Positions 1 through 64,000 of a stretch of 64,000 nucleotides of DNA are shown here, in pieces. The DNA is taken from positions 27,503-91,502 of the forward strand of contig CBDDFS010000003.1 in assembly GCA_965227255.1 (NCBI GenBank). The letters run 5' to 3'. Source of the DNA: Vicingaceae bacterium. GTDB taxonomy: Bacteria; Bacteroidota; Bacteroidia; Flavobacteriales_E; Vicingaceae. Under the pieces are notes generated by a model. The model was given only the letters and a program-made list of their open reading frames with translations, was not told where the DNA came from and did not search any database. Made by a program: the position numbers and the translations under genes. Every line of letters begins with the position of its first letter. Positions within the stretch are counted from its first letter, which is position 1.

Positions 1-13
1 AATATAGATGAAT

Positions 14-1072
14 TTATCGGAAGACAAAACCATTCGGAGCCACGCCGGCTTCAAAGGATTTGATCTGGTTTCCGTCAATGTCATATACATGCACCATGCC
101 CTTTGCCGTATAATCTTTAGCGTCAGACACATAAATCTCAGTACTTTCAGGATCTACTCCCAATCCATAGGCTGCACTGTAATTTTCGGCATTCGGAATG
201 AACTCGAGGCTCATACCATCATTGACTGAAGTCTTCGATACTCTGTCGGTCAACACAAACAGAATACCACCTCCTCCATTCATAGCGATCTTTTTAGGAT
301 AAGTTGAACCTGGAAGGAAATCATTCTGTACTTCGATAGCACCACTTGTTGGGTTAATTCTCAAAATAGCCGCTTCTATGCTGTTCCATGACTCGCCTTC
401 ACAAAGAACCCATAGCTTACCATTTTTATCCTCAAGAATCTGAGTAGGTGCTTCCGGAGTGTTGATTTCATCTTCCAGGGCAAGACTTTCTTTGTTGTAA
501 ACGAGAATTTTGTTTTTGCCCTTGTTGGCAACAAAGATCTTATCTCCTTTGAGATGCATTCCTTCACACCAATTGTCGACAGCAATACTGCTCTCAATCA
601 TATTTGTATTGGTATTGACAACATCAATGGTATTGGCAACAGGAACTGAATCAGGACCGAAGGCCAAATTTGTAACCAAAGCCTTGCCATTTCCGAGATC
701 AAGAAAGTATCTCGGAGAAGTAAAACCTGTGATCGTTGCTTCCGATTTAAAAGTGTTTTTCTTGACTACCTCTATTTTTCCAGAATTGTTAACAACAAGA
801 TAATAGTACGAGTCGTTTTCACCGATCGACTGCAGCACATCACCAACAAAAAGACCATCATTCATACTCCTGAATAGATTGTCAGTTTTTTCATCGTCAT
901 TACTGAATAAGGTCACCGTGGCATTACTTGCATTAAAAGCACCTTCGTTTACAACTAAAACACCGCTGTCGAGCTTCTTACTTCCCCCACCGTTGCTTCC
1001 TCCGTCATCTTCCTTCTGACAGGCGCTGAATATTACTACGGCCGCTATGGCCAACATGGTTTTGATCTTCAT
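14..1072 (-). CDS. Surface lipoprotein with a YncE-like/DUF5074-type beta-propeller; candidate B12-capture accessory protein
   Basis: 352-aa ORF. Signal peptide ends in a lipobox-like VIFSAC. Repetitive beta-strand-rich blades. Starts 14 nt downstream of the riboswitch-controlled TonB-dependent receptor on the same strand. Confidence 0.75.
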   Translation of the reverse strand: MKIKTMLAIAAVVIFSACQKEDDGGSNGGGSKKLDSGVLVVNEGAFNASNATVTLFSNDDEKTDNLFRSMNDGLFVGDVLQSIGENDSYYYLVVNNSGKIEVVKKNTFKSEATITGFTSPRYFLDLGNGKALVTNLAFGPDSVPVANTIDVVNTNTNMIESSIAVDNWCEGMHLKGDKIFVANKGKNKILVYNKESLALEDEINTPEAPTQILEDKNGKLWVLCEGESWNSIEAAILRINPTSGAIEVQNDFLPGSTYPKKIAMNGGGGILFVLTDRVSKTSVNDGMSLEFIPNAENYSAAYGLGVDPESTEIYVSDAKDYTAKGMVHVYDIDGNQIKSFEAGVAPNGFVFR

Positions 1073-1086
1073 TTTTGTTTAGAGAA

Positions 1087-3036
1087 TTAATTAATATGAT
1101 ACATAAAACTGATTGTATAGTTCTGCAGTGGCATTGGCATGTTTACCACATACTGATATTCTTCATTGAAAAGGTTATTAATCCTGAAACTCAGGACAGA
1201 CCTTGATTTATCAAATCTGAAATGTCTTCCAAATTCGAGTCTGGCCGGAGCCGAATACGGCAGGAATTCCGAATTATCTGTATTGATATAAACTCTACCC
1301 GTGTATGACTGACTGTAATTCGCAAAGTATCTTCCTTTTGTTACCTGGAACATCAGAAAGAGTTTGTGATCCGGTATATAGACCTGCTGGTTTCCTGTGT
1401 ATTCCGGATTGTTGGCATCTTCCTGAATCCTTGAGTCGACATAGGTATACCCCACCTTAAACGTATTGTTCCAGGACTTCAGGTTTAGCATGAATTCATT
1501 CTCAATTTCAATACCGCTGTTTTGAACCGCTTTCACGTTTTGCGGTGTCCATATTCCGTCTGCTCCAGGTGCCCAGTAAATAAGATTCTGTACATCGGCA
1601 TAAAATGCTGAAATAATGTAGCGGTAATTCCATGGCCTTTCTTTTTTACGATGTATTAAAGTGTGATCAAAGCTGATCTCTCCGGATACAGATTCTTCAT
1701 TCTCCAGGTCCGGATTTCCAGCACTCAGCCAAAATCTCTCATTAAAAGTTGGGTACCTCACATTTATTCCGGCATTGAAATAAAGCCACATAGAAGAATT
1801 GCGTCTGTTTGGCATATAACCGGCTGAAAATGAGGGTAAAATTAAAGGGTCTGCTCCATCGAAACTTTCGATTCTGGCACCTGCCTTCAAAAACCAACTG
1901 GACCAATATTGAAATCTAAAGGATTGATAAAAGCTGATCAGATCTTGTTGTTTCAGCTCTTCATAATTATTGGTTTCTGCTTCCTGTAGGTCATATCGAA
2001 ATTGACTCTCTGAAAACCAGGCTTGTCCAAGTTTGTATTCACTATGAATCAAATTATTCCAAGCCCTGATCTTGTTGCGACTATCGATGAGTGAAACAGG
2101 CTTTATGTAAGTCATGAAGTCCTCAAGCACCATGCTGCTCGCATTCAGAATGAACTTATCCTTCTTGCCCTTGTAATTATATGAGACCTTGAACCTATTC
2201 CAGAGATCATATTGACTGGCATCTCCATGATTGGCACCCATAGACGCAGGAACCTCACGTTTTGAGTCTAGATGCCAATATGAAAACTTAAAAGAGCTTC
2301 TTTCACCGGGTTCGATCAATAAATAGGGCATCCACTGAAAGCGCCGGTAGGCGGCATTCTCTCTGTTATCGATCTCATTTCTGTTGGCTTCATTTACGAA
2401 TTCGAAGTCATTATCTGATTCTGTATAATAGACCGACGAAACGAAGGTCAGTTTCTTGTTTTTGGAAACAAATCCGATATCAAAAGGCAGTGTTTTTGTA
2501 TTAAAGCTTCCATATTGTAGTCCCGTTCTGACAAAGACCACCTGTTTCTCTTTGTTCTGATACTGGTCAAGGTCCGGGTACTGTTCTATATCCAGAATAC
2601 CGCCTATTCCACCTGAGGCGAAATTCAATGAATAGGCCCCTTTCATCATTCTTGCCTCTACTGATGTGCCAAAATTCATCAAGGACATATCGGTTAGGCC
2701 CAATTGTGAATTGTCTACAGACATGCCTTCCCAGAAAATTCTGGTGTGATTGGCTGAGTTCCCCCTGTAACTTAAAGTAGAAACCGATCCCGGACCATAA
2801 TCCTTGATATAAATGACGCTGTTCTGATTCAGAAAATCTCCCGCATCAAGTGTATTATAAGAAGCGTATTCCAGCGAGTCAAAATGGATGCTGTGGTCGT
2901 GAGTAATGACTTCAACATAACATTCCTCAACCTGAACTTCGTCCAAAGCAAGCGTATCTATCTGAGCGTGGAGGCTTGAATGGAAACCGACAGATAATGT
3001 AAAAAACCAAAAACCAAGAGGAAATTTCCTCATCAT
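1087..3036 (-). CDS. btuB: TonB-dependent outer-membrane receptor, vitamin B12 (BtuB-like)
   Basis: 649-aa ORF with a signal peptide, a plug region, a beta-barrel pattern rich in alternating aromatics, and a C-terminal aromatic residue region. Lies directly downstream of a cobalamin riboswitch. Confidence 0.85.
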   Translation of the reverse strand: MMRKFPLGFWFFTLSVGFHSSLHAQIDTLALDEVQVEECYVEVITHDHSIHFDSLEYASYNTLDAGDFLNQNSVIYIKDYGPGSVSTLSYRGNSANHTRIFWEGMSVDNSQLGLTDMSLMNFGTSVEARMMKGAYSLNFASGGIGGILDIEQYPDLDQYQNKEKQVVFVRTGLQYGSFNTKTLPFDIGFVSKNKKLTFVSSVYYTESDNDFEFVNEANRNEIDNRENAAYRRFQWMPYLLIEPGERSSFKFSYWHLDSKREVPASMGANHGDASQYDLWNRFKVSYNYKGKKDKFILNASSMVLEDFMTYIKPVSLIDSRNKIRAWNNLIHSEYKLGQAWFSESQFRYDLQEAETNNYEELKQQDLISFYQSFRFQYWSSWFLKAGARIESFDGADPLILPSFSAGYMPNRRNSSMWLYFNAGINVRYPTFNERFWLSAGNPDLENEESVSGEISFDHTLIHRKKERPWNYRYIISAFYADVQNLIYWAPGADGIWTPQNVKAVQNSGIEIENEFMLNLKSWNNTFKVGYTYVDSRIQEDANNPEYTGNQQVYIPDHKLFLMFQVTKGRYFANYSQSYTGRVYINTDNSEFLPYSAPARLEFGRHFRFDKSRSVLSFRINNLFNEEYQYVVNMPMPLQNYTISFMYHIN

Positions 3037-3069
3037 ATTTCGCTTTTAGCCCGAAAGCATTTTTAAAAA

Positions 3070-3235
3070 TACATGGCAGGTCTTCTGACTAACCCCACAA
3101 TCAACGGCCTTCCCTTTCACAGAAAAGTGGCAAAGTATCGTTGACCTCACGGAGATCACAGCAGCGGGTACTGTTCAGGATTCTAACCTGATTCCCTTTT
3201 CATTCGGAATGCGAAAACATTACGAATACCACTTC
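3070..3235 (-). promoter_or_regulatory. Cobalamin (adenosylcobalamin/B12) riboswitch
   Basis: The minus strand carries three conserved blocks. These are aagggaatcaggttagaatcctgaacagtacccgctgctgtga, gccacttttctgtgaaagggaaggc, and the B12 box agtcagaagacctgcc (plus-strand 3075-3090). The element ends about 35 nt before the receptor ATG. Confidence 0.9.
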
Positions 3236-3405
3236 GACAAAAGTATAATTATTATCCGAAAGACTGGAATGATCTAATCTTATTATGAATCTTTTTTCAA
3301 CATCAAGCGTAAAAAAGTCTCTGTTCAAAATTACAAGGCCTAAATTCAAAGTTTTATCTTTGGAGATAGTAAGCCGCAGTTTTGGCATAATAATTTGAAA
3401 CTGAT

Positions 3406-3909
3406 ATGAGGAAGTTGATGATGATAGTGTTGATTGGAAGTGTCTTCCTGGGCGCTAAAGGAGATGATTTGAGGGCCTTTAAGTTTGAAGGAAAGGTATC
3501 AGACAGGTCAAGTGGCAATCCGCTTGAAGGATATGTTGTTGAGGTATATGAGGGAAACAAAGTTGTTCAAACACCTGAAGTGAGTAAGAAAGGAGAATTC
3601 AGCACTGAATTATTTGCAGGCTCCTGGTATACCATTGATGTGAGTCTGGAAGGATATTATCCGAAAAGAGTTGTAGTTCATACCAATGTGCCGGAAGAAA
3701 TTAAAAAAGTACCGACATTTAAGTTTGAGCTTGAGTTGATTCATACCTCTGAATACGATTTCCTTGAGAATCAGGATCCGCTGGCTACATCCATATTTGA
3801 CTTCCCTTATGTGATCTTCGAGTGGGATACCGACATGGAGGACTTCAATTACAGAAGAGCCTATACAGAGCATATTAAAGAGAAGTATGCCGAAGTAGAC
3901 GGCATCTAA
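3406..3909 (+). CDS. Hypothetical secreted protein, possibly with a carboxypeptidase-regulatory-like beta-sandwich
   Basis: 167-aa ORF with an N-terminal hydrophobic signal. GKVSD..G.PLEGYVV.V motif. Confidence 0.6.
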   Translation: MRKLMMIVLIGSVFLGAKGDDLRAFKFEGKVSDRSSGNPLEGYVVEVYEGNKVVQTPEVSKKGEFSTELFAGSWYTIDVSLEGYYPKRVVVHTNVPEEIKKVPTFKFELELIHTSEYDFLENQDPLATSIFDFPYVIFEWDTDMEDFNYRRAYTEHIKEKYAEVDGI

Positions 3910-3979
3910 AGCTACATTGGGAAGGTTTGCATTGCGATCTCTCCCGCCCTGTTAAAGGCGTCCATATCCAAACCCAGGT

Positions 3980-4768
3980 CTACGTCACTTCGTCGAAATA
4001 ATTTAAAAGAGCTTCTGTAGGCATGTTGCCTACCAGTTCATCTGAAGCCATGGGGCATCCACCAAAACCTTTCATGGCTCCATCAAAGCGATAGCACCCA
4101 TTGGTGTATGCGGCATTGATCTTAACCCTCCATTCCGGTGGTCGAATGTGAATATGCGCTCCCAATTCAATATCAGGATAACGTTTAGTTAGATTGCCCA
4201 CGAGATATTCAATGCTTTCTACGGTTGATGTTCCAATAGTATCAGCAAGAGAAACGATTTTGATTCCTCTCTGAGCCATCACATCCATCCAACGAGCAGC
4301 AATCTCTATGTCCCATTCTTCATTGTAAGGATTTCCGAATGCCATGGACAGATATACTACAAGTTCTTTATTCGATTTCACAGAAATGTTCTGAATCACA
4401 TCTATACGCTCAAGTGCTTCTTTGATGCTGGAATTCGTATTTCTCTGCTGAAAAGTCTCAGAAATGGAGAATGGAAAACCGAGATAACTCACTTCATCAA
4501 AATCAGTTGCAATCTCTGCTCCCTTAGAATTGGCTACGATTACAAGCAATTTCGAATTTGTTTGAGAAAGATCCAGCTTTCGAATTACTTCGGCTGTATC
4601 TTTCATTTGTGGAATGGCCTTCGGAGAAACGAAGCTACCCATGTCCAGTGTATCAAAACCAACTTCCAGCAATGACTGAATATACCTGACCTTCTTATCG
4701 GTTGGTATAAAGTCGTGAATGCCCTGCATGGCATCACGTGGACATTCTATGATCTTGACCTTAGACAA
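3980..4768 (-). CDS. Hydroxymethylglutaryl-CoA lyase (HMGL-like family)
   Basis: N-terminus KIIECPRDAMQG and a TIM-barrel DRE-type pattern. GGCP...GN near the C-terminus is typical of HMG-CoA lyases. Confidence 0.85.
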   Translation of the reverse strand: MSKVKIIECPRDAMQGIHDFIPTDKKVRYIQSLLEVGFDTLDMGSFVSPKAIPQMKDTAEVIRKLDLSQTNSKLLVIVANSKGAEIATDFDEVSYLGFPFSISETFQQRNTNSSIKEALERIDVIQNISVKSNKELVVYLSMAFGNPYNEEWDIEIAARWMDVMAQRGIKIVSLADTIGTSTVESIEYLVGNLTKRYPDIELGAHIHIRPPEWRVKINAAYTNGCYRFDGAMKGFGGCPMASDELVGNMPTEALLNYFDEVT

Positions 4769-4792
4769 AATCTATGTATTTGAGATTGAAAC

Positions 4793-5230
4793 TTAGGCGT
4801 CCTTGTTTCCAATGATCAGGATGTTGCAATCCCGAACGCTGGAACCATGTGATTTAGGAGGCGTTGGTAAGATGGTCTTTACTGTGAATTCCTGTGTCGA
4901 TTTCACTTCAAAGTCCCACTGCATTGCAAATTCATGCTCTGTATTATCAAAAAGCACATTGCCATCGCTGTCCAGTAATACCACCTGTATCTTTCCCAGT
5001 GTAGCTTTTGAGCAATTGATCAAACGATATTTTTGTCCACCGTTCAACACAACAACCAGGTCGATCTCTTGTCCCTGAGATACATAGCCCCCATACATTC
5101 TACCACTTACCTGGTAATCTTCCAGCTGATCCTGGCAATTGTTTTTTACGAATGACTTACACTGAGCCTGGGCGGAAAAAGAGGCTATGCTGAGTCCGGC
5201 AAATAACAACAAGTTCTTAATTTTCAACAT
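4793..5230 (-). CDS. Hypothetical secreted protein
   Basis: 145-aa ORF with a signal peptide ending SAQAQ. No recognisable catalytic motif. Confidence 0.6.
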   Translation of the reverse strand: MLKIKNLLLFAGLSIASFSAQAQCKSFVKNNCQDQLEDYQVSGRMYGGYVSQGQEIDLVVVLNGGQKYRLINCSKATLGKIQVVLLDSDGNVLFDNTEHEFAMQWDFEVKSTQEFTVKTILPTPPKSHGSSVRDCNILIIGNKDA

Positions 5231-5236
5231 CTTTCT

Positions 5237-6136
5237 TTATTCTATGTATCCGTTTCTAATTTCTTCAATTTTTGCGCAAAGTGCGTCAAGATGAGTTTGA
5301 TCAAAGGTCAAATCCGTCTCATTACCAATCACCGTGCTTTGATTGTCAGCATCTGTACTTGTTTCTCCACTCGAATGTGTGATCTCCACATCGTTATAGA
5401 TCTCCTGTAATTCTTTCAGCATGGTTATGCTCTCTTGAACTTCAGAATCTGTACCCGCACTTGCATTCAGATAAAGCAACAAGTTTTTCAGAATCAGCTT
5501 TTGCTCAATGATACGATCTCTGATCTCTTGATTTTCAGGAGAACGGGCCGCCATATCACAGGCAATGTGCATTGATTCTACCCAACCACCGGTTATTACA
5601 AGGGCAGCAACTTCGGGTCTTTCGTTATCGGTAAGATAAGCATCAGCCGACCAGTAAAATTCCGATATGATGTCGAGCAGGGCGTCTCTGTCTTCAATGT
5701 TCGATTCGATCAGGGACAAAAGGTCGGCTTCAAAAGCACCATCCATTCCCAATTCATCTGTCAAGGCCTTAACCGTCTTCAGATAGTTGATGGCATTCTG
5801 AGTCTCTTCAAACATGGCAGAATAGGCCAGGTCGGCACCATAAACACCAAGATTAAGCGCTTGCTTATAATGTGTTGTATAATTCTGGCTATTTTCAACG
5901 TCATTCAGTAAATCACTGGAGAAGGTCGCACCTGAATTCTTCATTATGCTCGCAACTTCAACTAGGGACGGGGTGGCATAATAGACCACTTTCTTCGGTT
6001 CTTCTTCAACTACCTCTTCTGGCATTTCTTCAAGGTTCATACCTTCATCTCCCGCAGGATCAGTATCTCCGGCACAAGAAAACGTCATGGCAGCCACAAT
6101 AACTGGAATGTAAATCCGGTTTAATTTCATCGTCAT
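5237..6136 (-). CDS. Hypothetical lipoprotein, alpha-helical
   Basis: The ORF track extends to 6187. The internal ATGs at 6136 and 6130 precede a lipoprotein signal (VIVAAMTFSCAG). Confidence 0.6.
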   Translation of the reverse strand: MTMKLNRIYIPVIVAAMTFSCAGDTDPAGDEGMNLEEMPEEVVEEEPKKVVYYATPSLVEVASIMKNSGATFSSDLLNDVENSQNYTTHYKQALNLGVYGADLAYSAMFEETQNAINYLKTVKALTDELGMDGAFEADLLSLIESNIEDRDALLDIISEFYWSADAYLTDNERPEVAALVITGGWVESMHIACDMAARSPENQEIRDRIIEQKLILKNLLLYLNASAGTDSEVQESITMLKELQEIYNDVEITHSSGETSTDADNQSTVIGNETDLTFDQTHLDALCAKIEEIRNGYIE

Positions 6137-6239
6137 TCTTCGTAAAAATTGGTGTTTAGAATCGGGGACTAAAGATAGATATTTCATACAAACCTCAAAA
6201 CGTCCCTCATTTGAATCTGAAGGCCATTTTGTGAATGGC

Positions 6240-7256
6240 TTAACGAATCTTTCGGTTGATCTCTTTTATCAATGCTGGACCTCCATAAATAAAAGAGGTA
6301 TAGATCTGAATCAAATCAGCACCGGCGTCCAGGAAGTCCTGTGCGTCTTTTGAATCTGATATTCCGCCAACACCAATGATTACAATCTTTTTATCGGACT
6401 TTTCCCGCAAGAAGCGCACAACCTCAAGAGATCTTTCTTTCAAGGGTTTACCGCTTAGTCCACCATTTCCTATTCTTTCGATTTCTAATTCGCTTGTATT
6501 CAATCCTTCTCTCGAAATGGTGGTATTTGTGGCGATCACCCCTTCAATACCCGAAGTCTGCACTATATCAATTATGTCTAAAAGCTGATCATTCGTCAGG
6601 TCTGGAGCTATCTTTAGCAGAATGGGCTTGGGATTGTCTTTTTCTCTGTTCAATTCCTGAAGACGATTGAGGATTTTTAAAAGTGGACCTTTATCCTGAA
6701 GTTCTCTGAGGCCCGGAGTATTCGGTGAGCTCACGTTTACAACAAAATAGTCAACATGATCATGAAGTGCCTTGAAACAGGTGACATAATCTGAAAGTGC
6801 TTCTTCATTCGGTGTCACTTTGTTCTTTCCAATATTTCCGCCGATGATCATCCCATTTCCATTCCCTTTCAGTTTCTTAACCATACTCTCCACACCTTCA
6901 TTGTTGAATCCCATCCGGTTAATTAGAGCTTTATCGGCAGGCAATCTAAAGAGTCTCGGTTTTGCATTTCCTGGCTGAGCTTTGGGCGTGACCGTGCCCA
7001 CTTCAACAAAACCAAAACCCAATGCCGAAAGTCCTCTGAACATAGAAGCATTCTTATCGAAACCAGCGGCTAGACCAAGTCTGGAAGGGAATTCAATGTT
7101 CATGACACGCACAGAATCCGCCTTTCCAGAATAAAACAATCTGACAATAGAATTAATCAGTGGTAAGGAGAAAAACTTTAGAAAGTTAGCTGCGAGATTG
7201 TGCGCCGATTCAGCTGAAAGATTGAATAAAAGTGGGCGGATCAGAATTTTATACAT
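6240..7256 (-). CDS. pyrD: Dihydroorotate dehydrogenase (quinone), class 2
   Basis: 338 aa. Motifs [30 protein letters not shown] and GVGGI are typical of PyrD. Confidence 0.9.
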
Positions 7257-7292
7257 CGGCTGGCAAATATATCCATAACGTAGATGTTACCA

Positions 7293-7607
7293 TCACTGTT
7301 TGGCATATTCGTCATAGGTACCGTCGCTATTCAAGACTATTATTCTGTTCTGATTGTCCTTTGATATTGATTCAGAAGGAATTACTTTTTCTTCACTATG
7401 AGAAGTATTTTCTTTCAGACCGGAAATAAGATACTTGATATCGATATTGGGAAATGCACTCAATAGTTTTTCAAGAAATTCCAAACTGGGTTTATTTCGA
7501 CCTGACAAAATATGTGAAATCGAAGATGCCTGCACATTAATTCTCTCTGCAAAATCCTTCGCACTCAATCCATTTTGATCCATAAATTCCCTCAGTCTTT
7601 CTTTCAT
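7293..7607 (-). CDS. XRE-family helix-turn-helix transcriptional regulator
   Basis: 104 aa. N-terminal HTH (LSAKDFAERINVQASSISHILSGRNKPS). Confidence 0.8.
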   Translation of the reverse strand: MKERLREFMDQNGLSAKDFAERINVQASSISHILSGRNKPSLEFLEKLLSAFPNIDIKYLISGLKENTSHSEEKVIPSESISKDNQNRIIVLNSDGTYDEYAKQ

Positions 7608-7829
7608 ATTTTAACTCAATTTTCCGATGTATTACGATATCTAACTATTTACTCAAGATAACATGTATAATACGCTGATATAGTTAAATTTACATTAATA
7701 TTATTATCACTAATTTACTTTTGTAAATAAATCAATAATCAAATATACAAATAACCCATTAAACAGCCACTAATAATTGTTTATCAATCATTTAGAATAC
7801 ATTACAAATGTAAATATGCTAAGAAAAAC

Positions 7830-8501
7830 TTATTGACCGAGGATGGCGTTTTTACGCATGGCTTTCACGGCATTTTTACTCATTCCCTGAGCTACATTTT
7901 TTGCCGTTTTTGGATTGCTGGTTTCTGTCCTTGCTGACCATACAACTTGTGCTTCTTCGAGGTTAAGATCCACAACCCTAAAATCCATTTTCACCTTCAC
8001 ATCTTCAAAGGTTGCCCCCTTCTCTTCCCTCTTGCTATATTCCTGAACCAATTTAGAATAATTGGTAACGTCTGTAATTCTATAGAAACGATTCGTCGGA
8101 TAATCTGCCGCGGTATTTGTCTCAACATTACGAATGCTTACCAATTTCACCTCAATCATTCCTGTATACCCTTTATCCTTCAGGTCTTTGCGCAATGATT
8201 GAGCATCAGATGGTATGATCTCAGCATCCCGATAAATAACATAACCTTGCTTTGCTGTTACATTTTTGGAAGAAATGCTTTTTGCAACAATGTCTTCAAA
8301 TGTGGTTATCTCCATTAATTGACCGGGAAAAGCTATAACAGCGATTTTATCGATTTTGGAATCCTTGTAGAACTTTGTCTTGCCTTCCTGCAATAACTCG
8401 GTCGGGTGACAACCGATCAAGGCAAAAGTCACAGTCAATAAGGCAATCCTGCCGCTTTTCTTACTTCTTGATAATACTTTCAACATATTTCTCATCCTCA
8501 T
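7830..8501 (-). CDS. Hypothetical lipoprotein
   Basis: Lipobox LIGC after a basic/hydrophobic N-terminus. Alternative starts at 8495 and 8486. Overlaps the 3' end of the upstream peptidase gene. Confidence 0.6.
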   Translation of the reverse strand: MRMRNMLKVLSRSKKSGRIALLTVTFALIGCHPTELLQEGKTKFYKDSKIDKIAVIAFPGQLMEITTFEDIVAKSISSKNVTAKQGYVIYRDAEIIPSDAQSLRKDLKDKGYTGMIEVKLVSIRNVETNTAADYPTNRFYRITDVTNYSKLVQEYSKREEKGATFEDVKVKMDFRVVDLNLEEAQVVWSARTETSNPKTAKNVAQGMSKNAVKAMRKNAILGQ

Positions 8502-10230
8502 TTAAAACCGTCATTACCTGGTATAATCCCGGGTTAAGATCCGACATATCCAGTATTTGACTTTCCTCACGTTCGAATTTGATATTTAATGATTCTTTTA
8601 TCAATTGTCCGTTCATATTATAGATGTAAACATCGATCTGATCAATGCTTAGATTGCAATTCCATCGGAATGATAGACCAGACTGGACAGGATTTGGAAA
8701 GAATTCATGACATTTCACTTCTTCCATATCATCTGTAGATAAGTACATTTCATCCTCATGTGTTGTTGGAATACTTTCATACACACCGTCATAATTCATG
8801 GGATGCAGAGAAACGTTTCCAGAAGGTGTAATCTCCCAAAAATCAATGTAATTCTTGTTGAAGGTCAGTACAGTATCAAAATACAATGATGGGGAATTAT
8901 TCTTTCTAACCCCTATTCTGTGATCGTAAAGAGAATCTATTCCTTCAAATTCGATGGCATATATGTTGCCAAATTCAGTTCTGTGGTAGACGGGCACCGG
9001 AATTGGTGGTGAATTGGCTATCAGCGATAAATTGACTGCATTCGTCATTGCATTTCTTCTGAGGTAATTGAAATCAACAAGGAAAGTGTCAAGTATGCCA
9101 TCTGGAGGATTGCTCAGATCATAGCCTAAAACATCCGTAGTTGTATGCTGTCGATCTGGAGAAGTACCTGAGCCGTCTCCGTGTTCATTCGCTGAAGTGA
9201 ATCGTATTGCCCTCATCTGTCTCTGACGGAAAGGAATATGATCACCTCCTCTGCCCTGTCTGTCCTCCCTGATCTGGAGTCGCAGATTTATATTGTAGCC
9301 GGTGACCGGATTCACTTCTTCAATCTGTTGCAGCTTTAAGTAACGTGCCAGTTGTTTATGGATTGAAATAAATGATGTGTCATTGGCTGGTGACCAGCTA
9401 AACACACGCAGATTCATGCTGTCGATAGCTCCGATGGGCTCACATTTTGGTGGGGATGACTTTGGTCCGCACTCCACACCACCTACCACATCATTATTCA
9501 GGCAGGCCAGCACTTCAATATCAAGATTATCAAGATAAATGGCCATGGCTTCGCCTCCATTCAGACCTTGCTCCTCACCGGTTACAGTCGTGAAGATGAT
9601 GGTCCTGTCGAAAGCGAACTGACTCAGAACTCTGGTAATCTCCATAACCAAAGCAGTACCACTTCCATTATCATCCATGCCAGGAGCATAACAAGAGGTA
9701 TCACATCTGCCCTCACACCTACTGTCCATATGACCCTCAATAACAAGAACATCCTTTCTTGAAGTGTCCAATCCGGGCAATACACCAAGCACATTTCGAT
9801 GCTCTGACATACCACAAATGTTTTCAACAAAATTTAAGTATGAAACGATCAAACGATCCTCATTTTGAGAAGAATATTCAAGGAACTTTTTCCTGACCCA
9901 TCTCCTTGTGGCTCCGATTCCTCTGATACTTGAAATCGTATCAGAACCTGTGTTCCTATTGCCGAATGTCTCCAGTTTTTCAAGGTATGCTTTAAGTGTG
10001 TCGGCCGACAATTCCTGTTGTAAAATATTGATTACCTGATCCTTGGCCTCAATGTGATTCGAGGGTTTGTAATCGTTGGGGTTGTAGGCTCCCAGGAGTA
10101 TTTGTTCAACTTTAGGATTGTTAACGGTGACCTGAGAATAGAGATCAAAAGACAAGATACATCCTAATAGAAAGATGATTTGTCCAGCCGGTTTGACAAG
10201 TGGTCTAAAATATGAGCTAAATCCGGGCAT
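8461..10230 (-). CDS. M28-family zinc aminopeptidase with a T9SS C-terminal sorting domain
   Basis: M28 metal-ligand motifs (EGHMDS, DDNGSG). About 80-aa C-terminal domain FFPNPV...GLYQV typical of type-A T9SS CTDs. Confidence 0.85.
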   Translation of the reverse strand: MPGFSSYFRPLVKPAGQIIFLLGCILSFDLYSQVTVNNPKVEQILLGAYNPNDYKPSNHIEAKDQVINILQQELSADTLKAYLEKLETFGNRNTGSDTISSIRGIGATRRWVRKKFLEYSSQNEDRLIVSYLNFVENICGMSEHRNVLGVLPGLDTSRKDVLVIEGHMDSRCEGRCDTSCYAPGMDDNGSGTALVMEITRVLSQFAFDRTIIFTTVTGEEQGLNGGEAMAIYLDNLDIEVLACLNNDVVGGVECGPKSSPPKCEPIGAIDSMNLRVFSWSPANDTSFISIHKQLARYLKLQQIEEVNPVTGYNINLRLQIREDRQGRGGDHIPFRQRQMRAIRFTSANEHGDGSGTSPDRQHTTTDVLGYDLSNPPDGILDTFLVDFNYLRRNAMTNAVNLSLIANSPPIPVPVYHRTEFGNIYAIEFEGIDSLYDHRIGVRKNNSPSLYFDTVLTFNKNYIDFWEITPSGNVSLHPMNYDGVYESIPTTHEDEMYLSTDDMEEVKCHEFFPNPVQSGLSFRWNCNLSIDQIDVYIYNMNGQLIKESLNIKFEREESQILDMSDLNPGLYQVMTVLNEDEKYVESIIKK

Positions 10231-10350
10231 ATTTTCAAATTTTAAAATAACTTCGTAAGCCCTGCCAAATCGGGATGACCTGACTTAAAGGAAGTAATAT
10301 AAGAGATTTCATTTCAAATATAAATCATTTAGAACTCCAGACGCAAAAGC

Positions 10351-13300
10351 ATGAATTCACTTCGAGCACAGACTTTCTTTCCTCTTAAAGTTCCGTTCTC
10401 ATTTATTCTTTTCTCTATTCTTTTTGTCGTCGCCCTTACAACTCCAAAGATCTCGAAAGCCACCCATGCCATGGGTATGGACCTTACCTATGTCCAGGTA
10501 AGTCAGGACACTTTTATTGTTACCGTGGCATTTTACCGCGATTGTTCTGGAGCTGCAGCTCCTGCCAGCCAGACTCTCAGGGTCAGAAGCCAATCCTGTA
10601 ATGAGAATTTCACGGTTACCTTACCTCGAATAGGACAGGCGGTTGAAACAACACCGGTATGTGCTAGTCTCGTTACGGTTTGTAATAATGGAACATTCCC
10701 TGGGTCGGAAGAATATATCTATCAGGCAACGGTAGTTCTGCCGGATCAATGTTCAGATTGGATATTTAGTACTGACAGATGCTGTAGAAATAACGCCATT
10801 ACAACAATTAACAATCCGGGCAACCAGGAAATCTTCGTTGAAGCGAAGATCAACAACTTCAATTCGAACTCTTCTCCTGTATTCTCAAATCCTCCTGTAC
10901 CATTTGTCTGCGGCAACCAGACTTACTGTTTCAATAATGGAGCCATCGATCAGGAAGGAGACTCTCTTGTTTACAGTTTGATCACACCCAGAACCGGAAC
11001 TGGAGCCAATGATACCATCACATTCCAGGCAGGATATGATAGATTTAATCCTCTTACCTCAAATCCTCCAATCTTTCTGGATTCAGCTACCGGTGACCTT
11101 TGTATGTTCCCGACGGATACAACAGAAATCGCCGTTCTGGCACTTTTAGTGGAAGAATACCGAAATGGAGTTTTCATGGGAAGCATCATGAGAGATATCC
11201 AACTGAGGATCATTGGTTGTCCGAATGGAAATTCAAATCCTGTTCTGAGTGGAATTGACTCAACTACTTCTTTTGTAACGAAAGTCTGTGCTAACACAAA
11301 TTTGAGCTTTGATGTTTTTGTAGATGATCCTGATACCGGACAGGTTGTTACAATGACGTGGAATCAGGCTGTGCAGGGTGCAACATTTAATGTGACCACA
11401 GATGATCGTCCTGTAGGGACTTTTTCATGGACACCTACCATCAACGATGTTCGAGATCAGCCTTATTGCTTTACAGTAACTGTATCAGACGACAACTGTC
11501 CATTCAATGCTCAGCAAACGGCGTCCTATTGTGTATATGTGGTTGGTGTCGCTGCGATCGTTGACTCACTCATCGATCCTTCCTGTTTCGGTTATTGTGA
11601 TGGTCGGGCCATGGCACGCGTTGTAAATGGTATACCTCCTTTTATTTATTCATGGAATGACCCCAGTAATCAGACAAATGCAAGGGCCATAAATTTATGT
11701 GCGGGAACATATACGGTAACCGGTACAGACAGCACAGGTTGTACGACCAGTGTGCCCATTTCACTTTTTGATCCAAAAGAAATTGAGCTGGACTTGGACA
11801 GTGTACCTACCTTATGTAATGGAACAAATGATGGAATGGCCATTGTAAGTTCCGTGGGAATGGGATTCCCGCCTTATTCATATCTCTGGGAAGTGGCTGC
11901 AGGTTCTCAAACTACAGATACAGCCTTCAACTTGGCTATTGGCACATACACAGTTACAGTAACAGATTCAAATGGATGTTTCGTCTCCGACTCTATAACC
12001 GTAACAGAACCAAATCCACTCGCACTGACCGGAAATGTAATTTCCAATGTGAGCTGTAATGCATATAATGATGGTCAGGCCTGGGTTCAGGTTAGTGGTG
12101 GAACAGCACCTTATTCTTATCAATGGGATAGCCTTTCCAATTTCCAGACGACGGATACAGCAAGCAATCTTTTAGCCGGAAACCATACCGTAGTTGTCAC
12201 CGATGTAAATGGCTGTATGGACTCGGTTAGTATCACGATTAACGAGCCGAATTCAGTTATCACACTAAGCTTATCGACAGTAGATATCAATTGTACGGGA
12301 GATAGTACAGGTTCCGCAACGGTGGTAGCATCAGGTGGAACACCACCCTACGCTTATCAATGGAGTGCCAATGCGGGTTCACAAACTACGGCAACAGCAA
12401 CGGGTCTTACAGCCGGAACATATAGTATTATAGTTACTGACCTGAACGACTGCTCGGCTATACCTTTCGTCGTGTTGACCGAACCTGCGAATGCGTTTGT
12501 AATTACACCGGTCGATTCATTTGTTGCTTGTAATGGTTTCACCGATGGAGTGGCGGGAGTTGAAGTTGCGGGAGGAAGTCCACCGTATACTTTCCAATGG
12601 GATGCCAATGCAGGAAATCAAACTACTCAATATGCCTCCAACCTGGGAGCAGGAACTTATTCAGTATTTGTAGATGATTCGCTAGGATGCGGTGACACAG
12701 TTAATGTGCAGGTTCTGGAAGCAGACACACCATTGGTTATTACCGTGGGCAAGGTGGATGTGACCTGCAACAATGGATTTGATGGTCAGGCTTTTGTTTC
12801 TGTGACCGGAGGACTTCAACCTTACACTATTCAATGGGATTCTGCCTCTGGATTTCAAACAGGAGATACGGCAAACAACTTAATGGCTGGAAACTATGCT
12901 GTTAGTATTTCTGATGATTTCGGCTGTGTGGTTGATACATCAGTATTAGTGAACGAGCCTCCACCACTATTGACTTTGACGACCAGTTCCACCAATGTAG
13001 CCTGTTTTGGAGACAGCACAGGTACGGCAACCGTTGTCGTGTCCGGAGGAACTCCACCTTATACATATCAATGGAGTGCAAATGCGGGTGGACAAACAAC
13101 TGATACAGCCTTCGGATTGCCGGCAGGCACTTATTTTGTAACTGCCTTTGACAGCAACAATTGTACCACATCACCGGGAATACTTATAGAAGAGCCTAGC
13201 GATCCGGTTAGGTCAAATATTGTTACTATGGACGCCCTTTGCTTTAACGATAGCAGCGGTATGGCCATTGCTCAGGCTTTTGGTGGAAATCCACCTTATA

Positions 13301-15921
13301 CATATCAATGGGATAGTCTAGCCGGAAATCAAACAACGGATACAGCATTTAATCTTTCAGCCGGAAATTACAATGTGACCGTAACCGATTCACTTGGTTG
13401 TACCTTCGATACCTTAGTTATGGTAAGTCAACCAAACGCACCATTGCAATTAACACTTGCGGCGAATGAAGTGAATTGTTTTGGCGGAACGGATGGTAGA
13501 GCCATTGCCACGGCTGGTGGAGGAACGAGTCCATACAGCATTCAATGGGGTGCACTTTCAAACAATCAGACAGGCGATACAGCATTGAATCTTGTGAGTG
13601 GTTATCATCTGGCGACCTTGAGTGATACCAACATGTGTTCAGTTACCGACAGCATATTTGTAGGTGGACCGGCCGAGCCTGTTGTTGGAGTGATGTCGGC
13701 CGTTGATGCAACTTGTAACGAAAGTTCAGATGGTCTGGCCATTGCAGAGGCAAGTGGTGGTACTGCACCTTACCTTTATGTTTGGGACAGCAGCACCGGA
13801 AATCAGGCCAATGATACAGCATTCAATTTATCAGCAGGAACTTACACTGTGCTGATCACAGATTCTAATAATTGCGATACTACTTTTAGTGTTATTGTGG
13901 GTGAACCATCGAGACTTGAAGATTCAGTATTTGTCTCTTCCAATTTTGGAGGATCTGACATCAAATGTTTTGGTGATTCAACAGGTGAAGCCACTGCACT
14001 GGGTATTGGTGGAACAGCACCTTACACGTATCAATGGGATACAGCGGCTGCAAATCAGACCACGTCCATTGCCACAGGACTAGGTGAAGGTACTTACCAG
14101 GTTGTGATCACCGATACTAATGGATGTATGACCAGTGGTTCTGTAAGTCTCGCAAACCCTCCTAAAGTTGGAGCCACCATTGCTCAGATCAAAAATATCT
14201 CTTGTTATGGTGGTAGTGATGGAAGGATCGAAGTAAATGGATCCGGAGGGACATCACCATATACTTACCTCTGGAATACAGCTCACACAGGAAATGTATT
14301 AGATAGTGTGCCAATTGGAACATATACTGTAACAATTACAGATTCCAATAATTGTGATTTCGACACAACATTTACATTAATTCAGGCCGACAGCATTACC
14401 ATTGATTCATTGATTGAAATAGATGCAGCATGTTTCGGCACTCAAACCGGATCAGCCGGTATATTTATAAGTGGCGGTACCACACCTTACTCCTATTTAT
14501 GGGAAGTTTCTCCTGGCATATTCCAGGTCACACAAACGGCTATCAATCTTGATGCAGGAACTTATCCCGTTCAGGTAACAGACTTTAATGGCTGTTCAAT
14601 ACTTGATACCGCTGAGATCCTTGAACCAGGAGAGGTCTTTGTAAGCGTATCAGACAACGACACCATCTGTGCCAGTCAACCAACGGTGCTAACTGCTTTA
14701 GGGTCGGGTGGTGATTCTGCGTCATACAGATACGTCTGGCTCCCTCCTCAACCTGACAGTAATGCAACGCAAACAGTCATGCCAACGACAACGACAAACT
14801 ATGCGGTGAGAGCAATGGATGCGAGTGGCTGCTTTAGCAACCCCGCCCTTGTTACTGTATTTGTCAGAACAATGGAAAATGACACGATCAACGTTGACGT
14901 TGATGGAGATGTGTGTGCAGGCGATACAGCAATCTTGACAGGTTTCCACAATGGACCGTTCGGAAACTACACCTACACCTGGAACAATGGTTTAACCGGC
15001 TTTGGGCCTCATGAAGTGAGGCCTGATTCGGCTACCGTTTACGTCATGACGGCGAGTGATATATGCGGAAATACTATCTCTGACTCGGTATCTGTAAATG
15101 TTTTTCCAAATCCTGACCTTGGTCTTGACAGCATTATTGCAATCGGTTGTGATCCACTGGCAGTTCAATTTGACGATACCGTGAATACAATGACGAATCT
15201 GACGTATTTATGGCAATTTGGTGATGGAAATGCATCTACTCAGAAAAGTCCTACCTATACTTATCTCACAGCTGGAACATATGATGTAACATTGTCTATC
15301 ACATCTGCGAATTCATGTACGACTACCAATAAGACCAGTCCATCATTGGTTATAGTGCACCCTACTCCTAGCTCAGACTTTAAAGCGGATCCGTTGAGAG
15401 CTGATATGAGAAACCCGGTCATTGATTTCACGGATCAAAGCACAGGGGCCATTTCATATACATGGCAGTTTGGAGATGGAGACACTTCGAAGACTAGGAA
15501 TCCTTCTCATACCTATGGAGACACAGGAAGTTATGTGGTGACCTTGACTTCAATTTCCGATCAGGGATGTGAAAGTCAGAGTCAACGAGAGATTATCATT
15601 GATGCTTATTATTTTATGTCGGTGCCCAATGCCTTTACTCCTTCCACCAGCAATGGCAATGGTGACTGGAGAAATGATCCAGCAGGAAATAAGATCTTCT
15701 ACCCTTACACAACAAATCCTGAAGCAGTTGTGGAATACGAAATGTTGATCTTCAACCGATGGGGTGAATTGATCTTTGAGTCGAAGAATATATTCACCGG
15801 CTGGAATGGATTCTATCGCGACAGAGAGAGTCCTCAGGAAGTGTACGTATATAAGATCAAGGTGCGCTGGGAAAATGGACAGACATTCGAAAAAACAGGT
15901 GACGTTACCCTTTTCAGATGA
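10351..15921 (+). CDS. Giant cell-surface adhesin: 13 SprB-type repeats, 2 PKD domains and a gliding-motility-associated (type B T9SS) C-terminal domain
   Basis: 1856 aa. Repeats of the form C.G..DG.A.V..SGG..PY.Y.W........T....NL.AGTY.V.V.D.NGC. PKD signatures W.FGDG. The C-terminal NAFTP...N.WGELIF...GW.G block is typical of CHU_C/type B sorting domains. Confidence 0.9.
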   Translation: MNSLRAQTFFPLKVPFSFILFSILFVVALTTPKISKATHAMGMDLTYVQVSQDTFIVTVAFYRDCSGAAAPASQTLRVRSQSCNENFTVTLPRIGQAVETTPVCASLVTVCNNGTFPGSEEYIYQATVVLPDQCSDWIFSTDRCCRNNAITTINNPGNQEIFVEAKINNFNSNSSPVFSNPPVPFVCGNQTYCFNNGAIDQEGDSLVYSLITPRTGTGANDTITFQAGYDRFNPLTSNPPIFLDSATGDLCMFPTDTTEIAVLALLVEEYRNGVFMGSIMRDIQLRIIGCPNGNSNPVLSGIDSTTSFVTKVCANTNLSFDVFVDDPDTGQVVTMTWNQAVQGATFNVTTDDRPVGTFSWTPTINDVRDQPYCFTVTVSDDNCPFNAQQTASYCVYVVGVAAIVDSLIDPSCFGYCDGRAMARVVNGIPPFIYSWNDPSNQTNARAINLCAGTYTVTGTDSTGCTTSVPISLFDPKEIELDLDSVPTLCNGTNDGMAIVSSVGMGFPPYSYLWEVAAGSQTTDTAFNLAIGTYTVTVTDSNGCFVSDSITVTEPNPLALTGNVISNVSCNAYNDGQAWVQVSGGTAPYSYQWDSLSNFQTTDTASNLLAGNHTVVVTDVNGCMDSVSITINEPNSVITLSLSTVDINCTGDSTGSATVVASGGTPPYAYQWSANAGSQTTATATGLTAGTYSIIVTDLNDCSAIPFVVLTEPANAFVITPVDSFVACNGFTDGVAGVEVAGGSPPYTFQWDANAGNQTTQYASNLGAGTYSVFVDDSLGCGDTVNVQVLEADTPLVITVGKVDVTCNNGFDGQAFVSVTGGLQPYTIQWDSASGFQTGDTANNLMAGNYAVSISDDFGCVVDTSVLVNEPPPLLTLTTSSTNVACFGDSTGTATVVVSGGTPPYTYQWSANAGGQTTDTAFGLPAGTYFVTAFDSNNCTTSPGILIEEPSDPVRSNIVTMDALCFNDSSGMAIAQAFGGNPPYTYQWDSLAGNQTTDTAFNLSAGNYNVTVTDSLGCTFDTLVMVSQPNAPLQLTLAANEVNCFGGTDGRAIATAGGGTSPYSIQWGALSNNQTGDTALNLVSGYHLATLSDTNMCSVTDSIFVGGPAEPVVGVMSAVDATCNESSDGLAIAEASGGTAPYLYVWDSSTGNQANDTAFNLSAGTYTVLITDSNNCDTTFSVIVGEPSRLEDSVFVSSNFGGSDIKCFGDSTGEATALGIGGTAPYTYQWDTAAANQTTSIATGLGEGTYQVVITDTNGCMTSGSVSLANPPKVGATIAQIKNISCYGGSDGRIEVNGSGGTSPYTYLWNTAHTGNVLDSVPIGTYTVTITDSNNCDFDTTFTLIQADSITIDSLIEIDAACFGTQTGSAGIFISGGTTPYSYLWEVSPGIFQVTQTAINLDAGTYPVQVTDFNGCSILDTAEILEPGEVFVSVSDNDTICASQPTVLTALGSGGDSASYRYVWLPPQPDSNATQTVMPTTTTNYAVRAMDASGCFSNPALVTVFVRTMENDTINVDVDGDVCAGDTAILTGFHNGPFGNYTYTWNNGLTGFGPHEVRPDSATVYVMTASDICGNTISDSVSVNVFPNPDLGLDSIIAIGCDPLAVQFDDTVNTMTNLTYLWQFGDGNASTQKSPTYTYLTAGTYDVTLSITSANSCTTTNKTSPSLVIVHPTPSSDFKADPLRADMRNPVIDFTDQSTGAISYTWQFGDGDTSKTRNPSHTYGDTGSYVVTLTSISDQGCESQSQREIIIDAYYFMSVPNAFTPSTSNGNGDWRNDPAGNKIFYPYTTNPEAVVEYEMLIFNRWGELIFESKNIFTGWNGFYRDRESPQEVYVYKIKVRWENGQTFEKTGDVTLFR
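11560..14630 (+). repeat. Coding tandem array of 13 diverged SprB repeats, about 75-80 aa each
   Basis: Thirteen copies of the GG(T/S)(P/A)PY(T/S)YQW...AGTYTVTVTD.NGC signature were counted in the translation. Confidence 0.85.
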
Positions 15922-17471
15922 AAAAAATCTCTCTCGTCATAATGCTTTTTTCCGTCATCCAAGGCATGGCCCAGGGAAAATGGAGCAGTAAAGAAAGTGC
16001 GAAACTTGATGATGCCGATATTTATCTGGAAATCACTGATTACAAGACAGCCCTTGAAATGTACAGTGATCTGTATAAAAAACATCCCGGAGAAAAAGAT
16101 CTGGACTTCAAAATAGGACTTTGCCTTTACAACCTGGGGAGAATTGACGAGTCGTTTTATTCTTTTGAGAAATCGGCCGAAGAGGGTAATATAAATGCCA
16201 AATACTATTTAGGCCTTTATTATCACAGAAATGAAAAATTCGATGAAGCATTGGCTCAATTTACTTCTTACCAATCTGAGGATGGAAGAAAAGACTTCGA
16301 CAAGGTTCAGGTAGACCTAATGATGGATATTTGCGAAAGGGCTGATAAAATGATGGCCGATCCTATTGACGCCATGGTTTATAATCTTGGAGAGAAAATC
16401 AATTCTGAATTTGATGACTACGGACCTTTGATCCAAAGTGATGAAAGCCTTCTTGCATTTACCAGCAGAAGAAAAGGAAGTACGGGTGGTGCCCTCGACC
16501 CTTACGGTGAGTATTTGGAAGATATCTATGTTTCTAATAGAATGAATGACGTTTGGTCTGATGCCGTGAATGCAGGTCCACCACTAAATACAGAAACCCA
16601 TGATGCGGCCGTAGGATTGAGTGCTGATGGAAACAGCATGATTATTTATCGAACGAATAAAGCCCTGACGGCCGGCGATTTATACCTGAGCACAAAGGAA
16701 AACGACAAATGGTCCAAACCTGTCAAACTGGATGAAGCTATAAACTCTGAATATCAGGAGGCAAGTGCAAGCATATCAAATGATCAGCGAGTCATTTATT
16801 TCAGCTCGAATCGCCCTGGTGGATTAGGTGGAAAAGATCTTTACCGGGTTGTAAGAATTACCGATGACATATGGAGCTTGCCACTGAATTTGGGTCCAAC
16901 TATTAATACCGAATACGATGAAGATGCGCCATTTATTCATCCCGACGATGAGAAGCTGTACTTCAGCTCAAAAGGACACAAAACCATGGGTGGTTATGAC
17001 ATTTTTGTTTCTTCTTTGAATGAAGATTATTGGAGCATGCCTAAGAACCTCGGCTATCCTGCGAATACCGTTGGTGATGACATTTTCTTTGTTTTGGCAG
17101 AAGATGGTAAAAGAGGCTATTATTCCTCTGAAAGAGATGATGGATATGGTGGTCATGATATATATGCTGTCTCTTTCGAGAATGACCTGGAAAGATTAAG
17201 GATTGTAAAGGGGAATATTTCCAATGAGGATGGATCGGCCATTGTAGCGAGCATTGATCTAAGTAATGAAAATGGTCAAACCATGGGAACCTATGTTACC
17301 AATGCAGTTACAGGTAATTATGTTATCGTTGTCCCGCCAAATCAGGACTTTTTCCTGAGCATTGAATCGGAAGGATACAAGACTATTGAGGATGAATTGC
17401 ATTATATAGGTGGAACTAACGTGAAGGAAAAAGTAAAAAATTATACCTTGGTAAAAAGTCTGGAACAATAA
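15918..17471 (+). CDS. TPR plus TolB-like (PD40) repeat periplasmic protein resembling the N-terminal two-thirds of Bacteroidota OmpA-family proteins, without an OmpA domain
   Basis: Signal peptide, TPR-like helices and five PD40-like blades (DIYVS, DLYLS, DLYRV, DIFVS, DIYAV). ATGA overlap with the adhesin stop. Confidence 0.75.
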   Translation: MKKISLVIMLFSVIQGMAQGKWSSKESAKLDDADIYLEITDYKTALEMYSDLYKKHPGEKDLDFKIGLCLYNLGRIDESFYSFEKSAEEGNINAKYYLGLYYHRNEKFDEALAQFTSYQSEDGRKDFDKVQVDLMMDICERADKMMADPIDAMVYNLGEKINSEFDDYGPLIQSDESLLAFTSRRKGSTGGALDPYGEYLEDIYVSNRMNDVWSDAVNAGPPLNTETHDAAVGLSADGNSMIIYRTNKALTAGDLYLSTKENDKWSKPVKLDEAINSEYQEASASISNDQRVIYFSSNRPGGLGGKDLYRVVRITDDIWSLPLNLGPTINTEYDEDAPFIHPDDEKLYFSSKGHKTMGGYDIFVSSLNEDYWSMPKNLGYPANTVGDDIFFVLAEDGKRGYYSSERDDGYGGHDIYAVSFENDLERLRIVKGNISNEDGSAIVASIDLSNENGQTMGTYVTNAVTGNYVIVVPPNQDFFLSIESEGYKTIEDELHYIGGTNVKEKVKNYTLVKSLEQ

Positions 17472-18476
17472 ATGAGAAAACACTTACACCTGGTTTTTAC
17501 GTTTATGATTTTTGGGAGTATTGTGATGGCTCAAACTCCCCAATTTTCTCAATTCTACGCGAATCAGGTATTGCTAAACCCTGCTTTTACTGGAAATACA
17601 CAACTGAACAGACTTGCGGCCAACTATCGCAATCAATGGGCGGGAATTCCAAAAGCATTCAATTCTTATTCTTTGGCCTACGATCATAATTTGGCCGAAT
17701 ACAATTTAGGTTTGGGTCTAATTGCAGTGCGTGATCAGGCTGGAACCGGGGGTCTCAGTTACACGAATTTCAGTGGATTAGCCGCATACAGATTCCAAAT
17801 AAAAGAAGAGCTCATGATCAACGCCGGTATGACGTATGGGGTCTCCATCCGTGCGGCAGATGCTTCAAGTTACACCTTCGGGGATCAACTTGTCAATGGT
17901 ACTTCTACATCTACAGCAGACATTACCGAGCGTAATTCATTTGGCGACTTTGGTGCTGGGTTTCTCATCTATAGTTTTAAATTCTGGGCAGGGATGAGCG
18001 CCCTTCATTTGAACCGACCGAATGAATCAATGGTCTTTGGACAAACAAGTCGAATGCCGATACTATGGTCAATTCATGGAGGTTATAATTTTGCTCTCGA
18101 GGAAACTGATAAGGGTGAAATAACAAAGAGTCTGATTCCTACCGCCAATTTGAAATTTTCCAGAAAGGCTGGCCAATTGGATCTTGGCGCCTATTACCAA
18201 AGGAAACGACTCATTCTTGGTGCTTGGTTCCGTGGATTGACTCTGTTCAAAAGTAATGATGATGGACAGCCTTCACATGATGCCGTTGTTATTATGGGTG
18301 GAATTCAATCGAAAAGTTTAAGGGTTGCTTATAGTTACGACATAACCACGTCAAGATTAGGGGTGACCGACTCCTATGGCTCTCATGAAATCTCCGTGGT
18401 TTATGAATGGCCGACAAAACAAAGAAAGAAGAAAAAGAGAAAGAAAAATTTCATCGTACCTTGTCCAAAATTCTGA
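17472..18476 (+). CDS. PorP/SprF-family type IX secretion system membrane protein
   Basis: N-terminal QFSQFYANQVLLNPAFTG signature and beta-barrel-like pattern. Starts immediately after the upstream stop. Confidence 0.9.
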   Translation: MRKHLHLVFTFMIFGSIVMAQTPQFSQFYANQVLLNPAFTGNTQLNRLAANYRNQWAGIPKAFNSYSLAYDHNLAEYNLGLGLIAVRDQAGTGGLSYTNFSGLAAYRFQIKEELMINAGMTYGVSIRAADASSYTFGDQLVNGTSTSTADITERNSFGDFGAGFLIYSFKFWAGMSALHLNRPNESMVFGQTSRMPILWSIHGGYNFALEETDKGEITKSLIPTANLKFSRKAGQLDLGAYYQRKRLILGAWFRGLTLFKSNDDGQPSHDAVVIMGGIQSKSLRVAYSYDITTSRLGVTDSYGSHEISVVYEWPTKQRKKKKRKKNFIVPCPKF

Positions 18477-18483
18477 TTTCTCT

Positions 18484-19092
18484 ATGACCAGGTACATTCT
18501 CACCTTTACAATCCTTTTAATCTTCTGCTTTCACAAGACTAATGCCCAGGATAAGATTCATTTATCCGGACTTGTAATGCAGATGAATCAAATCAAACCT
18601 GTTCCTTACACCACCATTCACATCCAAAACACAAAGAATGGTGTAATTGCCGGTCCACGTGGTCTGTTTCATATTGAAGTTGAAAAAGGTGACACCCTTG
18701 TATTTACAGCTGTTGGATGGAGAACTACCTATTTTGCCGTATCAGATACCTTAACTGAAACCAGTTATTCTATTATTCAGAAGATGCCAAAGGACACGAT
18801 CAAACTTAAAGCAGTGGAAATCAACTCATGGCCAAGCCTTGATCAATTCAATCGCACTTTTACAGAGGAAAAAGGTTTTGATAAGGAATATCCCATTGCT
18901 CAGAAAAATGCCTCTCCTCTGCTTGATCAGATCGACTACAGCAAAGAGATTGACATGAAAAACTACGAGGAGATGAATGGCAGAAGTTTTACCAATGTCT
19001 ATCCCAATGCACACATCCCTCTTAATGATGTGTTAAATCCCAAACGCTGGGATAACCTTGTGGAGAACTGGAAAAGTGGTAAACACCGCTGA
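18484..19092 (+). CDS. Carboxypeptidase-regulatory-like domain protein (secreted)
   Basis: The internal ATG at 18484 precedes the signal peptide MTRYILTFTILLIFCFHKTNAQ. GLV......PVPYTTIHIQNTKNGVIAGPRGLF motif. The ORF-track upstream extension overlaps porP/sprF. Confidence 0.7.
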   Translation: MTRYILTFTILLIFCFHKTNAQDKIHLSGLVMQMNQIKPVPYTTIHIQNTKNGVIAGPRGLFHIEVEKGDTLVFTAVGWRTTYFAVSDTLTETSYSIIQKMPKDTIKLKAVEINSWPSLDQFNRTFTEEKGFDKEYPIAQKNASPLLDQIDYSKEIDMKNYEEMNGRSFTNVYPNAHIPLNDVLNPKRWDNLVENWKSGKHR

Positions 19093-19165
19093 CCAATTTT
19101 CAGGATTGCACACATTCAGAGAAAAGAACAGAGGCTAACATCATGCCTTATTTTGCATATGGCAT

Positions 19166-20305
19166 TTATTCGTCTTTATGCAGCCTTATTTTATCGCGAA
19201 TTAACACAGCAAGTATTTGATTTCCAACTACGTTAAGATGACTCGGATCGGTGTAGAGATCCTTATCCCAATCCATTTCCATCGCCTTAAAAAGAAATGC
19301 ACAGCCCAAGGTATCGGCTGTCTGAAGTGAAACCGTGTTATAAGTTCTCATTACATTCATCACTTCAGATGGAGGAACAAATGGAATCCACCAAGAAAGT
19401 TGGCCGTCTTTTACATTTTCTTCATTCAATACCTGAGGCACAACAAGTATTTGGTCTGAATAAAGCTTTGAGATCTGTATAAGTTTTGTCAGGTTGTTCT
19501 TATAATAGTCTAAGGCCTTCGTATCTGGCTCATCATTCATTTGACCTGCGACCTGAGAGCTGTGAAAAGCACAAATGGGATAAATACCGGATGACTGCAT
19601 AACACGAACGAGGTAATAAATACTGGCTATTCTTGGTACATTCTCCAAATAACACAGACCCATGCTCCCAATCAAATGAGGATAGTGGAAATTGGAATAA
19701 TCAGAATGTAATTCGTGAACGTTTGAAGTCCTCATATCGTTCAATCCTGTGTGTAGAATAACTACATCTGGTTGGTATTTGTCAAGGTAAAGTGAGGCAG
19801 ATATAATATTTTCTATTGTGCTGTAACCAGGGACAGCCATATTAATGACTATACTGTCATCGCCCAAAAGCTCATCGAGAATATATGGCCAAGTCTGATC
19901 ATTGCTAACTCCCACACCATACGTTGTGGATCCACCAATAGTCACAATCACCGTTTTTTCCTCTAAATCCTTTTCGGTGTAACCCGGAGACCGATATCCA
20001 TCGGCATTGTGTTTTACCTGAAAACCCTGAAAGGTTTTTTCTATATTCTTCCGGTTGCTGACGGCAAGATATGGATGGGACTGAAATATCTCTTTGTTGG
20101 GGTGACTTCTCAGGTTATATAGCCAGTTTCCATGCTGGAACCTGAATAAGAGGCTCAATGCTAACTCTAAGAGTAAAAGGCTCATCAGAAAAATAAATGA
20201 AACTCTTTGAAATAATTTGAACTTATTCCCTTTGATCATATAAGCCGATGCGAAGATCAATGCATAGATCAGGAGTATTAGAGCGATGTATTTGAGGCCA
20301 ACCAA
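19166..20305 (-). CDS. SGNH/GDSL-type hydrolase-family protein with N-terminal transmembrane helices
   Basis: 379 aa. Two N-terminal hydrophobic helices. GGSTTYG block I-like and GLND block III-like motifs. Confidence 0.65.
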   Translation of the reverse strand: MVGLKYIALILLIYALIFASAYMIKGNKFKLFQRVSFIFLMSLLLLELALSLLFRFQHGNWLYNLRSHPNKEIFQSHPYLAVSNRKNIEKTFQGFQVKHNADGYRSPGYTEKDLEEKTVIVTIGGSTTYGVGVSNDQTWPYILDELLGDDSIVINMAVPGYSTIENIISASLYLDKYQPDVVILHTGLNDMRTSNVHELHSDYSNFHYPHLIGSMGLCYLENVPRIASIYYLVRVMQSSGIYPICAFHSSQVAGQMNDEPDTKALDYYKNNLTKLIQISKLYSDQILVVPQVLNEENVKDGQLSWWIPFVPPSEVMNVMRTYNTVSLQTADTLGCAFLFKAMEMDWDKDLYTDPSHLNVVGNQILAVLIRDKIRLHKDE

Positions 20306-20361
20306 GATTTATTCTTTAATTTACATGAAAGCTTAAAAGTAAGTTTTACAGAAACATTTTC

Positions 20362-21207
20362 GTGGAAAGCAAGCTGAATTTCCTCATTGAGAACAAGGAT
20401 CACCCGCCGATTCTCGCCGATCTATTTTTGAGTCCGGCGAAAAAGGCGCCCGTAGTGGTGTATTGCCATGGATATAAAGGTTTTAAGGACTGGGGGCACC
20501 TACCCTATATTGCGCCATATTTCTCGGTTCATAGTATGCACTTCCTGAAATTTAATTTCACACACAACGGTACAAGCCTAAATCAACCGGATGAATTCGT
20601 CGATCTCGAGTCTTTTGCTGAAAATAATTACAGTCGAGAGTTATTGGATGTCGAAAAGGTCATTGACTACCTTTTTTCTGATCGGAATGCCGACAAAGAA
20701 AAGATGGATCTGAATCAGGTCTATCTGATGGGACACAGTCGCGGCGGTGGAATTGCCATCTTGGTGGCATCAAAAGACAAAAGGATTAAGAAACTCGTTA
20801 CATGGGCTGCTGTCTCCGATTTTGCCAGAAGATTTCCAATTGGAAAGGCCATGAGCAAGTGGAAAGAAGAAGGCGTATTTTACATCAAGAATAGCAGAAC
20901 CAAACAAAATCTTCCTCACAATTATCAATTCTACGAGGACTTTGTAAAGAATCGGGAAAGGCTTGATATTAGTGAGGCAGAGAGAAATCTGGATATTCCT
21001 CACCTGCTTATACATGGCACACAAGATGAAAGTGTTTATCTCGGTGAAGCTTTGCATTTAATGAGTCTGAACGAAGATTGTAGCCTGATGAAAATCAAAG
21101 GAGGCACACATACGCTGGGAGCATATCATCCTTATGACAAACAGGAACTACCCCATGATGTCATGCTGGCCTTAAACTACACCCTGACTTTCCTGGAAAG
21201 TCAATGA
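20362..21207 (+). CDS. Alpha/beta-fold hydrolase
   Basis: GTG start. Nucleophile elbow GHSRGG. A C-terminal HG..D...... region consistent with a Ser-Asp-His triad. Confidence 0.8.
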   Translation: MESKLNFLIENKDHPPILADLFLSPAKKAPVVVYCHGYKGFKDWGHLPYIAPYFSVHSMHFLKFNFTHNGTSLNQPDEFVDLESFAENNYSRELLDVEKVIDYLFSDRNADKEKMDLNQVYLMGHSRGGGIAILVASKDKRIKKLVTWAAVSDFARRFPIGKAMSKWKEEGVFYIKNSRTKQNLPHNYQFYEDFVKNRERLDISEAERNLDIPHLLIHGTQDESVYLGEALHLMSLNEDCSLMKIKGGTHTLGAYHPYDKQELPHDVMLALNYTLTFLESQ

Positions 21208-24200
21208 TCAACAAGCAGCTTGAATACTAATGCATCTCTGGAACCAATCACCTGGATCAGATAATATCCATTAGAATAAGATGAGATGTCGTGATTAAAA
21301 TTAATGACATCGTCATTAACAATTACGGTTTCAGCGTGCATTAGTTTTCCTCCGGCATCCAGGATTCTGATCTGCTTCTCCCCTTTTTCAACACCATCAA
21401 ATCTTACCTTCATAACATCAGAAACCGGATTAGGATAAATCTTAATCTGACCTCCTTCAAAATTGCCCTCGTTTATCCCGGTCGGAATAACCGTTATTTC
21501 AGATGAAGCTGACGCCGTATCTCCACAATCCAGGTTGGTGTGTTCAACCGTAAATGTTGTTGTGACATCAGGATAAGCCTGAACACTGACCCCTTTGCTC
21601 GAACTCAACTTATTATTGTTCGGCGACTGATACCAGTAGTACTGATTTGGATTCATGGTACCGCCTGTCACATTCAACGTAATCGTATCTCCCTGATTGA
21701 TGGTGGCTGTTACCGGTGTTACATCAATAACCGTAGAAGAATCAACTTCAATATAAGCTGTCTTTGTTGTGATTTTGGTCTCAAGCATGTTCGTTACCCT
21801 TAGAGAAACGTTATATGTTCCGGGATTGGAATAAGACACAGATGGATTTTCATCTGTTGAAGAAGTTGGATTTCCTCCCGGGAATGACCATAGTACACTT
21901 GTATAAAATCCTGTTGATTCATCCGAGAACTGAATGCTTTGTCCTTTACAAACTCTTACACTGCTCGCTGAAAAGTCAGAAGCCGGCGTTGTATACAAAG
22001 GTGAAGTCCACATTCCCCTGCCATAAGTGGCAGCCGTAATTCTGGACTTTTCTCTATCTTGATCATAGTAGATCTCAAGCTCTGTAACGTCAATTGCATC
22101 GGGCATTCCACCACCAAAATCGGTCCAGGCAGTATTTCCTGCCTTACGATAAAATACACCCAATTCCGTTCCTATATAAAGATCCCCGGTTGTAGAAGAA
22201 TCAAAGACAATACAATTGATATTCACATTTGGAATTCCTGTGCCTGTAATATCTGTCCAGGTAGATCCCTTGTCACCTGAAACAAAAACCTTTCTCGATT
22301 GAACTACATAAACACTATCGGCACTGAATGGATGAGCTTCAATATCTCTTGGCCAGGTTGAAGTTGGTCTGCTCGAAGTGAGATCGGTATACGTTGGCGT
22401 AGTCGCATTGATGTTGTCTGATCGAAAAAAGTCTCCATCTTCTCTTGCGACGTAAAGAATGTTATCATTGGCCGGGCTGTTCTCAAGAACACGTAATCCA
22501 TAAAAGTTAGAGCCTCCAAGGTTGTTGGAGATCTTTGTCCAGGACACCCCACTTGAAGAGGTCGCCGTTCTAACGTTGGTAGATTTCCAGACATTTCTGA
22601 ATCCTGCAAACATGGTATTCGAGTTGGTCTCTCTTAACAGATATGGAGTAATCCATTCGCCATTTTCATTGGCTGTATTTCTGATGTAGGACGTGATTCC
22701 ACTGAAATTCACGCCGTAGTTAGTCGATCTGCGGATATCACCATAATAAAGAGCCCCGTACATATAATTTGAATCTACAGGATCAATGATACATTCCATT
22801 CCATCACCTCCGATCTCTGTTCTCCAACTACCATCGTAGATTGCGGTTCCGTTGTCCTGATAACCATTAATAACAAGGTTTCTGCTTTGAGCACTTTGTC
22901 CTATTTTATATACCTGCGCTATGGCTAGTCCATCACTTTTATCAGTCCATGACGAACCTCCATTTCCGGAGATGTGCAGACCTCCATCGTGACAAGCATA
23001 TAAGTTGTTATTCAAAGGATTGATAGCGAATTCATGTTGATCAGCATGAACACTCGGTGTATTGCAATTCCACGATCCACCTACCCAATGGGCAACACAG
23101 CTCCAGCTACTTCCACCATTCGTGCTCTTCCAGATATTGATTCCTCCAACATAAACGGTATTGGCATTACTCCTGTCAACTGCAATGGCCAGATCATACC
23201 AGGCCTGTCCGGAAGTTCCACTACCCTGACAGCTGTAATCGAGAATGTTTGGTGTGCTCGACATCAAGGTAAAACTCTGACCACTGTTGGTACTTCGATA
23301 CATGCCCTTGTATGTTCTGCTGTTTGCCTCGAGTACATAGACGTAGTTTCCATTTCCCGGACTCACGCCAATGACCATTCTTGAAGCACTTGGCAAGCCA
23401 GTAGCACCTTGAGTCCAAGTCTCGCCGCCATCCGTTGAACGATAAAAATCACCACCTTCCGTCGCATATACAATGGAGGTATCTGTTGGTTTGAAAGCTA
23501 TGTCCTTAAAATTGGCAGAAGAGGACTTCCTTGTCCAGGTCTGACCTCCATCTGTAGTTTTATACACCCCACCACTCGTGGCTGCTAACAATGTCATCGA
23601 ATCCTTTGGGTTCTGGATCATCTTTCCGACAGTCCTGTTTCCCATTCCTGTGTTGCTTGGAGACCAGGTATCTCCTGCATCTGTACTTTTCCATACTCCG
23701 TATCCAGGTGAGTCTCCTGCATCACGATCACCCGTTCCAATGTATACGGTATTAGCGTTGCTGTAATCCACCACAATGGCGGAAGCTCCCAAAGTAGGCA
23801 GTGTATCCGTTAGACATTCCCAGGCATTTCCTCCATTCTCTGTTTTCCAGAGTCCACCGGCTGGTGAACCCACATAATAGGTGTTTACATTTGTCGGATG
23901 AAATCCTATTGCATTCAGCCTGCCCATTCCATTTGGCTGACCAGTGCCATTTGAAGGAAGAGTAATCGGACCGATCTCTTCCCAATGCCCATCGTCGAGT
24001 AAAACACTCTTTGATGTATTTTGCATCTTATTGAATTCAGAAATCAATTGGCCGGCTTTGGGTTTGTTGCCGTATTCATCCACCTTTAGGGATGTCCAGT
24101 ATTCCCATCTCTTGAAAACCTTCCATCCATCGCCTTTGTCTCTTTCTCGTCCATCCCAGTACATCTCAAATGCTTTCTGAGTTTCAAAGAAATTGGCAGA

Positions 24201-24338
24201 AGGATCTTGCATCATTTCAATCCAGTACGGGTAATCTGATGTGTCCTTGCCGGAATTCTGTGAAAAGGCTGAATTACTAATTGAAAAGGCCAGAAACACA
24301 ATTGTGGTGGCCAAAAAAGTTCTTTTTCCTGTATTCAT
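21201..24338 (-). CDS. BNR/sortilin(VPS10)-type repeat beta-propeller protein with a PKD domain and a T9SS C-terminal sorting domain
   Basis: 1045 aa. Repeated S.D.G.TW motifs (STDAGDTW, TTDGGQTW, STDGGETW, STNGGSSW, GDKGSTW). PKD block. C-terminal KIYPNPVSD...GYYLIQV. Confidence 0.85.
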   Translation of the reverse strand: MNTGKRTFLATTIVFLAFSISNSAFSQNSGKDTSDYPYWIEMMQDPSANFFETQKAFEMYWDGRERDKGDGWKVFKRWEYWTSLKVDEYGNKPKAGQLISEFNKMQNTSKSVLLDDGHWEEIGPITLPSNGTGQPNGMGRLNAIGFHPTNVNTYYVGSPAGGLWKTENGGNAWECLTDTLPTLGASAIVVDYSNANTVYIGTGDRDAGDSPGYGVWKSTDAGDTWSPSNTGMGNRTVGKMIQNPKDSMTLLAATSGGVYKTTDGGQTWTRKSSSANFKDIAFKPTDTSIVYATEGGDFYRSTDGGETWTQGATGLPSASRMVIGVSPGNGNYVYVLEANSRTYKGMYRSTNSGQSFTLMSSTPNILDYSCQGSGTSGQAWYDLAIAVDRSNANTVYVGGINIWKSTNGGSSWSCVAHWVGGSWNCNTPSVHADQHEFAINPLNNNLYACHDGGLHISGNGGSSWTDKSDGLAIAQVYKIGQSAQSRNLVINGYQDNGTAIYDGSWRTEIGGDGMECIIDPVDSNYMYGALYYGDIRRSTNYGVNFSGITSYIRNTANENGEWITPYLLRETNSNTMFAGFRNVWKSTNVRTATSSSGVSWTKISNNLGGSNFYGLRVLENSPANDNILYVAREDGDFFRSDNINATTPTYTDLTSSRPTSTWPRDIEAHPFSADSVYVVQSRKVFVSGDKGSTWTDITGTGIPNVNINCIVFDSSTTGDLYIGTELGVFYRKAGNTAWTDFGGGMPDAIDVTELEIYYDQDREKSRITAATYGRGMWTSPLYTTPASDFSASSVRVCKGQSIQFSDESTGFYTSVLWSFPGGNPTSSTDENPSVSYSNPGTYNVSLRVTNMLETKITTKTAYIEVDSSTVIDVTPVTATINQGDTITLNVTGGTMNPNQYYWYQSPNNNKLSSSKGVSVQAYPDVTTTFTVEHTNLDCGDTASASSEITVIPTGINEGNFEGGQIKIYPNPVSDVMKVRFDGVEKGEKQIRILDAGGKLMHAETVIVNDDVINFNHDISSYSNGYYLIQVIGSRDALVFKLLVDH

Positions 24339-24415
24339 ATTGCTGCAAAGGTAAGGTAATAGGAACGCAAGAAATCGACAATGGTTACATAATTTTCAAG
24401 AATTCAGGATTCTTA

Positions 24416-25438
24416 TCAGAAGTACATCCTGGCCTGGGATACAGAGTCGAGTTGAGAGAAATCTTTTGATAAATATTTATAGTATGCGGTTATTCCTATC
24501 ATTCCCGCATTGTCTGTACAATATTGAAGAGGTGGTACATATCCCATCCAGCCCAGACTTTCTTCTCTTTTCATCAATGCTTGTCTTAATCCGGAATTTG
24601 CGCTAACCCCGCCTGCAAGAGCAATCTGATTCACATTGTAGTGAGCCGCACATTTCTCAAGTGTTTCCATCAAAATATCAACGATGGTTTTTTGAACCGA
24701 AGCACTGAGATCATTGAGGTTTGATTCGATAAAGGTTTCATCATTCTTTTTCATGTCCTGAAGGAAATACAGAACCGATGTTTTCAGTCCACTGAAGCTA
24801 AAGTTAAAACCATCCACTCTTGGCTTGGAGAAAGTGAATTTGTTCTCATCTCCTTCCCTGGCATATTTATCTATCAAGGGTCCACCGGGATATTCCATTC
24901 CAAACATCTTGGCAATCTTATCGAATGCCTCTCCAGCGGCATCGTCCAGAGTAGCGCCTACCACTTCCATTTCAAAGTAATCTTTCACTAGGACCAGCTG
25001 AGTATGTCCTCCTGAAACGGTTAGACAAAGGAAGGGGAATTCAGGCCCGGACACATGCACTCCATCTATAAAATGAGCTAAAATATGAGCCTGCATATGA
25101 TTCACAGAGATCAGAGGAACTTCGAGCGCCATGCTGAGGGACTTTGCAAAAGCATTACCTACGATAAGCGAACCTGGCAATCCAGGACCTTGCGTATAAG
25201 CGATTGCCGACAAATCTTCCTTTTTTGCATTGGCCCTGTCAAGTGCTTCATGAATAACCGGGATCATATTCTTTTCATGACTTCTGGATGCCAGCTCCGG
25301 TATAACGCCGCCATATTTGCGATGAATTTCCTGTGTACTGATCACATTAGAAAGCACATTTCTTCCGTTTAATATGGCAACGGAAGTGTCGTCACACGAT
25401 GATTCTATAGCGAGAATTAAGAGCTCTTCCCTGTTCAT
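24416..25438 (-). CDS. tsaD: tRNA N6-adenosine threonylcarbamoyltransferase
   Basis: 340 aa. ILAIESSCDDTS, VNHMQAHI and GGVSAN motifs of the Kae1/TsaD family. Confidence 0.92.
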   Translation of the reverse strand: MNREELLILAIESSCDDTSVAILNGRNVLSNVISTQEIHRKYGGVIPELASRSHEKNMIPVIHEALDRANAKKEDLSAIAYTQGPGLPGSLIVGNAFAKSLSMALEVPLISVNHMQAHILAHFIDGVHVSGPEFPFLCLTVSGGHTQLVLVKDYFEMEVVGATLDDAAGEAFDKIAKMFGMEYPGGPLIDKYAREGDENKFTFSKPRVDGFNFSFSGLKTSVLYFLQDMKKNDETFIESNLNDLSASVQKTIVDILMETLEKCAAHYNVNQIALAGGVSANSGLRQALMKREESLGWMGYVPPLQYCTDNAGMIGITAYYKYLSKDFSQLDSVSQARMYF

Positions 25439-25470
25439 TTAAAGACTATTTTTGTGGTGAAGGAAATTTC

Positions 25471-28400
25471 GTGAGCAAAAGTATTAAAAAAGCATATCGC
25501 GCTTTGATTGTGGGGATGGATGTGATTCTGCTCATCTATGCCCTTGTCGTTTTTGCCCTTCAGATCAATTATTTTCAAAGTCTAACCGGGAAAGCCATTG
25601 CCAAATATTTGAGCAAGGAATGGAATGCATATGTCGATATCGATCGGACCGAAATCACCTTTTTCAATAGGCTTGTTCTAGATGAGTTAATTATCAAAGA
25701 CAGGCTGAGCGACAGCCTTCTTTATTCCAGGGAGACCGACATCGGACTTGAATTGAATTTATTTAAATCCAGAAAATTTTCAATTCAAAGTATATGTCTG
25801 AGTGATCCTAAAATCAACCTAAAAAGAGAAGGAGAGAAAGAAGATTTTAACTTTAAATTTCTAATAGATTATTTCTCATCTTCAGATACTATCTCACCCC
25901 CACTTAAACTGGGAATTGACCACTTTGAGATCATTAATGGTCATTTCAATATGAATGATGAGACCAAAAAGCAAAAATCAGGCAATTCCTTTGATCCATC
26001 CCATTTGGCCATAAGAGAATTAAATCTGTATGTTAATGATCTACAGATCGATAGCAATCTTTATCAAGTGAATTATATCAAGTTATCAATGAAGGAGCAA
26101 GACTTTCAACTTGATAATTTAACGGCGAGTATCTCGGCCAGTGACAAGGGCATCAATATACATGACCTGCACATCCAAAGTCCAAAATCAGAAGTGCATG
26201 CCTACATCGATCTAAAAACAGATAACTGGCAATCCTACCAGAATCCCTTATCAGATGTGAACTTTAAAATTCGTTTCCTGCCCTCTGACATGTCGACCAC
26301 AGACCTCGCCTACTTCGTTCCTGATTTAAGAGGAATGCGAGACATTCCTGAAGTAAAGGGAGAATTCAGCGGAAGTGTGGACCGTTTGAATGGTAAAGAT
26401 GTTCAATTGTCATTAGCCGATCACAGCAGAGTAAGTCTTGACTTCAAATTACAAGGTCTCCCCGATTTTGAGGAGACGTTCATCTATATGGATGTCAAAA
26501 ATCTTTACACAAGCAAGAGAGGTGTTGAGAAGATTAAGATTCCACCATTCGAACAGAACAATTACATCCAACTCCCTGAAAACTTTGGTCGACTGGGACG
26601 CGTTAATTTTTCCGGTAAGGTCGCAGGTTTCCCGAGAAACTTGGTAGTTAATGGAAAAATAAGAACGGCCATTGGTCAGATCAACACCGACCTAGAATTG
26701 AAGGCCGATTCTACTTTCGCATACTCGGGTAGAATTGCAGCTATCGACTTTAATGCAGGAAGATTCCTGGATGTAGAAGACAGATTGGGAAATGTAAATC
26801 TCGAAGCTGAAATCGAAGGTCAGGGATTATCCAAAGATGACGTAGATGCTCACCTATCCGGAAATATCCTGAGTATGTACTTTAATCAGTACAACTACAG
26901 AAATGTTGCCTTAAGCGGTGATTTCGTAAAAGAAACTTTCACAGGAAGTATAGGCATCAGAGACAAATACGTTGACCTTGATTTCATTGGAAAGATCGAT
27001 CTGTCTGAAGAAGACTATGTATTCAACTTCAACTCGAAAATAAATCACATCTATCCAAAAATTGTTCTTGCCGCAAACCAGGTAGACAGCACAGCTCACA
27101 TACAGGCATCACTGAATATCGACATGAGGTATACCAATATCGATAGCCTTTTTGGCAGTTTCATTGTAGATGACCTGGTATACAAAGACTTTGAAGACAC
27201 CATTTCTGTAAGCAATTTCACCTTCAATTCAAGAAGAGATGGACCAATCAAACATCATTCAATCCGATCTGACATTCTGGACTTCAATCTTGACGGCAGG
27301 TATGACATGCTCGATGGATATAAGACTGTAAAAAAACTGCTCAAAACTTATGTTCCCAATGCCATAGATGAAGACATACAAGTAGATAAGGATTTCAGCT
27401 TCTCACTAAATATGAAGGACTACAGTCTGCTTGAGAAAATGATCAGTCCGGGATTGTCGGTCGACAGTGGTACTTATGCCCAAGGCTGGTTTAAGAGTAA
27501 AGACGATAATTTCGAGCTGAACTCTCAAATTATCGGTTTCAGAAAGGATAATATCAAGGTTGATTCAACCGACCTCAAACTTTGGGCGGATGGAGATAAA
27601 CTCAGCCTGAAAAGCAAGATCAGTCGATATGCAATAGGTAAATCCACCCAGGACAGATACATCGATATCTCCTCTGTGGTGAAGGACAACAGGATTGAAA
27701 ATGAAATGACTTCTTACGGGAGTGGTCCATTTTCAAGCCAGATATATCTTGAAAACTATGTCTTCGATCACAACACTGTGGGTTTTCGATTTCTCGATAC
27801 AGAATTCAAAGCAGACAGCCTTATTTGGATGATGCATGATTCTAATTACGTTCTGTTTGACTCATCCAGCTGGTCATTCCAAAACTTTCAAGTAAGTCGG
27901 GGAAATCAATCGATCGGTATAAATGGAAGGATTTCGAGGAATTCATGGGATAAGATTGAACTGGCTCTGGACAGTTTTAACTTGAATCAATTAAATCCAT
28001 TCGTTGAAGAAGCAAAAGTGTCTCTGGAAGGCAATATCACGGGTTACGCCTCTCTAACCGACGTTTACAATGAACGCTTATTCGAAAGCAATTTGTCCTT
28101 CATGGAGTTGAGATTCAATGAAAAATTTCTGGGAAGCGGTCACATCATCAGCAACTGGAATGAAGAAGATAAAAGACTCGATGTGGATGGAGAAATATCC
28201 CACAAGGGCGTGGATAAGATCGATTTTAATGGCTATTACAGCACGCGAAAGAAAGACTCTCCTCTTAATTTTGAATTGGCCTTGATTGACCTTCCACTGA
28301 ATGTTCTTGAACCCTTCACAAAAGATATACTCTCAGAATTCGGTGGTTCAGCAACCGGACAGTTTGAATTGACCGGAACGCTTAGCGAGCCCAATCTTCA

Positions 28401-29898
28401 GGGAAATATGTTTCTGCAGAATGCCGAAGCCCTCGTTGAATACACGAATGTGCATTACAAATTCAAGAATAGCGTATTACTCGGTGACATGATTCCGGTT
28501 AAGATCAACAGCGACAGTATTTCAATACCCAATTTTAAGTTGGTTGATAAATTCGAAAATACAGGTCAGGGAAGTGTGTATTTCATTCACAACGGATTTA
28601 AAACTTTCAGAACTGAGCTTAGGATCAAATCAGACAAGTTGTTCGTCATGAACACGAAGAAAACCGACAACGACCTCTATTACGGTAAGGCTGTTATTTC
28701 TGGTGATGTCTACATTGAAAGTGAAAAAGGCAAGTCGTATCTGGATATGGACATTGTAGCCGAAGAAAAAACAGTTTTCAGCCTTCCCATGGTAGACAAG
28801 TCTGAGGTAACAGAAAATGAATTTGTTGTTTTCACAACACGGGAAGAAGATGAGGAAATCATCGTTGAAGAAAAAGAAAAGACCTTTGATGTCACACTTG
28901 ACATGAGACTCGAAATTTCACCAAAAGCCATGGTGCGTCTGGTTTTTGATGAATTTGAACAGGACGTGGTTGAAGCCAAAGGAAGTGGTGTTTTGAACAT
29001 GCATTACGATCCAAAGAACAGTTTATCTCTCCAAGGAGAGTACACGCTGAATTCCGGAAACTACGTCTTCAGACTACAATCCGTGGTAAACAAGAGATTC
29101 ATCATTGAACCGGGAAGCAAGATCAAATGGAATGGCGATCCATACCGAGGCGAAATGAACCTGGTTACAACCTATAAGACCAGAGCCAGACTGATAGACA
29201 TATTACCAGAGATCTATTCTGATGTGAACTACAAAAGAAATATACCGGTTCACCTGCAACTAAAGATGACGCAGACTATCGAAGAGCCCGTCATCGGTTT
29301 TGAGGTATATCTACCCGAATCGAATGAAAATGTGCGACAACAGCTAAGGGCAGAGTTATCAGACGAGACCTGTCTAAACCAACAGGTATTCGCCCTGCTG
29401 ATCCTTACCTCATTCTACCCTTGTGAGAATTTTGAAAATAGTCCAACTACAGCAGCAGGCCGTGAAACTGCCTTTGAAGCCATGTCGAACCAGTTGAGTG
29501 GTTGGTTATCAAACATCAATGAAAATGTGGATGTAGGTATTTCCTACACTCCGGGAGAAGAAGGAGAAACTCCCGATCAGCTTGAAGTTGCGGTGTCGAC
29601 TCAATTATTCAATGATCGGGTCGTTCTTGACGGGAACGTGAGTAGTGGAAACCAGACACAAAGCAATCCGGACCAGGTTGCCGGTGAGGGAAGCATTGAA
29701 TACCTGATACGTCCTGATGGAAAACTCAGCGTGAAGGTTTTTAATAAAGTAAATGAAAGAGCCTACATAGAGAATGATGATCTCTACATTCAGGGGGTGG
29801 GATTAAAATGGGTGCATGATTTTGGTGGAAACAAAGCTAAAGGCACAAGAAAGGAAGAAGAGGAGATTTTGGAGGAAGAGGTTATAGATGAAGAATGA
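25471..29898 (+). CDS. tamB: Translocation and assembly module protein TamB-like (DUF490 family)
   Basis: 1475 aa. GTG start, N-terminal anchor helix, long beta-rich body and a conserved C-terminal DUF490-like region. Divergent from tsaD, as is common in Bacteroidota. Confidence 0.8.
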   Translation: MSKSIKKAYRALIVGMDVILLIYALVVFALQINYFQSLTGKAIAKYLSKEWNAYVDIDRTEITFFNRLVLDELIIKDRLSDSLLYSRETDIGLELNLFKSRKFSIQSICLSDPKINLKREGEKEDFNFKFLIDYFSSSDTISPPLKLGIDHFEIINGHFNMNDETKKQKSGNSFDPSHLAIRELNLYVNDLQIDSNLYQVNYIKLSMKEQDFQLDNLTASISASDKGINIHDLHIQSPKSEVHAYIDLKTDNWQSYQNPLSDVNFKIRFLPSDMSTTDLAYFVPDLRGMRDIPEVKGEFSGSVDRLNGKDVQLSLADHSRVSLDFKLQGLPDFEETFIYMDVKNLYTSKRGVEKIKIPPFEQNNYIQLPENFGRLGRVNFSGKVAGFPRNLVVNGKIRTAIGQINTDLELKADSTFAYSGRIAAIDFNAGRFLDVEDRLGNVNLEAEIEGQGLSKDDVDAHLSGNILSMYFNQYNYRNVALSGDFVKETFTGSIGIRDKYVDLDFIGKIDLSEEDYVFNFNSKINHIYPKIVLAANQVDSTAHIQASLNIDMRYTNIDSLFGSFIVDDLVYKDFEDTISVSNFTFNSRRDGPIKHHSIRSDILDFNLDGRYDMLDGYKTVKKLLKTYVPNAIDEDIQVDKDFSFSLNMKDYSLLEKMISPGLSVDSGTYAQGWFKSKDDNFELNSQIIGFRKDNIKVDSTDLKLWADGDKLSLKSKISRYAIGKSTQDRYIDISSVVKDNRIENEMTSYGSGPFSSQIYLENYVFDHNTVGFRFLDTEFKADSLIWMMHDSNYVLFDSSSWSFQNFQVSRGNQSIGINGRISRNSWDKIELALDSFNLNQLNPFVEEAKVSLEGNITGYASLTDVYNERLFESNLSFMELRFNEKFLGSGHIISNWNEEDKRLDVDGEISHKGVDKIDFNGYYSTRKKDSPLNFELALIDLPLNVLEPFTKDILSEFGGSATGQFELTGTLSEPNLQGNMFLQNAEALVEYTNVHYKFKNSVLLGDMIPVKINSDSISIPNFKLVDKFENTGQGSVYFIHNGFKTFRTELRIKSDKLFVMNTKKTDNDLYYGKAVISGDVYIESEKGKSYLDMDIVAEEKTVFSLPMVDKSEVTENEFVVFTTREEDEEIIVEEKEKTFDVTLDMRLEISPKAMVRLVFDEFEQDVVEAKGSGVLNMHYDPKNSLSLQGEYTLNSGNYVFRLQSVVNKRFIIEPGSKIKWNGDPYRGEMNLVTTYKTRARLIDILPEIYSDVNYKRNIPVHLQLKMTQTIEEPVIGFEVYLPESNENVRQQLRAELSDETCLNQQVFALLILTSFYPCENFENSPTTAAGRETAFEAMSNQLSGWLSNINENVDVGISYTPGEEGETPDQLEVAVSTQLFNDRVVLDGNVSSGNQTQSNPDQVAGEGSIEYLIRPDGKLSVKVFNKVNERAYIENDDLYIQGVGLKWVHDFGGNKAKGTRKEEEEILEEEVIDEE

Positions 29899-29962
29899 AG
29901 GATGAAGGGTGAAAGATGATAAATTATAAATGTTAAATGGTAAATGGTAAATTATGGATGTT
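29886..29962. repeat. Heptanucleotide array of 11 phase-locked units (RRATGRW-like)
   Basis: Units are agatgaa gaatgaa ggatgaa gggtgaa agatgat aaattat aaatgtt aaatggt aaatggt aaattat ggatgtt. The tamB stop (29896-29898) lies in unit 2. Confidence 0.9.
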
Positions 29963-30014
29963 GAAATGCATCTTGATTCCTGTATATTCGCACTCCACCC
30001 TATTTAACCAAGTT

Positions 30015-30617
30015 ATGATCAAATCATTCAAAACCGGCCTTATTCTTTTCATTTCACTTACTCTGAGCGCCAGTGTAGCCTTCAGTCAGGATTACAAAAC
30101 CAACATAGAAACATCTTTTGGGGAATACCTGGATCATTTGATGAACAAGGAATTTGAGCAGTCTTTGGAATATTTAACACCGGAATTCTTTGAAATCTTT
30201 CCAAAGGATAAAATGATCATGGCCATGGAACAAGCATTTAACAATCCGGGCATGAAGTACGAGATAATAAATCCGGAAATTTTAAGTGTTGGCGATAAGG
30301 TTGAAATAGAATCGAAACACTACGCTCTTATCACGTATTCAAATCAACTGAACATTAAATTTCTCAATGAAGAACCTGAAACCGATGAAGAAAAAGAATT
30401 GCGCTTAAATATGACCCAGGGTCTCTTGAAAACCAATTTTGGTGAGGAAAATGTAGTTCTCAATAATGAAACCGAATTTTTTGAAATTCAGTCTCAAAAA
30501 GACGCCTATGCTATTTCGGAAAACGGATCTTCAGACTGGAAGTTTCTTGTTATTGAAAAAGATCAAAAACCTATTCTGGAAAAATTACTTCCTGCTGAAT
30601 TGGCAGAGAAGATATAG
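30015..30617 (+). CDS. Hypothetical secreted protein
   Basis: The internal ATG at 30015 precedes the signal peptide MIKSFKTGLILFISLTLSASVAFSQ. The upstream part of the ORF-track model lies in the heptamer array. Confidence 0.65.
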   Translation: MIKSFKTGLILFISLTLSASVAFSQDYKTNIETSFGEYLDHLMNKEFEQSLEYLTPEFFEIFPKDKMIMAMEQAFNNPGMKYEIINPEILSVGDKVEIESKHYALITYSNQLNIKFLNEEPETDEEKELRLNMTQGLLKTNFGEENVVLNNETEFFEIQSQKDAYAISENGSSDWKFLVIEKDQKPILEKLLPAELAEKI

Positions 30618-30667
30618 CGTTCAGGCACATTCTGGCAATCATTTTTTCAATTATTTTCAGCTTAATC

Positions 30668-30716
30668 ATTGTTAATTGCGAGTTAATAATTTGCAATTAA
30701 TAATTCGTTATTCTCC
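30668..30716. repeat. Heptanucleotide array, 7 units (ATTNNNN)
   Basis: Units are attgtta attgcga gttaata atttgca attaata attcgtt attctcc, upstream of dnaE. Confidence 0.75.
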
Positions 30717-30779
30717 TTTCTTCTTCGGGTCATTTCAATACTTTTATTTCCTCAGTTTTTCCAAAAGAAATAGGCTTAT

Positions 30780-33700
30780 ATGTATCTGATTTTTGACACC
30801 GAAACGACCGGTTTACCTAAGAATTATAATGCGCCGTTAACGGACTTTGATAACTGGCCTCGAATGGTTCAGTTGGCCTGGCAGTTGCATGATGAGAATG
30901 GGGAATTGATCAGTGTTGAGAACTACATTGTAAAACCAGATGGATACGAAATTCCTTTCAATGCTTCCAAGATCCATGGTATCACTACAGAAAGAGCTGA
31001 GAAACAAGGCCTTGATCTTAAGGAGGTGCTCGATAAGTTTTCAGGAGACCTGGAGAAATGTCAATTCGTTGCCGGACATAACATATCCTTCGATCTTGCC
31101 ATTGTTGGATGTGAATATCTGCGTTGCGAACTTGAGAATAAACTCGAAGGCATCAAGGATCTTGACACCAAAGATGCAGGTACGGAATATTGCGCCATCC
31201 CCGGTGGTAAAGGAGGCGGATATAAATGGCCACGATTGGATGAACTGCATAAAAAGCTTTTCGATGAAGGCTTTGATGAAGCCCATAACGCCGCTGCCGA
31301 TGTTGAGGCGACAACACGCTCCTTCCTTGAAATGATCCGTCTGGGCCTGATCGGTCCCAAAGAAACAGGTCTTGACCCCTCCTACTTTGAGGAATTCAAA
31401 GAAAAGAACCCAAAGCCATTTAAGGCTATAGGATTGAATGTTCAGCCTTATGATCCGGGAGAACTGGAAGAAAGTCAGGAGTCCGAAGAAAAAGGTCAAA
31501 GGTCAGAAGAGACATCACCAAATAACCAAATAACCGAATCACCAGACAATACTCAGGAATCTGGAATCAGGAATCAGGAATCTGAAATCTCAGAAGCTTT
31601 GTCTTCTGAGTATGTCTCCCTACACAACCATACCCAATTCTCAATTCTTCAGGCTACTTGTGAGGTAAACAATCTGATCGATAAAGCCAAAGAATTTGGT
31701 ATGAAGGCCCTTGCTATCACCGACAAGGGAAACATGTTCGGTGCATTCAAATTCCAGCAGGCAGCGAGTAAGGCAGAGATCAAACCCATCATTGGTTGCG
31801 AATTTTACGTTTGTGACGACCATACAAATAAGAGCGTTAAAGATGACGGAAACATGCTGGTTCTGCTTGCAAAGAATCAGAATGGATACCGCAACCTCTG
31901 TAAAATGAGCGCCATTTCTTTCCTCGACGGTTTCTACTATGTTCCGAGGATTGATAAAGATGTTTTATTGGAGTACAAAGAGGATCTCATTGCCTTAAGT
32001 GGCGGACTGAGAGGTGAACCTTCAAGGCTTCTATTGAATCACGGTGAAAAAAGAGCTGAAGAGTCAATTTTGTGGTACAAGGAACACTTCGGGCAAGATT
32101 ACTATCTGGAACTTCTTCGCCATGGTGTTGAAGAAGAAGATGTTTCGAATGAATTTTTTATTCGAATGTCACAAAAACATGACGTGAAAGTCATAGCTCA
32201 GAACAACGTATTTTACGTAACTCCTGACGACGCAAAGGCTCATGATATTCTGCTGTGTGTCAAGGATAATGCCAAACAGAGCACGCCCATAGGTAAAGGA
32301 CGGGACAAGAGATATGGCTTTCCAAATAATGAATTCTCTTTTAAGTCACCTGCCGAGATGTCGGAGCTTTTCAAGGATATCCCGGAGAGCATCAGCAACA
32401 TCACAGAGATTGTTGACAAGGTTGAAGAATATCAATTGAAAAGAGATGTTCTGCTTCCTGCCTTTGAAATTCCGGATGAATTTGAAACGGAAGATGATTA
32501 TCTGAAGCATTTGACCTACGAAGGTGCAAAGCAACGATATGAGGAAATCACTCCTGAGATCAAGGAAAGACTTGATTTTGAGCTGGAAACGATCAAGAAT
32601 ACCGGTTATCCCGGTTACTTCCTGATCGTGCAGGATTTCACCTCTGAAGCGCGAAAAATGGGCGTAAGTGTGGGGCCCGGCCGGGGGTCGGCAGCCGGGT
32701 CGGCTGTGGCTTATTGCATTGGAATCACAAATGTTGACCCCATCAAGTATGACCTGCTTTTCGAGCGTTTTCTCAATCCCGACAGGATATCCCTTCCTGA
32801 TATTGATATTGACTTCGATGATGAAGGACGAGGAAAGGTCATTGACTTCGTTGTGGAGAAATACGGCAAGAATCAGGTGGCTCAGATCATCACCTATGGA
32901 TCCATGGCTGCCAAATCAGCGCTTCGGGATACGGCTAGAGTACTTGAGCTTCCGTTAAGCGAAGCCGATCAATTAGCCAAGATGATGCCAGATACCAAAC
33001 TGAAGAAAATGTTTGGTATGGAAGACAAGGCGTTGAAAGAAAAACTGGGTGCTGAGCAGTTCGAAAGAGCTCAGCAAATGAAAGAAATTGCGAAAGGTAA
33101 CGACCTGCAGGCCAATACGATAAATCAAGCTACCGTACTTGAAGGTTCACTTAGAAATACAGGCACGCATGCTTGTGGTGTGATCATCACTCCGACGGAT
33201 ATGACGGAACTGATTCCGGTGGCCTCGGCCAAAGATGCCGACCTGATGGTTACTCAATATGACAACAGTGTCATTGAATCGGCAGGGATGCTGAAAATGG
33301 ACTTCCTGGGACTTAAAACCCTATCCATTATCAATCATGCTATTCGTCTCATTAAAGAAAAACACGGTGTTGAAATTGATGTAGATGAGATTCCTTTGGA
33401 TGACACCAAGACCTACGAGCTATACCAACGGGGTGAAACGAACGGAACCTTCCAGTTTGAGTCGCCTGGTATGCAGAAGCATCTGAAGGCGCTTAAACCT
33501 GATAAATTCGCCGATCTAATTGCCATGAATGCCTTGTACAGGCCAGGACCAATGGAGTATATTCCAAACTTCATTGCAAGAAAACAAGGTCGTGAGGAGA
33601 TCACTTACGATATCGATGATATGGAGGAATACCTGGCAGAAACCTATGGTATTACTGTGTATCAGGAGCAGGTGATGCTATTATCCCAAAAGTTGGCAGG

Positions 33701-35105
33701 TTTTACCAAGGGTGAAGCTGACGTTCTGCGAAAGGCCATGGGTAAGAAGATCTTCGCCCTACTGGATCAACTCAAGCCTAAGTTTCTTGAAGGGTGTGAG
33801 AAGAACGGTCATGACAAAGTGGTTGCCGAGAAGGTCTGGAAAGACTGGGAAGCCTTTGCCGCCTATGCCTTCAATAAATCGCATTCTACTTGCTACAGCG
33901 TCATTGCATTCCATACTGCTTACCTTAAAGCTAACTATCCGGCTGAATACATGGCCTCTGTGTTGACCAACAACATGAATGATATTAGCAAAGTGGCTTT
34001 CTTTATGGAAGAATGTAAGCGACTGAATATTCCCGTATTGAGTCCGGATGTAAATGAAAGTCATATTCACTTTACAGTGAACAATGAGGGAGCAATTCGT
34101 TTCGGGTTAGGGGCTGTAAAAGGAGTTGGTGAAGCGGCTGTTGAAATCATGATTCAGGAAAGAAATCAAGGCGGAGCCTTTACTTCACTCTTTGATCTGG
34201 TGCAGAGAGTAGATCTTCGTTCGGTGAATAAAAGGACGCTGGAAAGTTTGGCCATGGCCGGTGCTTTTGATGGTTTCGATAATGCACACAGGGCACAGTA
34301 CTTTGCGACCGACGAACTGGGCAGAACGGGCATTGAATTGGCAGTCAAGTTTGCAAATGCTGTCAAACAGTCAGAGAATTCCAGCCAAATAAACATGTTT
34401 GGAGAGGAAAGCAGTTACGAAGTGACAGAACCTGAATTGCCCAAAACAGAAGAATGGGGTACCATGGAATTTCTTTCCAAAGAAAAAGAAGTTGTTGGTG
34501 TATATATTTCAGGGCACCCGCTAGATGACTATAGATTGGAGATAGAGAATTTCACCAATGCCAATCTGACCTTCCTGAATCAGGTCGACTATTTCAAAGG
34601 AAGGGAGATGAAGTTTGCAGCCACAGTCACAGGATCCAGGCATGGAATGACAAAAAGAGGAAAACCATTTGGAGTGCTTACACTCGAGGATTACTCAGAG
34701 AGTCAGGAGATTTTCCTATTTGGAGAAGACTATGTTAATTTCAAGAACTACATGGTCGTGGGCTGGCATTTGTATGTTCATGGCAAAGTGATGGAGCATA
34801 AATTCAAGGAAAATGAATGGGAATTCAAGATTGCCAAAATCGAGTTACTCAGTGACCTTAGAGACAAAATGGCACGAAGCATTACCTTAAATGTTCCAGA
34901 AACCACTGTAAATGAAGATTTTGTGCAGAAAATTGGTGAGATCAGTGACAAACATAAAGGCAAGGTTCAGCTTGTGTTGAAGCTCCTCGATAAAAAGGAG
35001 AAACAAGTGGTGGAACTGCGCTCCAGAAGCAAGAAAGTGAATATAACAGATGAATTCCTTGAGGAATTATCAGGACTTAAGGAAGTCAATTATACAATCA
35101 ATTAA
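30780..35105 (+). CDS. dnaE: DNA polymerase III alpha subunit (DnaE, PHP + pol + OB) with a fused N-terminal DnaQ-like DEDDh 3'-5' exonuclease domain
   Basis: 1441 aa. Exo motifs are FDTETTG (ExoI), GHNISFD (ExoII) and HNAAADV (ExoIII) in aa 1-190. A low-complexity linker spans aa about 225-275. The PHP start is VSLHNHTQFS, followed by canonical DnaE blocks (GPGRGSAAGS, PDIDIDF, LKMDFLGL, FNKSHS). Confidence 0.9.
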   Translation: MYLIFDTETTGLPKNYNAPLTDFDNWPRMVQLAWQLHDENGELISVENYIVKPDGYEIPFNASKIHGITTERAEKQGLDLKEVLDKFSGDLEKCQFVAGHNISFDLAIVGCEYLRCELENKLEGIKDLDTKDAGTEYCAIPGGKGGGYKWPRLDELHKKLFDEGFDEAHNAAADVEATTRSFLEMIRLGLIGPKETGLDPSYFEEFKEKNPKPFKAIGLNVQPYDPGELEESQESEEKGQRSEETSPNNQITESPDNTQESGIRNQESEISEALSSEYVSLHNHTQFSILQATCEVNNLIDKAKEFGMKALAITDKGNMFGAFKFQQAASKAEIKPIIGCEFYVCDDHTNKSVKDDGNMLVLLAKNQNGYRNLCKMSAISFLDGFYYVPRIDKDVLLEYKEDLIALSGGLRGEPSRLLLNHGEKRAEESILWYKEHFGQDYYLELLRHGVEEEDVSNEFFIRMSQKHDVKVIAQNNVFYVTPDDAKAHDILLCVKDNAKQSTPIGKGRDKRYGFPNNEFSFKSPAEMSELFKDIPESISNITEIVDKVEEYQLKRDVLLPAFEIPDEFETEDDYLKHLTYEGAKQRYEEITPEIKERLDFELETIKNTGYPGYFLIVQDFTSEARKMGVSVGPGRGSAAGSAVAYCIGITNVDPIKYDLLFERFLNPDRISLPDIDIDFDDEGRGKVIDFVVEKYGKNQVAQIITYGSMAAKSALRDTARVLELPLSEADQLAKMMPDTKLKKMFGMEDKALKEKLGAEQFERAQQMKEIAKGNDLQANTINQATVLEGSLRNTGTHACGVIITPTDMTELIPVASAKDADLMVTQYDNSVIESAGMLKMDFLGLKTLSIINHAIRLIKEKHGVEIDVDEIPLDDTKTYELYQRGETNGTFQFESPGMQKHLKALKPDKFADLIAMNALYRPGPMEYIPNFIARKQGREEITYDIDDMEEYLAETYGITVYQEQVMLLSQKLAGFTKGEADVLRKAMGKKIFALLDQLKPKFLEGCEKNGHDKVVAEKVWKDWEAFAAYAFNKSHSTCYSVIAFHTAYLKANYPAEYMASVLTNNMNDISKVAFFMEECKRLNIPVLSPDVNESHIHFTVNNEGAIRFGLGAVKGVGEAAVEIMIQERNQGGAFTSLFDLVQRVDLRSVNKRTLESLAMAGAFDGFDNAHRAQYFATDELGRTGIELAVKFANAVKQSENSSQINMFGEESSYEVTEPELPKTEEWGTMEFLSKEKEVVGVYISGHPLDDYRLEIENFTNANLTFLNQVDYFKGREMKFAATVTGSRHGMTKRGKPFGVLTLEDYSESQEIFLFGEDYVNFKNYMVVGWHLYVHGKVMEHKFKENEWEFKIAKIELLSDLRDKMARSITLNVPETTVNEDFVQKIGEISDKHKGKVQLVLKLLDKKEKQVVELRSRSKKVNITDEFLEELSGLKEVNYTIN
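31517..31589 (+). repeat. Octamer x4 then heptamer x5 array inside the dnaE exonuclease-PHP linker
   Basis: Octamers are accaaata accaaata accgaatc accagaca (31517-31548). Heptamers are aggaatc tggaatc aggaatc aggaatc tgaaatc (31555-31589). Together they encode NNQITESPDNTQESGIRNQESEIS. Confidence 0.8.
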
Positions 35106-35150
35106 CAAAGGCTGTGGATATCTAAAATTCTATGGCACGCAATTTGATAC

Positions 35151-35158
35151 TATTTTTG
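35151..35158 (+). promoter_or_regulatory. Possible Bacteroidota -7 promoter element (TAnnTTTG) for trxA
   Basis: tatttttg lies 24 nt upstream of the trxA ATG. No clear -33 TTG was found. Confidence 0.3.
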
Positions 35159-35181
35159 TAGACAAATAATTTATTAGACAA

Positions 35182-35499
35182 ATGGCTATTGAACTGACAG
35201 ACGCGAACTTCGAAGAAGTTGTATTAAAATCAGATAAACCTGTTTTGGTTGATTTCTGGGCAGAATGGTGCGGACCATGTAGAATGGTTGGTCCCATCGT
35301 TGAAGAATTGCACGGTGACTATGAGGGAAAGGCAGTTGTAGGCAAAGTAGATGTGGATAACAATCCTGGTATTTCAATGCAGTTTGGTATCCGAAACATT
35401 CCTACCATCCTCTTCTTCAAGGACGGACAGGTTGCAGACAAGCAAGTTGGTGCTGTTCCTAAGAACACATTGGCAGCTAAGATTGACAATCTGCTCTAA
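35182..35499 (+). CDS. trxA: Thioredoxin
   Basis: 105 aa with the WAEWCGPC active site. Confidence 0.95.
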   Translation: MAIELTDANFEEVVLKSDKPVLVDFWAEWCGPCRMVGPIVEELHGDYEGKAVVGKVDVDNNPGISMQFGIRNIPTILFFKDGQVADKQVGAVPKNTLAAKIDNLL

Positions 35500-35525
35500 G
35501 AGCAAATAACTTTTCGATCATAAAG

Positions 35526-35555
35526 AACCCTCTTGCGATAGCTTGAGGGTTTTTT
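35526..35555 (+). terminator. Rho-independent terminator of trxA
   Basis: The stem is aaccctc paired with gagggtt, with an extra GC pair. The hairpin is followed by ttttt. Confidence 0.7.
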
Positions 35556-35569
35556 GATGTTTATTAATT

Positions 35570-35649
35570 GGATGATGGGATGATGGGATGATGGGATGAT
35601 GGGATGATGGGATGATGGGATGATGGGATGATGGGATGATGAGATGATA
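35570..35649. repeat. Perfect octanucleotide microsatellite (GGATGATG)x9 plus one degenerate unit
   Basis: Nine identical units counted at 35570-35641, then agatgata. Lies between the convergent trxA and DUF58 genes. Confidence 0.95.
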
Positions 35650-35700
35650 GTAGAATGACATCCGAATTCCAAATTCAGTCTTCGATTATCCGAATTCTTT

Positions 35701-36621
35701 TTACGGCATTTTTTGTCGCTTAACCAGATAGGGATACAGAATCTGATGAAAACCCTGCTTTACATTGGCAGGAACAAAATCGATGCCAAAGTGAAGACAT
35801 TCCAGTTTGATATCCTCAAAATACTTCTTGGCCCTTTCCTTATAGGCCTCTTTTACCTCGGAAGGATTCAGTTTCATCTCCTCCCCGCTTTCGATATCTA
35901 CAAATCGATAGGGTCTATTGTCGAAATCAAAATCGACCTCTGTATCTTTGTCATGCACATGAAATAGAATCACTTCATGTTTGTTGTGTTTCAGGTGTCT
36001 CAAGGCAGAGAATATCTCTTCCTTTTTCTCTTTATGGTCGATCATGTCAGAGAAAATTATCACCAGTGATCTCTTATGAACTCTCTCGGCGATATCGTGC
36101 AGACATGAGGCAACAAAAGATTGATTATTCTCGGATTTCTCCTGACTCAACAGATCTCCTAAGTCCTGTAGAATGACTTTTCGCTGAACCTGGCTCGATT
36201 TGGCCTTGTAGAACTTATCTACCTTATCAGAAAAAAGACTCAATCCAATGGCATCTCTCTGCTTGCGCATCAATTCCATGATGGCCGCCGCGGCGTAAAT
36301 ACTAAATCCAATCTTATTCAGATCGTCTTTTTTATTGGGATAATACATGGAAGAACTGTGGTCGATGACAAGCTGGCAACGTAAGTTCGTTTCTTCCTCA
36401 TAATTTTTAATGAAGAGCTTTTCCGTCCTGGCAAATAGTTTCCAGTCGATATGTCGTGTCGATTCTCCGGTATTGTAAAGCCTGTGCTCGGCAAACTCAA
36501 CGCTGAAACCATGAAAGGGACTTTTATGTAGACCGGTAATAAACCCTTCAACAACCTGTCTGGCAATCAGATCTAGATGGGAATACTGTTGTACATCGGG
36601 ATGTAGGTAAAAATCCTGCAA
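35701..36621 (-). CDS. DUF58 domain protein (vWA-like, usually a MoxR partner)
   Basis: 306 aa with a TTG start. The signature H.SPFHGFSVEFAEHR.Y..G...R.IDWK..ART is typical of DUF58. Confidence 0.8.
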   Translation of the reverse strand: MQDFYLHPDVQQYSHLDLIARQVVEGFITGLHKSPFHGFSVEFAEHRLYNTGESTRHIDWKLFARTEKLFIKNYEEETNLRCQLVIDHSSSMYYPNKKDDLNKIGFSIYAAAAIMELMRKQRDAIGLSLFSDKVDKFYKAKSSQVQRKVILQDLGDLLSQEKSENNQSFVASCLHDIAERVHKRSLVIIFSDMIDHKEKKEEIFSALRHLKHNKHEVILFHVHDKDTEVDFDFDNRPYRFVDIESGEEMKLNPSEVKEAYKERAKKYFEDIKLECLHFGIDFVPANVKQGFHQILYPYLVKRQKMP

Positions 36622-36633
36622 AACAGTTCGTAT

Positions 36634-36668
36634 GTTAATTTTAAAATATGAATTGTAAATTATAAATA
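36634..36668. repeat. Heptanucleotide array, 5 units
   Basis: Units are gttaatt ttaaaat atgaatt gtaaatt ataaata. Confidence 0.65.
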
Positions 36669-36720
36669 TCGGGTAGTAAAGGTAAGGCCAAACCTCTAAT
36701 GAGACTAAATACTCAACCCC

Positions 36721-36755
36721 ATTTATAACTTATAATCTAAAATATATAATCCGAA
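36721..36755. repeat. Heptanucleotide array, 5 units
   Basis: Units are atttata acttata atctaaa atatata atccgaa, immediately 3' of the nuclease stop. Confidence 0.65.
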
Positions 36756-36758
36756 GAA

Positions 36759-37511
36759 TTATTCCTGTGGATCGAAGATGCTATTGAGTAAGGCGGCAAG
36801 TCGAATGCCTGACATAGAAAGACGATCATTTACCAGAACTATGTTCTGCTCGTAGTACTCATTAGTCAAAACTTTACCATCGAAGTCATAGGCCTGATCA
36901 AGCATTTCCTGAGATTCTTTTACCCAAACAGAAAAGTCTGTAGTAGCCCACATTTCCTTCTCTTCACTTGTAATTTTTCCCTGTAGTTCAGTTACGTAAG
37001 AATCTACCTCACTATTGTAACGAAGAATCATATCCGTATCCCATACTTTGTGCAGATTGGTTTTTTCTTCTTCACCTTCCCAACCTATTTTCGGCTTGTG
37101 TCCGCCCGCATCCTTTTTGTAACCACAATGCAGAGGAACATGAATATCACCTGCGATGTGAATAATAGACCTCAGAGCCTTGAGTTTTGCTTCCTGGCTT
37201 GCTTGAGGATTCTGCAAATTCTCAACGAATTGTGGTAATACGATCAATGCATTCTCGTCCAGGGTAGCATCCACGTATGAGTAATGCCAATGATCCTGAT
37301 TCTTGTGTTTGCTTTCATTGATCTCCGAATCGAGCCATAGACCGGCCTCCCCTATACTTTCATCACCAAGTATGGCCTTCACGGCATCCCTGGTCTTTGG
37401 TGTGAGATACTGGTCAGCTAATTTACCTGTGATCAGGTGCCCGTTCTTTCCCCATCCGTAGCTGAATTGCACACTTGCTACGGCCAATACAATCAATAAA
37501 GTCTTTTTCAT
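36759..37511 (-). CDS. S1/P1-family zinc nuclease (secreted)
   Basis: 250 aa. Signal peptide, then WGKNGH at the mature N-terminus. Contains HYSY and GD.H.PLH. All are hallmarks of S1/P1 nucleases. Confidence 0.85.
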   Translation of the reverse strand: MKKTLLIVLAVASVQFSYGWGKNGHLITGKLADQYLTPKTRDAVKAILGDESIGEAGLWLDSEINESKHKNQDHWHYSYVDATLDENALIVLPQFVENLQNPQASQEAKLKALRSIIHIAGDIHVPLHCGYKKDAGGHKPKIGWEGEEEKTNLHKVWDTDMILRYNSEVDSYVTELQGKITSEEKEMWATTDFSVWVKESQEMLDQAYDFDGKVLTNEYYEQNIVLVNDRLSMSGIRLAALLNSIFDPQE

Positions 37512-37672
37512 GCCAAAATTTTGATGTGTCTAAAGGTAGAAAAAATGTAAAAGCAGTCAAGAGTATATGTTCTCAAGTGGTTACCGGTATGCTCGTCCCC
37601 TTCCACTCTAAGAAAGATTCATTTAACACTTTTTATGACTCTCGGATTATGATTTCTAATTGTTTTTTATTT

Positions 37673-37691
37673 TACTTTGTATTTCAAAGTA
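37673..37691. promoter_or_regulatory. Perfect 7-bp dyad (TACTTTG-N5-CAAAGTA) upstream of the XrtN-system operon
   Basis: Seen 24 nt upstream of the ATG at 37715. Possible operator or 5' hairpin. Confidence 0.3.
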
Positions 37692-37714
37692 CTTTTATTT
37701 TTAAATTAAAAGCC

Positions 37715-38194
37715 ATGAAAAAAATCAGAACCGCCCTTATAATTTTCGCCACAGGACTCTTCATATCAGGACTCACCGCTTTTCCTCTGGAAAGAGAACT
37801 TCTTATTTTAAGTCATCAAATTCCGCAGGATTCTTTTTTTGGGGAATGGATATGGAAGGTCAGAGATGCGCTGGTCTTTGTAGAGATGCACTTCCCTTTT
37901 CTCTCCTATGGAACCGACTGGCTTGCATTCGCTCACATATTATTCGCTATTCTCTTCTTCGGCATATTAAAGGATCCAATTAAGAATAAATGGGTCGTGG
38001 AGTTTGGAATTATCGCCTGTGTCCTTATCTTGCCTCTTGCTCTTATTGCCGGCGATATTCGAGGGATTCCGATGTTCTGGAGATTGATCGACTGCAGTTT
38101 TGGTATTCTGGGAGTCATTCCTTTGATATATGCACTTAGACAGATCAATCTGATTCAATCAAGTAAAAACCTCAACCATCTTAAAACAAACTGA
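37715..38194 (+). CDS. Small polytopic membrane protein, first gene of the XrtN-system operon
   Basis: 159 aa from the internal ATG at 37715, with about 4 hydrophobic helices. The stop lies 1 nt before the next start. Confidence 0.65.
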   Translation: MKKIRTALIIFATGLFISGLTAFPLERELLILSHQIPQDSFFGEWIWKVRDALVFVEMHFPFLSYGTDWLAFAHILFAILFFGILKDPIKNKWVVEFGIIACVLILPLALIAGDIRGIPMFWRLIDCSFGILGVIPLIYALRQINLIQSSKNLNHLKTN

Positions 38195-38195
38195 A

Positions 38196-40721
38196 ATGGA
38201 CAATAACAACAAAAACGCAAAAACATTAAACATCATCGGCGTTGCAGCCAGCATATTGAGTTTCGCACTATATCTGATACTTAGAAATAAAACCGAAATA
38301 AGAAGAGGTGACTTTTTTGATGAAGGAGGAGTCTTTCTGATCAATTATATGATCACCATCATATACTCCATCACCGTTATAAGCAACAATACCATCAAGA
38401 ACAGATTCTGGCAATTATCCATGATCGACAGACGACAGATCATGTATATGGTCACGCTTTTCTCAATCTCTGCCTTCACCTTGAATCTTTCTATCCCAAT
38501 TTTCAATCGATTTACAGCATGGCTGGATACTTATCTTCTCATCATGTTCCTTCCTCTGTTCATCCTGGGACATTCAAAAACACCTCAATTCCTGAAATAC
38601 ATTGCATATTTCCTCATGGGACTAGGAACGGTGATGTCACTTTATTTTGCCATTTACCTCCTGCCCATGTTTGTTGTCATGATCATAGGCGCCATATTTT
38701 TCGGTCTCGGTTTGCACTTGATTGCCCCTCACCTACTATTACTGACTTATATCGTGCAATTCAGAAAAGAAAAATCGGGCAGGACGGGTCTGGTTTTATA
38801 CCTCTCCGGTATAATTCTTCCACTTATAGTCTTCTCCTTTTACATGAATAAATGGCATGATGCCAAAATGAATTTGCACAAGGCCAGTGCCAGCATCATT
38901 ACTCAAGCAAATTCCACTCTTCCCACCTGGGTCATTCTCAGTCAGAATTTGAGCTCTGATCCTTTTTCTGAAAAGATCATCATGGGAGAACTTCGATACG
39001 ACACACCACAAAGACATTGGGATTCTTTCGGATTTCCTTCGAATTCATTCAGTGAAATCAAGGAACATGACCCCATGGTCTTTATGTCAATGGCCTTTCT
39101 TGGTGACTTACCTATAGATAGAAACGACAGGATTAAGGTTTTGGAATCAAAATTCGACTCACGTCATCTGTCTTATCGTAAATTCTGGACGGGTCGAGAC
39201 CTGAGCACAACAGAAGTGCTTACCAACCTTGATGTATTTCCTGATTACAGAATGGCCTACCTCGAAAAATACATTACCATTCAGAATCACAATTCCTGGG
39301 CCCAAAATCAACAGGAAGCACTGTATACATTTTATCTTCCGGAAGGATCAGTTGCAACTTCCTTGTCGCTATGGATCAACGGAAGAGAGGAAAAATCAAG
39401 ATTAACGACCAGGCAAAAAGCGGATAGCGCTTATAGTGAAATCGTTGGTAGACAGAGACGTGATCCTGCTTTATTACACTGGCAGGAAGGTAATCGAATC
39501 ACTGTCACTGTGTTTCCATGCACTCCAGCTGAAAACAGAAGATTCAGAGTCGGATTCACCATGCCTCTTGAAAAACGAGGTGATGAATTAATTCTCAAGA
39601 ATGTGAATTTCAAAGGACCCTGGAATAATTCTTCCCTCGAAACCACGGCTATTAGGATTCACAGTCAAAATGGAGCAAAATTCCTTGATCTCCCTTCCGT
39701 TTTTGAACAAACAGGAACCAATGAATATCAGTATACCGGCAGTTACCGGTCGTATTGGGAATTGCGCATATCTGACGAGGGGCTGTCAAAAAATCAGTTC
39801 TCCTTCAATGGCAAGAGTTTTAGTGTAAAAGACCACGAACCTGAAAATGAGATATTCAAAGCTGAGAAGATTTACCTTGATATCAATAAGAGTTGGTCAA
39901 AAGGGGATATAGAAGATGTATTGGAAATTATTGGCGACAGGCCATTTTACGTCGTTGATGTTGAACCCGCTAAGGTTACAGAAGAAAATAGAGAATACTT
40001 AATCGAACAAGGACTCGATAAAGAGTTTAGTCTCTTTCCAATTCATCTTATCGATGATCCGCGAAAAAGCCTGATCATTTCAAAGTCTTCTCACTTAAGT
40101 CCAAACCTCAGAGATCTAAAAGAATCTGTTTTTGGAGATAGTTTGAAATCGTATCTGGAAGGAATGCCTGAATCCATTCCATTTTATAACATAGACAACC
40201 AGGTTTCTCCTTATATAGCCTCTCTGAGAGAATTTGGCATATTTCACTTCTCTTCAGGATCAATAGACGAATTGAGGGATCTGATTTCCAAGAATGAATT
40301 CCCCGAATTCAGTCGAGATACCAATCGAATTGTAATACATGAGTCCGATATGGAGATCATCATGAATAAGGGTGAGGTTAAATCCAAGGCCCCCGATCAT
40401 GTGATGCGGCTCTTTGCCTACAATCAGATCAATCATCTGATGGGTGCTCATTACTTTGAATCGGATGAATACGTTACCGGTGAGTTGATTGATCTGGCGA
40501 ATGAAGCCTTTGTGGTCTCTCCGATCTCAAGTCTGGTCGTACTAGAAACACTTCAGGATTATGAAAGATTTGGAATCGAAGAAAATGAGAACAGCCTTCA
40601 GAATGCAGCCTCTGGCTCTTCCGGAGCTGTCCCTGAACCCCATGAATGGGCGCTGATCATATTGATAGGGCTAACACTCCTATATCTGACCTACAAAAGA
40701 AGAATGAACACATTGAATTGA
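38196..40721 (+). CDS. XrtN-system VIT-domain protein: N-terminal polytopic membrane region, VIT domain and C-terminal PEP-CTERM sorting signal
   Basis: 841 aa. About 7 TM helices in aa 1-230. VIT-like block YTFYLPEGSVATSLSLWINGREEKSRL...RRFRVGF. The C-terminus is VPEP + HEWALIILIGLTLLYLTY + KRR. Confidence 0.8.
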   Translation: MDNNNKNAKTLNIIGVAASILSFALYLILRNKTEIRRGDFFDEGGVFLINYMITIIYSITVISNNTIKNRFWQLSMIDRRQIMYMVTLFSISAFTLNLSIPIFNRFTAWLDTYLLIMFLPLFILGHSKTPQFLKYIAYFLMGLGTVMSLYFAIYLLPMFVVMIIGAIFFGLGLHLIAPHLLLLTYIVQFRKEKSGRTGLVLYLSGIILPLIVFSFYMNKWHDAKMNLHKASASIITQANSTLPTWVILSQNLSSDPFSEKIIMGELRYDTPQRHWDSFGFPSNSFSEIKEHDPMVFMSMAFLGDLPIDRNDRIKVLESKFDSRHLSYRKFWTGRDLSTTEVLTNLDVFPDYRMAYLEKYITIQNHNSWAQNQQEALYTFYLPEGSVATSLSLWINGREEKSRLTTRQKADSAYSEIVGRQRRDPALLHWQEGNRITVTVFPCTPAENRRFRVGFTMPLEKRGDELILKNVNFKGPWNNSSLETTAIRIHSQNGAKFLDLPSVFEQTGTNEYQYTGSYRSYWELRISDEGLSKNQFSFNGKSFSVKDHEPENEIFKAEKIYLDINKSWSKGDIEDVLEIIGDRPFYVVDVEPAKVTEENREYLIEQGLDKEFSLFPIHLIDDPRKSLIISKSSHLSPNLRDLKESVFGDSLKSYLEGMPESIPFYNIDNQVSPYIASLREFGIFHFSSGSIDELRDLISKNEFPEFSRDTNRIVIHESDMEIIMNKGEVKSKAPDHVMRLFAYNQINHLMGAHYFESDEYVTGELIDLANEAFVVSPISSLVVLETLQDYERFGIEENENSLQNAASGSSGAVPEPHEWALIILIGLTLLYLTYKRRMNTLN

Positions 40722-40726
40722 GATCA

Positions 40727-42139
40727 ATGATGAAAATGAACCTTTCAAAAAGGCAATTGATAACGACAGGTTTCCTGCTGCTGGCCACACTGGTTAGCAT
40801 GCAGAACCTGTATTTTTATTTGAAATTCGATTTTCAATTCTTCATTATTGCTCTTTCCTGCCCCTTCGTTCTCTATGTAAAGGAGAGGAACGTATTTTCC
40901 CTCAGGTATGCCTTTCTCTCGCTCCTCTGCCTGGCGGTATATCCCATGATAAAGGTGCAGTCGCTTTTTTTCCTTGGATACATGTTCTTCCTTTTATTCA
41001 TTATTGAGAGCAACCTGGGAAAGGTGAATAATCTTCCTTTTTACCTGATCATTCTCTTATCCCCTTTTTCGGGCTTTGTATTTCAGCAACTGGGATTTCC
41101 CATACGACTTGAATTGACCTCTATTTCGGCTTCCATACTTCAGAGTATGAGCATGGATGCAAGTGCAGTTGGAAATATCCTTTACCTGAATGATCAAGCC
41201 TTCTCGGTAGATCCGGAATGCATGGGACTTAAGATGGTGAGCACATCGTTTATCATTACGCTTCTGTTCCTGGCTCATTTTGAACGCAGATCAAAAACAT
41301 CCTTGTCATTTTCTGTGATCATGTTGGTTTTTGCCTGGACCTCCATCCTCGTAATTCTCAGCAATCTGAGTCGAATCCTCTTGCTTGTTCTCTTCTCATC
41401 AGACCCGGGCTCTTTATCACATGAATTGATCGGAATCATATGTTTGATCTCATACCTAATTCTTCCTAACTACTATATGATTCGGTTGATTTTCAGGAAA
41501 TATGGCAAAACTAAAACTGTTGTGATTCCTTCACCAAAGAGCTTTTCTAAAAAATATGCCTGGCTGATTTTGCCCGGACTAATGGTTCTGCTTTATCTCA
41601 ATCAGAATCGTGTTGAATATAGGAATATCGAAAAGGACCCCATGGCTGAACAGATTGAACTAGATGGTTTTCAAAAAGACACGGTAAAAGGAAATGTTAT
41701 GCAGTTCGTCAATGATACAAGCATGATTTACATAAAACCATCAAGTAAATTCTACGGAGCTGATCACACACCCTTGATATGCTGGAAAGGCAGTGGTTAT
41801 AAATTCGATCACGAAAAAATAGATGTTGTAAATGGCAAGGAAGTCTATATGGCCCATTTAAAGTCGGAGGAAAATGACACACTTTATACCGCATGGTGGT
41901 ACGACAACGGTCCAACGAAAACCATACGTCAACTCGACTGGAGATGGAGAATGATAAAAGGCGAGAATGATTTCCGCCTGGTCAATGTCACCTGCACTAC
42001 TCAGTCGATATTGAATCAGGAGGTGGAGAAACTATTAGAGATGAACCTGTTTGAAGAAATACAAGATGTACAAATTGATATAACGGGCAATATAAGATCT
42101 GAAAAGGGCAATATCATTTCAATTGGTCTTCAGCCTTGA
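40727..42139 (+). CDS. xrtN: Exosortase (XrtN-like) fused to a C-terminal EpsI-like domain
   Basis: ATG at 40727, 5 nt after the upstream stop. Polytopic. The exosortase catalytic-type motifs are DPECMGLKM (Cys), LSNLSRILLL (Arg) and SHELIGI (His). The C-terminal soluble domain carries ADHTPLICWKGSGY (EpsI-like H.P..C..G.G). Confidence 0.75.
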   Translation: MMKMNLSKRQLITTGFLLLATLVSMQNLYFYLKFDFQFFIIALSCPFVLYVKERNVFSLRYAFLSLLCLAVYPMIKVQSLFFLGYMFFLLFIIESNLGKVNNLPFYLIILLSPFSGFVFQQLGFPIRLELTSISASILQSMSMDASAVGNILYLNDQAFSVDPECMGLKMVSTSFIITLLFLAHFERRSKTSLSFSVIMLVFAWTSILVILSNLSRILLLVLFSSDPGSLSHELIGIICLISYLILPNYYMIRLIFRKYGKTKTVVIPSPKSFSKKYAWLILPGLMVLLYLNQNRVEYRNIEKDPMAEQIELDGFQKDTVKGNVMQFVNDTSMIYIKPSSKFYGADHTPLICWKGSGYKFDHEKIDVVNGKEVYMAHLKSEENDTLYTAWWYDNGPTKTIRQLDWRWRMIKGENDFRLVNVTCTTQSILNQEVEKLLEMNLFEEIQDVQIDITGNIRSEKGNIISIGLQP

Positions 42140-42753
42140 TTAAAACGCCTTTGAAGTTTCTTCTCGAACCTGTACAGATTTCTACTTTGCATTAATTTCT
42201 CACTTTTTGGAGGGGAAGTTCTTTTTGCCAACCAATTAGAGTAGGCGTCCTCAGACAGAATTCTCGCGTAGATTTTGTGTCTTAGCTTGACTTTATTGCC
42301 TCTGTTTTTCGTGATGTTACCTCTCACTTTGTCTCCATCAATAAAAAGAAAACTCTCTGAACACAGACCCATGACCAGCAATCGGTTGAAATAAGACGAG
42401 TCCACTCTGTATTCAAATGCATTCCATTCATTCAGCAAGGAGCCTGTCAATATATATTCTCTCCCTTCGTCTCTATATGGAACACTTTTAAAACATTCAA
42501 AACCCTTGTCGTTGAGCAGATAGAGAGTATCCTCGTTGAATTCACCCTTTAATACCGTGCTAACCCTAAACAAGGTAACGGTGTATGCATAGCGCGAAGT
42601 ATCAAGGGCTTTTATACCAATAACCTCAGCACGGACAACCAATTCGCCTATTGAATTCATGAATTTATCGGGTCCAATACATGAGCAGGATAAGGCTCTC
42701 AGAGAAGCTAAGAAGACAAATGCAGCGAAGAAAATGTATTTAATGCTTTTCAT
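42130..42753 (-). CDS. Secreted TIMP/NTR-like domain protein (mature N-terminus CSC)
   Basis: 207 aa. The signal peptide is followed by CSCIGPDKFMNSIGELVVRAEVIG. Cysteines fall at mature positions 1, 3, 65 and 109. The EYILTGSL block parallels TIMP EYLIAGK. Confidence 0.65.
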   Translation of the reverse strand: MKSIKYIFFAAFVFLASLRALSCSCIGPDKFMNSIGELVVRAEVIGIKALDTSRYAYTVTLFRVSTVLKGEFNEDTLYLLNDKGFECFKSVPYRDEGREYILTGSLLNEWNAFEYRVDSSYFNRLLVMGLCSESFLFIDGDKVRGNITKNRGNKVKLRHKIYARILSEDAYSNWLAKRTSPPKSEKLMQSRNLYRFEKKLQRRFNQG

Positions 42754-43712
42754 TTTAACTCTTCCAATCTATAGCTAAAAGGCAATATGGTAAAGCAAGA
42801 GAAATTCTTGCCATAATTATTTCTGGCCGGCTGCCAGTTGGGCATTTTATACGTTTTCTTGACTGCCAGACTATCGAGCACTGGATGAACTCCTCTGAGA
42901 ACCGACACATCCTCAACACGACCTGAATCAGTGATAGTAAATCGCACGATAACTTTTCCTTCTATGCCATGTTCAGTCAGCGGGTTTTCGTTATTCACCA
43001 GATATTCTCTCATTTCTTCATCAGTGAAAGGCGGTTCAGGCTCAAAACCGGTCAAGGCGCATGCCTGAATTTCTCCATCTTCCTCAGGCCTTTCAGATTC
43101 AAACTCAATTTCTACCGGCTCCTCTACATCTCCGTCGATGCAGCATCTGCCCTTTTCCTCAAAGGCACTTACCATGATGTTTTTCTCTGCCAATTGCTTG
43201 AGTCTGATTGAATCCAGTCTGGGAATGTATTCGTATTTGTCTTCGTCCCACGCATAAGCTCTTTCGAATTCCCTGATAGTCGCATTCATAGTTTCCCTTT
43301 CTTTACCCTGAGGTGGAACAAAGCTCAGACCGCAGAAGCTGTCATCTACACTGAGATTACCAAAATGATAGACCGACTTTATTGATTGTGTACTTCCAAA
43401 ATTCAGCCTCCACCCTTTTTCCTTTTTGATCAGGTAGAAACGACTTCGTTTATAATACATGTAATCGACTTCAAACCCGCATCCGTCATGTTCTCTTGGT
43501 AAATTGATCTGATCTCCCTTTTTCAATCCATAACCCTTGTCAATGATGGCTTTATTCACAATAATGTAAAACTGGTCTTTATCCTGGCTTTTCACAGTTG
43601 CATCCAAAACCAGATCTGCACTGAATAAATTGCGCAGTTCGGGTATGTACTCTTCGTCAGCGAAGACTTGTCCGAACAGCATTGCAAAAGAAATCAGCAG
43701 AGTAATTCTCAC
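42750..43712 (-). CDS. Secreted protein with a degenerate TIMP/NTR-like N-terminal half and a TonB C-terminal (TonB_C) domain
   Basis: 320 aa. The C-terminal block GIEGKVIVRFTITDSGRVEDVSVLRGVHPVLDSLAVK......W.PA is typical of TonB_C. 4-nt overlap with the downstream gene. Confidence 0.7.
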   Translation of the reverse strand: MRITLLISFAMLFGQVFADEEYIPELRNLFSADLVLDATVKSQDKDQFYIIVNKAIIDKGYGLKKGDQINLPREHDGCGFEVDYMYYKRSRFYLIKKEKGWRLNFGSTQSIKSVYHFGNLSVDDSFCGLSFVPPQGKERETMNATIREFERAYAWDEDKYEYIPRLDSIRLKQLAEKNIMVSAFEEKGRCCIDGDVEEPVEIEFESERPEEDGEIQACALTGFEPEPPFTDEEMREYLVNNENPLTEHGIEGKVIVRFTITDSGRVEDVSVLRGVHPVLDSLAVKKTYKMPNWQPARNNYGKNFSCFTILPFSYRLEELK

Positions 43713-43819
43713 AGTGCAAGATTAAGTTTTTTCATTCTCCACATTGACTATAAATGATGAACGGTAAAATAGTCACGAAATTTCCCATTCCAAGATCTCA
43801 CATCAATATATCCTCTCAG

Positions 43820-43854
43820 ATCATAGATCATGAATCATAGTTCATAGATCATAG
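43820..43854. repeat. Heptanucleotide array, 5 units (ATCATAG)
   Basis: Units are atcatag atcatga atcatag ttcatag atcatag, in a divergent spacer. Confidence 0.85.
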
Positions 43855-43885
43855 ATCTTTTGGTATTTTGGCCAAAAAATAAAGC

Positions 43886-44764
43886 ATGCGAATTCTCACC
43901 TCTCTCCTACTAATTTGTGCCTTTGTATCCACTCAGTCACAAAACGAAAAAGAACTTAAAAAAATGACCAAAGGTTTCGATAAAACCGAAGGTGGTCTTT
44001 ACTACAAAATCACACCGGCCGCCGAACAGGGAAGAAAGGTTGAGTTACAGGATATAGTTACAGTAGATATTAAATACGGTACGAAGGACACGACATTATT
44101 TGACTCCAAAAGCATACAAACACCGGCAGAATTGATGGTTGGAGAACCAGTTTATAAATCCGATATCATGGAAGGGTTTATCATGCTGCATGAAGGTGAT
44201 GAAGCCGTTTTTATCACTTCGGCCGATTCTTTCTTCACCAAAGCAGGTGGTATTGGAATTCCTCCGGGAATCAACAAAACGGATTATCTGGTATTTGAAG
44301 TCAAAGTCAATAAGTCGAGATCCATCGATGAATTAAGGGCTGAAAAAGCGGCTTTGGCAGAGGAGCAAAAGGCAGCCGAAGCAAAGAAGATTGCAGAATA
44401 TATGACAAAATATTATCCAGGTGTAAGCGCCACCCCGTCTGGTCTATATTATGTTGAAACCAATGCAGGCAAAGGAAGACAGGCAGAAAATGGATTGACG
44501 GTCAAAGTACATTATACGGGCACACTTCTTACTGGAGAGACCTTTGATTCATCCTGGGAAAGAAATCAACCCATAGAATTTAAATTGGGTGCCGGCCGAG
44601 TTATTAGAGGCTGGGAAGAAGGTATCGCCCGCATGCGAGAAGGAACTACGGCCACCTTCATTATCCCATCAAACTTGGCTTATGGTGGCAATCCTCCTCC
44701 AGGAAGCATTATTCAAGCCTATTCTCCTCTCAGGTTTGACGTTGAGTTGATAGAAGTTAGATAG
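43886..44764 (+). CDS. FKBP-type peptidyl-prolyl cis-trans isomerase (two-domain, secreted)
   Basis: 292 aa. The C-terminal FKBP block is V.VHYTGTLL.G..FDSS.....P..F.LG.G.VI.GW.EG...M..G. Confidence 0.88.
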   Translation: MRILTSLLLICAFVSTQSQNEKELKKMTKGFDKTEGGLYYKITPAAEQGRKVELQDIVTVDIKYGTKDTTLFDSKSIQTPAELMVGEPVYKSDIMEGFIMLHEGDEAVFITSADSFFTKAGGIGIPPGINKTDYLVFEVKVNKSRSIDELRAEKAALAEEQKAAEAKKIAEYMTKYYPGVSATPSGLYYVETNAGKGRQAENGLTVKVHYTGTLLTGETFDSSWERNQPIEFKLGAGRVIRGWEEGIARMREGTTATFIIPSNLAYGGNPPPGSIIQAYSPLRFDVELIEVR

Positions 44765-44827
44765 TCGAAAGTCTACAGTCAACTGGAAAATTTGTTGAAG
44801 ACTGCAGACTAACGACTAACGACTAAA
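44764..44827. repeat. Heptamer-phased spacer (gtcgaaa gtctaca gtcaact ... gactgca gactaac gactaac gactaaa) that also forms a 10-bp imperfect inverted repeat
   Basis: Units were counted directly. gtctacagtc (44771-44780) is complementary to gactgcagac (44800-44809) with one mismatch. Lies between convergent genes. Confidence 0.7.
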
Positions 44828-45797
44828 CAAACATACTTTCCTCTCTCTTCTTGTCCTTTCGTCTTTCATCCAGGAGACTGGAACACAGAGACTCAACATG
44901 TGTATGATCACTGCCGCAGCAACCTCCCCAAACTTGAATGTCGGGAAGGAAGCTTTTCAGCAGAACGTGGCTATCGGTGAATTCGTGCATCGGCTCCCTT
45001 TGAACCGTTTCAGACGCATCGAGTTCGGCATGAGATAAGGCGGACGCGTTGGAACGGCTGCCTTTTATTCTTTTAAGCCACTTGGTATCTCCACTCAGTT
45101 GTGAGAAATAATGACTTGGATGAGCACAATTGATCATGTAATACAATGGATATGACCCGGTAGACCAATCCAGATCCATAATAGCATCTTCGAGAGCGGT
45201 TCCATCGGGCAACTTGCCATCTGTCTCCACGGTAAAGGACATTACTATGGGTATGTTTTGCTCTCTGGCAGCCAGAACAATACCAAGGGCTTCTTCTACA
45301 TAATTGATGGTCATGGCTGTTATCAGATCCGCACCGGCACTTTTGAAAGCTGTTATCTGCGACTCATGGTAGTTCATGGCTTCTTCAACACTCATTTTAT
45401 CTTCAACTACATAACCATCAGATCTTGGGCCGACACAACCACTCACATAGATGTGTTCGATCTGTTGCTCATAATCTTCTCTGATCACGTCAAGAAAGTG
45501 TATAGCGCGTTGGTTAATGCGAAAGATCTCTTCCTGATCGTAGTTCATCCGTTCACCCCAATCCTTACCGGCTCTCCAGGTCGGACTCTCCAAAATGAAG
45601 CCTGTATTGTATTCTGCAGCCACATCCAGGTATTGTTTGTAATACTTGCTTAGCATCTTTCGATACATTGGATTCAATAATGTGGTAAATGCTGCGAAAT
45701 GTGGCAGGTCAACTTTGTAGTCGAAGATGAAGGTCGTTTCCAATCCACCGTCAGTGATGAATGGAACCTTGTTTTGAATAGCTTTTTCGAATGTCAT
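44823..45797 (-). CDS. Homocysteine S-methyltransferase-family protein (MmuM/BHMT-like)
   Basis: 324 aa. The N-terminal DGGLET and the C-terminal zinc-binding GGCCG..H motifs belong to the Pfam S-methyl_trans family. Confidence 0.85.
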   Translation of the reverse strand: MTFEKAIQNKVPFITDGGLETTFIFDYKVDLPHFAAFTTLLNPMYRKMLSKYYKQYLDVAAEYNTGFILESPTWRAGKDWGERMNYDQEEIFRINQRAIHFLDVIREDYEQQIEHIYVSGCVGPRSDGYVVEDKMSVEEAMNYHESQITAFKSAGADLITAMTINYVEEALGIVLAAREQNIPIVMSFTVETDGKLPDGTALEDAIMDLDWSTGSYPLYYMINCAHPSHYFSQLSGDTKWLKRIKGSRSNASALSHAELDASETVQREPMHEFTDSHVLLKSFLPDIQVWGGCCGSDHTHVESLCSSLLDERRKDKKREESMFV

Positions 45798-45798
45798 T

Positions 45799-47166
45799 TT
45801 AATTGGTTTTGTTGATTTTCATTAGATATACAATAGAACTGGCGGCAACCCAAAGCGAAAAACAGAAAAGGGCAAATGCGAAATTGAGGAAGTGAGCATG
45901 TTCCCCTTTGAATCCGGAATAGAACAAAATACCCATCATCACCACAGATAGAGCACTCAATAAGAGAAGGGACTGATTCCCTAAGAAGCTGGAAGCAAAC
46001 CACTTGAAATGTAGGTTCAACAGACAAATGAGCTGAGCGATCAGTATAAAACCGAATGACATGTACAGGGATAATCCTACCCAGTAACTGGCACTTAGAT
46101 TCAGACTGCTTAATACGACGCTTAATACAAATACCAGCAATAGGGTCAAATACTTATTCTCCAGGGCCATGCTTCCATCTTCAGCGCTGAGTCGACTAAA
46201 GAATAGTTTCTGACGGGATAAACTCATAATGATCCTTGATATCAACATGAAACTGATGCTGACCATCAATAAATGTGATAGAATTATGGATGTGGCCATC
46301 AGATATTTACCTGTTGTTCCGCCAAAATTGTAGGCTAATGCCAGATCAGGACATGCACCGTAGCATCCTTCACTTCCCAGTACAAAGAGTTGCCATAATT
46401 CATAAGGAAAGACCCCGGCCATATATATACCCGGAATAATTGTGAATACCAGGAGGAGAGATATGGCAAATAACCAGATCATTTTTCGCCCCCTTCCTTT
46501 TACGGATGTTCGTTTCCACAGACTAAAAACTTCCAGTCCAACCATGCTCCAGAATGCCAATCTGAAAGCGATAAACACAACTCCATGACTTCCCTGAAAA
46601 TCAGATAGTTGTATTGAGTTATATAAATTAGCAAGTGACCACTCCGGAACCTCGGCTGATCTCAGCAAAAAGAATACAATAAACAATGTTCTAAGCACGA
46701 TCAAAGCGGTGAACAAATAGAAAATTATATCGAGGTGTTTCTTCAACTTCATGAATGCAATCAGCATAGCTGCACCACAGATAATTATTATGTAGTAAAG
46801 GAGATTCGTATTGGGATCCAGGATCTGTTGCAATGCAAGAGCGCCAGTCTTCCCTTCTCCTGTCGCCAGAACAAGCAAAACCAGAAGAATCAGCATGCCG
46901 GCGAAACTTGAAAAGAATTGTCCCAGATTCCCATCAAAAAGGTGAATCACCTTTTTATAAAGACTGATTTCATGACGATCCGACGAGTGATTCATGAATT
47001 GGGCCAACAGAAAGTTAATTCCTATGGCTGTAATTAATACCAGAGGAAAATTCATTCCCATGGTGACGTAACCCGTCATCCCTGTTACAAAGGATCCTGC
47101 TACGATGGCAAATACTATTGTCCAGCTTTTGGACTTTGGATTTAGCGATTTGGTTATAGCGTTCAT
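45799..47166 (-). CDS. Polytopic membrane permease (APC-superfamily-like), co-transcribed with the methyltransferase
   Basis: 455 aa from the ATG at 47166, with about 12 hydrophobic helices. The stop lies 1 nt before the methyltransferase ATG. The ORF-track N-terminal extension covers promoter-like repeats. Confidence 0.65.
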   Translation of the reverse strand: MNAITKSLNPKSKSWTIVFAIVAGSFVTGMTGYVTMGMNFPLVLITAIGINFLLAQFMNHSSDRHEISLYKKVIHLFDGNLGQFFSSFAGMLILLVLLVLATGEGKTGALALQQILDPNTNLLYYIIIICGAAMLIAFMKLKKHLDIIFYLFTALIVLRTLFIVFFLLRSAEVPEWSLANLYNSIQLSDFQGSHGVVFIAFRLAFWSMVGLEVFSLWKRTSVKGRGRKMIWLFAISLLLVFTIIPGIYMAGVFPYELWQLFVLGSEGCYGACPDLALAYNFGGTTGKYLMATSIILSHLLMVSISFMLISRIIMSLSRQKLFFSRLSAEDGSMALENKYLTLLLVFVLSVVLSSLNLSASYWVGLSLYMSFGFILIAQLICLLNLHFKWFASSFLGNQSLLLLSALSVVMMGILFYSGFKGEHAHFLNFAFALFCFSLWVAASSIVYLMKINKTN

Positions 47167-47227
47167 TTCGTTTGGTTTAAGAATAGGGCAAAGATGAAAT
47201 GAAGATTGTGCACCCCGAAAAAACCGG

Positions 47228-47267
47228 GGTAAACAAGAAGTTGACAGGTAAACAAGAAAAGTTAACA
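47228..47267. repeat. Tandem direct repeat GGTAAACAAGAA(AA)GTT(G/A)ACA x2 in a divergent promoter region
   Basis: ggtaaacaagaagttgaca (47228-47246) is immediately followed by ggtaaacaagaaaagttaaca (47247-47267). Confidence 0.8.
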
Positions 47268-47333
47268 TGAATTTTATATTACACGTTTTCAATGTGTTAT
47301 GAATCAATTTTTATCTATTTTAGGTGAATATTA

Positions 47334-56453: not shown

Positions 56454-56830
56454 GAATTGGCCTGTTTCTTCTCGATCTTGCTTAAGGATTTTTCAAGTTT
56501 CCCGATCTTGGTCATCAGGATCTCCATGGTCTCCCCTACCGATTCAAAGCGCTCGTTGACGCTCTTTTCAAAATCTCCTTTTTTAACCTCGCCCCTTATC
56601 TGATCCAGGTGACTGGTCAGAACGCCCGTTGGAATGATCTCGATCAAAAGATGATGGGCGTCTAGCTCATCAAGGATCTTCATGCAAAGGGAGAGCTTCA
56701 TATCGCTTGCCTGCAAATTCCTCGCCAAATTCTGACGGGTCATCCCTACTTTTTTGGATAAAGCCGACACATTGACCCGGTTGTCACTTATGAACCGCTC
56801 AAGGGCACTGTGCAAAGGTGTTTTGGACAT
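56450..56830 (-). CDS. HTH DNA-binding protein, repressor-like (CI-type position)
   Basis: 126 aa. N-terminal HTH (VSALSKKVGMTRQNLARNL) and a C-terminal coiled coil. Divergent from the rightward early genes. Confidence 0.7.
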   Translation of the reverse strand: MSKTPLHSALERFISDNRVNVSALSKKVGMTRQNLARNLQASDMKLSLCMKILDELDAHHLLIEIIPTGVLTSHLDQIRGEVKKGDFEKSVNERFESVGETMEILMTKIGKLEKSLSKIEKKQANS

Positions 56831-56857
56831 TCTTGGTTAGGTATTGTTAATAACTTA

Positions 56858-56917
56858 TGTCACATATTTGTTGCAAATGACGTCAAAAATGCAACATTTG
56901 TCCTCAAATATGTAACA
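56858..56917. promoter_or_regulatory. Operator-like cluster in the divergent switch region
   Basis: Four dyads are present. ATTTG-N3-CAAAT lies at 56866-56878, TGACGTCA at 56878-56885 and ATTTG-N4-CAAAT at 56896-56909. An outer inverted repeat pairs tgtcacatatttg with caaatatgtaaca (12/13). Confidence 0.6.
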
Positions 56918-56928
56918 CCTTTCGTCAT

Positions 56929-57243
56929 ATGGGTACCGACCAAAGATATAATAAATACAAATACAACTTCCTGAAATACTACGATGCGCTGAGCTGGCAT
57001 GATCGCAAAATGTTCAGAAAATTACTGGCCGAGGAAACCAAGATCCCAATTCGAACCTTCGAAAAATACTTGTACCTCAAGCGCTCTGCCAGCGAAGACG
57101 CCTCCGGATCCTTTCTGATCATTCTCTCCAAGGCCTTTTCTTCCATTCTCAAAGTGGAGATCTCCCCGGAAGATTTTTACAACGAGCCGCCCAAAGGACT
57201 CTCGGAGAGTTCACTGAAAATATTTGAAGTCGTCACCGACTAA
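56929..57243 (+). CDS. Small early protein, Cro/antirepressor-like position
   Basis: 104 aa. Possible HTH (TKIPIRTFEKYLYLKR). First rightward gene after the operator cluster. Confidence 0.55.
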   Translation: MGTDQRYNKYKYNFLKYYDALSWHDRKMFRKLLAEETKIPIRTFEKYLYLKRSASEDASGSFLIILSKAFSSILKVEISPEDFYNEPPKGLSESSLKIFEVVTD

Positions 57244-57256
57244 ATCCATCTGCCAT

Positions 57257-57694
57257 ATGAAAAGACCACTGATCGAATACGATATCATTCCCGCTGCCAG
57301 GGGCCATCAATTGGCCGTGTTATCCTGGGGCGATAAAAAAAACATTCACATTGAGAATCACCTGACCACCACCAAGGGCGAAAGCCGAGCCTTCATTCAC
57401 AAGAAAAGCAAAGAGATCCTCCATGAGCGGATCATGAGTTTATGCGCGCACCGTGATGGCCTACTCACCACCCTTCGCATGGGCCGAAATACAAAAGTAT
57501 CGGAGTCCATCACCGAGATCCGCCGGCGACTTGAATTCTTTGGAAAGGCCAAATATCATTCCTACCTCAGAATGATCCTTCAACTCGAAGAAGACCTTCG
57601 AAATCTCATTCCACCCGAAGGCTACAAAGCCCGGATCCGCTACGAAAGACTCATTGATGAAATAATCACTTACTGTAAAAAAGAAGTCCGATGA
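57257..57694 (+). CDS. Hypothetical island protein
   Basis: 145 aa from the ATG at 57257. Its stop overlaps the next start. Confidence 0.55.
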   Translation: MKRPLIEYDIIPAARGHQLAVLSWGDKKNIHIENHLTTTKGESRAFIHKKSKEILHERIMSLCAHRDGLLTTLRMGRNTKVSESITEIRRRLEFFGKAKYHSYLRMILQLEEDLRNLIPPEGYKARIRYERLIDEIITYCKKEVR

Positions 57695-58011
57695 AAGTAT
57701 TCCTATCCGGTCCGATCACGGGCCTACCTAACGAGAACATCAAGGCATTCAACAAAGAAGCCGGCAGGCTCAGAGCCCTTGGATATGATGTGATCACGCC
57801 ACACAAATTATTCGATGATCAGGAGAAATCCAATTTCCAATGGACCGACTACATGAAGCGAACCGTTCCCGAAATGCTCAAATGCGACCTGGTGGCCTGT
57901 TTGGATGATTGGTACAACTCCAAGGGCAGCGTGATCGAGGTGAACCTGGCCCGCGAGCTGGGCATTCCAGATAAGCTGGCCTGCATCATCAAAGAAAAAG
58001 CACCGGTATGA
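57691..58011 (+). CDS. DUF4406 / nucleoside 2-deoxyribosyltransferase-like protein
   Basis: 106 aa. The pattern MKVFLSGPITG...AF.......L...G..V..P....... is typical of DUF4406, a family common in phages. Confidence 0.7.
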   Translation: MKVFLSGPITGLPNENIKAFNKEAGRLRALGYDVITPHKLFDDQEKSNFQWTDYMKRTVPEMLKCDLVACLDDWYNSKGSVIEVNLARELGIPDKLACIIKEKAPV

Positions 58012-58139
58012 ACGAATTTGAATTCTTGAGTGGGGTCCTAACAGGCTGTTTTCTATGTCTGGCACTTGAAGGCATCTTCATCCTGATCCTGGCCCTTTTC
58101 TCAAAAAGAGAACGAAGAAAATCAACGAAAACTAAATAA
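58008..58139 (+). CDS. Small single-TM protein (43 aa), not in the ORF track
   Basis: ATGA coupling to the DUF4406 stop. Sequence is MNEFEFLSGVLTGCFLCLALEGIFILILALFSKRERRKSTKTK, a hydrophobic helix plus a basic tail. Confidence 0.45.
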   Translation: MNEFEFLSGVLTGCFLCLALEGIFILILALFSKRERRKSTKTK

Positions 58140-58148
58140 CAAAAATTC

Positions 58149-59042
58149 TTGTCTGGCAATTCAAAACATAAGATAGCCTTCAACTATTTCGGTGGGAAAT
58201 TTACCTTTCTCGATGATCTGTACGATCTTTTTCCTAGCGCCAAAGAATTCGACCACCTAGTCGATCTTTTCGCAGGCAGCTTTTGTGTTTCAATCAACTA
58301 TAAACACAACGGCCCCTTGATCAAAACTGCAAATGAGATCAACGGTGAAGTAACCAATTTCTTCAGTGTACTGCGCGATCATGAATCAAAGCTACTAAAC
58401 CTCCTTAGACTAACCCCTGTGAGTCTAATTGAATACGAAAAAAGCTGGGAGAAATGCAATGATGATGTAGAACGAGCTCGAAGATTTTATGTCCGAATTC
58501 GGCAAAGTTTTTTTGGCCTTGGCGCTCAGAGAAAAAACAAAGGATGGCATATGGCCAAAAAGCATGCCAATTCAAATGGTGGTGAAACGGTTAGCCGTTG
58601 GAACAATGGCGTTGAAAAATTACATGAAGTGGCCGAAGTAATCAGAAAAAATTTCCAAATCACCCCCTGGGATTTTGAAGAATGCTGCCTAAAAATTGAT
58701 CATGGTCGAGCCTTTTTCTATTGCGACCCTCCCTATACCAAACGATCAAGAGCTTCTTACAATGATTACACCTATGAATTTACCGATGAAGATCACAGAA
58801 GGCTCAGCAAAGTTCTTCATGAATTAAAAGGTCTTGTTATGATCAGCGGATATGACTGCAGCTTGATGAATGAATTGTACAAAGACTGGGCAAAATTTCG
58901 ACTTAAAAAAAGGAAGAACAACATACGCTCCGGTGAGGTTCAAGAGATCGTCTGGGTCAATTACACACCAAGAAGCACGATGCAGAAGAATTTATTCAAC
59001 ACTAAAACAATAGACAATTATGAACGAGAAAAAAACTCATGA
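58149..59042 (+). CDS. dam: DNA adenine methyltransferase (Dam / D12 class), orphan
   Basis: TTG start. Motifs are FNYFGGK, DLFAGS (motif I) and the DPPY catalytic motif. No adjacent endonuclease is visible. Confidence 0.85.
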   Translation: MSGNSKHKIAFNYFGGKFTFLDDLYDLFPSAKEFDHLVDLFAGSFCVSINYKHNGPLIKTANEINGEVTNFFSVLRDHESKLLNLLRLTPVSLIEYEKSWEKCNDDVERARRFYVRIRQSFFGLGAQRKNKGWHMAKKHANSNGGETVSRWNNGVEKLHEVAEVIRKNFQITPWDFEECCLKIDHGRAFFYCDPPYTKRSRASYNDYTYEFTDEDHRRLSKVLHELKGLVMISGYDCSLMNELYKDWAKFRLKKRKNNIRSGEVQEIVWVNYTPRSTMQKNLFNTKTIDNYEREKNS

Positions 59043-59652
59043 ATCCAGGCGATTTAGACGCCTTCGCACCGAATACGGCACCAAGCTGGGCTTGCTTGTC
59101 AAAGAATGCAAAGAAGACCTAGCCGGAGCCGATTCAGAGACGGTGAGAAAAAAGATCATCCGTCATTTTGATCACAAATGGCACGGCATTGTCAAAAAAG
59201 TGGCAAACGATCCTTCCCTTCCTCTTGAGTGCTCACCCCATGCCTTTCGAAACAAGATGGATGAGATCCAGGAAGATCAGCGCCGAGCCGCCCTACTGGA
59301 AGGCAACGTCCGGGCCGAATCGCTCCTAGAGATCGGCTTCCAGGAAGTCGAAGGATCTTTCCTGAATCGAAGATCGAAAGACCGTGTTTTTCTGTCCAAT
59401 GAGCTCTGTGTGGTGATCAGTCCCGATGGGTATGTTTCCATTCGACGCGATGTGAATTCACCGGTGATCTGCGGTGCCAGGGAGTACTCCTTGCATGATT
59501 TCAAACATCTACTGCAGGGCCTACATATCCAAGCCATATCACAGCACAAGGACCTGGAAAGCGTGCTTCATGACATTCGCCAAGCCAGCGGTCGCACCTT
59601 CTTTTACATTCAACTCAGTCCACTGAAAATAAAATTTCTTCGAGGTAAATGA
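59020..59652 (+). CDS. Hypothetical island protein
   Basis: 210-aa ORF. Overlaps both neighbours, by 23 nt and by 4 nt. Confidence 0.55.
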   Translation: MNEKKTHESRRFRRLRTEYGTKLGLLVKECKEDLAGADSETVRKKIIRHFDHKWHGIVKKVANDPSLPLECSPHAFRNKMDEIQEDQRRAALLEGNVRAESLLEIGFQEVEGSFLNRRSKDRVFLSNELCVVISPDGYVSIRRDVNSPVICGAREYSLHDFKHLLQGLHIQAISQHKDLESVLHDIRQASGRTFFYIQLSPLKIKFLRGK

Positions 59653-62639
59653 CCAAGATCCCGGAAAATGTGGTTCTTGAGATCAAGTCAAGGGCTCAAA
59701 TTGAAGATGTTGTTCGCCATTTCCAGGACCTTCGAAAGCAAGGGGCCGGCTTTACGAGTGACTGTTCAAAATGCGATGGCAAGAACAAACTAACCATCAC
59801 CCCGTCCAAAAACATCTACAAATGCTTCAAATGCGATTCAAAGGCCGGTGGCCCCATCCAGTATTTAATGGATTACCATGGGATGAGTTATCCCCAGGCA
59901 CTAAAATGGCTGGCCGAGAAGTACAACATTTTAATCGAGGATTCAAGTGGGAAAAAGCCAGCCAGGCCCAAACGAAAAAGAGCCAAGCCGGACCACTCCT
60001 TTCGCGATGAGCAGCTTGAGGCCAGCGGCCTGGATCTCGCCGATCAAATCGCCCGGATCCCATCCAAAGAGGATCCGACCAAAGAAATTGAAATCGATCG
60101 CTACCAGGCAGCCACGATCAATCCCCAGAATTGGCAGATCGAGCCTGGGGATGACATGGTGATGCACTACATCGGCCTGGATGGATCCCCGATGATGTAT
60201 CAGCGAACTTCGAGAAATGGCCAGGTAACGGGTCAGCCCAGGCCATTGATCCGGGTGCGATGGCAAAATCCAGCCCTTCACCTGGACCGCGAGAAACGGG
60301 CCATCAAATATCAGTCGCCACCAGGCAGCGGATCTCAGCTTTGGATCCCGGAGATCATTCGCCGCAAGTATCAAAACGGGGCGGTGATCAAGACCCTCTT
60401 TATCCAGGAGGGCGAAAAGAAAGCAGACAGAGCATGTAAGGAAGGGATCTTCTCGGTGGGCATCATGGGCATTCACAACCTGGCATCGGGCCAGCGCCTT
60501 CCTCATGAATTCGAACTGATCATCAAACGATGTTCGGTGGAAAACGTGGTTTTTTTGCTGGACTCAGATCTCAATGAGCTCTCCCATAATATCAGCGAAG
60601 TGGCCGACAGTCGCCCCCGATCATTCTATGCCGCCGTCAAGAAATTCCAGGCCTATTTCATCGGCTTTCAAAACGTAGGCATTCACCTGGGTATTTATTT
60701 TGGATACGTCAAACCAGGGCAAGAACAAGCCAAAGGCATTGACGACCTGCTGGAAGGTCCACTCAAGAAATCAAAGCAAGGCACCCTTCGAAAAGACGTT
60801 GAAAAAGCCCTGATCGATCCCAACGGCCAGGGAGAATATATTCAGCTTCATGAGATCTCGGATGATTCGACCTACAAGCTCAAAGAATACTTCCATCTTC
60901 ATGACAAGGAGGCCTTTGCCAAATTCCACCAGGATCGCCTCTCTGGCCTCAAGCGCTTCAAGATCTTCAAGCTCTTCTGGAAATTCGATGAAAAGGGAAA
61001 CCTCGAACTGGCTCAGAAGATGATGCCCGATGAGAAGTACTGGAACATGGATTCATATCTCACCACCGGAGGGCGGGAAAAAAAAGAGTTCTCTTTCAAT
61101 TATGTGAATTGCTACAATTTTCTATTCAATCGTGGATTTGGTAGGATGGCCATGGCCAGTGGCAAATACAAATTGATCCAGGAGCATGAAATGCAGGTCA
61201 AGGAAGTCGAGCACGTCGAGATCCGGGACTTCCTGACCAACTTCACCGAGCAGATCGGCGAGAAAGAAGTCCTGAATTTCATCTACCGAGGCGGGACCCG
61301 ATACATGGGACCCGATTCTCTTTCCAATCTTAAATTCAGAGAGATCTCCTGGTCTCAAAACAACAAAGGGGTCCAGTACATCTATTTCAAGAACAAAGCC
61401 TGGAAGATCACCGAAAATGGCATTGAGTCCTCGCTGATCACCGAGCTCGACGGTCACATTTGGAAGAATCAGATCATCGATTTCAACATGATCGACATCA
61501 AAGAAGACTTTATCAAAGTAGAACCCATCACAGAGAAGACCCTGGAAAAAAAGCCCATTCTGAGCAAGGAGATCCTGGGCATGTATTCCATAGAATTTTC
61601 CAAGGAGGCCGATAAATGTGATTTCCTGCAGTTTTTGATTCGAACCGGTGATTTCTATCACGAAGATCGAAAGATGGGCAAAAAACTCACCCAAAAACAG
61701 CAGCTTGAATCCGCCGTGCATCTGCTTTCCAAGATGACGGCCATCGGTTATTTACTACACCGATACCGAGACAGCGCCATGCTCAAGGCCGTGGTGGCGA
61801 TGGATGGTAAATTGTCCGAGGTGGGATCCTCCAATGGCCGCTCCGGAAAATCACTCATGGGCACGGCCCTGGAAAAGATGGTGCCTACGGTTTATGTCGG
61901 CGGGAAAAAGAAGGATCTGACCGAAGATCGATTCATCTGGGAAGAAGTCGATGAGCGGACCCATGTGGTATTCATCGATGATGTCAGGGCCAACATCGAC
62001 TTTGAACGATTCTTTCCGGAGATCACCGGCAAATTTCAAATTGAAGGCAAGGGAATCAAGAAATTCTCGCTTCCGGAACACCAGACTCCAAAGCTATTCT
62101 TCACCACCAATCACGCCATCCGAGGCGAAGGATCCAGCTTCACCGATCGTCAGATCCTCATTGCCTTTTCTGACTACTACAACGACACCCACAAGCCGGA
62201 GCATGACTTCCCTGGAAGATTTTTCGACGATTGGGATCATGCTCAGTGGGTCCTTTTCTATCAGCTTATGGCCAGCTGCCTGCATGTTTATTTCAAGTAT
62301 GGCATTATCCAGGCGCCGACCGAAAGACTCGAACTTCGAAAGCTTCGCCAGGAAATGGGCGAACCATTCTTGGAATGGGCCGACACATACTTCAACCAGG
62401 CATTATTAGGGATCCGTCTACCCAAAATTGCCATGTACAACGCCGTCACCAATGAATATGGAAAATCCTTCCTGGAAACATTTCCCAATCAAAAAAGATA
62501 CGTGGACATCCGAAAATTCAAGGCTAAAATCAAGGCCTATGCCAAATACATGGGCATGGAATACAATCCCAAACAAGGCGGAAAAGACGACAAAGCGGGT
62601 GGCGTGGAATACATCACCCTGCAAAAGACAAACCAATAA
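59649..62639 (+). CDS. Primase-helicase: CHC2 zinc finger + Toprim + P4/D5-type SF3 helicase P-loop
   Basis: 996 aa. The zinc finger is CSKCDG...YKCFKCDSKAGGPIQYLM. The Toprim motifs are IQEGEKKAD...LLDSD. The Walker A motif is GSSNGRSGKS. Confidence 0.85.
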   Translation: MTKIPENVVLEIKSRAQIEDVVRHFQDLRKQGAGFTSDCSKCDGKNKLTITPSKNIYKCFKCDSKAGGPIQYLMDYHGMSYPQALKWLAEKYNILIEDSSGKKPARPKRKRAKPDHSFRDEQLEASGLDLADQIARIPSKEDPTKEIEIDRYQAATINPQNWQIEPGDDMVMHYIGLDGSPMMYQRTSRNGQVTGQPRPLIRVRWQNPALHLDREKRAIKYQSPPGSGSQLWIPEIIRRKYQNGAVIKTLFIQEGEKKADRACKEGIFSVGIMGIHNLASGQRLPHEFELIIKRCSVENVVFLLDSDLNELSHNISEVADSRPRSFYAAVKKFQAYFIGFQNVGIHLGIYFGYVKPGQEQAKGIDDLLEGPLKKSKQGTLRKDVEKALIDPNGQGEYIQLHEISDDSTYKLKEYFHLHDKEAFAKFHQDRLSGLKRFKIFKLFWKFDEKGNLELAQKMMPDEKYWNMDSYLTTGGREKKEFSFNYVNCYNFLFNRGFGRMAMASGKYKLIQEHEMQVKEVEHVEIRDFLTNFTEQIGEKEVLNFIYRGGTRYMGPDSLSNLKFREISWSQNNKGVQYIYFKNKAWKITENGIESSLITELDGHIWKNQIIDFNMIDIKEDFIKVEPITEKTLEKKPILSKEILGMYSIEFSKEADKCDFLQFLIRTGDFYHEDRKMGKKLTQKQQLESAVHLLSKMTAIGYLLHRYRDSAMLKAVVAMDGKLSEVGSSNGRSGKSLMGTALEKMVPTVYVGGKKKDLTEDRFIWEEVDERTHVVFIDDVRANIDFERFFPEITGKFQIEGKGIKKFSLPEHQTPKLFFTTNHAIRGEGSSFTDRQILIAFSDYYNDTHKPEHDFPGRFFDDWDHAQWVLFYQLMASCLHVYFKYGIIQAPTERLELRKLRQEMGEPFLEWADTYFNQALLGIRLPKIAMYNAVTNEYGKSFLETFPNQKRYVDIRKFKAKIKAYAKYMGMEYNPKQGGKDDKAGGVEYITLQKTNQ

Positions 62640-62641
62640 AC

Positions 62642-63073
62642 ATGACTATGGAAACAACGAGAGGAAATCTTCGCCTTAAAGCAGCCGCATCGCTTGTGGA
62701 AACAGGGGTGATCTATACTTCAAAAGAGCTCCAAAAAAAGGTAAAAGCCAGGGATTTTAAAGCGCGATTCGAGAAGGTCAAAAAACGTGAATACCGATTC
62801 ATCGAGCCGCCGGTCCATCCGGATCCAAGCTGGCCAGAATCTTCTCAGGCTCTCCGGTTTCGACTTGAGAGAGAGATCAAGAAATTCCACTATATATCCT
62901 ATTCCCCAGCAAGAAAAGAGCGAGGATTGAAGATGGCTCTTTGTAGGGAAGAAAAGCTCTGGCTGAAAGAAATATCAGAAAACATCAAGATCCTGGAAAA
63001 AGAAATCGAACGCCTGGAAAATTCAGAAGAGAAGCTGATCTATTTGATGGACCAAAAACGATTTGCATCATGA
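62642..63073 (+). CDS. Hypothetical island protein
   Basis: 143-aa ORF with a coiled-coil C-terminus. Tight spacing to its neighbours. Confidence 0.5.
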   Translation: MTMETTRGNLRLKAAASLVETGVIYTSKELQKKVKARDFKARFEKVKKREYRFIEPPVHPDPSWPESSQALRFRLEREIKKFHYISYSPARKERGLKMALCREEKLWLKEISENIKILEKEIERLENSEEKLIYLMDQKRFAS

Positions 63074-63402
63074 CAGACACAAGTAAAGCGGAAGAGTATT
63101 TAGACAAAGTAACTCTCACGCTAGATGAAATTAGAGATTTAGCATGCTTGCCGTGGCCGACTGGTCACGATTTTGGATATAAGTATGTTAAAAGAGAGGA
63201 TATTGACCGACTATTGACCGACTTCGCAGAACAAGAGATCAACCAACTTGAATTAGATAAGCGCAGCATAAAAAATGCGGCTGAGAAGGAAGTCAAGGAA
63301 TTGAGGGGGTTACTTATAGAATGGTCATCAACAGACTTTGACGAAGTCGACTCTGAATACATAGAAGATTTATTGAAAAGAACTAAAACCCTAAAACCAT
63401 GA
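63070..63402 (+). CDS. Hypothetical island protein (lower-GC module)
   Basis: 110-aa ORF with ATGA overlaps on both sides. Confidence 0.5.
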   Translation: MTDTSKAEEYLDKVTLTLDEIRDLACLPWPTGHDFGYKYVKREDIDRLLTDFAEQEINQLELDKRSIKNAAEKEVKELRGLLIEWSSTDFDEVDSEYIEDLLKRTKTLKP

Positions 63403-63908
63403 GCGAAGAAGAGCGATGTAAATGCGGAAACGCATTAACCAAAGTAAATAAAGGTGCAGGAGAACCTGTGGAATACACATACTGCAAGGCTTGTGATAAT
63501 GAGATTGCAGAATTAAAAGCGAGGCAGTGTCCAGCAACTTTTGGAGACTATAAATGCCATGTTGATACGAACGTCAAAGACTCAAAAGGTCGAACGGTAA
63601 GCGTTGATAAATGCCTGAAAGATATAGTTGAGTATTTGAACAAGGGAGGTTTAAGAACGGTAGCGAGTTGCGGAGGTCATAACCAGGTTCAGCCTATTAT
63701 ATCAATTGAGTTGGATCAAATAGCAATGGAAAGGTATTTCCGTAAGAGAGTCGAATCTATAACGGATGAAGAGATAGAAGAGATGTTTACAGAAGAAGTG
63801 GCAAGACATCCATTTGGAAGTATAAGTTCTATTCCCTCATACGGAAAGCAGAAAAACCACGCTGCAATCGAAGGAGCAAAAGCATTTAAACAACAATTAC
63901 TGAAATGA
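63399..63908 (+). CDS. Hypothetical Cys-rich (zinc-ribbon-like) protein
   Basis: 169 aa. CKCG...CKACD pairs near the N-terminus. Confidence 0.5.
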   Translation: MSEEERCKCGNALTKVNKGAGEPVEYTYCKACDNEIAELKARQCPATFGDYKCHVDTNVKDSKGRTVSVDKCLKDIVEYLNKGGLRTVASCGGHNQVQPIISIELDQIAMERYFRKRVESITDEEIEEMFTEEVARHPFGSISSIPSYGKQKNHAAIEGAKAFKQQLLK

Positions 63909-64000
63909 ACGCAGAAGAGTTTTTCAAACACCACCAAAGAGCAGAGAATATTTACGGAGAAGAGCTTATAAATTATTTTGTTGTCACAGCGCAAGATATT
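63905..64000 (+). CDS. Partial ORF running off the window (MNAEEFFKHHQRAENIYGEELINYFVVTAQDI...)
   Basis: ATGA overlap with the preceding stop. The frame stays open to the window end. Confidence 0.4.
   Translation, partial: MNAEEFFKHHQRAENIYGEELINYFVVTAQDI

Follow-up and report, generated by a model that had tools for sequence, protein, structure and literature searches.

From STRR (1990) through the LSSR survey of 2007 it has been asked why certain bacterial lineages have spacers filled with 7-nt repeats, and the answer usually offered is the idea of polymerase slippage. The 64,000-nucleotide stretch of DNA analyzed here, referred to as the window, raises the question again: the original prediction described ten heptamer arrays and one 8-nt variant in its spacers and took them for a periodicity property of non-coding DNA. 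We find this observation to be real but overstated, and its interpretation to be correct in part. With a probability of roughly 0.6, the arrays are heptanucleotide (some octanucleotide) microsatellites that arise by slippage and are tolerated at gene boundaries, of the same general kind as the known LSSR, STRR and TAACTGA repeats; constraint probably acts on some of the units.

Period-7 signal in the spacers

Lag identity was computed over the 4.0 kb of window spacers, with dinucleotide shuffles as the null. Base identity was in excess at lags 7 (z 5.2), 14 (5.0) and 21 (4.0) and at no other lag, whereas window coding DNA showed period 3 only in the same analysis. Tandem Repeats Finder (TRF) called seven period-7 arrays in the spacers (29887-29952, 36637-36667, 43818-43857, 44807-44826, 49054-49099, 50545-50581 and 54160-54191) against a mean of 0.01 expected from 100 shuffles. 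Read unit by unit, the 7-nt rows keep register, as predicted. Seven heptamer arrays in ~3.5-4 kb of spacers compare with one heptamer and one 8-mer array in ~60 kb of ORFs.

The chance level of each array was gauged by seeking an equal lag-identity stretch in 200 shuffled spacer sets. Of the ten heptamer arrays first described, six (those starting at 29886, 43820, 44800, 49052, 50538 and 54161) are individually beyond chance, as is the 8-nt array. The remaining four, at 30668, 36634, 36721 and 44764, are singly within chance, with an equal stretch in 10-70% of the shuffled sets, and make more sense as hairpin arms or palindromes.

That the arrays as a whole are chance patterns of AT-rich spacers, or assembly artifacts, is extremely improbable. 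The spacers are AT-rich and of low complexity, and the four weak arrays suit such a reading, but the lag-7 excess with its harmonics and the surplus of TRF calls do not. Moreover, the arrays are 30-80 nt long, less than one sequencing read, and the trait occurs in independent ENA, JGI and NCBI assemblies, one complete chromosome among them. As explanations of the 8-mer array and the six strong heptamer arrays, chance and artifact are already refuted.

Arrays lie in convergent, divergent and tandem spacers alike, which bears out the earlier account, and in one coding linker. The reported lack of arrays in the spacers of a higher-GC island is true and uninformative, with ~1 array expected in their 466 nt.

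Arrays and hairpins of the window

The repeats and hairpins in the window spacers are as follows.

29886..29962, plus strand: exemplar, 11 units in phase, RRATGAA x5 decaying into AAATKRT x6
30668..30716, unstranded: claimed ATTNNNN array, an imperfect palindrome TTAATTGC...GCAATTAA with a 17-bp stem, upstream of dnaE
35570..35649, plus strand: 8-nt array GGATGATG x10, nine perfect copies; TRF score 151, 98% matches
36637..36667, unstranded: AATTATA x4.4, weak AT-rich stretch; TRF score 34, equal in 10-12% of shuffled sets
43818..43857, unstranded: AGATCAT x5.7, partly self-complementary, in the divergent spacer of TonB-like and FKBP genes
44762..44827, unstranded: hairpin with two heptamer-array arms, GTCNNNN x3 versus GACTGCA/GACTAAC x4
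49052..49100, plus strand: RRATGAA x7, occupying a 42-nt convergent spacer; 86% identical to the 29886 array
50538..50581, unstranded: TAAYTAT x6, in a divergent spacer upstream of a DEAD-box helicase gene; lag-7 identity 0.89
54160..54195, minus strand: RRATGAA family, read GAAAAAT/GAAGAAT x5, in a 418-nt spacer, adjoining a small CGCTTCGTGAAGCG hairpin

The unit had been said to differ between arrays while the period does not. The first half is partly true: units are diverse, but the arrays at 29886 (+), 49052 (+) and 54161 (-) are one family, RRATGAA. The second fails, with 8-nt arrays present in the window and in both of its metagenomic relatives, L001 and L082. The view that the arrays are not copies of one mobile element is borne out in the window, where no flanking sequence beyond the repeat unit is common to them.

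The exemplar array has a lag-7 identity of 0.74, equalled in none of the 200 shuffled spacer sets. The TGA stop (29896-29898) of a TamB-like gene, so named from a Pfam TamB match, lies within its unit 2, and the next gene starts at 30015; unit 2 of the 49052 array likewise contains the TGA stop (49062-49064) of a TPR-LuxR gene. Folding predicts the exemplar to be unstructured as RNA (z +1.65) and the 49052 array to be unstructured on both strands, and no terminator was found at the latter. The 54160 array, equalled in 1% of shuffled sets, is 88-89% complementary to the 49052 and 29886 arrays. Downstream gene starts are faced by the 29886 array at 53 nt and by the 54160 array at ~120 nt; the 49052 array faces none. 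Because the arrays start at or after stops and hold stops in all forward frames, a unit change would alter at most a few C-terminal residues. The arithmetic by which heptamer units place start and stop triplets in all three frames is correct for the forward strand of RRATGAA and GGATGATG.

Some further properties of the RRATGAA unit may be recorded here. Every AUG of a GGAUGAA array opens a 5-codon mini-ORF closed by an overlapping AUGA, and the antisense strand is C-rich and G-free. A Rho rut-site reading of that strand and a CsrA- or SD-like reading of AAGGAUG were considered.

The 8-nt array, in a convergent spacer 3' of thioredoxin, was recovered by TRF as GGATGATG x9.9, in agreement with the variant first reported. 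By its sequence it satisfies the G3N1-7 rule for G-quadruplexes, with 8 G3 tracts, and the canonical motif predicted within it by regular expression (35577-35635) is the sole match in 64 kb.

Two of the claimed arrays are parts of a single hairpin, 44764-44784 being the complementary arm of 44800-44827. This hairpin (-20.2 kcal/mol, z -4.3; 0/200 shuffles fold as well) occupies a whole 58-nt convergent spacer, with a convergent stop codon at each end (FKBP 44762-44764, S-methyltransferase 44823-44825); no U-tract terminator was found at it. The AGATCAT array (lag-7 identity 0.79, no equal in shuffles) folds with z -1.8; its AGATCAT x5, located 5' of the TonB-like gene, was considered as a possible Fur-box-like site. 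The TAAYTAT array resembles a TAATAAC/TAACTGA array of L001 at 8196-8243. The weak stretches at 36634 and 36721-36755 pair loosely across their spacer (fold z -1.9). A palindrome describes 30668-30716 better than a heptamer array does: it is absent from the TRF calls and at chance level at lag 7, and the palindrome folds with z -3.8. Rfam gave no matches over the arrays, and miRNA-precursor matches were sub-threshold, of the kind given by generic long hairpins.

Arrays inside the dnaE linker

Two further arrays had been overlooked. Both lie inside the dnaE ORF, in the linker joining its exonuclease and PHP domains.

31517..31544, plus strand: ACCAAATA x3.5, 8-nt units, dnaE linker; lag-8 identity 0.85
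31556..31590, plus strand: GGAATCT x5, dnaE linker; lag-7 identity 0.89

Together they make up 63 nt (21 codons), in frame. The GGAATCT unit is stop-free in the frame used and translates as ESGIRNQESEIS. An alignment with eight relatives shows the DnaE linker of the window to be longer at the array site. With these two arrays, the periodicity is not a property of non-coding DNA only. Gain or loss of a unit here would frameshift an essential gene.

Distribution among Bacteroidota

The window DnaE finds its best matches in MAGs of Flavobacteriales and Vicingaceae (67% to one from Vicingaceae), and placement of the organism rests on this similarity. We compared the window and its relatives L001 and L082 with 80 other Bacteroidota dnaE loci. 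The former hold 19 period-7 arrays in 76.8 kb, the latter 26 in 1.71 Mb, or 2.5 versus 0.15 arrays per 10 kb. Within 10 kb on either side of dnaE, the window has 6 arrays, the top control (L016) 5, and controls on average 0.33. Array-rich exceptions among the controls are few (L016, L065, L044 and L046; for example, Leptobacterium flavescens), and cultured species with the trait are L. flavescens and Robertkochia sediminum. L083 and L085, which are more distantly related, had no period-7 arrays; spacer DNA is nearly absent from L504 and L505, which makes these two uninformative. Searching metagenomes with the TamB-like protein brought up no relative. The heptamer habit is patchy and lineage-specific and not a general Bacteroidota trait.

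Orthologous gene ends differ in their repeats among the three array-rich loci. The array behind the S-methyltransferase gene is GACTAAC in the window and TTTCATC in L001; at the end of the TPR-LuxR gene, RRATGAA stands in the window and TAATTAY in L082, and L001 has no array at the stop. We count these changes of unit as array turnover. In contrast, a non-repeat 40-nt motif at 47227-47266 is 90% conserved at saturated synonymous divergence.

Composite elements and RRATGAA arrays in other genomes

In L001, four RRATGAA arrays form the 5' module of a dispersed composite element in which they are followed by a TTCCCCTTTTACACTTTTACC module, ACCTATGC x3 and a GGCCC hairpin. Copies are up to 99% identical over 110 nt, and two RRATGAA arrays stand as inverted repeats around 533 nt. 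In L095 and L506, arrays are interleaved with a dispersed motif, AATTCGTGAATTCGTGGCA, and a repeated 62-nt hairpin module, and mosaics with CTCGA-type hairpins also occur in Leptobacterium, Robertkochia and other loci. AGACNGC arrays adjoin RRATGAA arrays in L095, L121 and L108. Between L095 and L506, the succession of unit families is preserved in orthologous spacers, which are 85-88% identical, against 43-51% identity at four-fold sites; the arrays of this pair differ by whole-unit indels and by substitutions common to all units of an array.

RRATGAA arrays number 3 in the window and 5 in L001 and occur in at least 120 metagenome contigs. The GC content of these contigs ranges from 0.28 to 0.72 and one is from Planctomycetota, so the family spans at least two phyla. 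Unrelated heptamers, too, are ~10x enriched in contigs chosen by an RRATGAA array, with 62 arrays in 427 kb. Among RRATGAA inverted pairs, the purine arm is 5' in 16 and 3' in 0, and the metagenomic hairpins have mutually unrelated loops and flanks. A general purine/pyrimidine strand asymmetry was rejected, as non-RRATGAA units fit random expectation. A full-text literature search for the GGATGAA array string yielded no relevant paper.

The cassettes of L001, L095/L506 and L016, in which arrays are modules of hairpin-bearing dispersed units, recall REP/BIME or MITE elements. We think it unlikely that the arrays are generally pieces of such mosaics, spread by transposition, recombination or horizontal transfer, with the window copies eroded or minimal. 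The composite elements and the AGACNGC-RRATGAA neighbors argue for it, as does the presence of (ATGAARR)x4 in at least 120 viral contigs, but composition-matched control heptamers are found in 57 and 76 such contigs; RRATGAA is at most modestly special there, and purine-rich heptamer arrays in general are common in viral contigs. Window arrays are alike in repeat unit only, the hairpin and 8-mer modules of L001 are absent from the window, and the unrelated flanks and loops of the metagenomic hairpins also speak against spread as a cassette. Beside the window arrays we saw neither a transposase nor terminal inverted repeats or target-site duplications, and membership of the REP/BIME/MITE class was rejected for them.

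A more substantial rival, which we nevertheless hold to be rather unlikely, is that the arrays mainly serve, at gene boundaries, as cis-elements of the transcripts, with slippage only tuning copy number. Unstructured RRATGAA platforms, with AUG and UGA in all three frames, could be fail-safe stops or zones of ribosome release and re-initiation in phyla that make little use of Shine-Dalgarno pairing; arrays could be sites for a Csp-like or S1-like protein with a ~7-nt footprint; and paired arrays would be 3'-end or terminator hairpins. The conserved order of unit families in L095/L506, the span of RRATGAA across phyla and GC contents, and the 16-to-0 polarity, which, like a bidirectional terminator, puts an A-rich side 5' and a U/C-rich side 3' whichever strand is read, are consistent with such roles. 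So are the position of hairpin 44762-44827 exactly between two convergent stop codons and the fact that, of the window's three RRATGAA arrays, two begin at a stop codon when read in the sense direction. Of 86 single arrays, 70 have a gene end and 34 a gene start within 150 nt, although the gene-end count is biased because the arrays themselves terminate ORFs. A translational role has been argued for TAACTGA repeats (MacGregor 2015, PMC4679880). Against a cis-element function, units are diverse (TAATTAT, AGATCAT, GGAATCT, GACTAAC) and no motif is common to all arrays, the window shows both orientations and every spacer type, and a coding linker also holds an array. At orthologous gene ends, arrays are not conserved among the window, L001 and L082, the nearest Vicingaceae-like relatives lack them, and the hairpins are not followed by a U-tract.

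A more speculative proposal, of low probability in our judgement, joins RRATGAA and its companions (AGACNGC/GACTGCN and TAACTGA-like units) as cross-phylum gene-boundary elements, either single-stranded arrays or strictly polar hairpins with the purine arm 5', that would be made or maintained by a dedicated 7-nt-register factor, itself patchily inherited or horizontally transferred. Candidates for it would be a nucleic-acid-binding protein or a repair/synthesis enzyme. Such a factor, if real, would explain the sporadic heptamer-rich Bacteroidota, Planctomycetota, Cyanobacteria and Beggiatoaceae.

Relation to known repeat systems

STRR of heterocystous cyanobacteria are 7-nt head-to-tail spacer arrays with several unit families per genome and the consensus units CCCCAGT, TTGGTCA and CAACAGT. 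They were proposed as the closest analogue and are a fair one. Membership was rejected: none of these consensus units occurs among the window units, and the host is not cyanobacterial by DnaE. STRR are cited for Calothrix PCC 7601 (PMC4692102).

LSSR (Mrazek, Guo and Shah 2007), as quoted in PMC4679880 and PMC4692102, are tandem units of 5-11 nt, most commonly 7 nt, that are mostly intergenic, sporadic and lineage-specific and for which polymerase slippage was proposed. The window resembles them in its head-to-tail 7-nt units, in array numbers above composition expectation, in a location mainly outside coding DNA, and in sporadic occurrence (2.5 versus 0.15 arrays per 10 kb). Relative to LSSR as quoted there, its units are AT- or purine-rich (RRATGAA, TAAYTAT, AGATCAT), with an 8-nt minority.

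TAACTGA repeats are described from Beggiatoaceae, cyanobacteria and five Bacteroidetes (MacGregor 2015, PMC4679880), a description for Bacteroidota of which the original prediction was not aware. Flexibacter, Gramella, Aequorivita, Elizabethkingia and Paludibacter are credited with TAACTGA and "larger assemblages of heptamer repeats"; these systems are spacer arrays with "other heptamer direct repeats" alongside, close relatives lack them, and contigs often break there (PMC4679880). The window likewise has heptamer spacer arrays in a Flavobacteriales-like host, but shows no concentration of arrays immediately 5' of start codons. Membership was rejected: the window contains 0 tandem TAACTGA at up to 2 mismatches and only the look-alike TAACTAC/TAATTAT. 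Among the loci examined, exact tandem TAACTGA occurs in L104 only, together with RRATGAA arrays, and a variant accompanies them in L001.

The G-rich heptamers GGGAATC (Xanthomonas) and GGGGAYT (Nostoc) form G-quadruplexes (Rehm et al. 2015, PMC4692102). One window array is G-quadruplex-capable by motif; its unit is the octamer GGATGATG, which matches neither heptamer, and the other arrays lack G-tracts. A CRISPR array was rejected: the units are 7-8 nt and contiguous, versus ~24-48 nt repeats with unique spacers.

Origin and significance of the arrays

We favor slippage-made microsatellites as follows. Slipped-strand mispairing in DNA synthesis would favor gain and loss of 7-8-nt units in this lineage, and arrays would arise, expand, homogenize and then decay wherever selection tolerates them. 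Tolerated sites would be short gene-boundary spacers, with arrays often overlapping the stop codon, as well as a disordered linker in a protein so long as the total stays in frame. Signs of such a life cycle are the pure GGATGATG array alongside the decaying 3' half of the exemplar. The whole-unit indels and array-wide substitutions between L095 and L506 are slippage-type differences, which we count for slippage, and the ~10x enrichment of unrelated heptamers in RRATGAA-chosen contigs argues for a genome-level rather than a unit-level cause. We know of no polymerase property favoring 7 nt that has been demonstrated. The 7-nt preference may reflect the replication or repair machinery, as hypothesized by Mrazek 2007 (as quoted in PMC4679880 and PMC4692102).

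Three observations are unexplained by a pure mutational by-product: the recurrence of RRATGAA from GC 0.28 to 0.72 and in Planctomycetota, the purine-arm polarity, and the conservation of unit order in L095/L506 above four-fold sites. As a second layer on slippage, some unit families (RRATGAA, GACTGCN) and the array hairpins at convergent gene ends are probably kept by selection.

Arrays of this kind break assemblies and mislead ORF callers through false starts and extensions, and they could serve as strain markers. The window adds a Flavobacteriales-like lineage to the cyanobacteria, sulfur bacteria and few other Bacteroidota from which this repeat habit was known. The recurrence of RRATGAA, the 16-to-0 hairpin polarity, the L095/L506 pair and the availability of cultured species make the question of why lineages adopt this habit more testable.

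Period-7 arrays in the window

All gene maps were ORF-based, and that of the window was crude (ORFs of at least 100 aa). The 25 spacers measuring 30 nt or more, amounting to 4.0 kb with 12-nt margins, were scored for base identity at lags 1–21. Relative to dinucleotide shuffles, lags 7, 14 and 21 stood out (z = 5.2, 5.0 and 4.0, respectively) and no other lag in this range did. By the same test, coding DNA of the window showed a period-3 signal only, bearing out, for these 64 kb of the source genome, the predicted period-7 excess of intergenic DNA over both shuffled controls and coding sequence. Arrays laid out in rows of seven confirmed that the units keep register. Tandem Repeats Finder (TRF) detected 7 period-7 arrays in window spacers, whereas 100 shuffles averaged 0.01. 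TRF arrays of the whole window were as follows.

29887-29919 and 29916-29952: one period-7 array, in phase
31556-31590: period-7 array
36637-36667: period-7 array
43818-43857: period-7 array
44807-44826: period-7 array
49054-49099: period-7 array
50545-50581: period-7 array
54160-54191: period-7 array
35570-35648: octamer array, GGATGATG x9.9

Six of ten heptamer arrays in the original prediction (29886, 43820, 44800, 49052, 50538 and 54161) were matched rarely or never across 200 sets of shuffled spacers, as was the octamer, which validates the 8-nt variant noted at 35570-35649. The other four (30668, 36634, 36721 and 44764) were each alone at chance level. Interpretation of 30668-30716 as a heptamer array was rejected; this stretch folds as a palindrome with a 17-bp stem (region z -3.8). 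The stretch at 44764-44784 (GTCNNNN) is complementary to 44800-44827 (GACTGCA/GACTAAC), and together they form one hairpin (-20.2 kcal/mol, z -4.3) that, at 44762-44827, occupies the whole 58-nt convergent spacer with its feet on the FKBP and S-methyltransferase stop codons. Pairing between the 36634 and 36721 stretches is loose (z -1.9).

Units were thought to differ between arrays. This is true of some, but 29886(+), 49052(+) and 54161(-) constitute a single RRATGAA family, 86–89% alike over 25–42 nt. The 3' half of the exemplar array at 29886-29962 (AAATKRT) is similar to 36642-36680. As RNA, window RRATGAA arrays are unstructured (z +1.65 and +0.45). The expectation that arrays place start and stop triplets in three frames holds for the RRATGAA forward strand (ATG, TGA), but the reverse strand has almost none. 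The octamer GGATGATG supplies eight G3 tracts with 5-nt loops at 35577-35635(+), the sole canonical G-quadruplex motif in the 64-kb window. Spacer 54041-54458 also contains two TTCGCTTCGYGAAGCG hairpin copies on either side of its RRATGAA array and a strong terminator-like hairpin at 54332-54365(-).

Periodicity had been regarded as a property of non-coding DNA only. It is not so restricted, since the dnaE ORF (30780-35105) holds two arrays overlooked in the first reading: ACCAAATA x3.5 at 31517-31544 and GGAATCT x5 at 31556-31590. These 8-nt and 7-nt arrays total 63 nt, or 21 codons, and lie within the linker that joins the exonuclease domain to the PHP domain, exactly where window DnaE is longer than eight relatives. 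The N-terminal exonuclease domain itself is ordinary, as the fusion was common to all 80 Bacteroidota loci retrieved.

Additional features of the window are listed below. The higher-GC block probably represents a prophage or an integrative element.

3058-3248(-): cobalamin riboswitch, matching RF00174 at full length with 98 bits; it lies upstream of minus-strand ORF 1087-3036
10351-15921(+): ORF of 1856 aa with internal domain repeats at 12061-14064, spaced 237 or 474 nt, 60–75% nucleotide identity
~55600-64000: higher-GC block, with many small ORFs lacking a Pfam match
58149-59042: D12 N6-adenine methyltransferase of this block
59649-62639: 996-aa protein of this block with a CHC2 primase zinc finger

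Distribution among relatives

Window DnaE is nearest to that of Flavobacteriales metagenome-assembled genomes (Vicingaceae, 67% and 63%; 'Flavobacteriales bacterium', 64%), and the three nearest DnaE relatives have zero arrays. Metagenomic relatives were also reached via the TPR-LuxR protein, and included L001 (67% amino acid identity, syntenic) and L082 (66%). Extension of the TRF period-7 search to related genomes yielded 19 arrays in the 76.8 kb of the window, L001 and L082 (2.5 per 10 kb) versus 26 in 1.71 Mb of 80 Bacteroidota dnaE loci (0.15 per 10 kb). L083 and L085, with 41% and 29% identity, have zero arrays. The window, L001 and L082 each have octamer arrays alongside their heptamers. 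Arrays are not confined to the window and these relatives: a few more Flavobacteriia have some, namely Leptobacterium flavescens (5 in 24 kb), Robertkochia sediminum, a Gillisia MAG and L044. The heptamer trait is patchy and lineage-specific, not general to Bacteroidota.

In several Flavobacteriia, the long spacer directly upstream of dnaE combines heptamer or octamer arrays with CTCGA-type hairpins in a mosaic (L016 1940-2340, 8140-8230 and 9810-9860; L065 9360-9820; L044 9620-9920; L037 9800-9835). The L044 mosaic includes a duplicated unit of ~127 nt.

RRATGAA arrays beyond the lineage

Of the five RRATGAA-family arrays in L001, four are followed by a TTCCCCTTTTACACTTTTACC module, ACCTATGC x3 and a GC hairpin; copies of this dispersed composite element reach 99% identity over 110 nt. 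The window lacks all of these additional modules. When JGI metagenome contigs were searched for exact (ATGAARR)x4, at least 120 stretches emerged, of which 80 loci were analyzed, spanning GC 0.28–0.72. They include Bacteroidota (L095, GC 0.34) and, by its LldE protein (74–77% to Tepidisphaeraceae and Fontivita), Planctomycetota (L141). With the 117 RRATGAA arrays of these loci removed, 7 remains the commonest period, and the remaining 62 period-7 arrays (1.45 per 10 kb) represent roughly 10 times the density of control loci. Thus, heptamer richness seems to characterize entire genomes. Composition-matched control heptamers were found in 57 and 76 viral contigs versus at least 120 for the target, indicating purine-rich heptamer arrays are frequent in general. 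Gene-context statistics of metagenome arrays are biased because arrays themselves end ORFs.

Many (ATGAARR)x4 matches are inverted pairs, (AAGGATG)~4-loop-(CATCCTT)~4, with folding energies of -53 to -55 kcal/mol (z -11 to -13). Among matches listed, the purine arm was on the 5' side in 16/16 pairs and the reverse arrangement in none. These ~30-bp hairpins lie in spacers between cistrons, on contigs whose GC ranges over 0.38–0.66 (L089, L092, L093, L101, L107, L115, L118, L123, L141, L166 and others), and their loops and flanks show no kinship to one another. Companion units also recur: AGACNGC arrays adjoin RRATGAA arrays in L095, L121 and L108, the window GACTGCA-GACTAAC arm has 12 nt in common with the L095 unit string, and TAACTGA tandems occur together with RRATGAA arrays in L104.

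Turnover and probable constraint

Four-fold degenerate sites are saturated between the window and L001/L082 (0.31–0.44 identity). At orthologous gene ends the array unit differs or the array is absent, indicating turnover, not conservation, within the window lineage. Despite synonymous saturation, a 40-nt non-repeat motif (47227-47266; L001 5899-5938) is 90% identical. The motif, GGTAAACAAGAAGTTGAC / GGTAAACAAGAAAAGTTAAC, is tandem in form and lies upstream of the TPR-LuxR gene, in a divergent region; it is a candidate operator or promoter element.

A species pair better matched for this comparison, L095 and its relative L506 (chromosome OW818690.1), has flanking proteins of 79–91% identity and four-fold sites 0.43–0.51 identical. 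Orthologous spacers retain the order of unit families, [AAAAATG][GACTGCN] ahead of the hydrolase start and [TTTTGGG][ATTATTC][GTCYKTW] past the kinase stop, with 85–88% identity over aligned columns. Differences consist of whole-unit or whole-module indels and substitutions common to all units of an array, a pattern expected of slippage with concerted evolution and of constraint acting on the unit, at least in part.

A 376-nt stretch (L095 5575-5950; L506 13605-13985) with GC of 0.48 in a 0.34 genome adjoins three heptamer arrays and is 97.6% identical between the two species, against about 45% at their four-fold sites. Given ORFs no longer than 65 aa and the lack of an Rfam match, it may represent a hitherto undescribed RNA or an element that moved recently. 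A dispersed motif, AATTCGTRNATTCGTGGCA, lies between RRATGAA arrays upstream of several secreted-protein genes (L095 230-265 and 1920-1950; L506 9955-9990 and 19090-19115). ORF callers run such genes into arrays, creating false N-termini (e.g., MKNEKIELRLQTADCRLL).

Known repeats and proposed mechanism

STRR are heptamer tandem repeats in spacers of heterocystous cyanobacteria. Among LSSR, heptanucleotides are the class of greatest abundance in several phyla (Mrazek 2007, as related in PMC4679880 and PMC4692102), and GGGAATC and GGGGAYT repeats occur in Xanthomonas and Nostoc (PMC4692102). Contrary to the suggestion that Bacteroidota had no equivalent description, TAACTGA repeats are described in five Bacteroidetes, as well as Beggiatoaceae and cyanobacteria (PMC4679880). 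Their spacers in Gramella, Aequorivita and Elizabethkingia also contain 'other heptamer direct repeats' and 'larger assemblages of heptamer repeats', which close relatives are without (PMC4679880). The window arrays therefore belong to a known kind of repeat. Assignment of its arrays to the STRR or TAACTGA sequence family was rejected, as the units belong to neither. In the searchable literature we found no description of RRATGAA recurrence across phyla, RRATGAA hairpin polarity, or above-neutral array conservation in one species pair; these are features of related loci, not of the window itself.

A two-layered account of the arrays is the most economical. In the first layer, slipped-strand mispairing, biased at the lineage level to 7–8-nt steps, would create and remodel arrays wherever tolerated, namely in spacers of all orientations and in a disordered linker if the total stays in frame. 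Periodicity, distribution, pure and decayed arrays, and unit-wise indels were directly observed. Arrays often begin at a stop codon because the spacer is hardly more than the array. Slippage as the generator, and whatever favors 7 nt, are inferences; the only literature proposal, quoted in PMC4679880 and PMC4692102, is that ~7 nt corresponds to the DNA segment held by polymerase. In the second layer, selection would retain some unit families and arrangements, as suggested by the hairpin at convergent stops, the strict polarity of RRATGAA hairpins in other loci and L095/L506 conservation. Our best guesses for function are RNA-level roles at gene boundaries, where arrays may form hairpins at 3' ends, act as fail-safe stops or zones of re-initiation, or provide a platform for binding with a footprint of 7 nt.

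Follow-up and report, generated by a model that had tools for sequence, protein, structure and literature searches.

In-frame heptamer and octamer repeat arrays in the interdomain tether of a fused exonuclease-DnaE1 replicase

The gene at positions 30780-35105 (+ strand) of the 64,000-nt window, that is, the whole stretch of DNA analyzed from a Vicingaceae bacterium (GCA_965227255.1, contig CBDDFS010000003.1), encodes a DnaE1 replicase fused to a DnaQ-like exonuclease. It is very probably an old DnaE1 form that proofreads in cis, has a degenerate PHP domain and carries a disordered tether that was later invaded by the heptamer-repeat process of its lineage. Neither the architecture nor the repeat class is new in itself; the novelty is that the two coincide within an essential gene. 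The fusion, which was the headline claim of an earlier note on this DNA, holds up in a single reading frame with Pfam RNase_T and DnaE domains but adds little, being already known.

Domains of the fused replicase

The open frame (1441 aa plus stop) places an N-terminal DEDDh exonuclease (residues 1-190), a linker (191-277) and a complete DnaE1, its PHP domain starting at residue 281, on one chain. The exonuclease (30780-31349, +) has the DnaQ/RNase_T fold: Pfam assigns RNase_T to residues 3-180 (E 7e-11), its AF2 model has pLDDT >90 and Foldseek matches it to DnaQ, epsilon, TREX2 and RNase T. The motifs FDTETTG (residues 5-11), GHNISFD (99-105) and HNAAADV (169-175) lie where the earlier note had put them, and the catalytic D-E-D-D-h set is complete, with D6, E8, D105, H169 and D174 invariant in 120 homologues. 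The domain is distant from solved DnaQ domains, its best match in a PDB sequence search having E = 0.0045. Downstream, on the same strand, are the PHP domain (31620-32123; Pfam 281-448), the polymerase core (32496-33809; DNA_pol3_alpha and finger, Pfam 573-844 and 847-1010) and the HhH and OB-fold domains (34029-34850; HHH_6 1084-1173, tRNA_anti-codon OB 1281-1357). Residues 276-1435 score 1294.5 bits against the NCBIfam DnaE equivalog NF004226 (cut-off 1002), and PolC models fall far under their cut-offs on the same protein (248 vs 873 and 235 vs 1043). The genome has no other DnaE1, its second dnaE copy being DnaE2-like and only about 30% identical. The gene product, as read from its frame and domains, is one polypeptide in which a DEDDh exonuclease, with 3'-5' activity predicted from its residues, is tethered to the N-terminus of DnaE1.

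The metal site of the PHP domain is degenerate. Three of nine ligands are kept (H282, H284 and E341) and six are lost (Q291, K316, M359, G409, N476 and F478), positions at which unfused relatives carry D, H, H, C, D and H, respectively. At least five of the nine ligands are missing in 11/11 fused DnaE cores, whereas they are kept in 25/25 unfused cores (at least 96% per position); thus, PHP decay tracks the fusion. We infer that the PHP domain is inactive and that proofreading would be performed in cis by the DnaQ-like domain instead. Fused DnaE with degenerate PHP and unfused DnaE with intact PHP coexist in the same family, a handy natural comparison for how DnaQ took over proofreading from PHP.

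The connection between the two enzymes has two parts: a conserved folded extension and an unconserved acidic stretch that is predicted to be disordered. The first (residues 191-225, 31350-31454, +; DPSYFEEFKEKNPKPFKAIGLNVQPY) forms a structured C-terminal extension of the exonuclease, in which N210, I217, G218, L219, P223 and Y224 are nearly invariant and the AF2 model has helices at 193-196 and 200-209, with ten-residue pLDDT means of 84 to 97 over residues 191-220. The second (residues 226-277, 31455-31610, +) is a variable tether with pLDDT <50 at residues 232-261. At 53 aa it is the second longest among 120 homologues, whose median is 32, and the two longest belong to the genome analyzed here (P0001) and its nearest metagenomic relative (P0002). 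The tether of this replicase tolerates big shifts in length and sequence.

Repeat arrays in the tether and across the genome

Three tandem arrays lie in frame within the linker DNA: (i) a mini-array of AAAGGTC x2 (31491-31505, +; 2.1 copies by TRF); (ii) four ACCAAATA-like octamers at 31517-31548 (+), reading accaaata accaaata accgaatc accagaca, or ACCAAATA twice followed by ACCGAATC and ACCAGACA (TRF 31517-31544, 3.5 copies, score 42); and (iii) five GGAATCW heptamers at 31555-31589 (+), reading aggaatc tggaatc aggaatc aggaatc tgaaatc and encoding QESGIRNQESEIS (TRF 31556-31590, 5.0 copies, score 49). The earlier note had the four 8-nt and five 7-nt units in the right order but left out the 6 nt, atactc, that separate the two blocks; its translation of the array-coded linker, SPNNQITESPDNTQESGIRNQESEIS, is correct.

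As that note had supposed, the linker arrays are of the same kind as those of the intergenic spacers. The 3.23-Mb genome contains 266 arrays of period 7 or 8, and tandem repeats with a period of 7 far outnumber those of any other (203 arrays with score at least 40, 48 canonical units). GGAATCT is the top heptamer unit, found at about 20 loci with unrelated flanks, and ACCAAATA is a recurrent octamer unit found at 7-9 loci. Only 6/266 arrays lie within long ORFs, compared with 64% of random segments, and the other 260 lie outside; two of the six are in the dnaE linker, and a surface loop of MnmE, encoding LNSEFGVRNSEFG, is a second case of an array within an ORF. Arrays favor gene 3' ends (median 26 nt past stop codons) and are enriched in convergent spacers. 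Because neither 7 nor 8 nt makes a whole number of codons, because the linker repeats belong to the families most frequent between the genes of this genome and because so few arrays fall within long ORFs, with MnmE as the second instance, the array process appears to act on DNA and not on protein. It would do so whatever the coding status of the DNA, with selection filtering afterwards.

Could the arrays be a switch? Gain or loss of units by slippage might split the exonuclease from the polymerase, with an in-frame TTG (Leu274) restarting DnaE, which would give a heritable and reversible two-subunit or low-fidelity (mutator) state. This TTG, the candidate internal start of the earlier note, does exist and is the sole in-frame ATG, GTG or TTG within 31476-31640, although it lies at 31599-31601 (+) and not at 31603. 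The 7- and 8-nt units do shift the frame, with one extra heptamer a TGA falls in frame three codons upstream of the TTG, and a split form is found in one complete genome, G419. However, the arrays run to about 4-5 units only and their repeats are imperfect (85-89% matches), and across the genome arrays go with stops rather than starts. Comparison of 67 fused loci gave no support for an internal start: the TTG is unconserved in relatives, only 3/67 have an in-frame ATG no more than 12 codons from the PHP start, and GTG and TTG codons near the PHP start are no commoner than ordinary Val and Leu codons predict. Moreover, any one-unit gain or loss truncates the protein, the only DnaE1 and essential, at residues 254-294. 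A switch is therefore very unlikely, even when taken together with a milder variant in which one-unit steps are lethal and the arrays were consequently installed as multi-unit blocks by a copy mechanism, not by stepwise slippage.

Alternatively, selection at the protein level for a low-complexity Ser/Glu/Gln tether, or chance, might have produced the repeats. The linkers of relatives are likewise acidic, with abundant Ser and Glu, GAA-TCT (Glu-Ser) would be a natural seed, and the closest reference genome, G013, carries GAAGAATCTGAGGAA at the matching place. Against this possibility, a period of 7 or 8 nt runs each unit through all three frames; shuffling the codons 2000 times over the whole gene, and 2000 times over the linker alone, gave no array of period 7 or 8 with score at least 42; strong arrays are absent from the linkers of 62 named fused loci, whose composition is similar; and the units, again, are those commonest between genes. 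We thus find this explanation hardly credible.

Ages of the fusion and of the arrays

The fusion occurs in more than 6,700 homologues (6,788) and in about 110/401 sampled Bacteroidota genomes. Named hosts span Flavobacteriaceae, Weeksellaceae, Crocinitomicaceae, Cryomorphaceae, Schleiferiaceae, Cyclobacteriaceae, Persicobacter and Balneolaceae; family-level statements about reference genomes rest on database taxon labels. In an IQ-TREE phylogeny of 36 DnaE cores, 11 fused and 25 unfused, the fused cores form one clade with support 100/100. Judged from these comparisons, the fusion is ancient, of single origin and far older than the linker arrays.

The earlier note had favored the opposite order: an exonuclease gene next to dnaE would have been joined to it when a stop codon was lost, and the spacer between them, filled with arrays, would have become the linker. 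Taken as a recent event in this lineage, such a fusion would fit the membership of the linker arrays in the genome's own intergenic families and the usual position of arrays just past stops, which makes a block behind an exonuclease gene look typical; G419, with exonuclease and DnaE parts in separate frames, could pass for the unfused state. Yet the architecture compared across Bacteroidota is that of an ancestral fusion with a non-repetitive linker, so that both the fused clade and the 6,788 homologues speak against a former spacer read through. Free-standing exonuclease orthologues never adjoin dnaE in the 13 genomes checked, and the gene upstream of dnaE in close relatives is tamB. The split in G419 is a one-base-type frameshift inside a conserved segment of an otherwise fused gene, intact in its sister G247. 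The residues flanking the arrays on both sides are collinear with the linkers of relatives, and a split followed by re-fusion within the lineage would cost two extra events. A recent stop-loss fusion is thus ruled out by the phylogeny, and we give it next to no credence.

Among the fused genes compared, arrays occur in the dnaE linker of P0001 and P0002 only, and TRF found none in the linkers of eight fused reference genomes. in P0002, which the tree places as sister to P0001, two different heptamer arrays lie in the linker and another five in spacers; the slightly more distant P0003 and P0005 have arrays in spacers and none in the linker; P0006, G013, G017, G009 and G014 are essentially array-free. 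G013 has a gap opposite the segment encoded by the repeats, so this segment is an insertion relative to that genome. This distribution, together with the non-repetitive linkers of relatives, argues that the arrays are secondary and not a relic of the fusion. An assembly or sequencing artefact, whether a real frameshift or stop hidden in the repeats (two genes) or mis-assembled repeats, is scarcely to be entertained: short tandem repeats are prone to assembly error, but the frame is intact through three arrays with conserved protein on both sides, the contig measures 292 kb in a genome 97.6% complete, and the P0002 gene, with in-frame arrays of its own, gave an identical assembly from two runs.

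What, then, is the probable history of the tether? In the reading that we prefer, an ancient fusion with later arrays, the disordered tether would have been colonized secondarily by the process that seeds the DNA between genes with arrays of heptamers and octamers, each about five copies long. Colonization would have taken place in the lineage of P0001 and P0002, the arrays of the two being either homologous or independent, and would have lengthened the tether by roughly 15-20 residues. Arrays may survive there because a flexible tether takes nearly any polar sequence, and selection would have passed only versions that kept the frame and were free of stops. Such a filter is suggested by the third octamer, which is mutated precisely at the point (31539) where an exact repeat of the unit would put TAA in frame; the actual codon is TCA. 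Since every one-unit change truncates the protein, growth probably went through multi-unit or compensated steps, so that arrays could arise by frame-preserving steps or come as blocks. The disordered tether of an essential gene may thus be a natural "neutral window" that records the process generating intergenic repeats, and the MnmE loop likewise.

Comparison with known replicases and repeat families

The closest counterpart is the exonuclease-fused DnaE1 of Bacteroidetes. Passages of Timinskas 2014 (NAR 42:1393, PMC3919608) describe an exonuclease joined to the PHP N-terminus via a linker of about 60 residues, in Bacteroidetes only; the chain order, the full DnaE1 domain set, the unconserved PHP metal site and the Bacteroidota host are the same here. 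In a passage of a 2026 NAR survey (PMC12926913), an inactive PHP domain is complemented by an intrinsic DnaQ domain. The architecture is identical; the differences lie in the tether, which here ranks second in length among 120 homologues and consists partly of 7- and 8-nt arrays. The relevant passages of PMC3919608 and PMC12926913 make no mention of tandem arrays in the tether.

In Escherichia coli Pol III, epsilon is held on the PHP domain of alpha via its flexible C-terminal segment (chimera 4GX8/4GX9), and the engineered alpha-epsilon chimera is the top Foldseek match. Both systems place a DnaQ-fold proofreader on a PHP domain with a degenerate metal site by means of a flexible tether, but the tether here is natural and covalent and the order is exonuclease-linker-PHP. 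PolC of Firmicutes is also a C-family replicase with an intrinsic DnaQ-type exonuclease, inserted within PHP rather than ahead of it. The exonuclease was acquired independently of that of PolC, in keeping with the passages of Timinskas 2014 (PMC3919608) in which the PolC and DnaE1 acquisitions are independent events.

The arrays, for their part, resemble the heptanucleotide long simple-sequence repeats (LSSRs) of Mrazek, Guo and Shah 2007, as summarized in part of PMC4679880, the STRRs of Cyanobacteria and the TAACTGA repeats of Beggiatoaceae, Cyanobacteria and Bacteroidetes (MacGregor 2015, PMC4679880). All share a few heptamer families in short head-to-tail arrays at many loci, nearly all of them intergenic and patchy across lineages, and the linker periods of 7, 8 and 7 fall within the unit size of LSSRs and STRRs (head-to-tail, 5-11 nt, mostly 7). 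The units here are GGAATCW, AGATCAT, AATTCCG and others, as against TAACTGA. In contrast to those systems, the present arrays favor gene 3' ends and convergent spacers and not start codons, and they also occur in frame inside an essential replicase gene.

Domains and predicted proofreading of the dnaE product

The exonuclease-DnaE1 reading frame (30780..35105, + strand) is open over 1441 codons, and Pfam places in its product RNase_T (residues 3-180), PHP (281-448), DNA_pol3_alpha (573-844), a finger domain (847-1010), HHH_6 (1084-1173) and an OB fold (1281-1357). NF004226, the NCBIfam equivalog model of DNA polymerase III alpha, matched residues 276-1435 with 1294 bits (cut-off 1002), and the NCBIfam PolC models scored far under their cut-offs on this product. 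An earlier note, made from the sequence alone, had described dnaE as carrying a fused DnaQ-like exonuclease with three DEDDh motifs; the description was right, and all three motifs were found in the translated frame. Residues D6, E8, D105, H169 and D174 are invariant among the 120 fused homologues listed.

In 25 unfused relatives, each of the nine canonical PHP metal ligands is retained at 96% or more, and at least five of the nine are gone in 11/11 fused proteins. Here, H282, H284 and E341 are retained, and Q291, K316, M359, G409, N476 and F478 stand in place of D, H, H, C, D and H. Because the PHP metal ligands are mostly lost in the fused proteins, we infer that the DnaQ-like domain would proofread in cis.

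An AlphaFold2 model of residues 1-475 (68 sequences, mean pLDDT 86.9) was confidently folded from residue 1 to ~225, including a conserved extension at 191-225, and fell below a pLDDT of 50 at residues 232-261. Searched by sequence against the PDB, the exonuclease part matched nothing better than a weak DnaQ hit (E = 0.0045), and its placement required comparison by fold: with Foldseek, the N-terminal part matched DnaQ, epsilon, TREX2 and RNase T, and the PHP part matched DnaE structures, the best being an engineered E. coli alpha-epsilon chimera. Elsewhere, the genome encodes a DnaE2-like paralogue (about 30% identity) and two further DnaQ-like (RNase_T) ORFs on its contig C2 (C2:755363-755824 and C2:1575001-1575468), one of 461 aa with an extra C-terminal region, the other stand-alone with 266 aa.

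Age of the fusion and of the linker arrays

A search with residues 1-280, limited to full-length proteins at E ≤1e-3, returned 6,788 matches; RNase_T and DnaE domains occur together in 120/120 of the matches listed, whose source names include Crocinitomicaceae, Salibacteraceae, Vicingaceae, Flavobacteriales, Cytophagales and Bacteroidales. Across the phylum, 150 of 401 sampled genomes hold an orthologue of the exonuclease domain (E ≤1e-20), ~110 of them in open frames of at least 1395 aa, hence fused, and ~40 free-standing in frames of 190-270 aa. Among the named fused loci are those of Winogradskyella, Psychroserpens, Gillisia, Flavobacterium, Elizabethkingia, Chryseobacterium, Kaistella, Persicobacter, Roseivirga, Cyclobacteriaceae and Balneolaceae. 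When 36 DnaE cores were placed in an IQ-TREE phylogeny with exonuclease and linker taken out, the fused proteins (11/11) formed a single clade at 100/100, in which this genome is sister to its nearest metagenomic relative, P0002 (97/93), and the reference genome G013 is the next branch outward. By these comparisons, the exonuclease-DnaE1 fusion is old and of single origin.

Are the linker arrays a scar of that event? The linker DNA holds an octamer block (31517-31548) and a heptamer block (31555-31589). The earlier note had given their units correctly but had left out the 6-nt gap, atactc, that separates them. TRF also found an AAAGGTC x2.1 mini-array at 31491-31505. A period-7/8 array score of at least 42 was reached in 0/2000 codon shuffles of the whole gene and in 0/2000 of the linker alone. 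Such arrays are confined to this gene among eight fused reference genes, and the G013 protein aligns with a gap opposite the repeat-coded residues. Linkers of 62 named fused loci gave, at best, a weak repeat (ACAGAAA, 72% matches, score 37). Among the 120 homologues listed, the variable linker segment runs from 22 to 75 aa, with a median of 32; P0002 has the longest (75 aa) and the present protein the next (53 aa). The P0002 linker has heptamer arrays of its own, GGAATTC x5.4 and ATCGGAA x5.4, encoding SESGIRNSEF and NIGNRTSEIGDRKS, and five additional arrays lie in spacers of its contig. Two further fused homologues, P0003 and P0005 (71% identity), show arrays in the spacers of their contigs and none in the linker; the contig of P0006 has no arrays anywhere. 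In 100-kb samples of reference genomes, period-7/8 arrays numbered 0 (G013), 1 (G017), 0 (G009) and 0 (G014), versus 8.2 per 100 kb in this genome. By this distribution among relatives, the fusion is older than the repeat habit, and the repeat habit in turn older than the linker arrays. The linker arrays are thus best read, on sequence grounds, as recent passengers rather than as a fusion scar. The earlier note was wrong about their origin: the single fused clade and the restriction of the arrays to this gene and P0002 speak against a former spacer captured when the genes fused.

An adjacent-gene precursor was likewise rejected. A free-standing exonuclease lay beside dnaE in 0/13 genomes checked, dnaE being on another contig or 143-230 kb off, and the sole adjacent case, G419, is a frameshifted fused gene. 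At this locus (L053, G419:C1:907168-911551; locus coordinates 654-5100, reverse strand), in a complete genome from a family otherwise fused, an exonuclease frame of 225 aa and a dnaE frame of 1272 aa overlap by ~40 nt, parted by one frameshift inside the conserved DP.YF..F segment. The fused gene is intact in its sister G247. The G419 split could be a sequencing error or else a natural separation of exonuclease and DnaE. In close relatives, tamB is upstream of dnaE in a conserved order, tsaD-tamB-dnaE-trxA-DUF58, and it directly precedes dnaE on the P0002, P0005 and P0006 contigs. In the window, a 226-aa ORF without a Pfam match (29937-30617) lies between tamB and dnaE, and heptamer arrays at 29887-29967 overlap its start.

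The earlier note had also allowed for separate initiation of DnaE at an internal TTG. This codon (31599-31601) is the sole in-frame start-type codon close to the PHP start, and P0002 has no in-frame start codon at its position. Of 67 fused loci, 3 had an ATG no more than 12 codons from the PHP start, and no conserved internal DnaE start was found across the 67; the suggestion finds no support in either.

How could arrays expand inside this gene? Each ACCAAATA junction forms a TAA, which lies in frame 2 at 31523 and in frame 1 at 31531. Had the third ACCAAATA unit been perfect, its TAA would have fallen in the dnaE frame at 31539; the real codon there is TCA, which may be a sign of selection on the arrays. 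Gain or loss of a single unit would truncate the protein at residues 254-294. Since such steps truncate an essential protein, we infer that the arrays cannot have grown unit by unit, except through compensated changes or three units at a time. In the fused DnaE P0047 (MAG Bacteroidota), the tether also contains a peptide repeated in tandem, DSEKMINE DSEKMINE DTEKIQ, with a 24-nt period; for this reason we regard the tether as a general hotspot for repeat expansion.

Repeat arrays across the genome

In a census of the 3.23-Mb assembly (arrays of score ≥40), period 7 was the dominant tandem-repeat period, with 203 arrays versus 63 of period 8. Arrays had a median of 5.3 copies and 37 nt. The 203 heptamer arrays reduce to just 48 canonical units. 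The kinship of linker repeats and intergenic arrays that had been noticed at first holds, as unit families are common to both: the linker unit GGAATCT is the commonest heptamer family (~20 loci), ACCAAATA is found again at 7-9 loci, and GGAATTC, the unit of the P0002 linker, occurs at 17.

Arrays are rare inside long ORFs (6/266, versus 64% of random 35-nt segments), and the dnaE linker holds two of the six. The strongest other in-ORF array, GAATTCG x5.4 in frame in an MnmE/TrmE GTPase gene outside the window (C2:1432008-1432045), encodes LNSEFGVRNSEFG in a G-domain loop ahead of the NKxD motif. With an approximate ORF-based gene set, stops lay a median of 26 nt from arrays and starts 80 nt, and convergent (tail-to-tail) spacers had ~3x the array density per spacer of divergent ones; this proximity to stops and enrichment in convergent spacers led us to reject the arrays as translation-start elements. 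A quarter of the 7/8-nt arrays overlap a stop codon or begin within 1 nt of one. These positions hint at a role or origin at gene 3' ends rather than starts.

The array at C5:32136-32166 and the unlinked linker array at 31553-31590 have nearly identical orders of variant GGAATCW units (GGAATCT GGAATCA ... GGAATCT GAAATCT). Local slippage at each array would not be expected to give such an order, which hints at copying between loci. An origin as a simple, MITE-like transposon was rejected, the flanks of 20 GGAATCW arrays being mutually unrelated.

Replicases of relatives and known systems

The relatives G001-G018 (loci L002-L023), labelled one family, have two alternative replicases: a fused exonuclease-DnaE with degenerate PHP in G013, G017, G009, G006 and G007, and an unfused DnaE with nine/nine PHP ligands in G014, G016, G010, G011, G008, G005, G012, G001, G015 and G018. 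In the DnaE tree, these unfused proteins form two separate clades. The pattern suggests that the replicative polymerase gene may have been replaced within this family.

The initial observation of a fused exonuclease with arrays in its linker is confirmed in the assembled sequence. What is said here of function is predicted from sequence and a model. Passages of Timinskas et al. 2014 (PMC3919608) already report the exonuclease-DnaE1 fusion and judge the arrangement independent of PolC, and a passage of a 2026 survey (PMC12926913) describes inactive PHP in DnaE1 as complemented by intrinsic or standalone DnaQ. The fusion architecture is known and so is the repeat class; the overlap of both is modestly new.

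Follow-up and report, generated by a model that had tools for sequence, protein, structure and literature searches.

The locus at positions 37715–42139 of the window (the whole 64,000-nt stretch of DNA analysed here) carries a standard member of the exosortase N (XrtN) system, which is already catalogued, computationally defined and uncharacterised, and does not represent a new kind of system. Its core consists of g3, which profile matches assign to exosortase N, and g2, its family-specific partner. The upstream gene g1 is an accessory neighbour and not a dedicated or core XrtN component. The dyad preceding the operon is, judging from sequence comparison, a conserved operator-like control site, and it suggests a link between the locus and a larger, previously undescribed group of genes for membrane proteins.

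The tight packing claimed in an earlier sequence-only reading was confirmed directly: the three genes run in one direction (+), with gaps of 1 nt between g1 and g2 and 5 nt between g2 and g3. Gene g1 (37715–38194, +) encodes a membrane protein of 159 aa that contains four hydrophobic segments and belongs to no named family, g2 (38196–40721, +) the XrtN system VIT domain protein of 841 aa, the predicted sole substrate, and g3 (40727–42139, +) the exosortase N of 470 aa. The longest ORF of g3 begins at 40646; the start was set at the ATG at 40727, which fits the N-termini of homologues.

Profile searches upheld the exosortase N assignment of g3. The protein matched TIGR04476 (exosortase N) over residues 16–418 (350.1 bits, cutoff 200, E 1.8e-104), the exosortase/archaeosortase signature TIGR04178 over residues 159–255 with 26.2 bits (cutoff 23), and Pfam Exosortase_EpsH (PF09721) with an E-value of 1.5e-13. 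The exosortase core spans eight TM helices (40727–41506, +; AlphaFold pLDDT 90). The motifs ECMGLKM, NLSRIL and SHELIG were verified; they contain Cys165 (codon 41219–41221), Arg216 (41372–41374) and His232 (41420–41422), respectively, all on the forward strand. In an alignment of 52 XrtN sequences, these three residues and Asn213 were invariant, which bears out the catalytic residues proposed for g3 and suggests that catalysis has been kept.

The description of g3 as an exosortase–EpsI fusion was not supported by sequence models. The sequence quoted as EpsI-like, ADHTPLICWKGSGY, was found in g3 as stated; residues 301–470 had no match to a Pfam (PF11984) or NCBIfam EpsI model at E ≤ 10. According to the AlphaFold model and alignments, the core is followed by a ninth TM helix (residues 275–293) and a periplasmic C-terminal domain (residues 300–440), together at 41549–42046 (+). 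His347, Pro349, Cys352, Trp353, Trp390, Trp391, Trp405 and Arg406 of this domain were invariant in the alignments. EpsI family proteins carry a His-x-Pro-x-x-Cys-type motif. A profile of the domain gave 648 matches in 1.84 billion representative proteins, the best 150 of which were all XrtN-like, and a Foldseek search against the PDB returned weak matches to DcrB/PsbP/DUF1795-like folds (E about 0.02–1). The domain is confined to XrtN, with a weak relation to XrtO. It is EpsI-like in position only, being periplasmic and placed after the ninth TM helix: in EpsI proteins and exosortase–EpsI fusions, too, a periplasmic domain is joined to an exosortase via one extra TM helix or encoded beside one, but the g3 domain differs from that family in matching none of its models.

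The proposal that g2 is a VIT-domain PEP-CTERM partner proved correct. Residues 13–835 aligned to positions 2–820 of the 822-position model TIGR04477 (879 bits, cutoff 250, E 3.2e-264), and residues 361–452 matched the Pfam VIT domain PF08487 (41.3 bits, cutoff 26.5, E 1.9e-10). A hydropathy profile read with the positive-inside rule agreed, as did the helices of the AlphaFold model (pLDDT 87), with the earlier count of about seven N-terminal TM helices, which form an anchor of residues 1–236 with N-in/C-out orientation (38196–38903, +). A VIT beta-sandwich follows (residues 336–475, 39201–39620, +; PF08487 and AlphaFold strands), and then a vWA-like alpha/beta domain (residues 558–790, 39867–40565, +) recognised by strand–helix alternation in the model and by the match to human ITIH1 described below. 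The protein ends in a PEP-CTERM signal (40623–40718, +) made up of G-A-V-P-E-P-H-E-W, a hydrophobic helix and K-R-R; the tail VPEP-HEWALIILIGLTLLYLTY-KRR was confirmed in the sequence. Conservation of this tail in orthologues had been named as a point on which the reading could fail, and GAVPEPHEW-helix-KRR was kept in 73 of 73, with Gly810, Pro813, Glu814, Pro815, Glu817 and Trp818 invariant in an alignment of 51 sequences. Topology prediction, with a seven-helix N-terminus and a C-terminal helix, also supports the suggestion that g2 is anchored at both ends.

The best structural match of the g2 AlphaFold model in Foldseek was human ITIH1 (PDB 6FPY; E 2.9e-15, about 590 aligned columns). The periplasmic part of g2 resembles ITIH1 over nearly the full length of the human protein, from the VIT domain through the vWA-like domain to the C-terminal part. 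The succession of VIT and vWA folds is seen in g2 at the fold level only, through this match, as the Pfam search of g2 gave no vWA match. At the position of the metal-binding MIDAS motif of vWA domains, g2 has D562-x-N564-x-S566, that is, DxNxS instead of the canonical DxSxS; all 51 aligned sequences have D562 and N564, and 42 of them have S566. ITIH1 differs from g2 in its canonical DxSxS motif, its lack of membrane anchors and its eukaryotic origin, and the two share about 11% identity.

One-to-one pairing of enzyme and substrate was supported by the 80 XrtN loci surveyed, 73 of which were not cut by a contig end. Enzyme and partner genes were adjacent in 72 of these 73, and the remaining locus has a variant partner. 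In Kapabacteria, XrtN is paired with a secreted VIT–vWA protein that has no TM anchor and carries the same tail, which shows that it is the tail that accompanies the enzyme. This partner is nearest to TIGR03788 (408 bits), and its MIDAS motif is canonical (DVSGSMS). The locus agrees with the TIGR04476/TIGR04477 system in its gene order and tail motif, in its catalytic residues and in its Bacteroidota host range, and nothing essential differs; even the nearest relatives reach no more than 49% identity to the g2–g3 copy. Compared with other XrtN loci, the window copy has the accessory g1 and lacks the pair of fam3 and HTH_34 genes that adjoins about 40% of loci. No XrtN paper and no experimental report on the system were found in the literature searched, consistent with the earlier statement that no function, cleavage product or phenotype had been reported.

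The perfect 7-bp dyad TACTTTG-N5-CAAAGTA is present at 37673–37691 as described and had been underrated. With the CTTTT that follows, it forms a box (37673–37696, +) that we predict to be an operator overlapping the promoter. The core, ACTTTG-N5-CAAAGT (37674–37690), lies 24 nt before the ATG of g1 and is the single exact site in the 64-kb window; it is correctly oriented and the first gene starts <200 nt downstream of it. The dyad alone is weak evidence, since such a dyad arises in 12% of shuffled versions of that intergenic stretch. In related loci (1.43 Mb), the core was found at 90 exact sites where about 0.09 would be expected, and every site marks the 5′ end of a transcription unit or operon; the dyad is strongly conserved and not due to chance. 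A same-strand ORF began within 130 nt downstream of the box in 111 of 115 cases, and the box lay ≤1 kb upstream of the substrate gene in 54 of 71; about seven loci had no box within reach.

A special promoter, or an RNA hairpin in the 5′ UTR that controls translation, would be another explanation of the palindrome, in place of an HTH_34 operator. The box is asymmetric beyond its arms (T-rich upstream, ACTTTT downstream) and always points toward the gene, it ends only 7–26 nt before start codons, and, if transcribed, it could form a hairpin of −7.6 kcal/mol that beats shuffles (z −3.35). However, the arms are fixed in sequence and mismatches are uncompensated, such as A paired with C at positions 0/16 in 12 sites; there is no match to an Rfam family at the box; and the box precedes the operon of the putative regulator itself. 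On balance we regard the promoter or hairpin explanation as unlikely.

The operator reading draws on metagenome contigs chosen by the box alone (n = 120), 68 of which encoded an HTH_34 protein. A metagenome scan for the box returned mostly fam3–HTH_34 operons, and the HTH_34 gene followed fam3 in 55 of the 56 cases where the contig left room for it. Under this reading, g1, g2 and g3 would be co-transcribed from a promoter overlapped by ACTTTG-N5-CAAAGT, and a small winged-helix regulator of the HTH_34 family would use the box as its operator. As no HTH_34 homologue was detected in the 64-kb window, the regulator is assumed to be encoded elsewhere on the genome. The box likewise heads other inner-membrane operons across Bacteroidota, namely those of fam3, the g1 family, DUF4153 and CreD-like proteins and those containing DgkA and DUF1361, and it marks out a group of uncharacterised inner-membrane families that seem to be jointly controlled. 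The box could also be recognised by another factor.

Cleavage of g2, its site and any acceptor are proposed here. In the related archaeosortase ArtA of Haloferax volcanii, activity depends on Cys173, Arg214 and Arg253, and lipid is attached after cleavage (PMC9263693). The partner would insert into the inner membrane via its seven N-terminal helices, so that its ITIH-like part of about 575 residues (VIT, beta domain and vWA-like domain) faces the periplasm. Re-entry of the C-terminal helix, with KRR in the cytoplasm, would place VPEPHEW at the periplasmic face of the membrane, where the Cys165/Arg216/His232 site of XrtN may cleave through a thioacyl intermediate, as mutagenesis has shown for ArtA. 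Water could then resolve the intermediate, although an envelope lipid or glycan would be the more probable nucleophile. The N-terminal anchor would stay, so processing would not release the protein but would mature or re-tether it. Alternatively, the tail could be a docking element, its helix permanently bound in the groove of an enzyme that forms a stable inner-membrane complex with the VIT protein. Strict gene pairing fits such a complex, the seven-helix anchor makes sorting seem unnecessary, and the conserved periplasmic domain of XrtN could hold the partner. Against this, the invariant Cys/Arg/His residues suggest that catalysis is kept, and the Kapabacteria partner, having no other anchor, behaves like ordinary cargo; we consider docking without cleavage quite unlikely. 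The combined reading, in which XrtN cleaves g2 at the membrane face, the operon is under box/HTH_34 control and g1 belongs to the regulon, seems to us reasonably probable.

As for g1, the three-gene system cannot be called self-contained. The protein contains the conserved motifs YGTDWLAFAH and WRLIDCSFG and had no Pfam or NCBIfam match, including any exosortase-associated family model. When gene neighbourhoods were surveyed, as had been suggested for the small upstream protein, a g1-family protein adjoined or was near XrtN in only 17–18 of 80 loci and was absent from about 78%. The family comprises at least 7,932 clusters, more than 20 times the 364 of XrtN, and also occurs in gene islands without XrtN, beside HTH_34, DgkA, DUF1361, DUF2809 or MpaB-like genes. 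That g1 is instead a dedicated third XrtN subunit comparable to the exosortase F associated protein or EpsI, as first read, is very unlikely given this distribution, despite the 1-nt gap to g2, which suggests translational coupling, and despite the fact that, far above chance, 13 other loci have a family member immediately before the substrate gene and four to five more have one nearby. We therefore prefer to see g1 as a probable member of the box regulon, not as an XrtN-specific subunit.

Several described systems resemble the XrtN pair in part. One is ArtA with its PGF-CTERM substrates: the enzyme belongs to the same superfamily, is likewise polytopic and has the signature Cys and Arg, the sorting signal also has three parts (motif, helix and basic tail), and lipid is covalently attached after cleavage (PMC9263693, PMC7157517). 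ArtA differs in working in an archaeal membrane on many substrates with another motif, and it leaves them with the new lipid as their sole anchor, whereas the XrtN partner would keep its seven-helix anchor. TIGR03788 (marine proteobacterial sortase target), TIGR04286 (MSEP-CTERM) and TIGR02921 (PEP_integral) likewise describe VIT proteins that are each the single cargo of a dedicated sorting enzyme; they differ in their sorting signals (LPXTG, MSEP) and enzymes, and the matches of g2 to all three were weak and below the family cutoffs. ITIH heavy chains are also cut C-terminally and then covalently attached: they lose a C-terminal prodomain, and the new C-terminus is ester-linked to chondroitin sulfate (PMC7170535), although that link is made without an exosortase.

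By extension of this parallel, XrtN might cut the VPEPHEW tail and ligate the ITIH-like ectodomain through its new C-terminus to a glycan or lipid of the envelope, creating a covalent tether from the inner membrane to another envelope layer as one arm of a phylum-wide HTH_34/fam3 regulon, a speculative idea that we consider improbable as a whole. If it were true, bacteria would have in the XrtN pair their own version of the maturation of inter-alpha-inhibitor heavy chains, and the pair would be one arm of a previously undescribed membrane regulon. Exosortases are widespread and their chemistry is little known; what such an enzyme attaches its substrate to is most simply worked out where a single enzyme serves a single substrate. 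Handles are offered by the structural parallel with a eukaryotic glycan-attached protein, by the anchor-free Kapabacteria variant, and by the conserved operator-like box and its candidate regulator, through which one could learn when the system is turned on.

The g2 tail is the only tail of PEP-CTERM type in the window. The type IX secretion background noted earlier was upheld by a protein at 8461–10230 with a type A C-terminal domain above the cutoff; the search for type IX cargo in the window also found a protein at 10351–15921 with a type B C-terminal domain slightly under the cutoff.

The exosortase gene of the XrtN operon, g3 (40727–42139, + strand, 470 aa), matched the NCBIfam model for exosortase N (TIGR04476) at 350 bits (cutoff 200), and also exceeded the thresholds of the exosortase/archaeosortase signature (TIGR04178) and Pfam Exosortase_EpsH. 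The preceding gene, g2 (38196–40721, + strand, 841 aa), matched the model for the XrtN system VIT domain-containing protein (TIGR04477) end to end with 879 bits (cutoff 250) and was also matched by Pfam VIT. At its core, the locus therefore belongs to a system that has been defined computationally and curated. Conservation of the pair was assessed in 80 species genomes collected with an XrtN profile search. A substrate gene was found immediately upstream of xrtN wherever the contig permitted, with one exception, a variant partner. Residues Cys165, Asn213, Arg216, and His232 of XrtN were invariant in alignments of 22 and 52 proteins, and the substrate tail, G-[AS]-V-P-E-P-H-E-W-x-L-I followed by a hydrophobic helix and a basic cluster, was kept in 73 of 73 orthologues. 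These results bear out the sequence-only reading of g3 as an exosortase N with its catalytic Cys, Arg and His in place and of g2 as its VIT-domain PEP-CTERM partner. The locus is a divergent, correctly recognised member of the known XrtN system, with at most 49% of residues identical in its nearest relatives. The literature searched made no mention of XrtN or exosortase N, nor of an exosortase paired with a VIT domain, and profile searches of the PDB with XrtN and substrate sequences gave no match.

Both genes follow g1 (37715–38194, + strand, 159 aa), which encodes a small membrane protein. The three lie head to tail with gaps of 1 nt (g1/g2) and 5 nt (g2/g3), and the genes on either side are encoded on the other strand: upstream lies an S1/P1-nuclease-like ORF, and downstream are a 207-aa ORF and a gene for a TonB C-terminal domain protein. 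The tight gaps and opposite-strand neighbours therefore mark g1–g2–g3 as a compact unit. Scans with sigma-70 promoter and terminator models, which do not suit Bacteroidota promoters, gave no signal over background.

The composition of this unit proved less fixed than the sequence-only reading had supposed when it described a self-contained three-gene system. No family match was found for g1 in NCBIfam and Pfam searches. Of the 80 loci, 13 had a clear g1 homologue just ahead of the substrate gene and another four had one at a different position; one further XrtN locus had a distant homologue. The g1 family comprised at least 7,932 clusters, whereas XrtN had 364 and the substrate 641. Away from XrtN loci, its members adjoin, in some cases, a membrane protein family of ~215 aa (fam3) and a small winged-helix regulator (HTH_34); other neighbours are genes for DgkA-like kinases, DUF1361, DUF2809, MpaB-like and CreD proteins. 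Many XrtN pairs are surrounded by these same genes, as in locus L076, where the order is fam3, HTH_34, g1, substrate, XrtN, DUF4153, DgkA, DUF1361. Family size and neighbourhoods thus identify g1 as an accessory member of a wider island of membrane-protein genes, and a role as dedicated XrtN subunit was rejected, with homologues in 17–18 of 80 loci and a family that also occurs without XrtN. The island itself is a recurrent same-strand array of inner-membrane-protein genes in Bacteroidota (L076, positions 5654–14709; L077, L017, L085, and many others), seen with and without the XrtN pair and with gene order shuffled between genomes. Its members are fam3 (no Pfam match), the HTH_34 regulator, the g1 family, DUF4153, a DgkA-like kinase, and DUF1361, with CreD, DUF2809 or MpaB-like genes added in some genomes. 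Nothing relevant on DUF4153, DUF1361 or MSEP-CTERM was found in the searched literature.

The most informative detail of the locus is the dyad ahead of g1, since it joins the XrtN operon to a conserved regulon. Its core, ACTTTG-N5-CAAAGT, occurs exactly only once in the window (37674–37690), and the same box sequence recurs in other loci, where it precedes g1, the substrate gene, and fam3. In 1.43 Mb of fetched loci there were 90 exact sites against ~0.09 expected; the box was present in 63 of 87 loci, and every site stood at the start of a transcription unit. When one mismatch was allowed, 111 of 115 sites had an ORF on the same strand no more than 130 nt downstream: the substrate (48), fam3 (34), the g1 family (14), and otherwise other membrane proteins, including DUF4153 and a CreD-like protein. 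A box was found within 1 kb upstream of 54 of 71 substrate genes, the remainder being mostly deeper inside box-headed operons. The arms are invariant, the spacer is variable, and a downstream flank, ACTTTT, is conserved.

As an independent check, metagenome contigs were scanned with the extended box only. This yielded at least 120 contigs, 68 of which encoded an HTH_34 homologue; where the contig left room, this gene came after a box-headed fam3 gene 55 times out of 56. The result is most simply read as autoregulation of a fam3–HTH_34 operon, with its regulator acting on the XrtN operon as well. A homologue search of the window found no fam3, HTH_34, DgkA, DUF4153 or DUF1361, so the HTH_34 regulator would have to be encoded elsewhere. 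It is possible that the box acts as an RNA hairpin, a reading that its sequence invariance fits less well. Chance, which the dyad alone would have allowed (a 7-bp dyad arises in 12% of shuffles of this spacer of 30% GC and is in itself unremarkable), was overturned by the comparison with related loci. The box ties the XrtN operon to a conserved regulon absent from the searched literature, which had nothing relevant on HTH_34 (PF13601). On metagenome contig L200, a box is directly upstream of a 641-aa ORF encoding a VIT-type protein without the N-terminal anchor.

The layout of g2 was predicted from an AlphaFold model (pLDDT 87) and from hydropathy with the positive-inside rule. The modelled protein begins with seven helices (N-terminus in, C-terminus out) and a helical linker, followed by the VIT sandwich (residues 336–475), a beta domain, an alpha/beta domain (558–790), and a C-terminal helix (815–840). 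The top Foldseek match was human inter-alpha-inhibitor heavy chain 1 (E 2.9e-15), with ~590 aligned columns covering nearly the whole chain. At the metal-binding (MIDAS) position, the g2 family differs in having an invariant D-x-N-x-S instead of D-x-S-x-S. Precursors of the inter-alpha-inhibitor heavy chains (ITIH) are cut at a DPHFII motif similar to EPHEW, a resemblance not counted as evidence here; the searched literature had nothing relevant on DPHFII. A prodomain is removed from the C-terminal end of ITIH chains, which are ester-linked through the C-terminus to chondroitin sulfate (PMC7170535), a parallel to the XrtN substrate that is suggestive, not proof. From family knowledge and topology, we infer that XrtN would cleave its substrate at the periplasmic face and possibly transfer it to a lipid or glycan; the cleaved product would be retained by its N-terminal anchor.

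An anchor-less partner was also found in a Kapabacteria genome (L029, 7730–11206), where XrtN (295 bits) is paired with a secreted 685-aa VIT-vWA protein with a signal peptide. This protein, whose nearest family is that of marine sortase targets (TIGR03788), has a canonical MIDAS (DVSGSMS) and an XrtN-type tail (GAVPEPEEW) and lacks the seven-helix anchor; thus, it is the tail, not the anchor, that accompanies XrtN. Genes for an ECF sigma factor and a 403-aa ORF follow, and the box was not found at this locus.

The AlphaFold model of g3 (pLDDT 90) comprised an eight-helix core, a ninth helix (275–293), and a periplasmic domain (300–440) with invariant His347, Pro349, Cys352, Trp353, Trp390/391, Trp405, and Arg406. 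The earlier description of g3 as an exosortase–EpsI fusion was overstated. The C-terminal domain matched no Pfam or NCBIfam EpsI model even at E ≤ 10; the XrtN model was its sole clear match, with XrtO matched weakly. A profile of the domain retrieved 648 proteins from 1.84 billion representatives, the best 150 of which all either had the length of XrtN or were shorter, partial sequences. A tblastn search against plasmids gave no link to EpsI, and Foldseek with the XrtN model gave no match under E 1e-3, the weak matches being DcrB/PsbP/DUF1795-like. The domain is EpsI-like by position and topology, with homology to EpsI unproven. Within it, Cys352, the second invariant cysteine of XrtN, has no conserved partner cysteine and is located five residues past His347 (41765–41785, residues 347–353). 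A second reactive site, or one that binds metal, may lie here.

Several other features were recorded in the window. A cobalamin riboswitch (RF00174, 98 bits; 3058–3248, − strand) is located just upstream of a 649-aa ORF (1087–3036, − strand). Two proteins are type IX secretion cargo: a 589-aa LapA-like aminopeptidase (8461–10230, − strand), whose type A C-terminal domain scored 28.5 bits (cutoff 23), and a 1856-aa protein (10351–15921, + strand) whose type B domain reached 31.6, just below the cutoff of 35. A 1441-aa DNA polymerase III alpha-like protein (30780–35105, + strand) has an N-terminus (MYLIFDTETTGLP...) resembling a fused DnaQ-type exonuclease, and the sole family match of a 996-aa protein (59649–62639, + strand) was a DnaG zinc-finger region at residues 4–111.

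What the first reader, a model, noticed from the sequence alone, without database searches (positions are those of the whole stretch)
42130..43712. Tandem bacterial TIMP/NTR-like proteins, one with a canonical Cys-X-Cys mature N-terminus
After its signal peptide, the 207-aa protein begins CSCIGPDKFMNSIGELVVRAEVIG. Vertebrate TIMP-2 begins [25 protein letters not shown]. The bacterial protein has cysteines at mature positions 1, 3, 65 and 109. These parallel the TIMP N-domain disulfide partners (Cys1-Cys70/72 and Cys3-Cys99/101). The blocks YTVTLFRVSTVLKGE and GREYILTGSL parallel TIMP YEIKQIKMFKG and KKEYLIAGK. In TIMPs, the free N-terminal Cys1 chelates the catalytic zinc of metzincins. The upstream, 4-nt-overlapping gene encodes a protein whose N-terminal half shows the same strand pattern (LVLDATV..., YIIVNKAIIDKG, CGFEV...SRFYLIKK). 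It lacks the CXC motif and ends in a TonB_C domain. A secreted or periplasmic metalloprotease inhibitor paired with a TonB_C-anchored paralogue would be an unusual module. Several secreted metallopeptidases are encoded in the same window (8461-10230, 49107-50537).
Basis: partly seen in the sequence, partly recalled or inferred. Interest (0 to 1): 0.65.

Follow-up and report, generated by a model that had tools for sequence, protein, structure and literature searches.

The report
Bacterial TIMP-fold protein with Cys-Ser-Cys start
A marine Flavobacteriales genome encodes an unannotated exported protein family that has the fold, N-terminal Cys-X-Cys motif and cysteine pattern of animal TIMP metalloprotease inhibitors, which the TIMP reviews found here treat as an animal family; whether it inhibits a protease is untested.

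Summary
Gene A (42130-42753, minus strand, 207 aa) and gene B (42750-43712, minus strand, 320 aa) overlap by ATGA. B ends in a TonB_C domain.

A belongs to a family of about 50 representative clusters, each roughly 200 aa. No member matches Pfam; A itself matches no NCBIfam model, and database names are "hypothetical protein" only. In 48 of 49 members a signal peptide with SPase-I-type -3/-1 residues, not a lipobox, ends directly at Cys-X-Cys. Two further cysteines are almost invariant.

An AlphaFold2 model (pLDDT 92.4) matches only TIMP/NTR structures at the top of a PDB Foldseek search: TIMP-1, -2 and -3, agrin NtA and complement NTR domains. A profile comparison with N-TIMPs gives 88% probability and aligns Cys1, Cys3 and Cys65 with TIMP Cys1, Cys3 and Cys70.

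So the TIMP-like fold and N-terminus of A are well supported. Inhibition of a metallopeptidase is inferred only. No protease is consistently encoded nearby, and the cited gene at 49107-50537 has HExxH but not the canonical metzincin spacing.

The proposal that B's N-terminal domain is a paralogue remains unproven. Its alignments keep a consistent register but are statistically weak. The B-A pair is conserved only among close relatives of A.

The parts
42130..42753 (-). Gene A: 207-aa exported TIMP/NTR-fold protein. The stop codon is at 42130-42132.
   Evidence: ORF. Family of 57 representative clusters. AF2 pLDDT 92.4. Foldseek top hits are TIMP-1/-2/-3, NtA and C3/C4 NTR.
42688..42753 (-). 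Signal peptide of A (aa 1-22, ...LRALS|C). Predicted SPase I cleavage exposes Cys1.
   Evidence: Family-wide -3/-1 statistics. Helix 2-19 in the model.
42679..42687 (-). Codons for Cys23-Ser24-Cys25, the mature N-terminal Cys1-Ser2-Cys3.
   Evidence: C23 in 48/49, C25 in 49/49; residue 2 is Ser in 36 and Thr in 2 members. Aligned to TIMP Cys1-X-Cys3 by hhalign.
42304..42687 (-). NTR/OB-barrel domain of A (aa 23-150). Model strands are 38-49, 58-69, 76-80, 99-106, 125-129, 135-139 and 142-145. Includes Cys87 (mature 65), Cys131 (mature 109), and the NDKGFEC and V.GNITKN motifs.
42133..42303 (-). C-terminal helical, strongly basic tail of A (aa 151-207, pI 11.1). It occupies the place of the TIMP C-domain.
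   Evidence: Helices 151-165, 168-177 and 193-206. Charge analysis: the tail has net charge of +4 or more in 43 of 49 members.
42750..42753 (-). ATGA overlap of the B stop codon and the A start codon, suggesting translational coupling.
   Evidence: Sequence. The same B-then-A arrangement, with overlapping or abutting coding regions, is seen in L001, L002, L004, L010 and L013.
42750..43712 (-). Gene B: 320-aa exported protein. It has a signal-peptide-like N-terminus (aa 1-18), a family-specific N-terminal region (about aa 19-190), an acidic linker (about aa 190-245, pI 4.05) and a TonB_C domain (aa 248-316).
42753..42977 (-). TonB_C domain of B.
   Evidence: Pfam PF03544 E = 1.2e-9; TIGR01352 E = 7.9e-8; PDB TonB C-terminal domains E = 1e-3.
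43143..43658 (-). N-terminal region of B. It may be an OB/NTR-like barrel lacking CxC, but this is unproven.
   Evidence: hhalign against N-TIMP scores 23.3-23.9 (1 of 100 shuffles reaches this). Against the A family it scores 15-16 (0 of 60 shuffles). The register is consistent, but probability is 15% or less.
43713..43885 (.). Intergenic region upstream of B, shared divergently with the FKBP gene. It is the presumed promoter region and contains a 7-bp tandem repeat (AGATCAT x5.7) at 43818-43857.
   Evidence: The sigma-70 scan is not informative for Bacteroidota.

Best explanation
Gene A encodes a Sec-exported protein. Signal peptidase I cuts it immediately before Cys-Ser-Cys, leaving a free alpha-amino Cys1.

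The mature protein folds as a TIMP/NTR-type OB barrel (aa 23-150). Two disulfides equivalent to TIMP Cys1-Cys70 and Cys3-Cys99 (here Cys1-Cys65 and Cys3-Cys109) would tie the N-terminal segment to the barrel. A basic helical tail follows and packs back on the barrel.

The most likely mechanism is the TIMP one. The rigid N-terminal ridge would enter the active-site cleft of a zinc metallopeptidase in the cell envelope. Cys1 would chelate the zinc through its amino and carbonyl groups, and residue 2 (Ser) would point into the S1' pocket.

In this subfamily A is translationally coupled to B, an exported protein with a TonB_C domain. B probably partners or localises A in the periplasm, for example at a TonB-box-bearing outer-membrane protein.

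Shown here: the exported-protein architecture, conservation of the four cysteines and of CxC at the cleavage site, the TIMP/NTR fold, remote sequence similarity to TIMPs, and conservation of the B-A pair.

Inferred: the disulfide connectivity, the free N-terminus, the inhibition mechanism, the target, and the role of B.
For: Family and cysteines. There are 57 representative clusters, and all full-length members have a signal peptide followed directly by CxC. C23, C25, C87 and C131 are present in 48, 49, 48 and 49 of 49 members. The single exception, P0034, lacks both Cys1 (Ser) and Cys65 (Tyr). This correlated loss fits a Cys1-Cys65 disulfide.

Cleavage site. Position -1 is A, S or G in 47 of 48 members. 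Position -3 is mostly A, S, L or V, with 18 of 48 not small. Position -2 is Y, K, F, W or N. This is the SPase I pattern, not a lipobox. Residue 2 is Ser or Thr in 38 of 48, as in TIMP-1 to -4.

Fold. The AF2 model built on 49 sequences has pLDDT 92.4 and pTM 0.84. Its top 18 Foldseek PDB hits are all TIMP-2, TIMP-1, TIMP-3, agrin NtA and complement C4/C3 NTR. The best are 2e2d_C (E = 4.4e-4) and 3ma2_C (TM 0.58, rmsd 3.2 A over 109 columns), with probability 0.97-1.00. Even the poor 6-sequence model (pLDDT 62) gave the same fold class.

Sequence similarity. hhalign of the family against N-TIMP-1 to -4 gives probability 87.8% and E = 3.3e-6. It aligns CSC with CTC, VVRAEV with VIRAKF, LKGE with YKGF, Cys65 with Cys70, and REYILTG with EEFLIAG. 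Column-shuffled controls score 12.0 +/- 2.0 (maximum 17.6) against 37.4 observed.

Gene pair. B then A, with overlapping or abutting coding regions where both genes are intact, occurs in 7 distinct loci with otherwise unrelated neighbours.

Precedent. [quoted passage not shown]
Against: No inhibition data exist.

No metallopeptidase is conserved next to A in any of the contexts examined. The only HExxH genes found are a non-canonical one 6.4 kb away in the window and housekeeping RseP in L002.

No TIMP or NTR Pfam model is matched at E <= 1 by any of the 49 members.

TIMP's third N-domain disulfide and its C-domain are absent.

Foldseek TM-scores are moderate (0.34-0.58 on the target).

Many NTR modules, such as NtA, C345C and the PCOLCE NTR, are not protease inhibitors.

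A few members have lipobox-like LSAC or IAAC sequences before Cys1.

Contexts of distant members are heterogeneous: a TBDT, MBOAT plus GDSL, an HTH regulator, and a HerA-like ATPase.
Confidence: 0.45

Rival explanations
1. A is a non-inhibitory NTR-like binding module, comparable to agrin NtA, complement C345C or the PCOLCE NTR. The CxC disulfides would only staple the fold. The protein would bind a partner protein or an anionic envelope polymer through its barrel and basic tail, with B as its partner or anchor.
For: Foldseek hits include non-inhibitory NTR modules at similar scores: NtA 1pxu at 1.2e-3, C4 and C3, meteorin, and PCOLCE. The tail is strongly basic across the family, with mean net charge +9, and B has an acidic linker of pI 4.05. 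No protease is genomically linked. Gene contexts are heterogeneous.
Against: The non-inhibitory NTR modules listed here are, to my knowledge, internal or C-terminal domains that lack a CxC placed exactly at the signal-peptide cleavage site. Here that placement holds in 48 of 49 members, and residue 2 is mostly Ser or Thr. These are features specific to TIMPs. The sequence profile matches TIMPs. Profile comparisons with other NTR families were not run, and only one of 49 members gave even a noise-level Pfam NtA hit (E = 0.017).
Confidence: 0.28
2. A is a metal-binding or redox protein. Its N-terminal CxC and the two distal cysteines would be free thiols coordinating a metal, working with TonB-dependent uptake.
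For: A has four conserved cysteines including a CxC. Its partner B carries a TonB_C domain. A TonB-dependent receptor lies directly downstream of the homologue in L014. A TBDT fragment and a DtxR-like regulator lie upstream in L008. A ChaN-like haem-binding gene is near the pair in L004-L006.
Against: The predicted fold is the disulfide-stapled TIMP/NTR barrel, and three of the four cysteines align with TIMP disulfide cysteines. Cys1 and Cys65 are lost together in P0034, which fits a disulfide pair. TBDTs are, to my knowledge, very numerous in Bacteroidota, so adjacency is weak evidence. No metal-binding family is matched.
Confidence: 0.1
3. A is a lipoprotein. Cys1 would be lipid-modified by the SPase II pathway, so no free N-terminal amine exists and a TIMP-like mechanism is impossible.
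For: A Cys immediately after a signal peptide, with A, S or G at -1, is formally compatible with a lipobox. A few members read LSAC, IAAC or VLSC. The bacterial OB-fold inhibitors known as potempins, and Listeria Tim, are lipoproteins (PMC9890683, PMC8235301).
Against: Position -3 is a small residue (A, S, G or T) in 28 of 48 members, where a lipobox would favour L. Position -2 is Y, K, F, W or N in 29 of 48. Both are atypical of lipoboxes. Lipidating Cys1 would leave three conserved cysteines, an odd number. The window protein reads A-L-S|C. No signal-peptide predictor such as SignalP or LipoP could be run.
Confidence: 0.07
4. The resemblance to TIMPs is convergent or generic OB-fold similarity with no functional meaning.
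For: No TIMP or NTR Pfam hit. Sequence identity is 15-20%. Foldseek E-values are only 4e-4 to 1e-2 and TM-scores are 0.58 or lower. hhalign was run against one hand-made 4-sequence template rather than a calibrated database.
Against: The top 18 structural hits are exclusively NTR-superfamily. Generic OB folds such as ribosomal proteins and SSB rank lower, with lower probability. The hhalign score lies about 12 standard deviations above shuffled controls and starts exactly at Cys1. Three of the four cysteines coincide with TIMP disulfide cysteines.
Confidence: 0.1

Closest known systems
Animal TIMPs (MEROPS I35, Pfam PF00965), N-terminal inhibitory domain
   Same: A signal peptide is cleaved directly before Cys-(Ser/Thr)-Cys. 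Both have the OB/NTR barrel, and cysteines align with TIMP Cys1, Cys3 and Cys70, with a fourth cysteine placed after the next-but-one strand, as for TIMP Cys99. The order of conserved blocks is the same (VIRAK, YKG, C-G, EYLIAG). The variable-length insertion site lies between the first two strands, like the TIMP AB loop.
   Different: The family is bacterial (Flavobacteriales). It shares only 15-20% identity and hits no Pfam model. It lacks the third N-domain disulfide (Cys13-Cys124) and the six-cysteine C-domain. It has about 20 extra residues and an extra hairpin (V.GNITKN) before a basic helical tail. It is encoded with a TonB_C protein. No inhibition has been shown.
Other NTR modules (agrin NtA, complement C3/C4/C5 C345C, PCOLCE NTR, meteorin NTR)
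   Same: Same fold class in Foldseek, with E = 1e-3 to 2e-2.
   Different: To my knowledge those modules are internal or C-terminal, lack a free N-terminal CxC, and are mostly not protease inhibitors.
Listeria monocytogenes Tim (LMRG_00714), a TIMP-like lipoprotein paired with the metzincin Mtz (PMC8235301)
   Same: A bacterial protein predicted to have a TIMP-like fold. Its authors found no earlier record of bacterial TIMP-like proteins in the literature.
   Different: Tim is a lipoprotein (lipobox LTAC). Its TIMP-like part is exposed only after Mtz cleaves off about 50 residues. It lies directly downstream of a metzincin. A has none of these features and no sequence match to it was seen.
Potempins PotA, PotC and PotD of Tannerella forsythia (PMC9890683)
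   Same: Bacteroidota proteins with five-stranded OB-fold barrels that inhibit peptidases. PotA inhibits MMP-type enzymes.
   Different: Potempins are outer-membrane lipoproteins encoded immediately upstream of their target peptidases. They inhibit through loops between strands 4 and 5, not through the N-terminus. They did not appear among the top 50 Foldseek hits.
Serralysin inhibitors (APRin, Inh, SmaPI; MEROPS I38). This comparison rests on my own knowledge, apart from a mention in PMC8235301.
   Same: Periplasmic bacterial inhibitors whose N-terminal residues enter the metzincin cleft and approach the zinc. They are the nearest functional precedent in bacteria.
   Different: They are eight-stranded barrels with no CxC, and they are encoded in the protease operon.
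TonB (comparison for protein B)
   Same: The C-terminal TonB_C domain.
   Different: B has no Pro-rich spacer. It has a cleavable-looking signal peptide, a unique region of about 170 aa and an acidic linker. It is therefore not a canonical energy transducer.

Membership tests
TIMP (MEROPS I35 / Pfam PF00965) | Signal-peptide cleavage leaves Cys1 of a Cys-X-Cys motif as the free N-terminus. | tested here: met
   In 48 of 49 members CxC directly follows a signal peptide with SPase-I-type -3/-1 residues. This is a prediction from sequence rules; no SignalP run or experiment was possible.
TIMP (MEROPS I35 / Pfam PF00965) | OB-type NTR barrel fold of the N-domain. | tested here: met
   AF2 pLDDT 92.4. 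Foldseek top 18 hits are TIMP or NTR structures. N-TIMP-1 3ma2_C has TM 0.58 and rmsd 3.2 A.
TIMP (MEROPS I35 / Pfam PF00965) | Disulfides Cys1-Cys70 and Cys3-Cys99. | tested here: inconclusive
   hhalign aligns Cys1, Cys3 and Cys65 with TIMP Cys1, Cys3 and Cys70. Cys109 corresponds to Cys99 only by strand order. Cys1 and Cys65 are lost together in P0034.
TIMP (MEROPS I35 / Pfam PF00965) | Third N-domain disulfide (Cys13-Cys124) and a C-terminal domain with three disulfides. | tested here: not met
   Only four cysteines are conserved. The C-terminal 57 aa are a basic helical tail.
TIMP (MEROPS I35 / Pfam PF00965) | Match to the family's sequence model. | tested here: not met
   None of the 49 members hits PF00965 or PF01759 at E <= 1. 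One member has a noise-level NtA hit at 0.017. Only profile-profile similarity is seen, at 88% probability.
TIMP (MEROPS I35 / Pfam PF00965) | Tight-binding inhibition of metzincins through the N-terminal ridge. | not testable with these tools
   This needs enzyme assays.
NTR module superfamily (Pfam clan of TIMP, NTR and NtA) | A module of about 130-150 residues with an OB barrel plus flanking helices. | tested here: met
Bacterial lipoprotein inhibitors (potempins, Listeria Tim) | Lipobox, and a gene adjacent to the target peptidase. | tested here: not met
   There is no lipobox pattern. No peptidase gene is adjacent in any locus.
TonB energy transducers (protein B) | N-terminal membrane anchor, Pro-rich spacer and C-terminal TonB_C domain. 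| tested here: not met
   Only TonB_C is present. The linker is acidic rather than Pro-rich, and a globular N-terminal region replaces the spacer.
A-family paralogue (claim about B's N-terminal half) | Significant profile or structural similarity to the A family or to TIMPs. | tested here: inconclusive
   hhalign of B against the A family gives E = 0.02-0.2 and probability <= 2%. B against N-TIMP gives probability 1-15% and scores 18.3 with the 8-sequence B alignment and 23.3-23.9 with the enlarged ones, which 1 of 100 shuffles reaches. The registers agree with each other.

The most novel reading that the evidence does not exclude
This would be a genuine bacterial TIMP: an ancient, periplasmic inhibitor family in Bacteroidota that chelates zinc through its N-terminus and is homologous to the animal TIMP/NTR module. 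It would imply either a prokaryotic origin of the NTR module or an old inter-domain transfer. In one lineage it would be docked by a TonB_C-domain partner that is itself a CxC-less NTR-like protein, giving a new envelope protease-control module.
Probability: 0.3. Interest if true: 0.85.

Novelty: new variant of a known kind. Interest (0 to 1): 0.68.

Why it matters
The reviews found here describe TIMPs and NTR modules as animal inventions. PMC4860685 calls TIMPs an "ancient eukaryotic protein family", PMC9409782 describes them as "expressed in all Metazoa", and neither discusses bacterial homologues. The only bacterial "TIMP-like" report found states that no other was on record (PMC8235301).

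This family is diverse and unannotated. It keeps the one feature that defines the TIMP mechanism, a Cys-X-Cys placed exactly at the signal-peptide cut, and adds the fold and the cysteine pattern.

Three things follow. The origin of the NTR/TIMP module becomes directly testable. There would be a new class of candidate metalloprotease inhibitors, useful as scaffolds because they are single-domain with two disulfides. And the family points to an unexplored layer of protease control in the Bacteroidota cell envelope, possibly connected to TonB-type docking.

Tried and rejected
- Sequence searches with A alone found nothing: Pfam, NCBIfam and PDB phmmer. A PDB search with the family profile gave only a local motif hit to 2ox7 at E = 0.28.
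- The first AF2 run, with 6 sequences, gave pLDDT 62. This was too low to trust, so I repeated it with 49 sequences.
- The search for related loci with the 49-sequence alignment failed because no stretch was conserved enough. With the close alignment it found only two Flavobacteriales MAGs.
- The third homologue search, run with the profile, added only 2 proteins.
- I first read 49107-50537 as a metzincin motif, then rejected that after a pattern scan showed the third His is out of register.
- I looked for a conserved protease neighbour in 14 distinct gene contexts (19 fetched loci) and found none.
- I looked for a functional link to the adjacent XrtN exosortase system and rejected it, because none of the fetched loci with enough flanking DNA shows exosortase genes beside A.
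- Foldseek against viral structures gave only generic OB folds.
- The sigma-70 promoter scan is not meaningful for Bacteroidota.
- B as a protease was rejected. B has no invariant His, and the divergent L001 copy lacks the GCG cysteine.
- Enlarging the B alignment with metagenome loci did not make the similarity to TIMPs or to the A family significant.

Full report
**What is there**

Two minus-strand genes occupy the interval. Gene B runs 42750-43712 (320 aa, GTG start). Gene A runs 42130-42753 (207 aa). B's TGA stop and A's ATG start overlap as ATGA.

A begins MKSIKYIFFAAFVFLASLRALS|CSCIGPDKF.

B has a Pfam TonB_C domain at aa 248-316 (E = 1.2e-9; TIGR01352 E = 7.9e-8). PDB TonB C-terminal domains are its only solved relatives.

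The neighbours are an XrtN exosortase (40646-42139, plus strand; TIGR04476 E = 2e-104), its VIT-domain substrate (38196-40721) and an FKBP isomerase (43886-44764). None of these recurs beside homologues elsewhere, so the pair is an independent module.

**The family**

A alone matches nothing in Pfam, NCBIfam or PDB sequences. A word-indexed search found five close relatives at 40-54% identity. An exhaustive HMMER scan of 1.84 billion cluster representatives found 57 at E <= 1e-3. About 50 of these are full-length proteins of roughly 200 aa.

None of 49 aligned members hits any Pfam family credibly. The only names attached to them are "hypothetical protein".

Genomic relatives come from Flavobacteriales MAGs and from metagenome assemblies, some labelled seawater. 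The loci carry T9SS and Gld genes. The family therefore appears to be Bacteroidota-centred. This is an inference, since most members have no taxonomy.

**Sequence features**

Every full-length member has a signal peptide followed at once by C-x-C (CSC in 36; also CQC, CTC, CDC and others). Column counts are C23 48/49, C25 49/49, C87 48/49, C131 49/49 and G145 49/49.

The residues before Cys1 are:
- position -1: A in 26, S in 16, G in 5;
- position -3: A in 14, S in 8, L in 8, V in 5, I in 4, G in 4;
- position -2: Y, K, F, L, W or N.

This is the classical SPase I (-3,-1) pattern with a bulky or charged -2 residue, not an L-[ASTVI]-[GAS]-C lipobox. The lipobox and -3/-1 rules come from my own knowledge, and no signal-peptide predictor was available.

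Four conserved cysteines fit two disulfides, which would be incompatible with lipidation of Cys1. The one member lacking Cys1 (P0034, Ser) also lacks Cys65 (Tyr). This is a natural correlated loss and fits a Cys1-Cys65 bond.

A subgroup (P0037, P0041, P0054, P0063, P0071) gains two extra cysteines together. One lies in the V.G hairpin and one in the C-terminal Q.M strand. This agrees with the model's suggestion that the tail packs back on the barrel.

**Structure**

With six sequences AlphaFold2 gave pLDDT 62. With the 49-sequence alignment it gave pLDDT 92.4 and pTM 0.84, and all five models scored above 90. The model has:
- a signal-peptide helix;
- strands 38-49, 58-69, 76-80, 99-106 and 125-129;
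- a hairpin at 135-145;
- helices 151-165, 168-177 and 193-206.

Foldseek against the PDB returned, as its top 18 hits, only TIMP-2 (2e2d_C, E = 4.4e-4; 1br9), N-TIMP-1 (1d2b; 3ma2_C with TM 0.58 and rmsd 3.2 A over 109 columns), TIMP-3, agrin NtA and complement C4/C3 NTR domains, all at probability 0.97-1.00. PCOLCE and meteorin NTR domains followed. Generic OB folds such as ribosomal proteins and SSB ranked lower. The poor first model had already given the same fold class. Viral predicted structures gave nothing specific.

**Sequence-level link to TIMPs**

The TIMP-2 sequence is 100% identical to 1br9_A.

hhalign of the family profile against these sequences gave probability 78-88% and E = 3e-6 to 2e-5. 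The alignment begins at Cys1 and pairs:

| Family A | TIMP |
|---|---|
| CSC | CTC |
| VVRAEV | VIRAKF |
| LKGE | YKGF |
| Cys65 | Cys70 |
| REYILTG | EEFLIAG |

. Forty column-shuffled TIMP alignments scored 12.0 +/- 2.0 (maximum 17.6) against 37.4 observed, and the reversed alignment scored 15.5.

The alignment fades after strand D, where A carries an insertion of about 20 residues. The Cys109-to-Cys99 equivalence therefore rests on strand order alone.

TIMP's third N-domain disulfide and its C-domain are absent. In their place A has a basic helical tail (pI 11.1). A net charge of +4 or more in the tail holds for 43 of 49 members.

**Protein B and the pairing**

B has eight close relatives in the protein search and five more loci in metagenomes.

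| Arrangement | Loci |
|---|---|
| B then A (overlapping or abutting where both genes are intact) | window, L001, L002, L004-L006, L007, L010, L013 |
| B without A | L009; L012, which retains a 62-aa remnant ORF with an A-like signal peptide at an ATGA overlap |
| Distant A homologues without B | L003, L008, L014, L017, L018 |

The unpaired A homologues sit in unrelated contexts: PKD/T9SS proteins, a DtxR-like regulator with a TBDT fragment, a HerA-like ATPase with a TBDT, an HTH protein, and GDSL plus MBOAT. L001 carries an extra copy of the B N-terminal region without TonB_C.

B's N-terminal region has no invariant His, and its GCG cysteine is missing in the L001 copy. An enzymatic role is therefore unlikely.

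Its similarity to TIMPs and to A is weak. hhalign against N-TIMP scored 18.3 with the 8-sequence B alignment and 23.3-23.9 with the enlarged ones (probability 8-15%), and 1 of 100 shuffles reaches that score. Against the A family it scores 15-16 (probability <= 2%), and 0 of 60 shuffles reach that.

| B | TIMP | A |
|---|---|---|
| ADLVLDA | SDLVIRA | — |
| GCGF | VCGY | FECF |
| RFYLIKK | EFLIAGK | EYILTGS |

This is a lead, not a result.

**Proteases**

The window holds one HExxH ORF, 49107-50537 (HELGHIIGHLGH). Its further His residues are out of register with the metzincin motif, and it matches no family.

The gene at 8461-10230 is an M28 aminopeptidase with a T9SS tail.

Across all fetched loci the only other HExxH ORF is the housekeeping M50 protease in L002. 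There is thus no genomic evidence for a cognate target.

**Interpretation**

Well supported (about 0.9): A is an exported, cysteine-stapled TIMP/NTR-fold protein whose N-terminus is built like that of TIMPs.

Inferred (about 0.45 overall): it works as a TIMP-type inhibitor, with the free Cys1 amine and carbonyl chelating a catalytic zinc in the envelope. In this subfamily it would work together with the TonB_C protein B.

The main rival is a non-inhibitory NTR-like binding module whose basic tail binds an anionic partner. A metal-binding role, a lipoprotein, or mere convergence are less likely, for the reasons given under each rival.

**Comparison and novelty**

The family fails membership in TIMP/I35 as defined by sequence models, and it lacks the third N-domain disulfide and the C-domain. 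It shares the fold, the CxC at the cleavage site, residue 2 and two disulfide positions.

Literature searches found one bacterial "TIMP-like" report, the Listeria Tim lipoprotein, whose authors say none was on record (PMC8235301). They also found the OB-fold potempins of Tannerella, which inhibit through loops (PMC9890683). TIMP reviews treat the family as metazoan (PMC4860685, PMC9409782).

From memory, and unverified here, structure-based database assignments such as InterPro "TIMP-like OB-fold" may already tag some bacterial proteins. I therefore rate this a new variant of a known kind rather than categorically new.

Noticed in passing
window 49107-50537 (-): A 476-aa exported protein with HELGHIIGHLGH. 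This is HExxH plus Gly, but the further His residues sit at motif positions 9 and 12, off the metzincin register. It matches no Pfam, NCBIfam or PDB family and may be an undescribed zincin family.
   Followed up: partly
window 38196-42139 (+): A complete XrtN exosortase system. The VIT-domain substrate matches TIGR04477 (E = 3e-264) and exosortase N matches TIGR04476 (E = 2e-104). Its 3' end overlaps the 3' end of gene A by 10 bp, convergently. It does not travel with A in other genomes.
   Followed up: partly
window 43818-43857: A 7-bp tandem repeat (AGATCAT x5.7, 81% matches) in the divergent intergenic region between gene B and the FKBP gene. It may be a regulator binding array or a slippage-prone tract.
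   Followed up: no
window 43709-43735 (-): A short upstream ORF, ATGAAAAAACTTAATCTTGCACTGTGA (MKKLNLAL*). Its stop overlaps B's GTG start as GTGA and it resembles a signal-peptide n-region. It could be a coupling uORF, a frameshifted original start, or coincidence.
   Followed up: no
family profile positions 127-155 (A residues about 125-152): The most conserved non-cysteine motif, LxLCxEN.L.V.g.kViGNItKN, has a local match (E = 0.28) to PDB 2ox7, a 'hypothetical protein' of 155 aa (EFLDLVFCQSNILYRDGYLVIGNIHENPE). 2ox7 was not among the top Foldseek hits.
   Followed up: no
L012 1747-1935: After an intact B gene comes a 62-aa ORF that starts at an ATGA overlap, has an A-like signal peptide and lacks CSC. 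It looks like a decayed remnant of gene A, showing that B can persist without A.
   Followed up: partly
L001 3737-4372: An extra 211-aa gene directly upstream of B encodes only the B N-terminal region, without TonB_C (HMM E = 2e-25). That genome therefore has a three-gene array.
   Followed up: partly
L018 1282-4867; L014 4466-9112: Distant A-family members sit in other apparent operons. In L018 one follows a GDSL/SGNH hydrolase and an MBOAT acyltransferase, abutting the MBOAT gene with a shared boundary base. In L014 one follows a HerA-like ATPase and precedes a TonB-dependent receptor with DUF4249.
   Followed up: no
window 30780-35105 (+): The DNA polymerase III alpha subunit carries an N-terminal RNase_T-type exonuclease domain (aa 3-180) fused to the PHP and polymerase core.
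   Followed up: no
window 10351-15921 (+): An 1856-aa SprB-repeat and PKD protein with a CHU_C type IX secretion signal. With several Por_Secre_tail proteins in the window, this marks the genome as a gliding, T9SS-bearing Bacteroidota.
   Followed up: no
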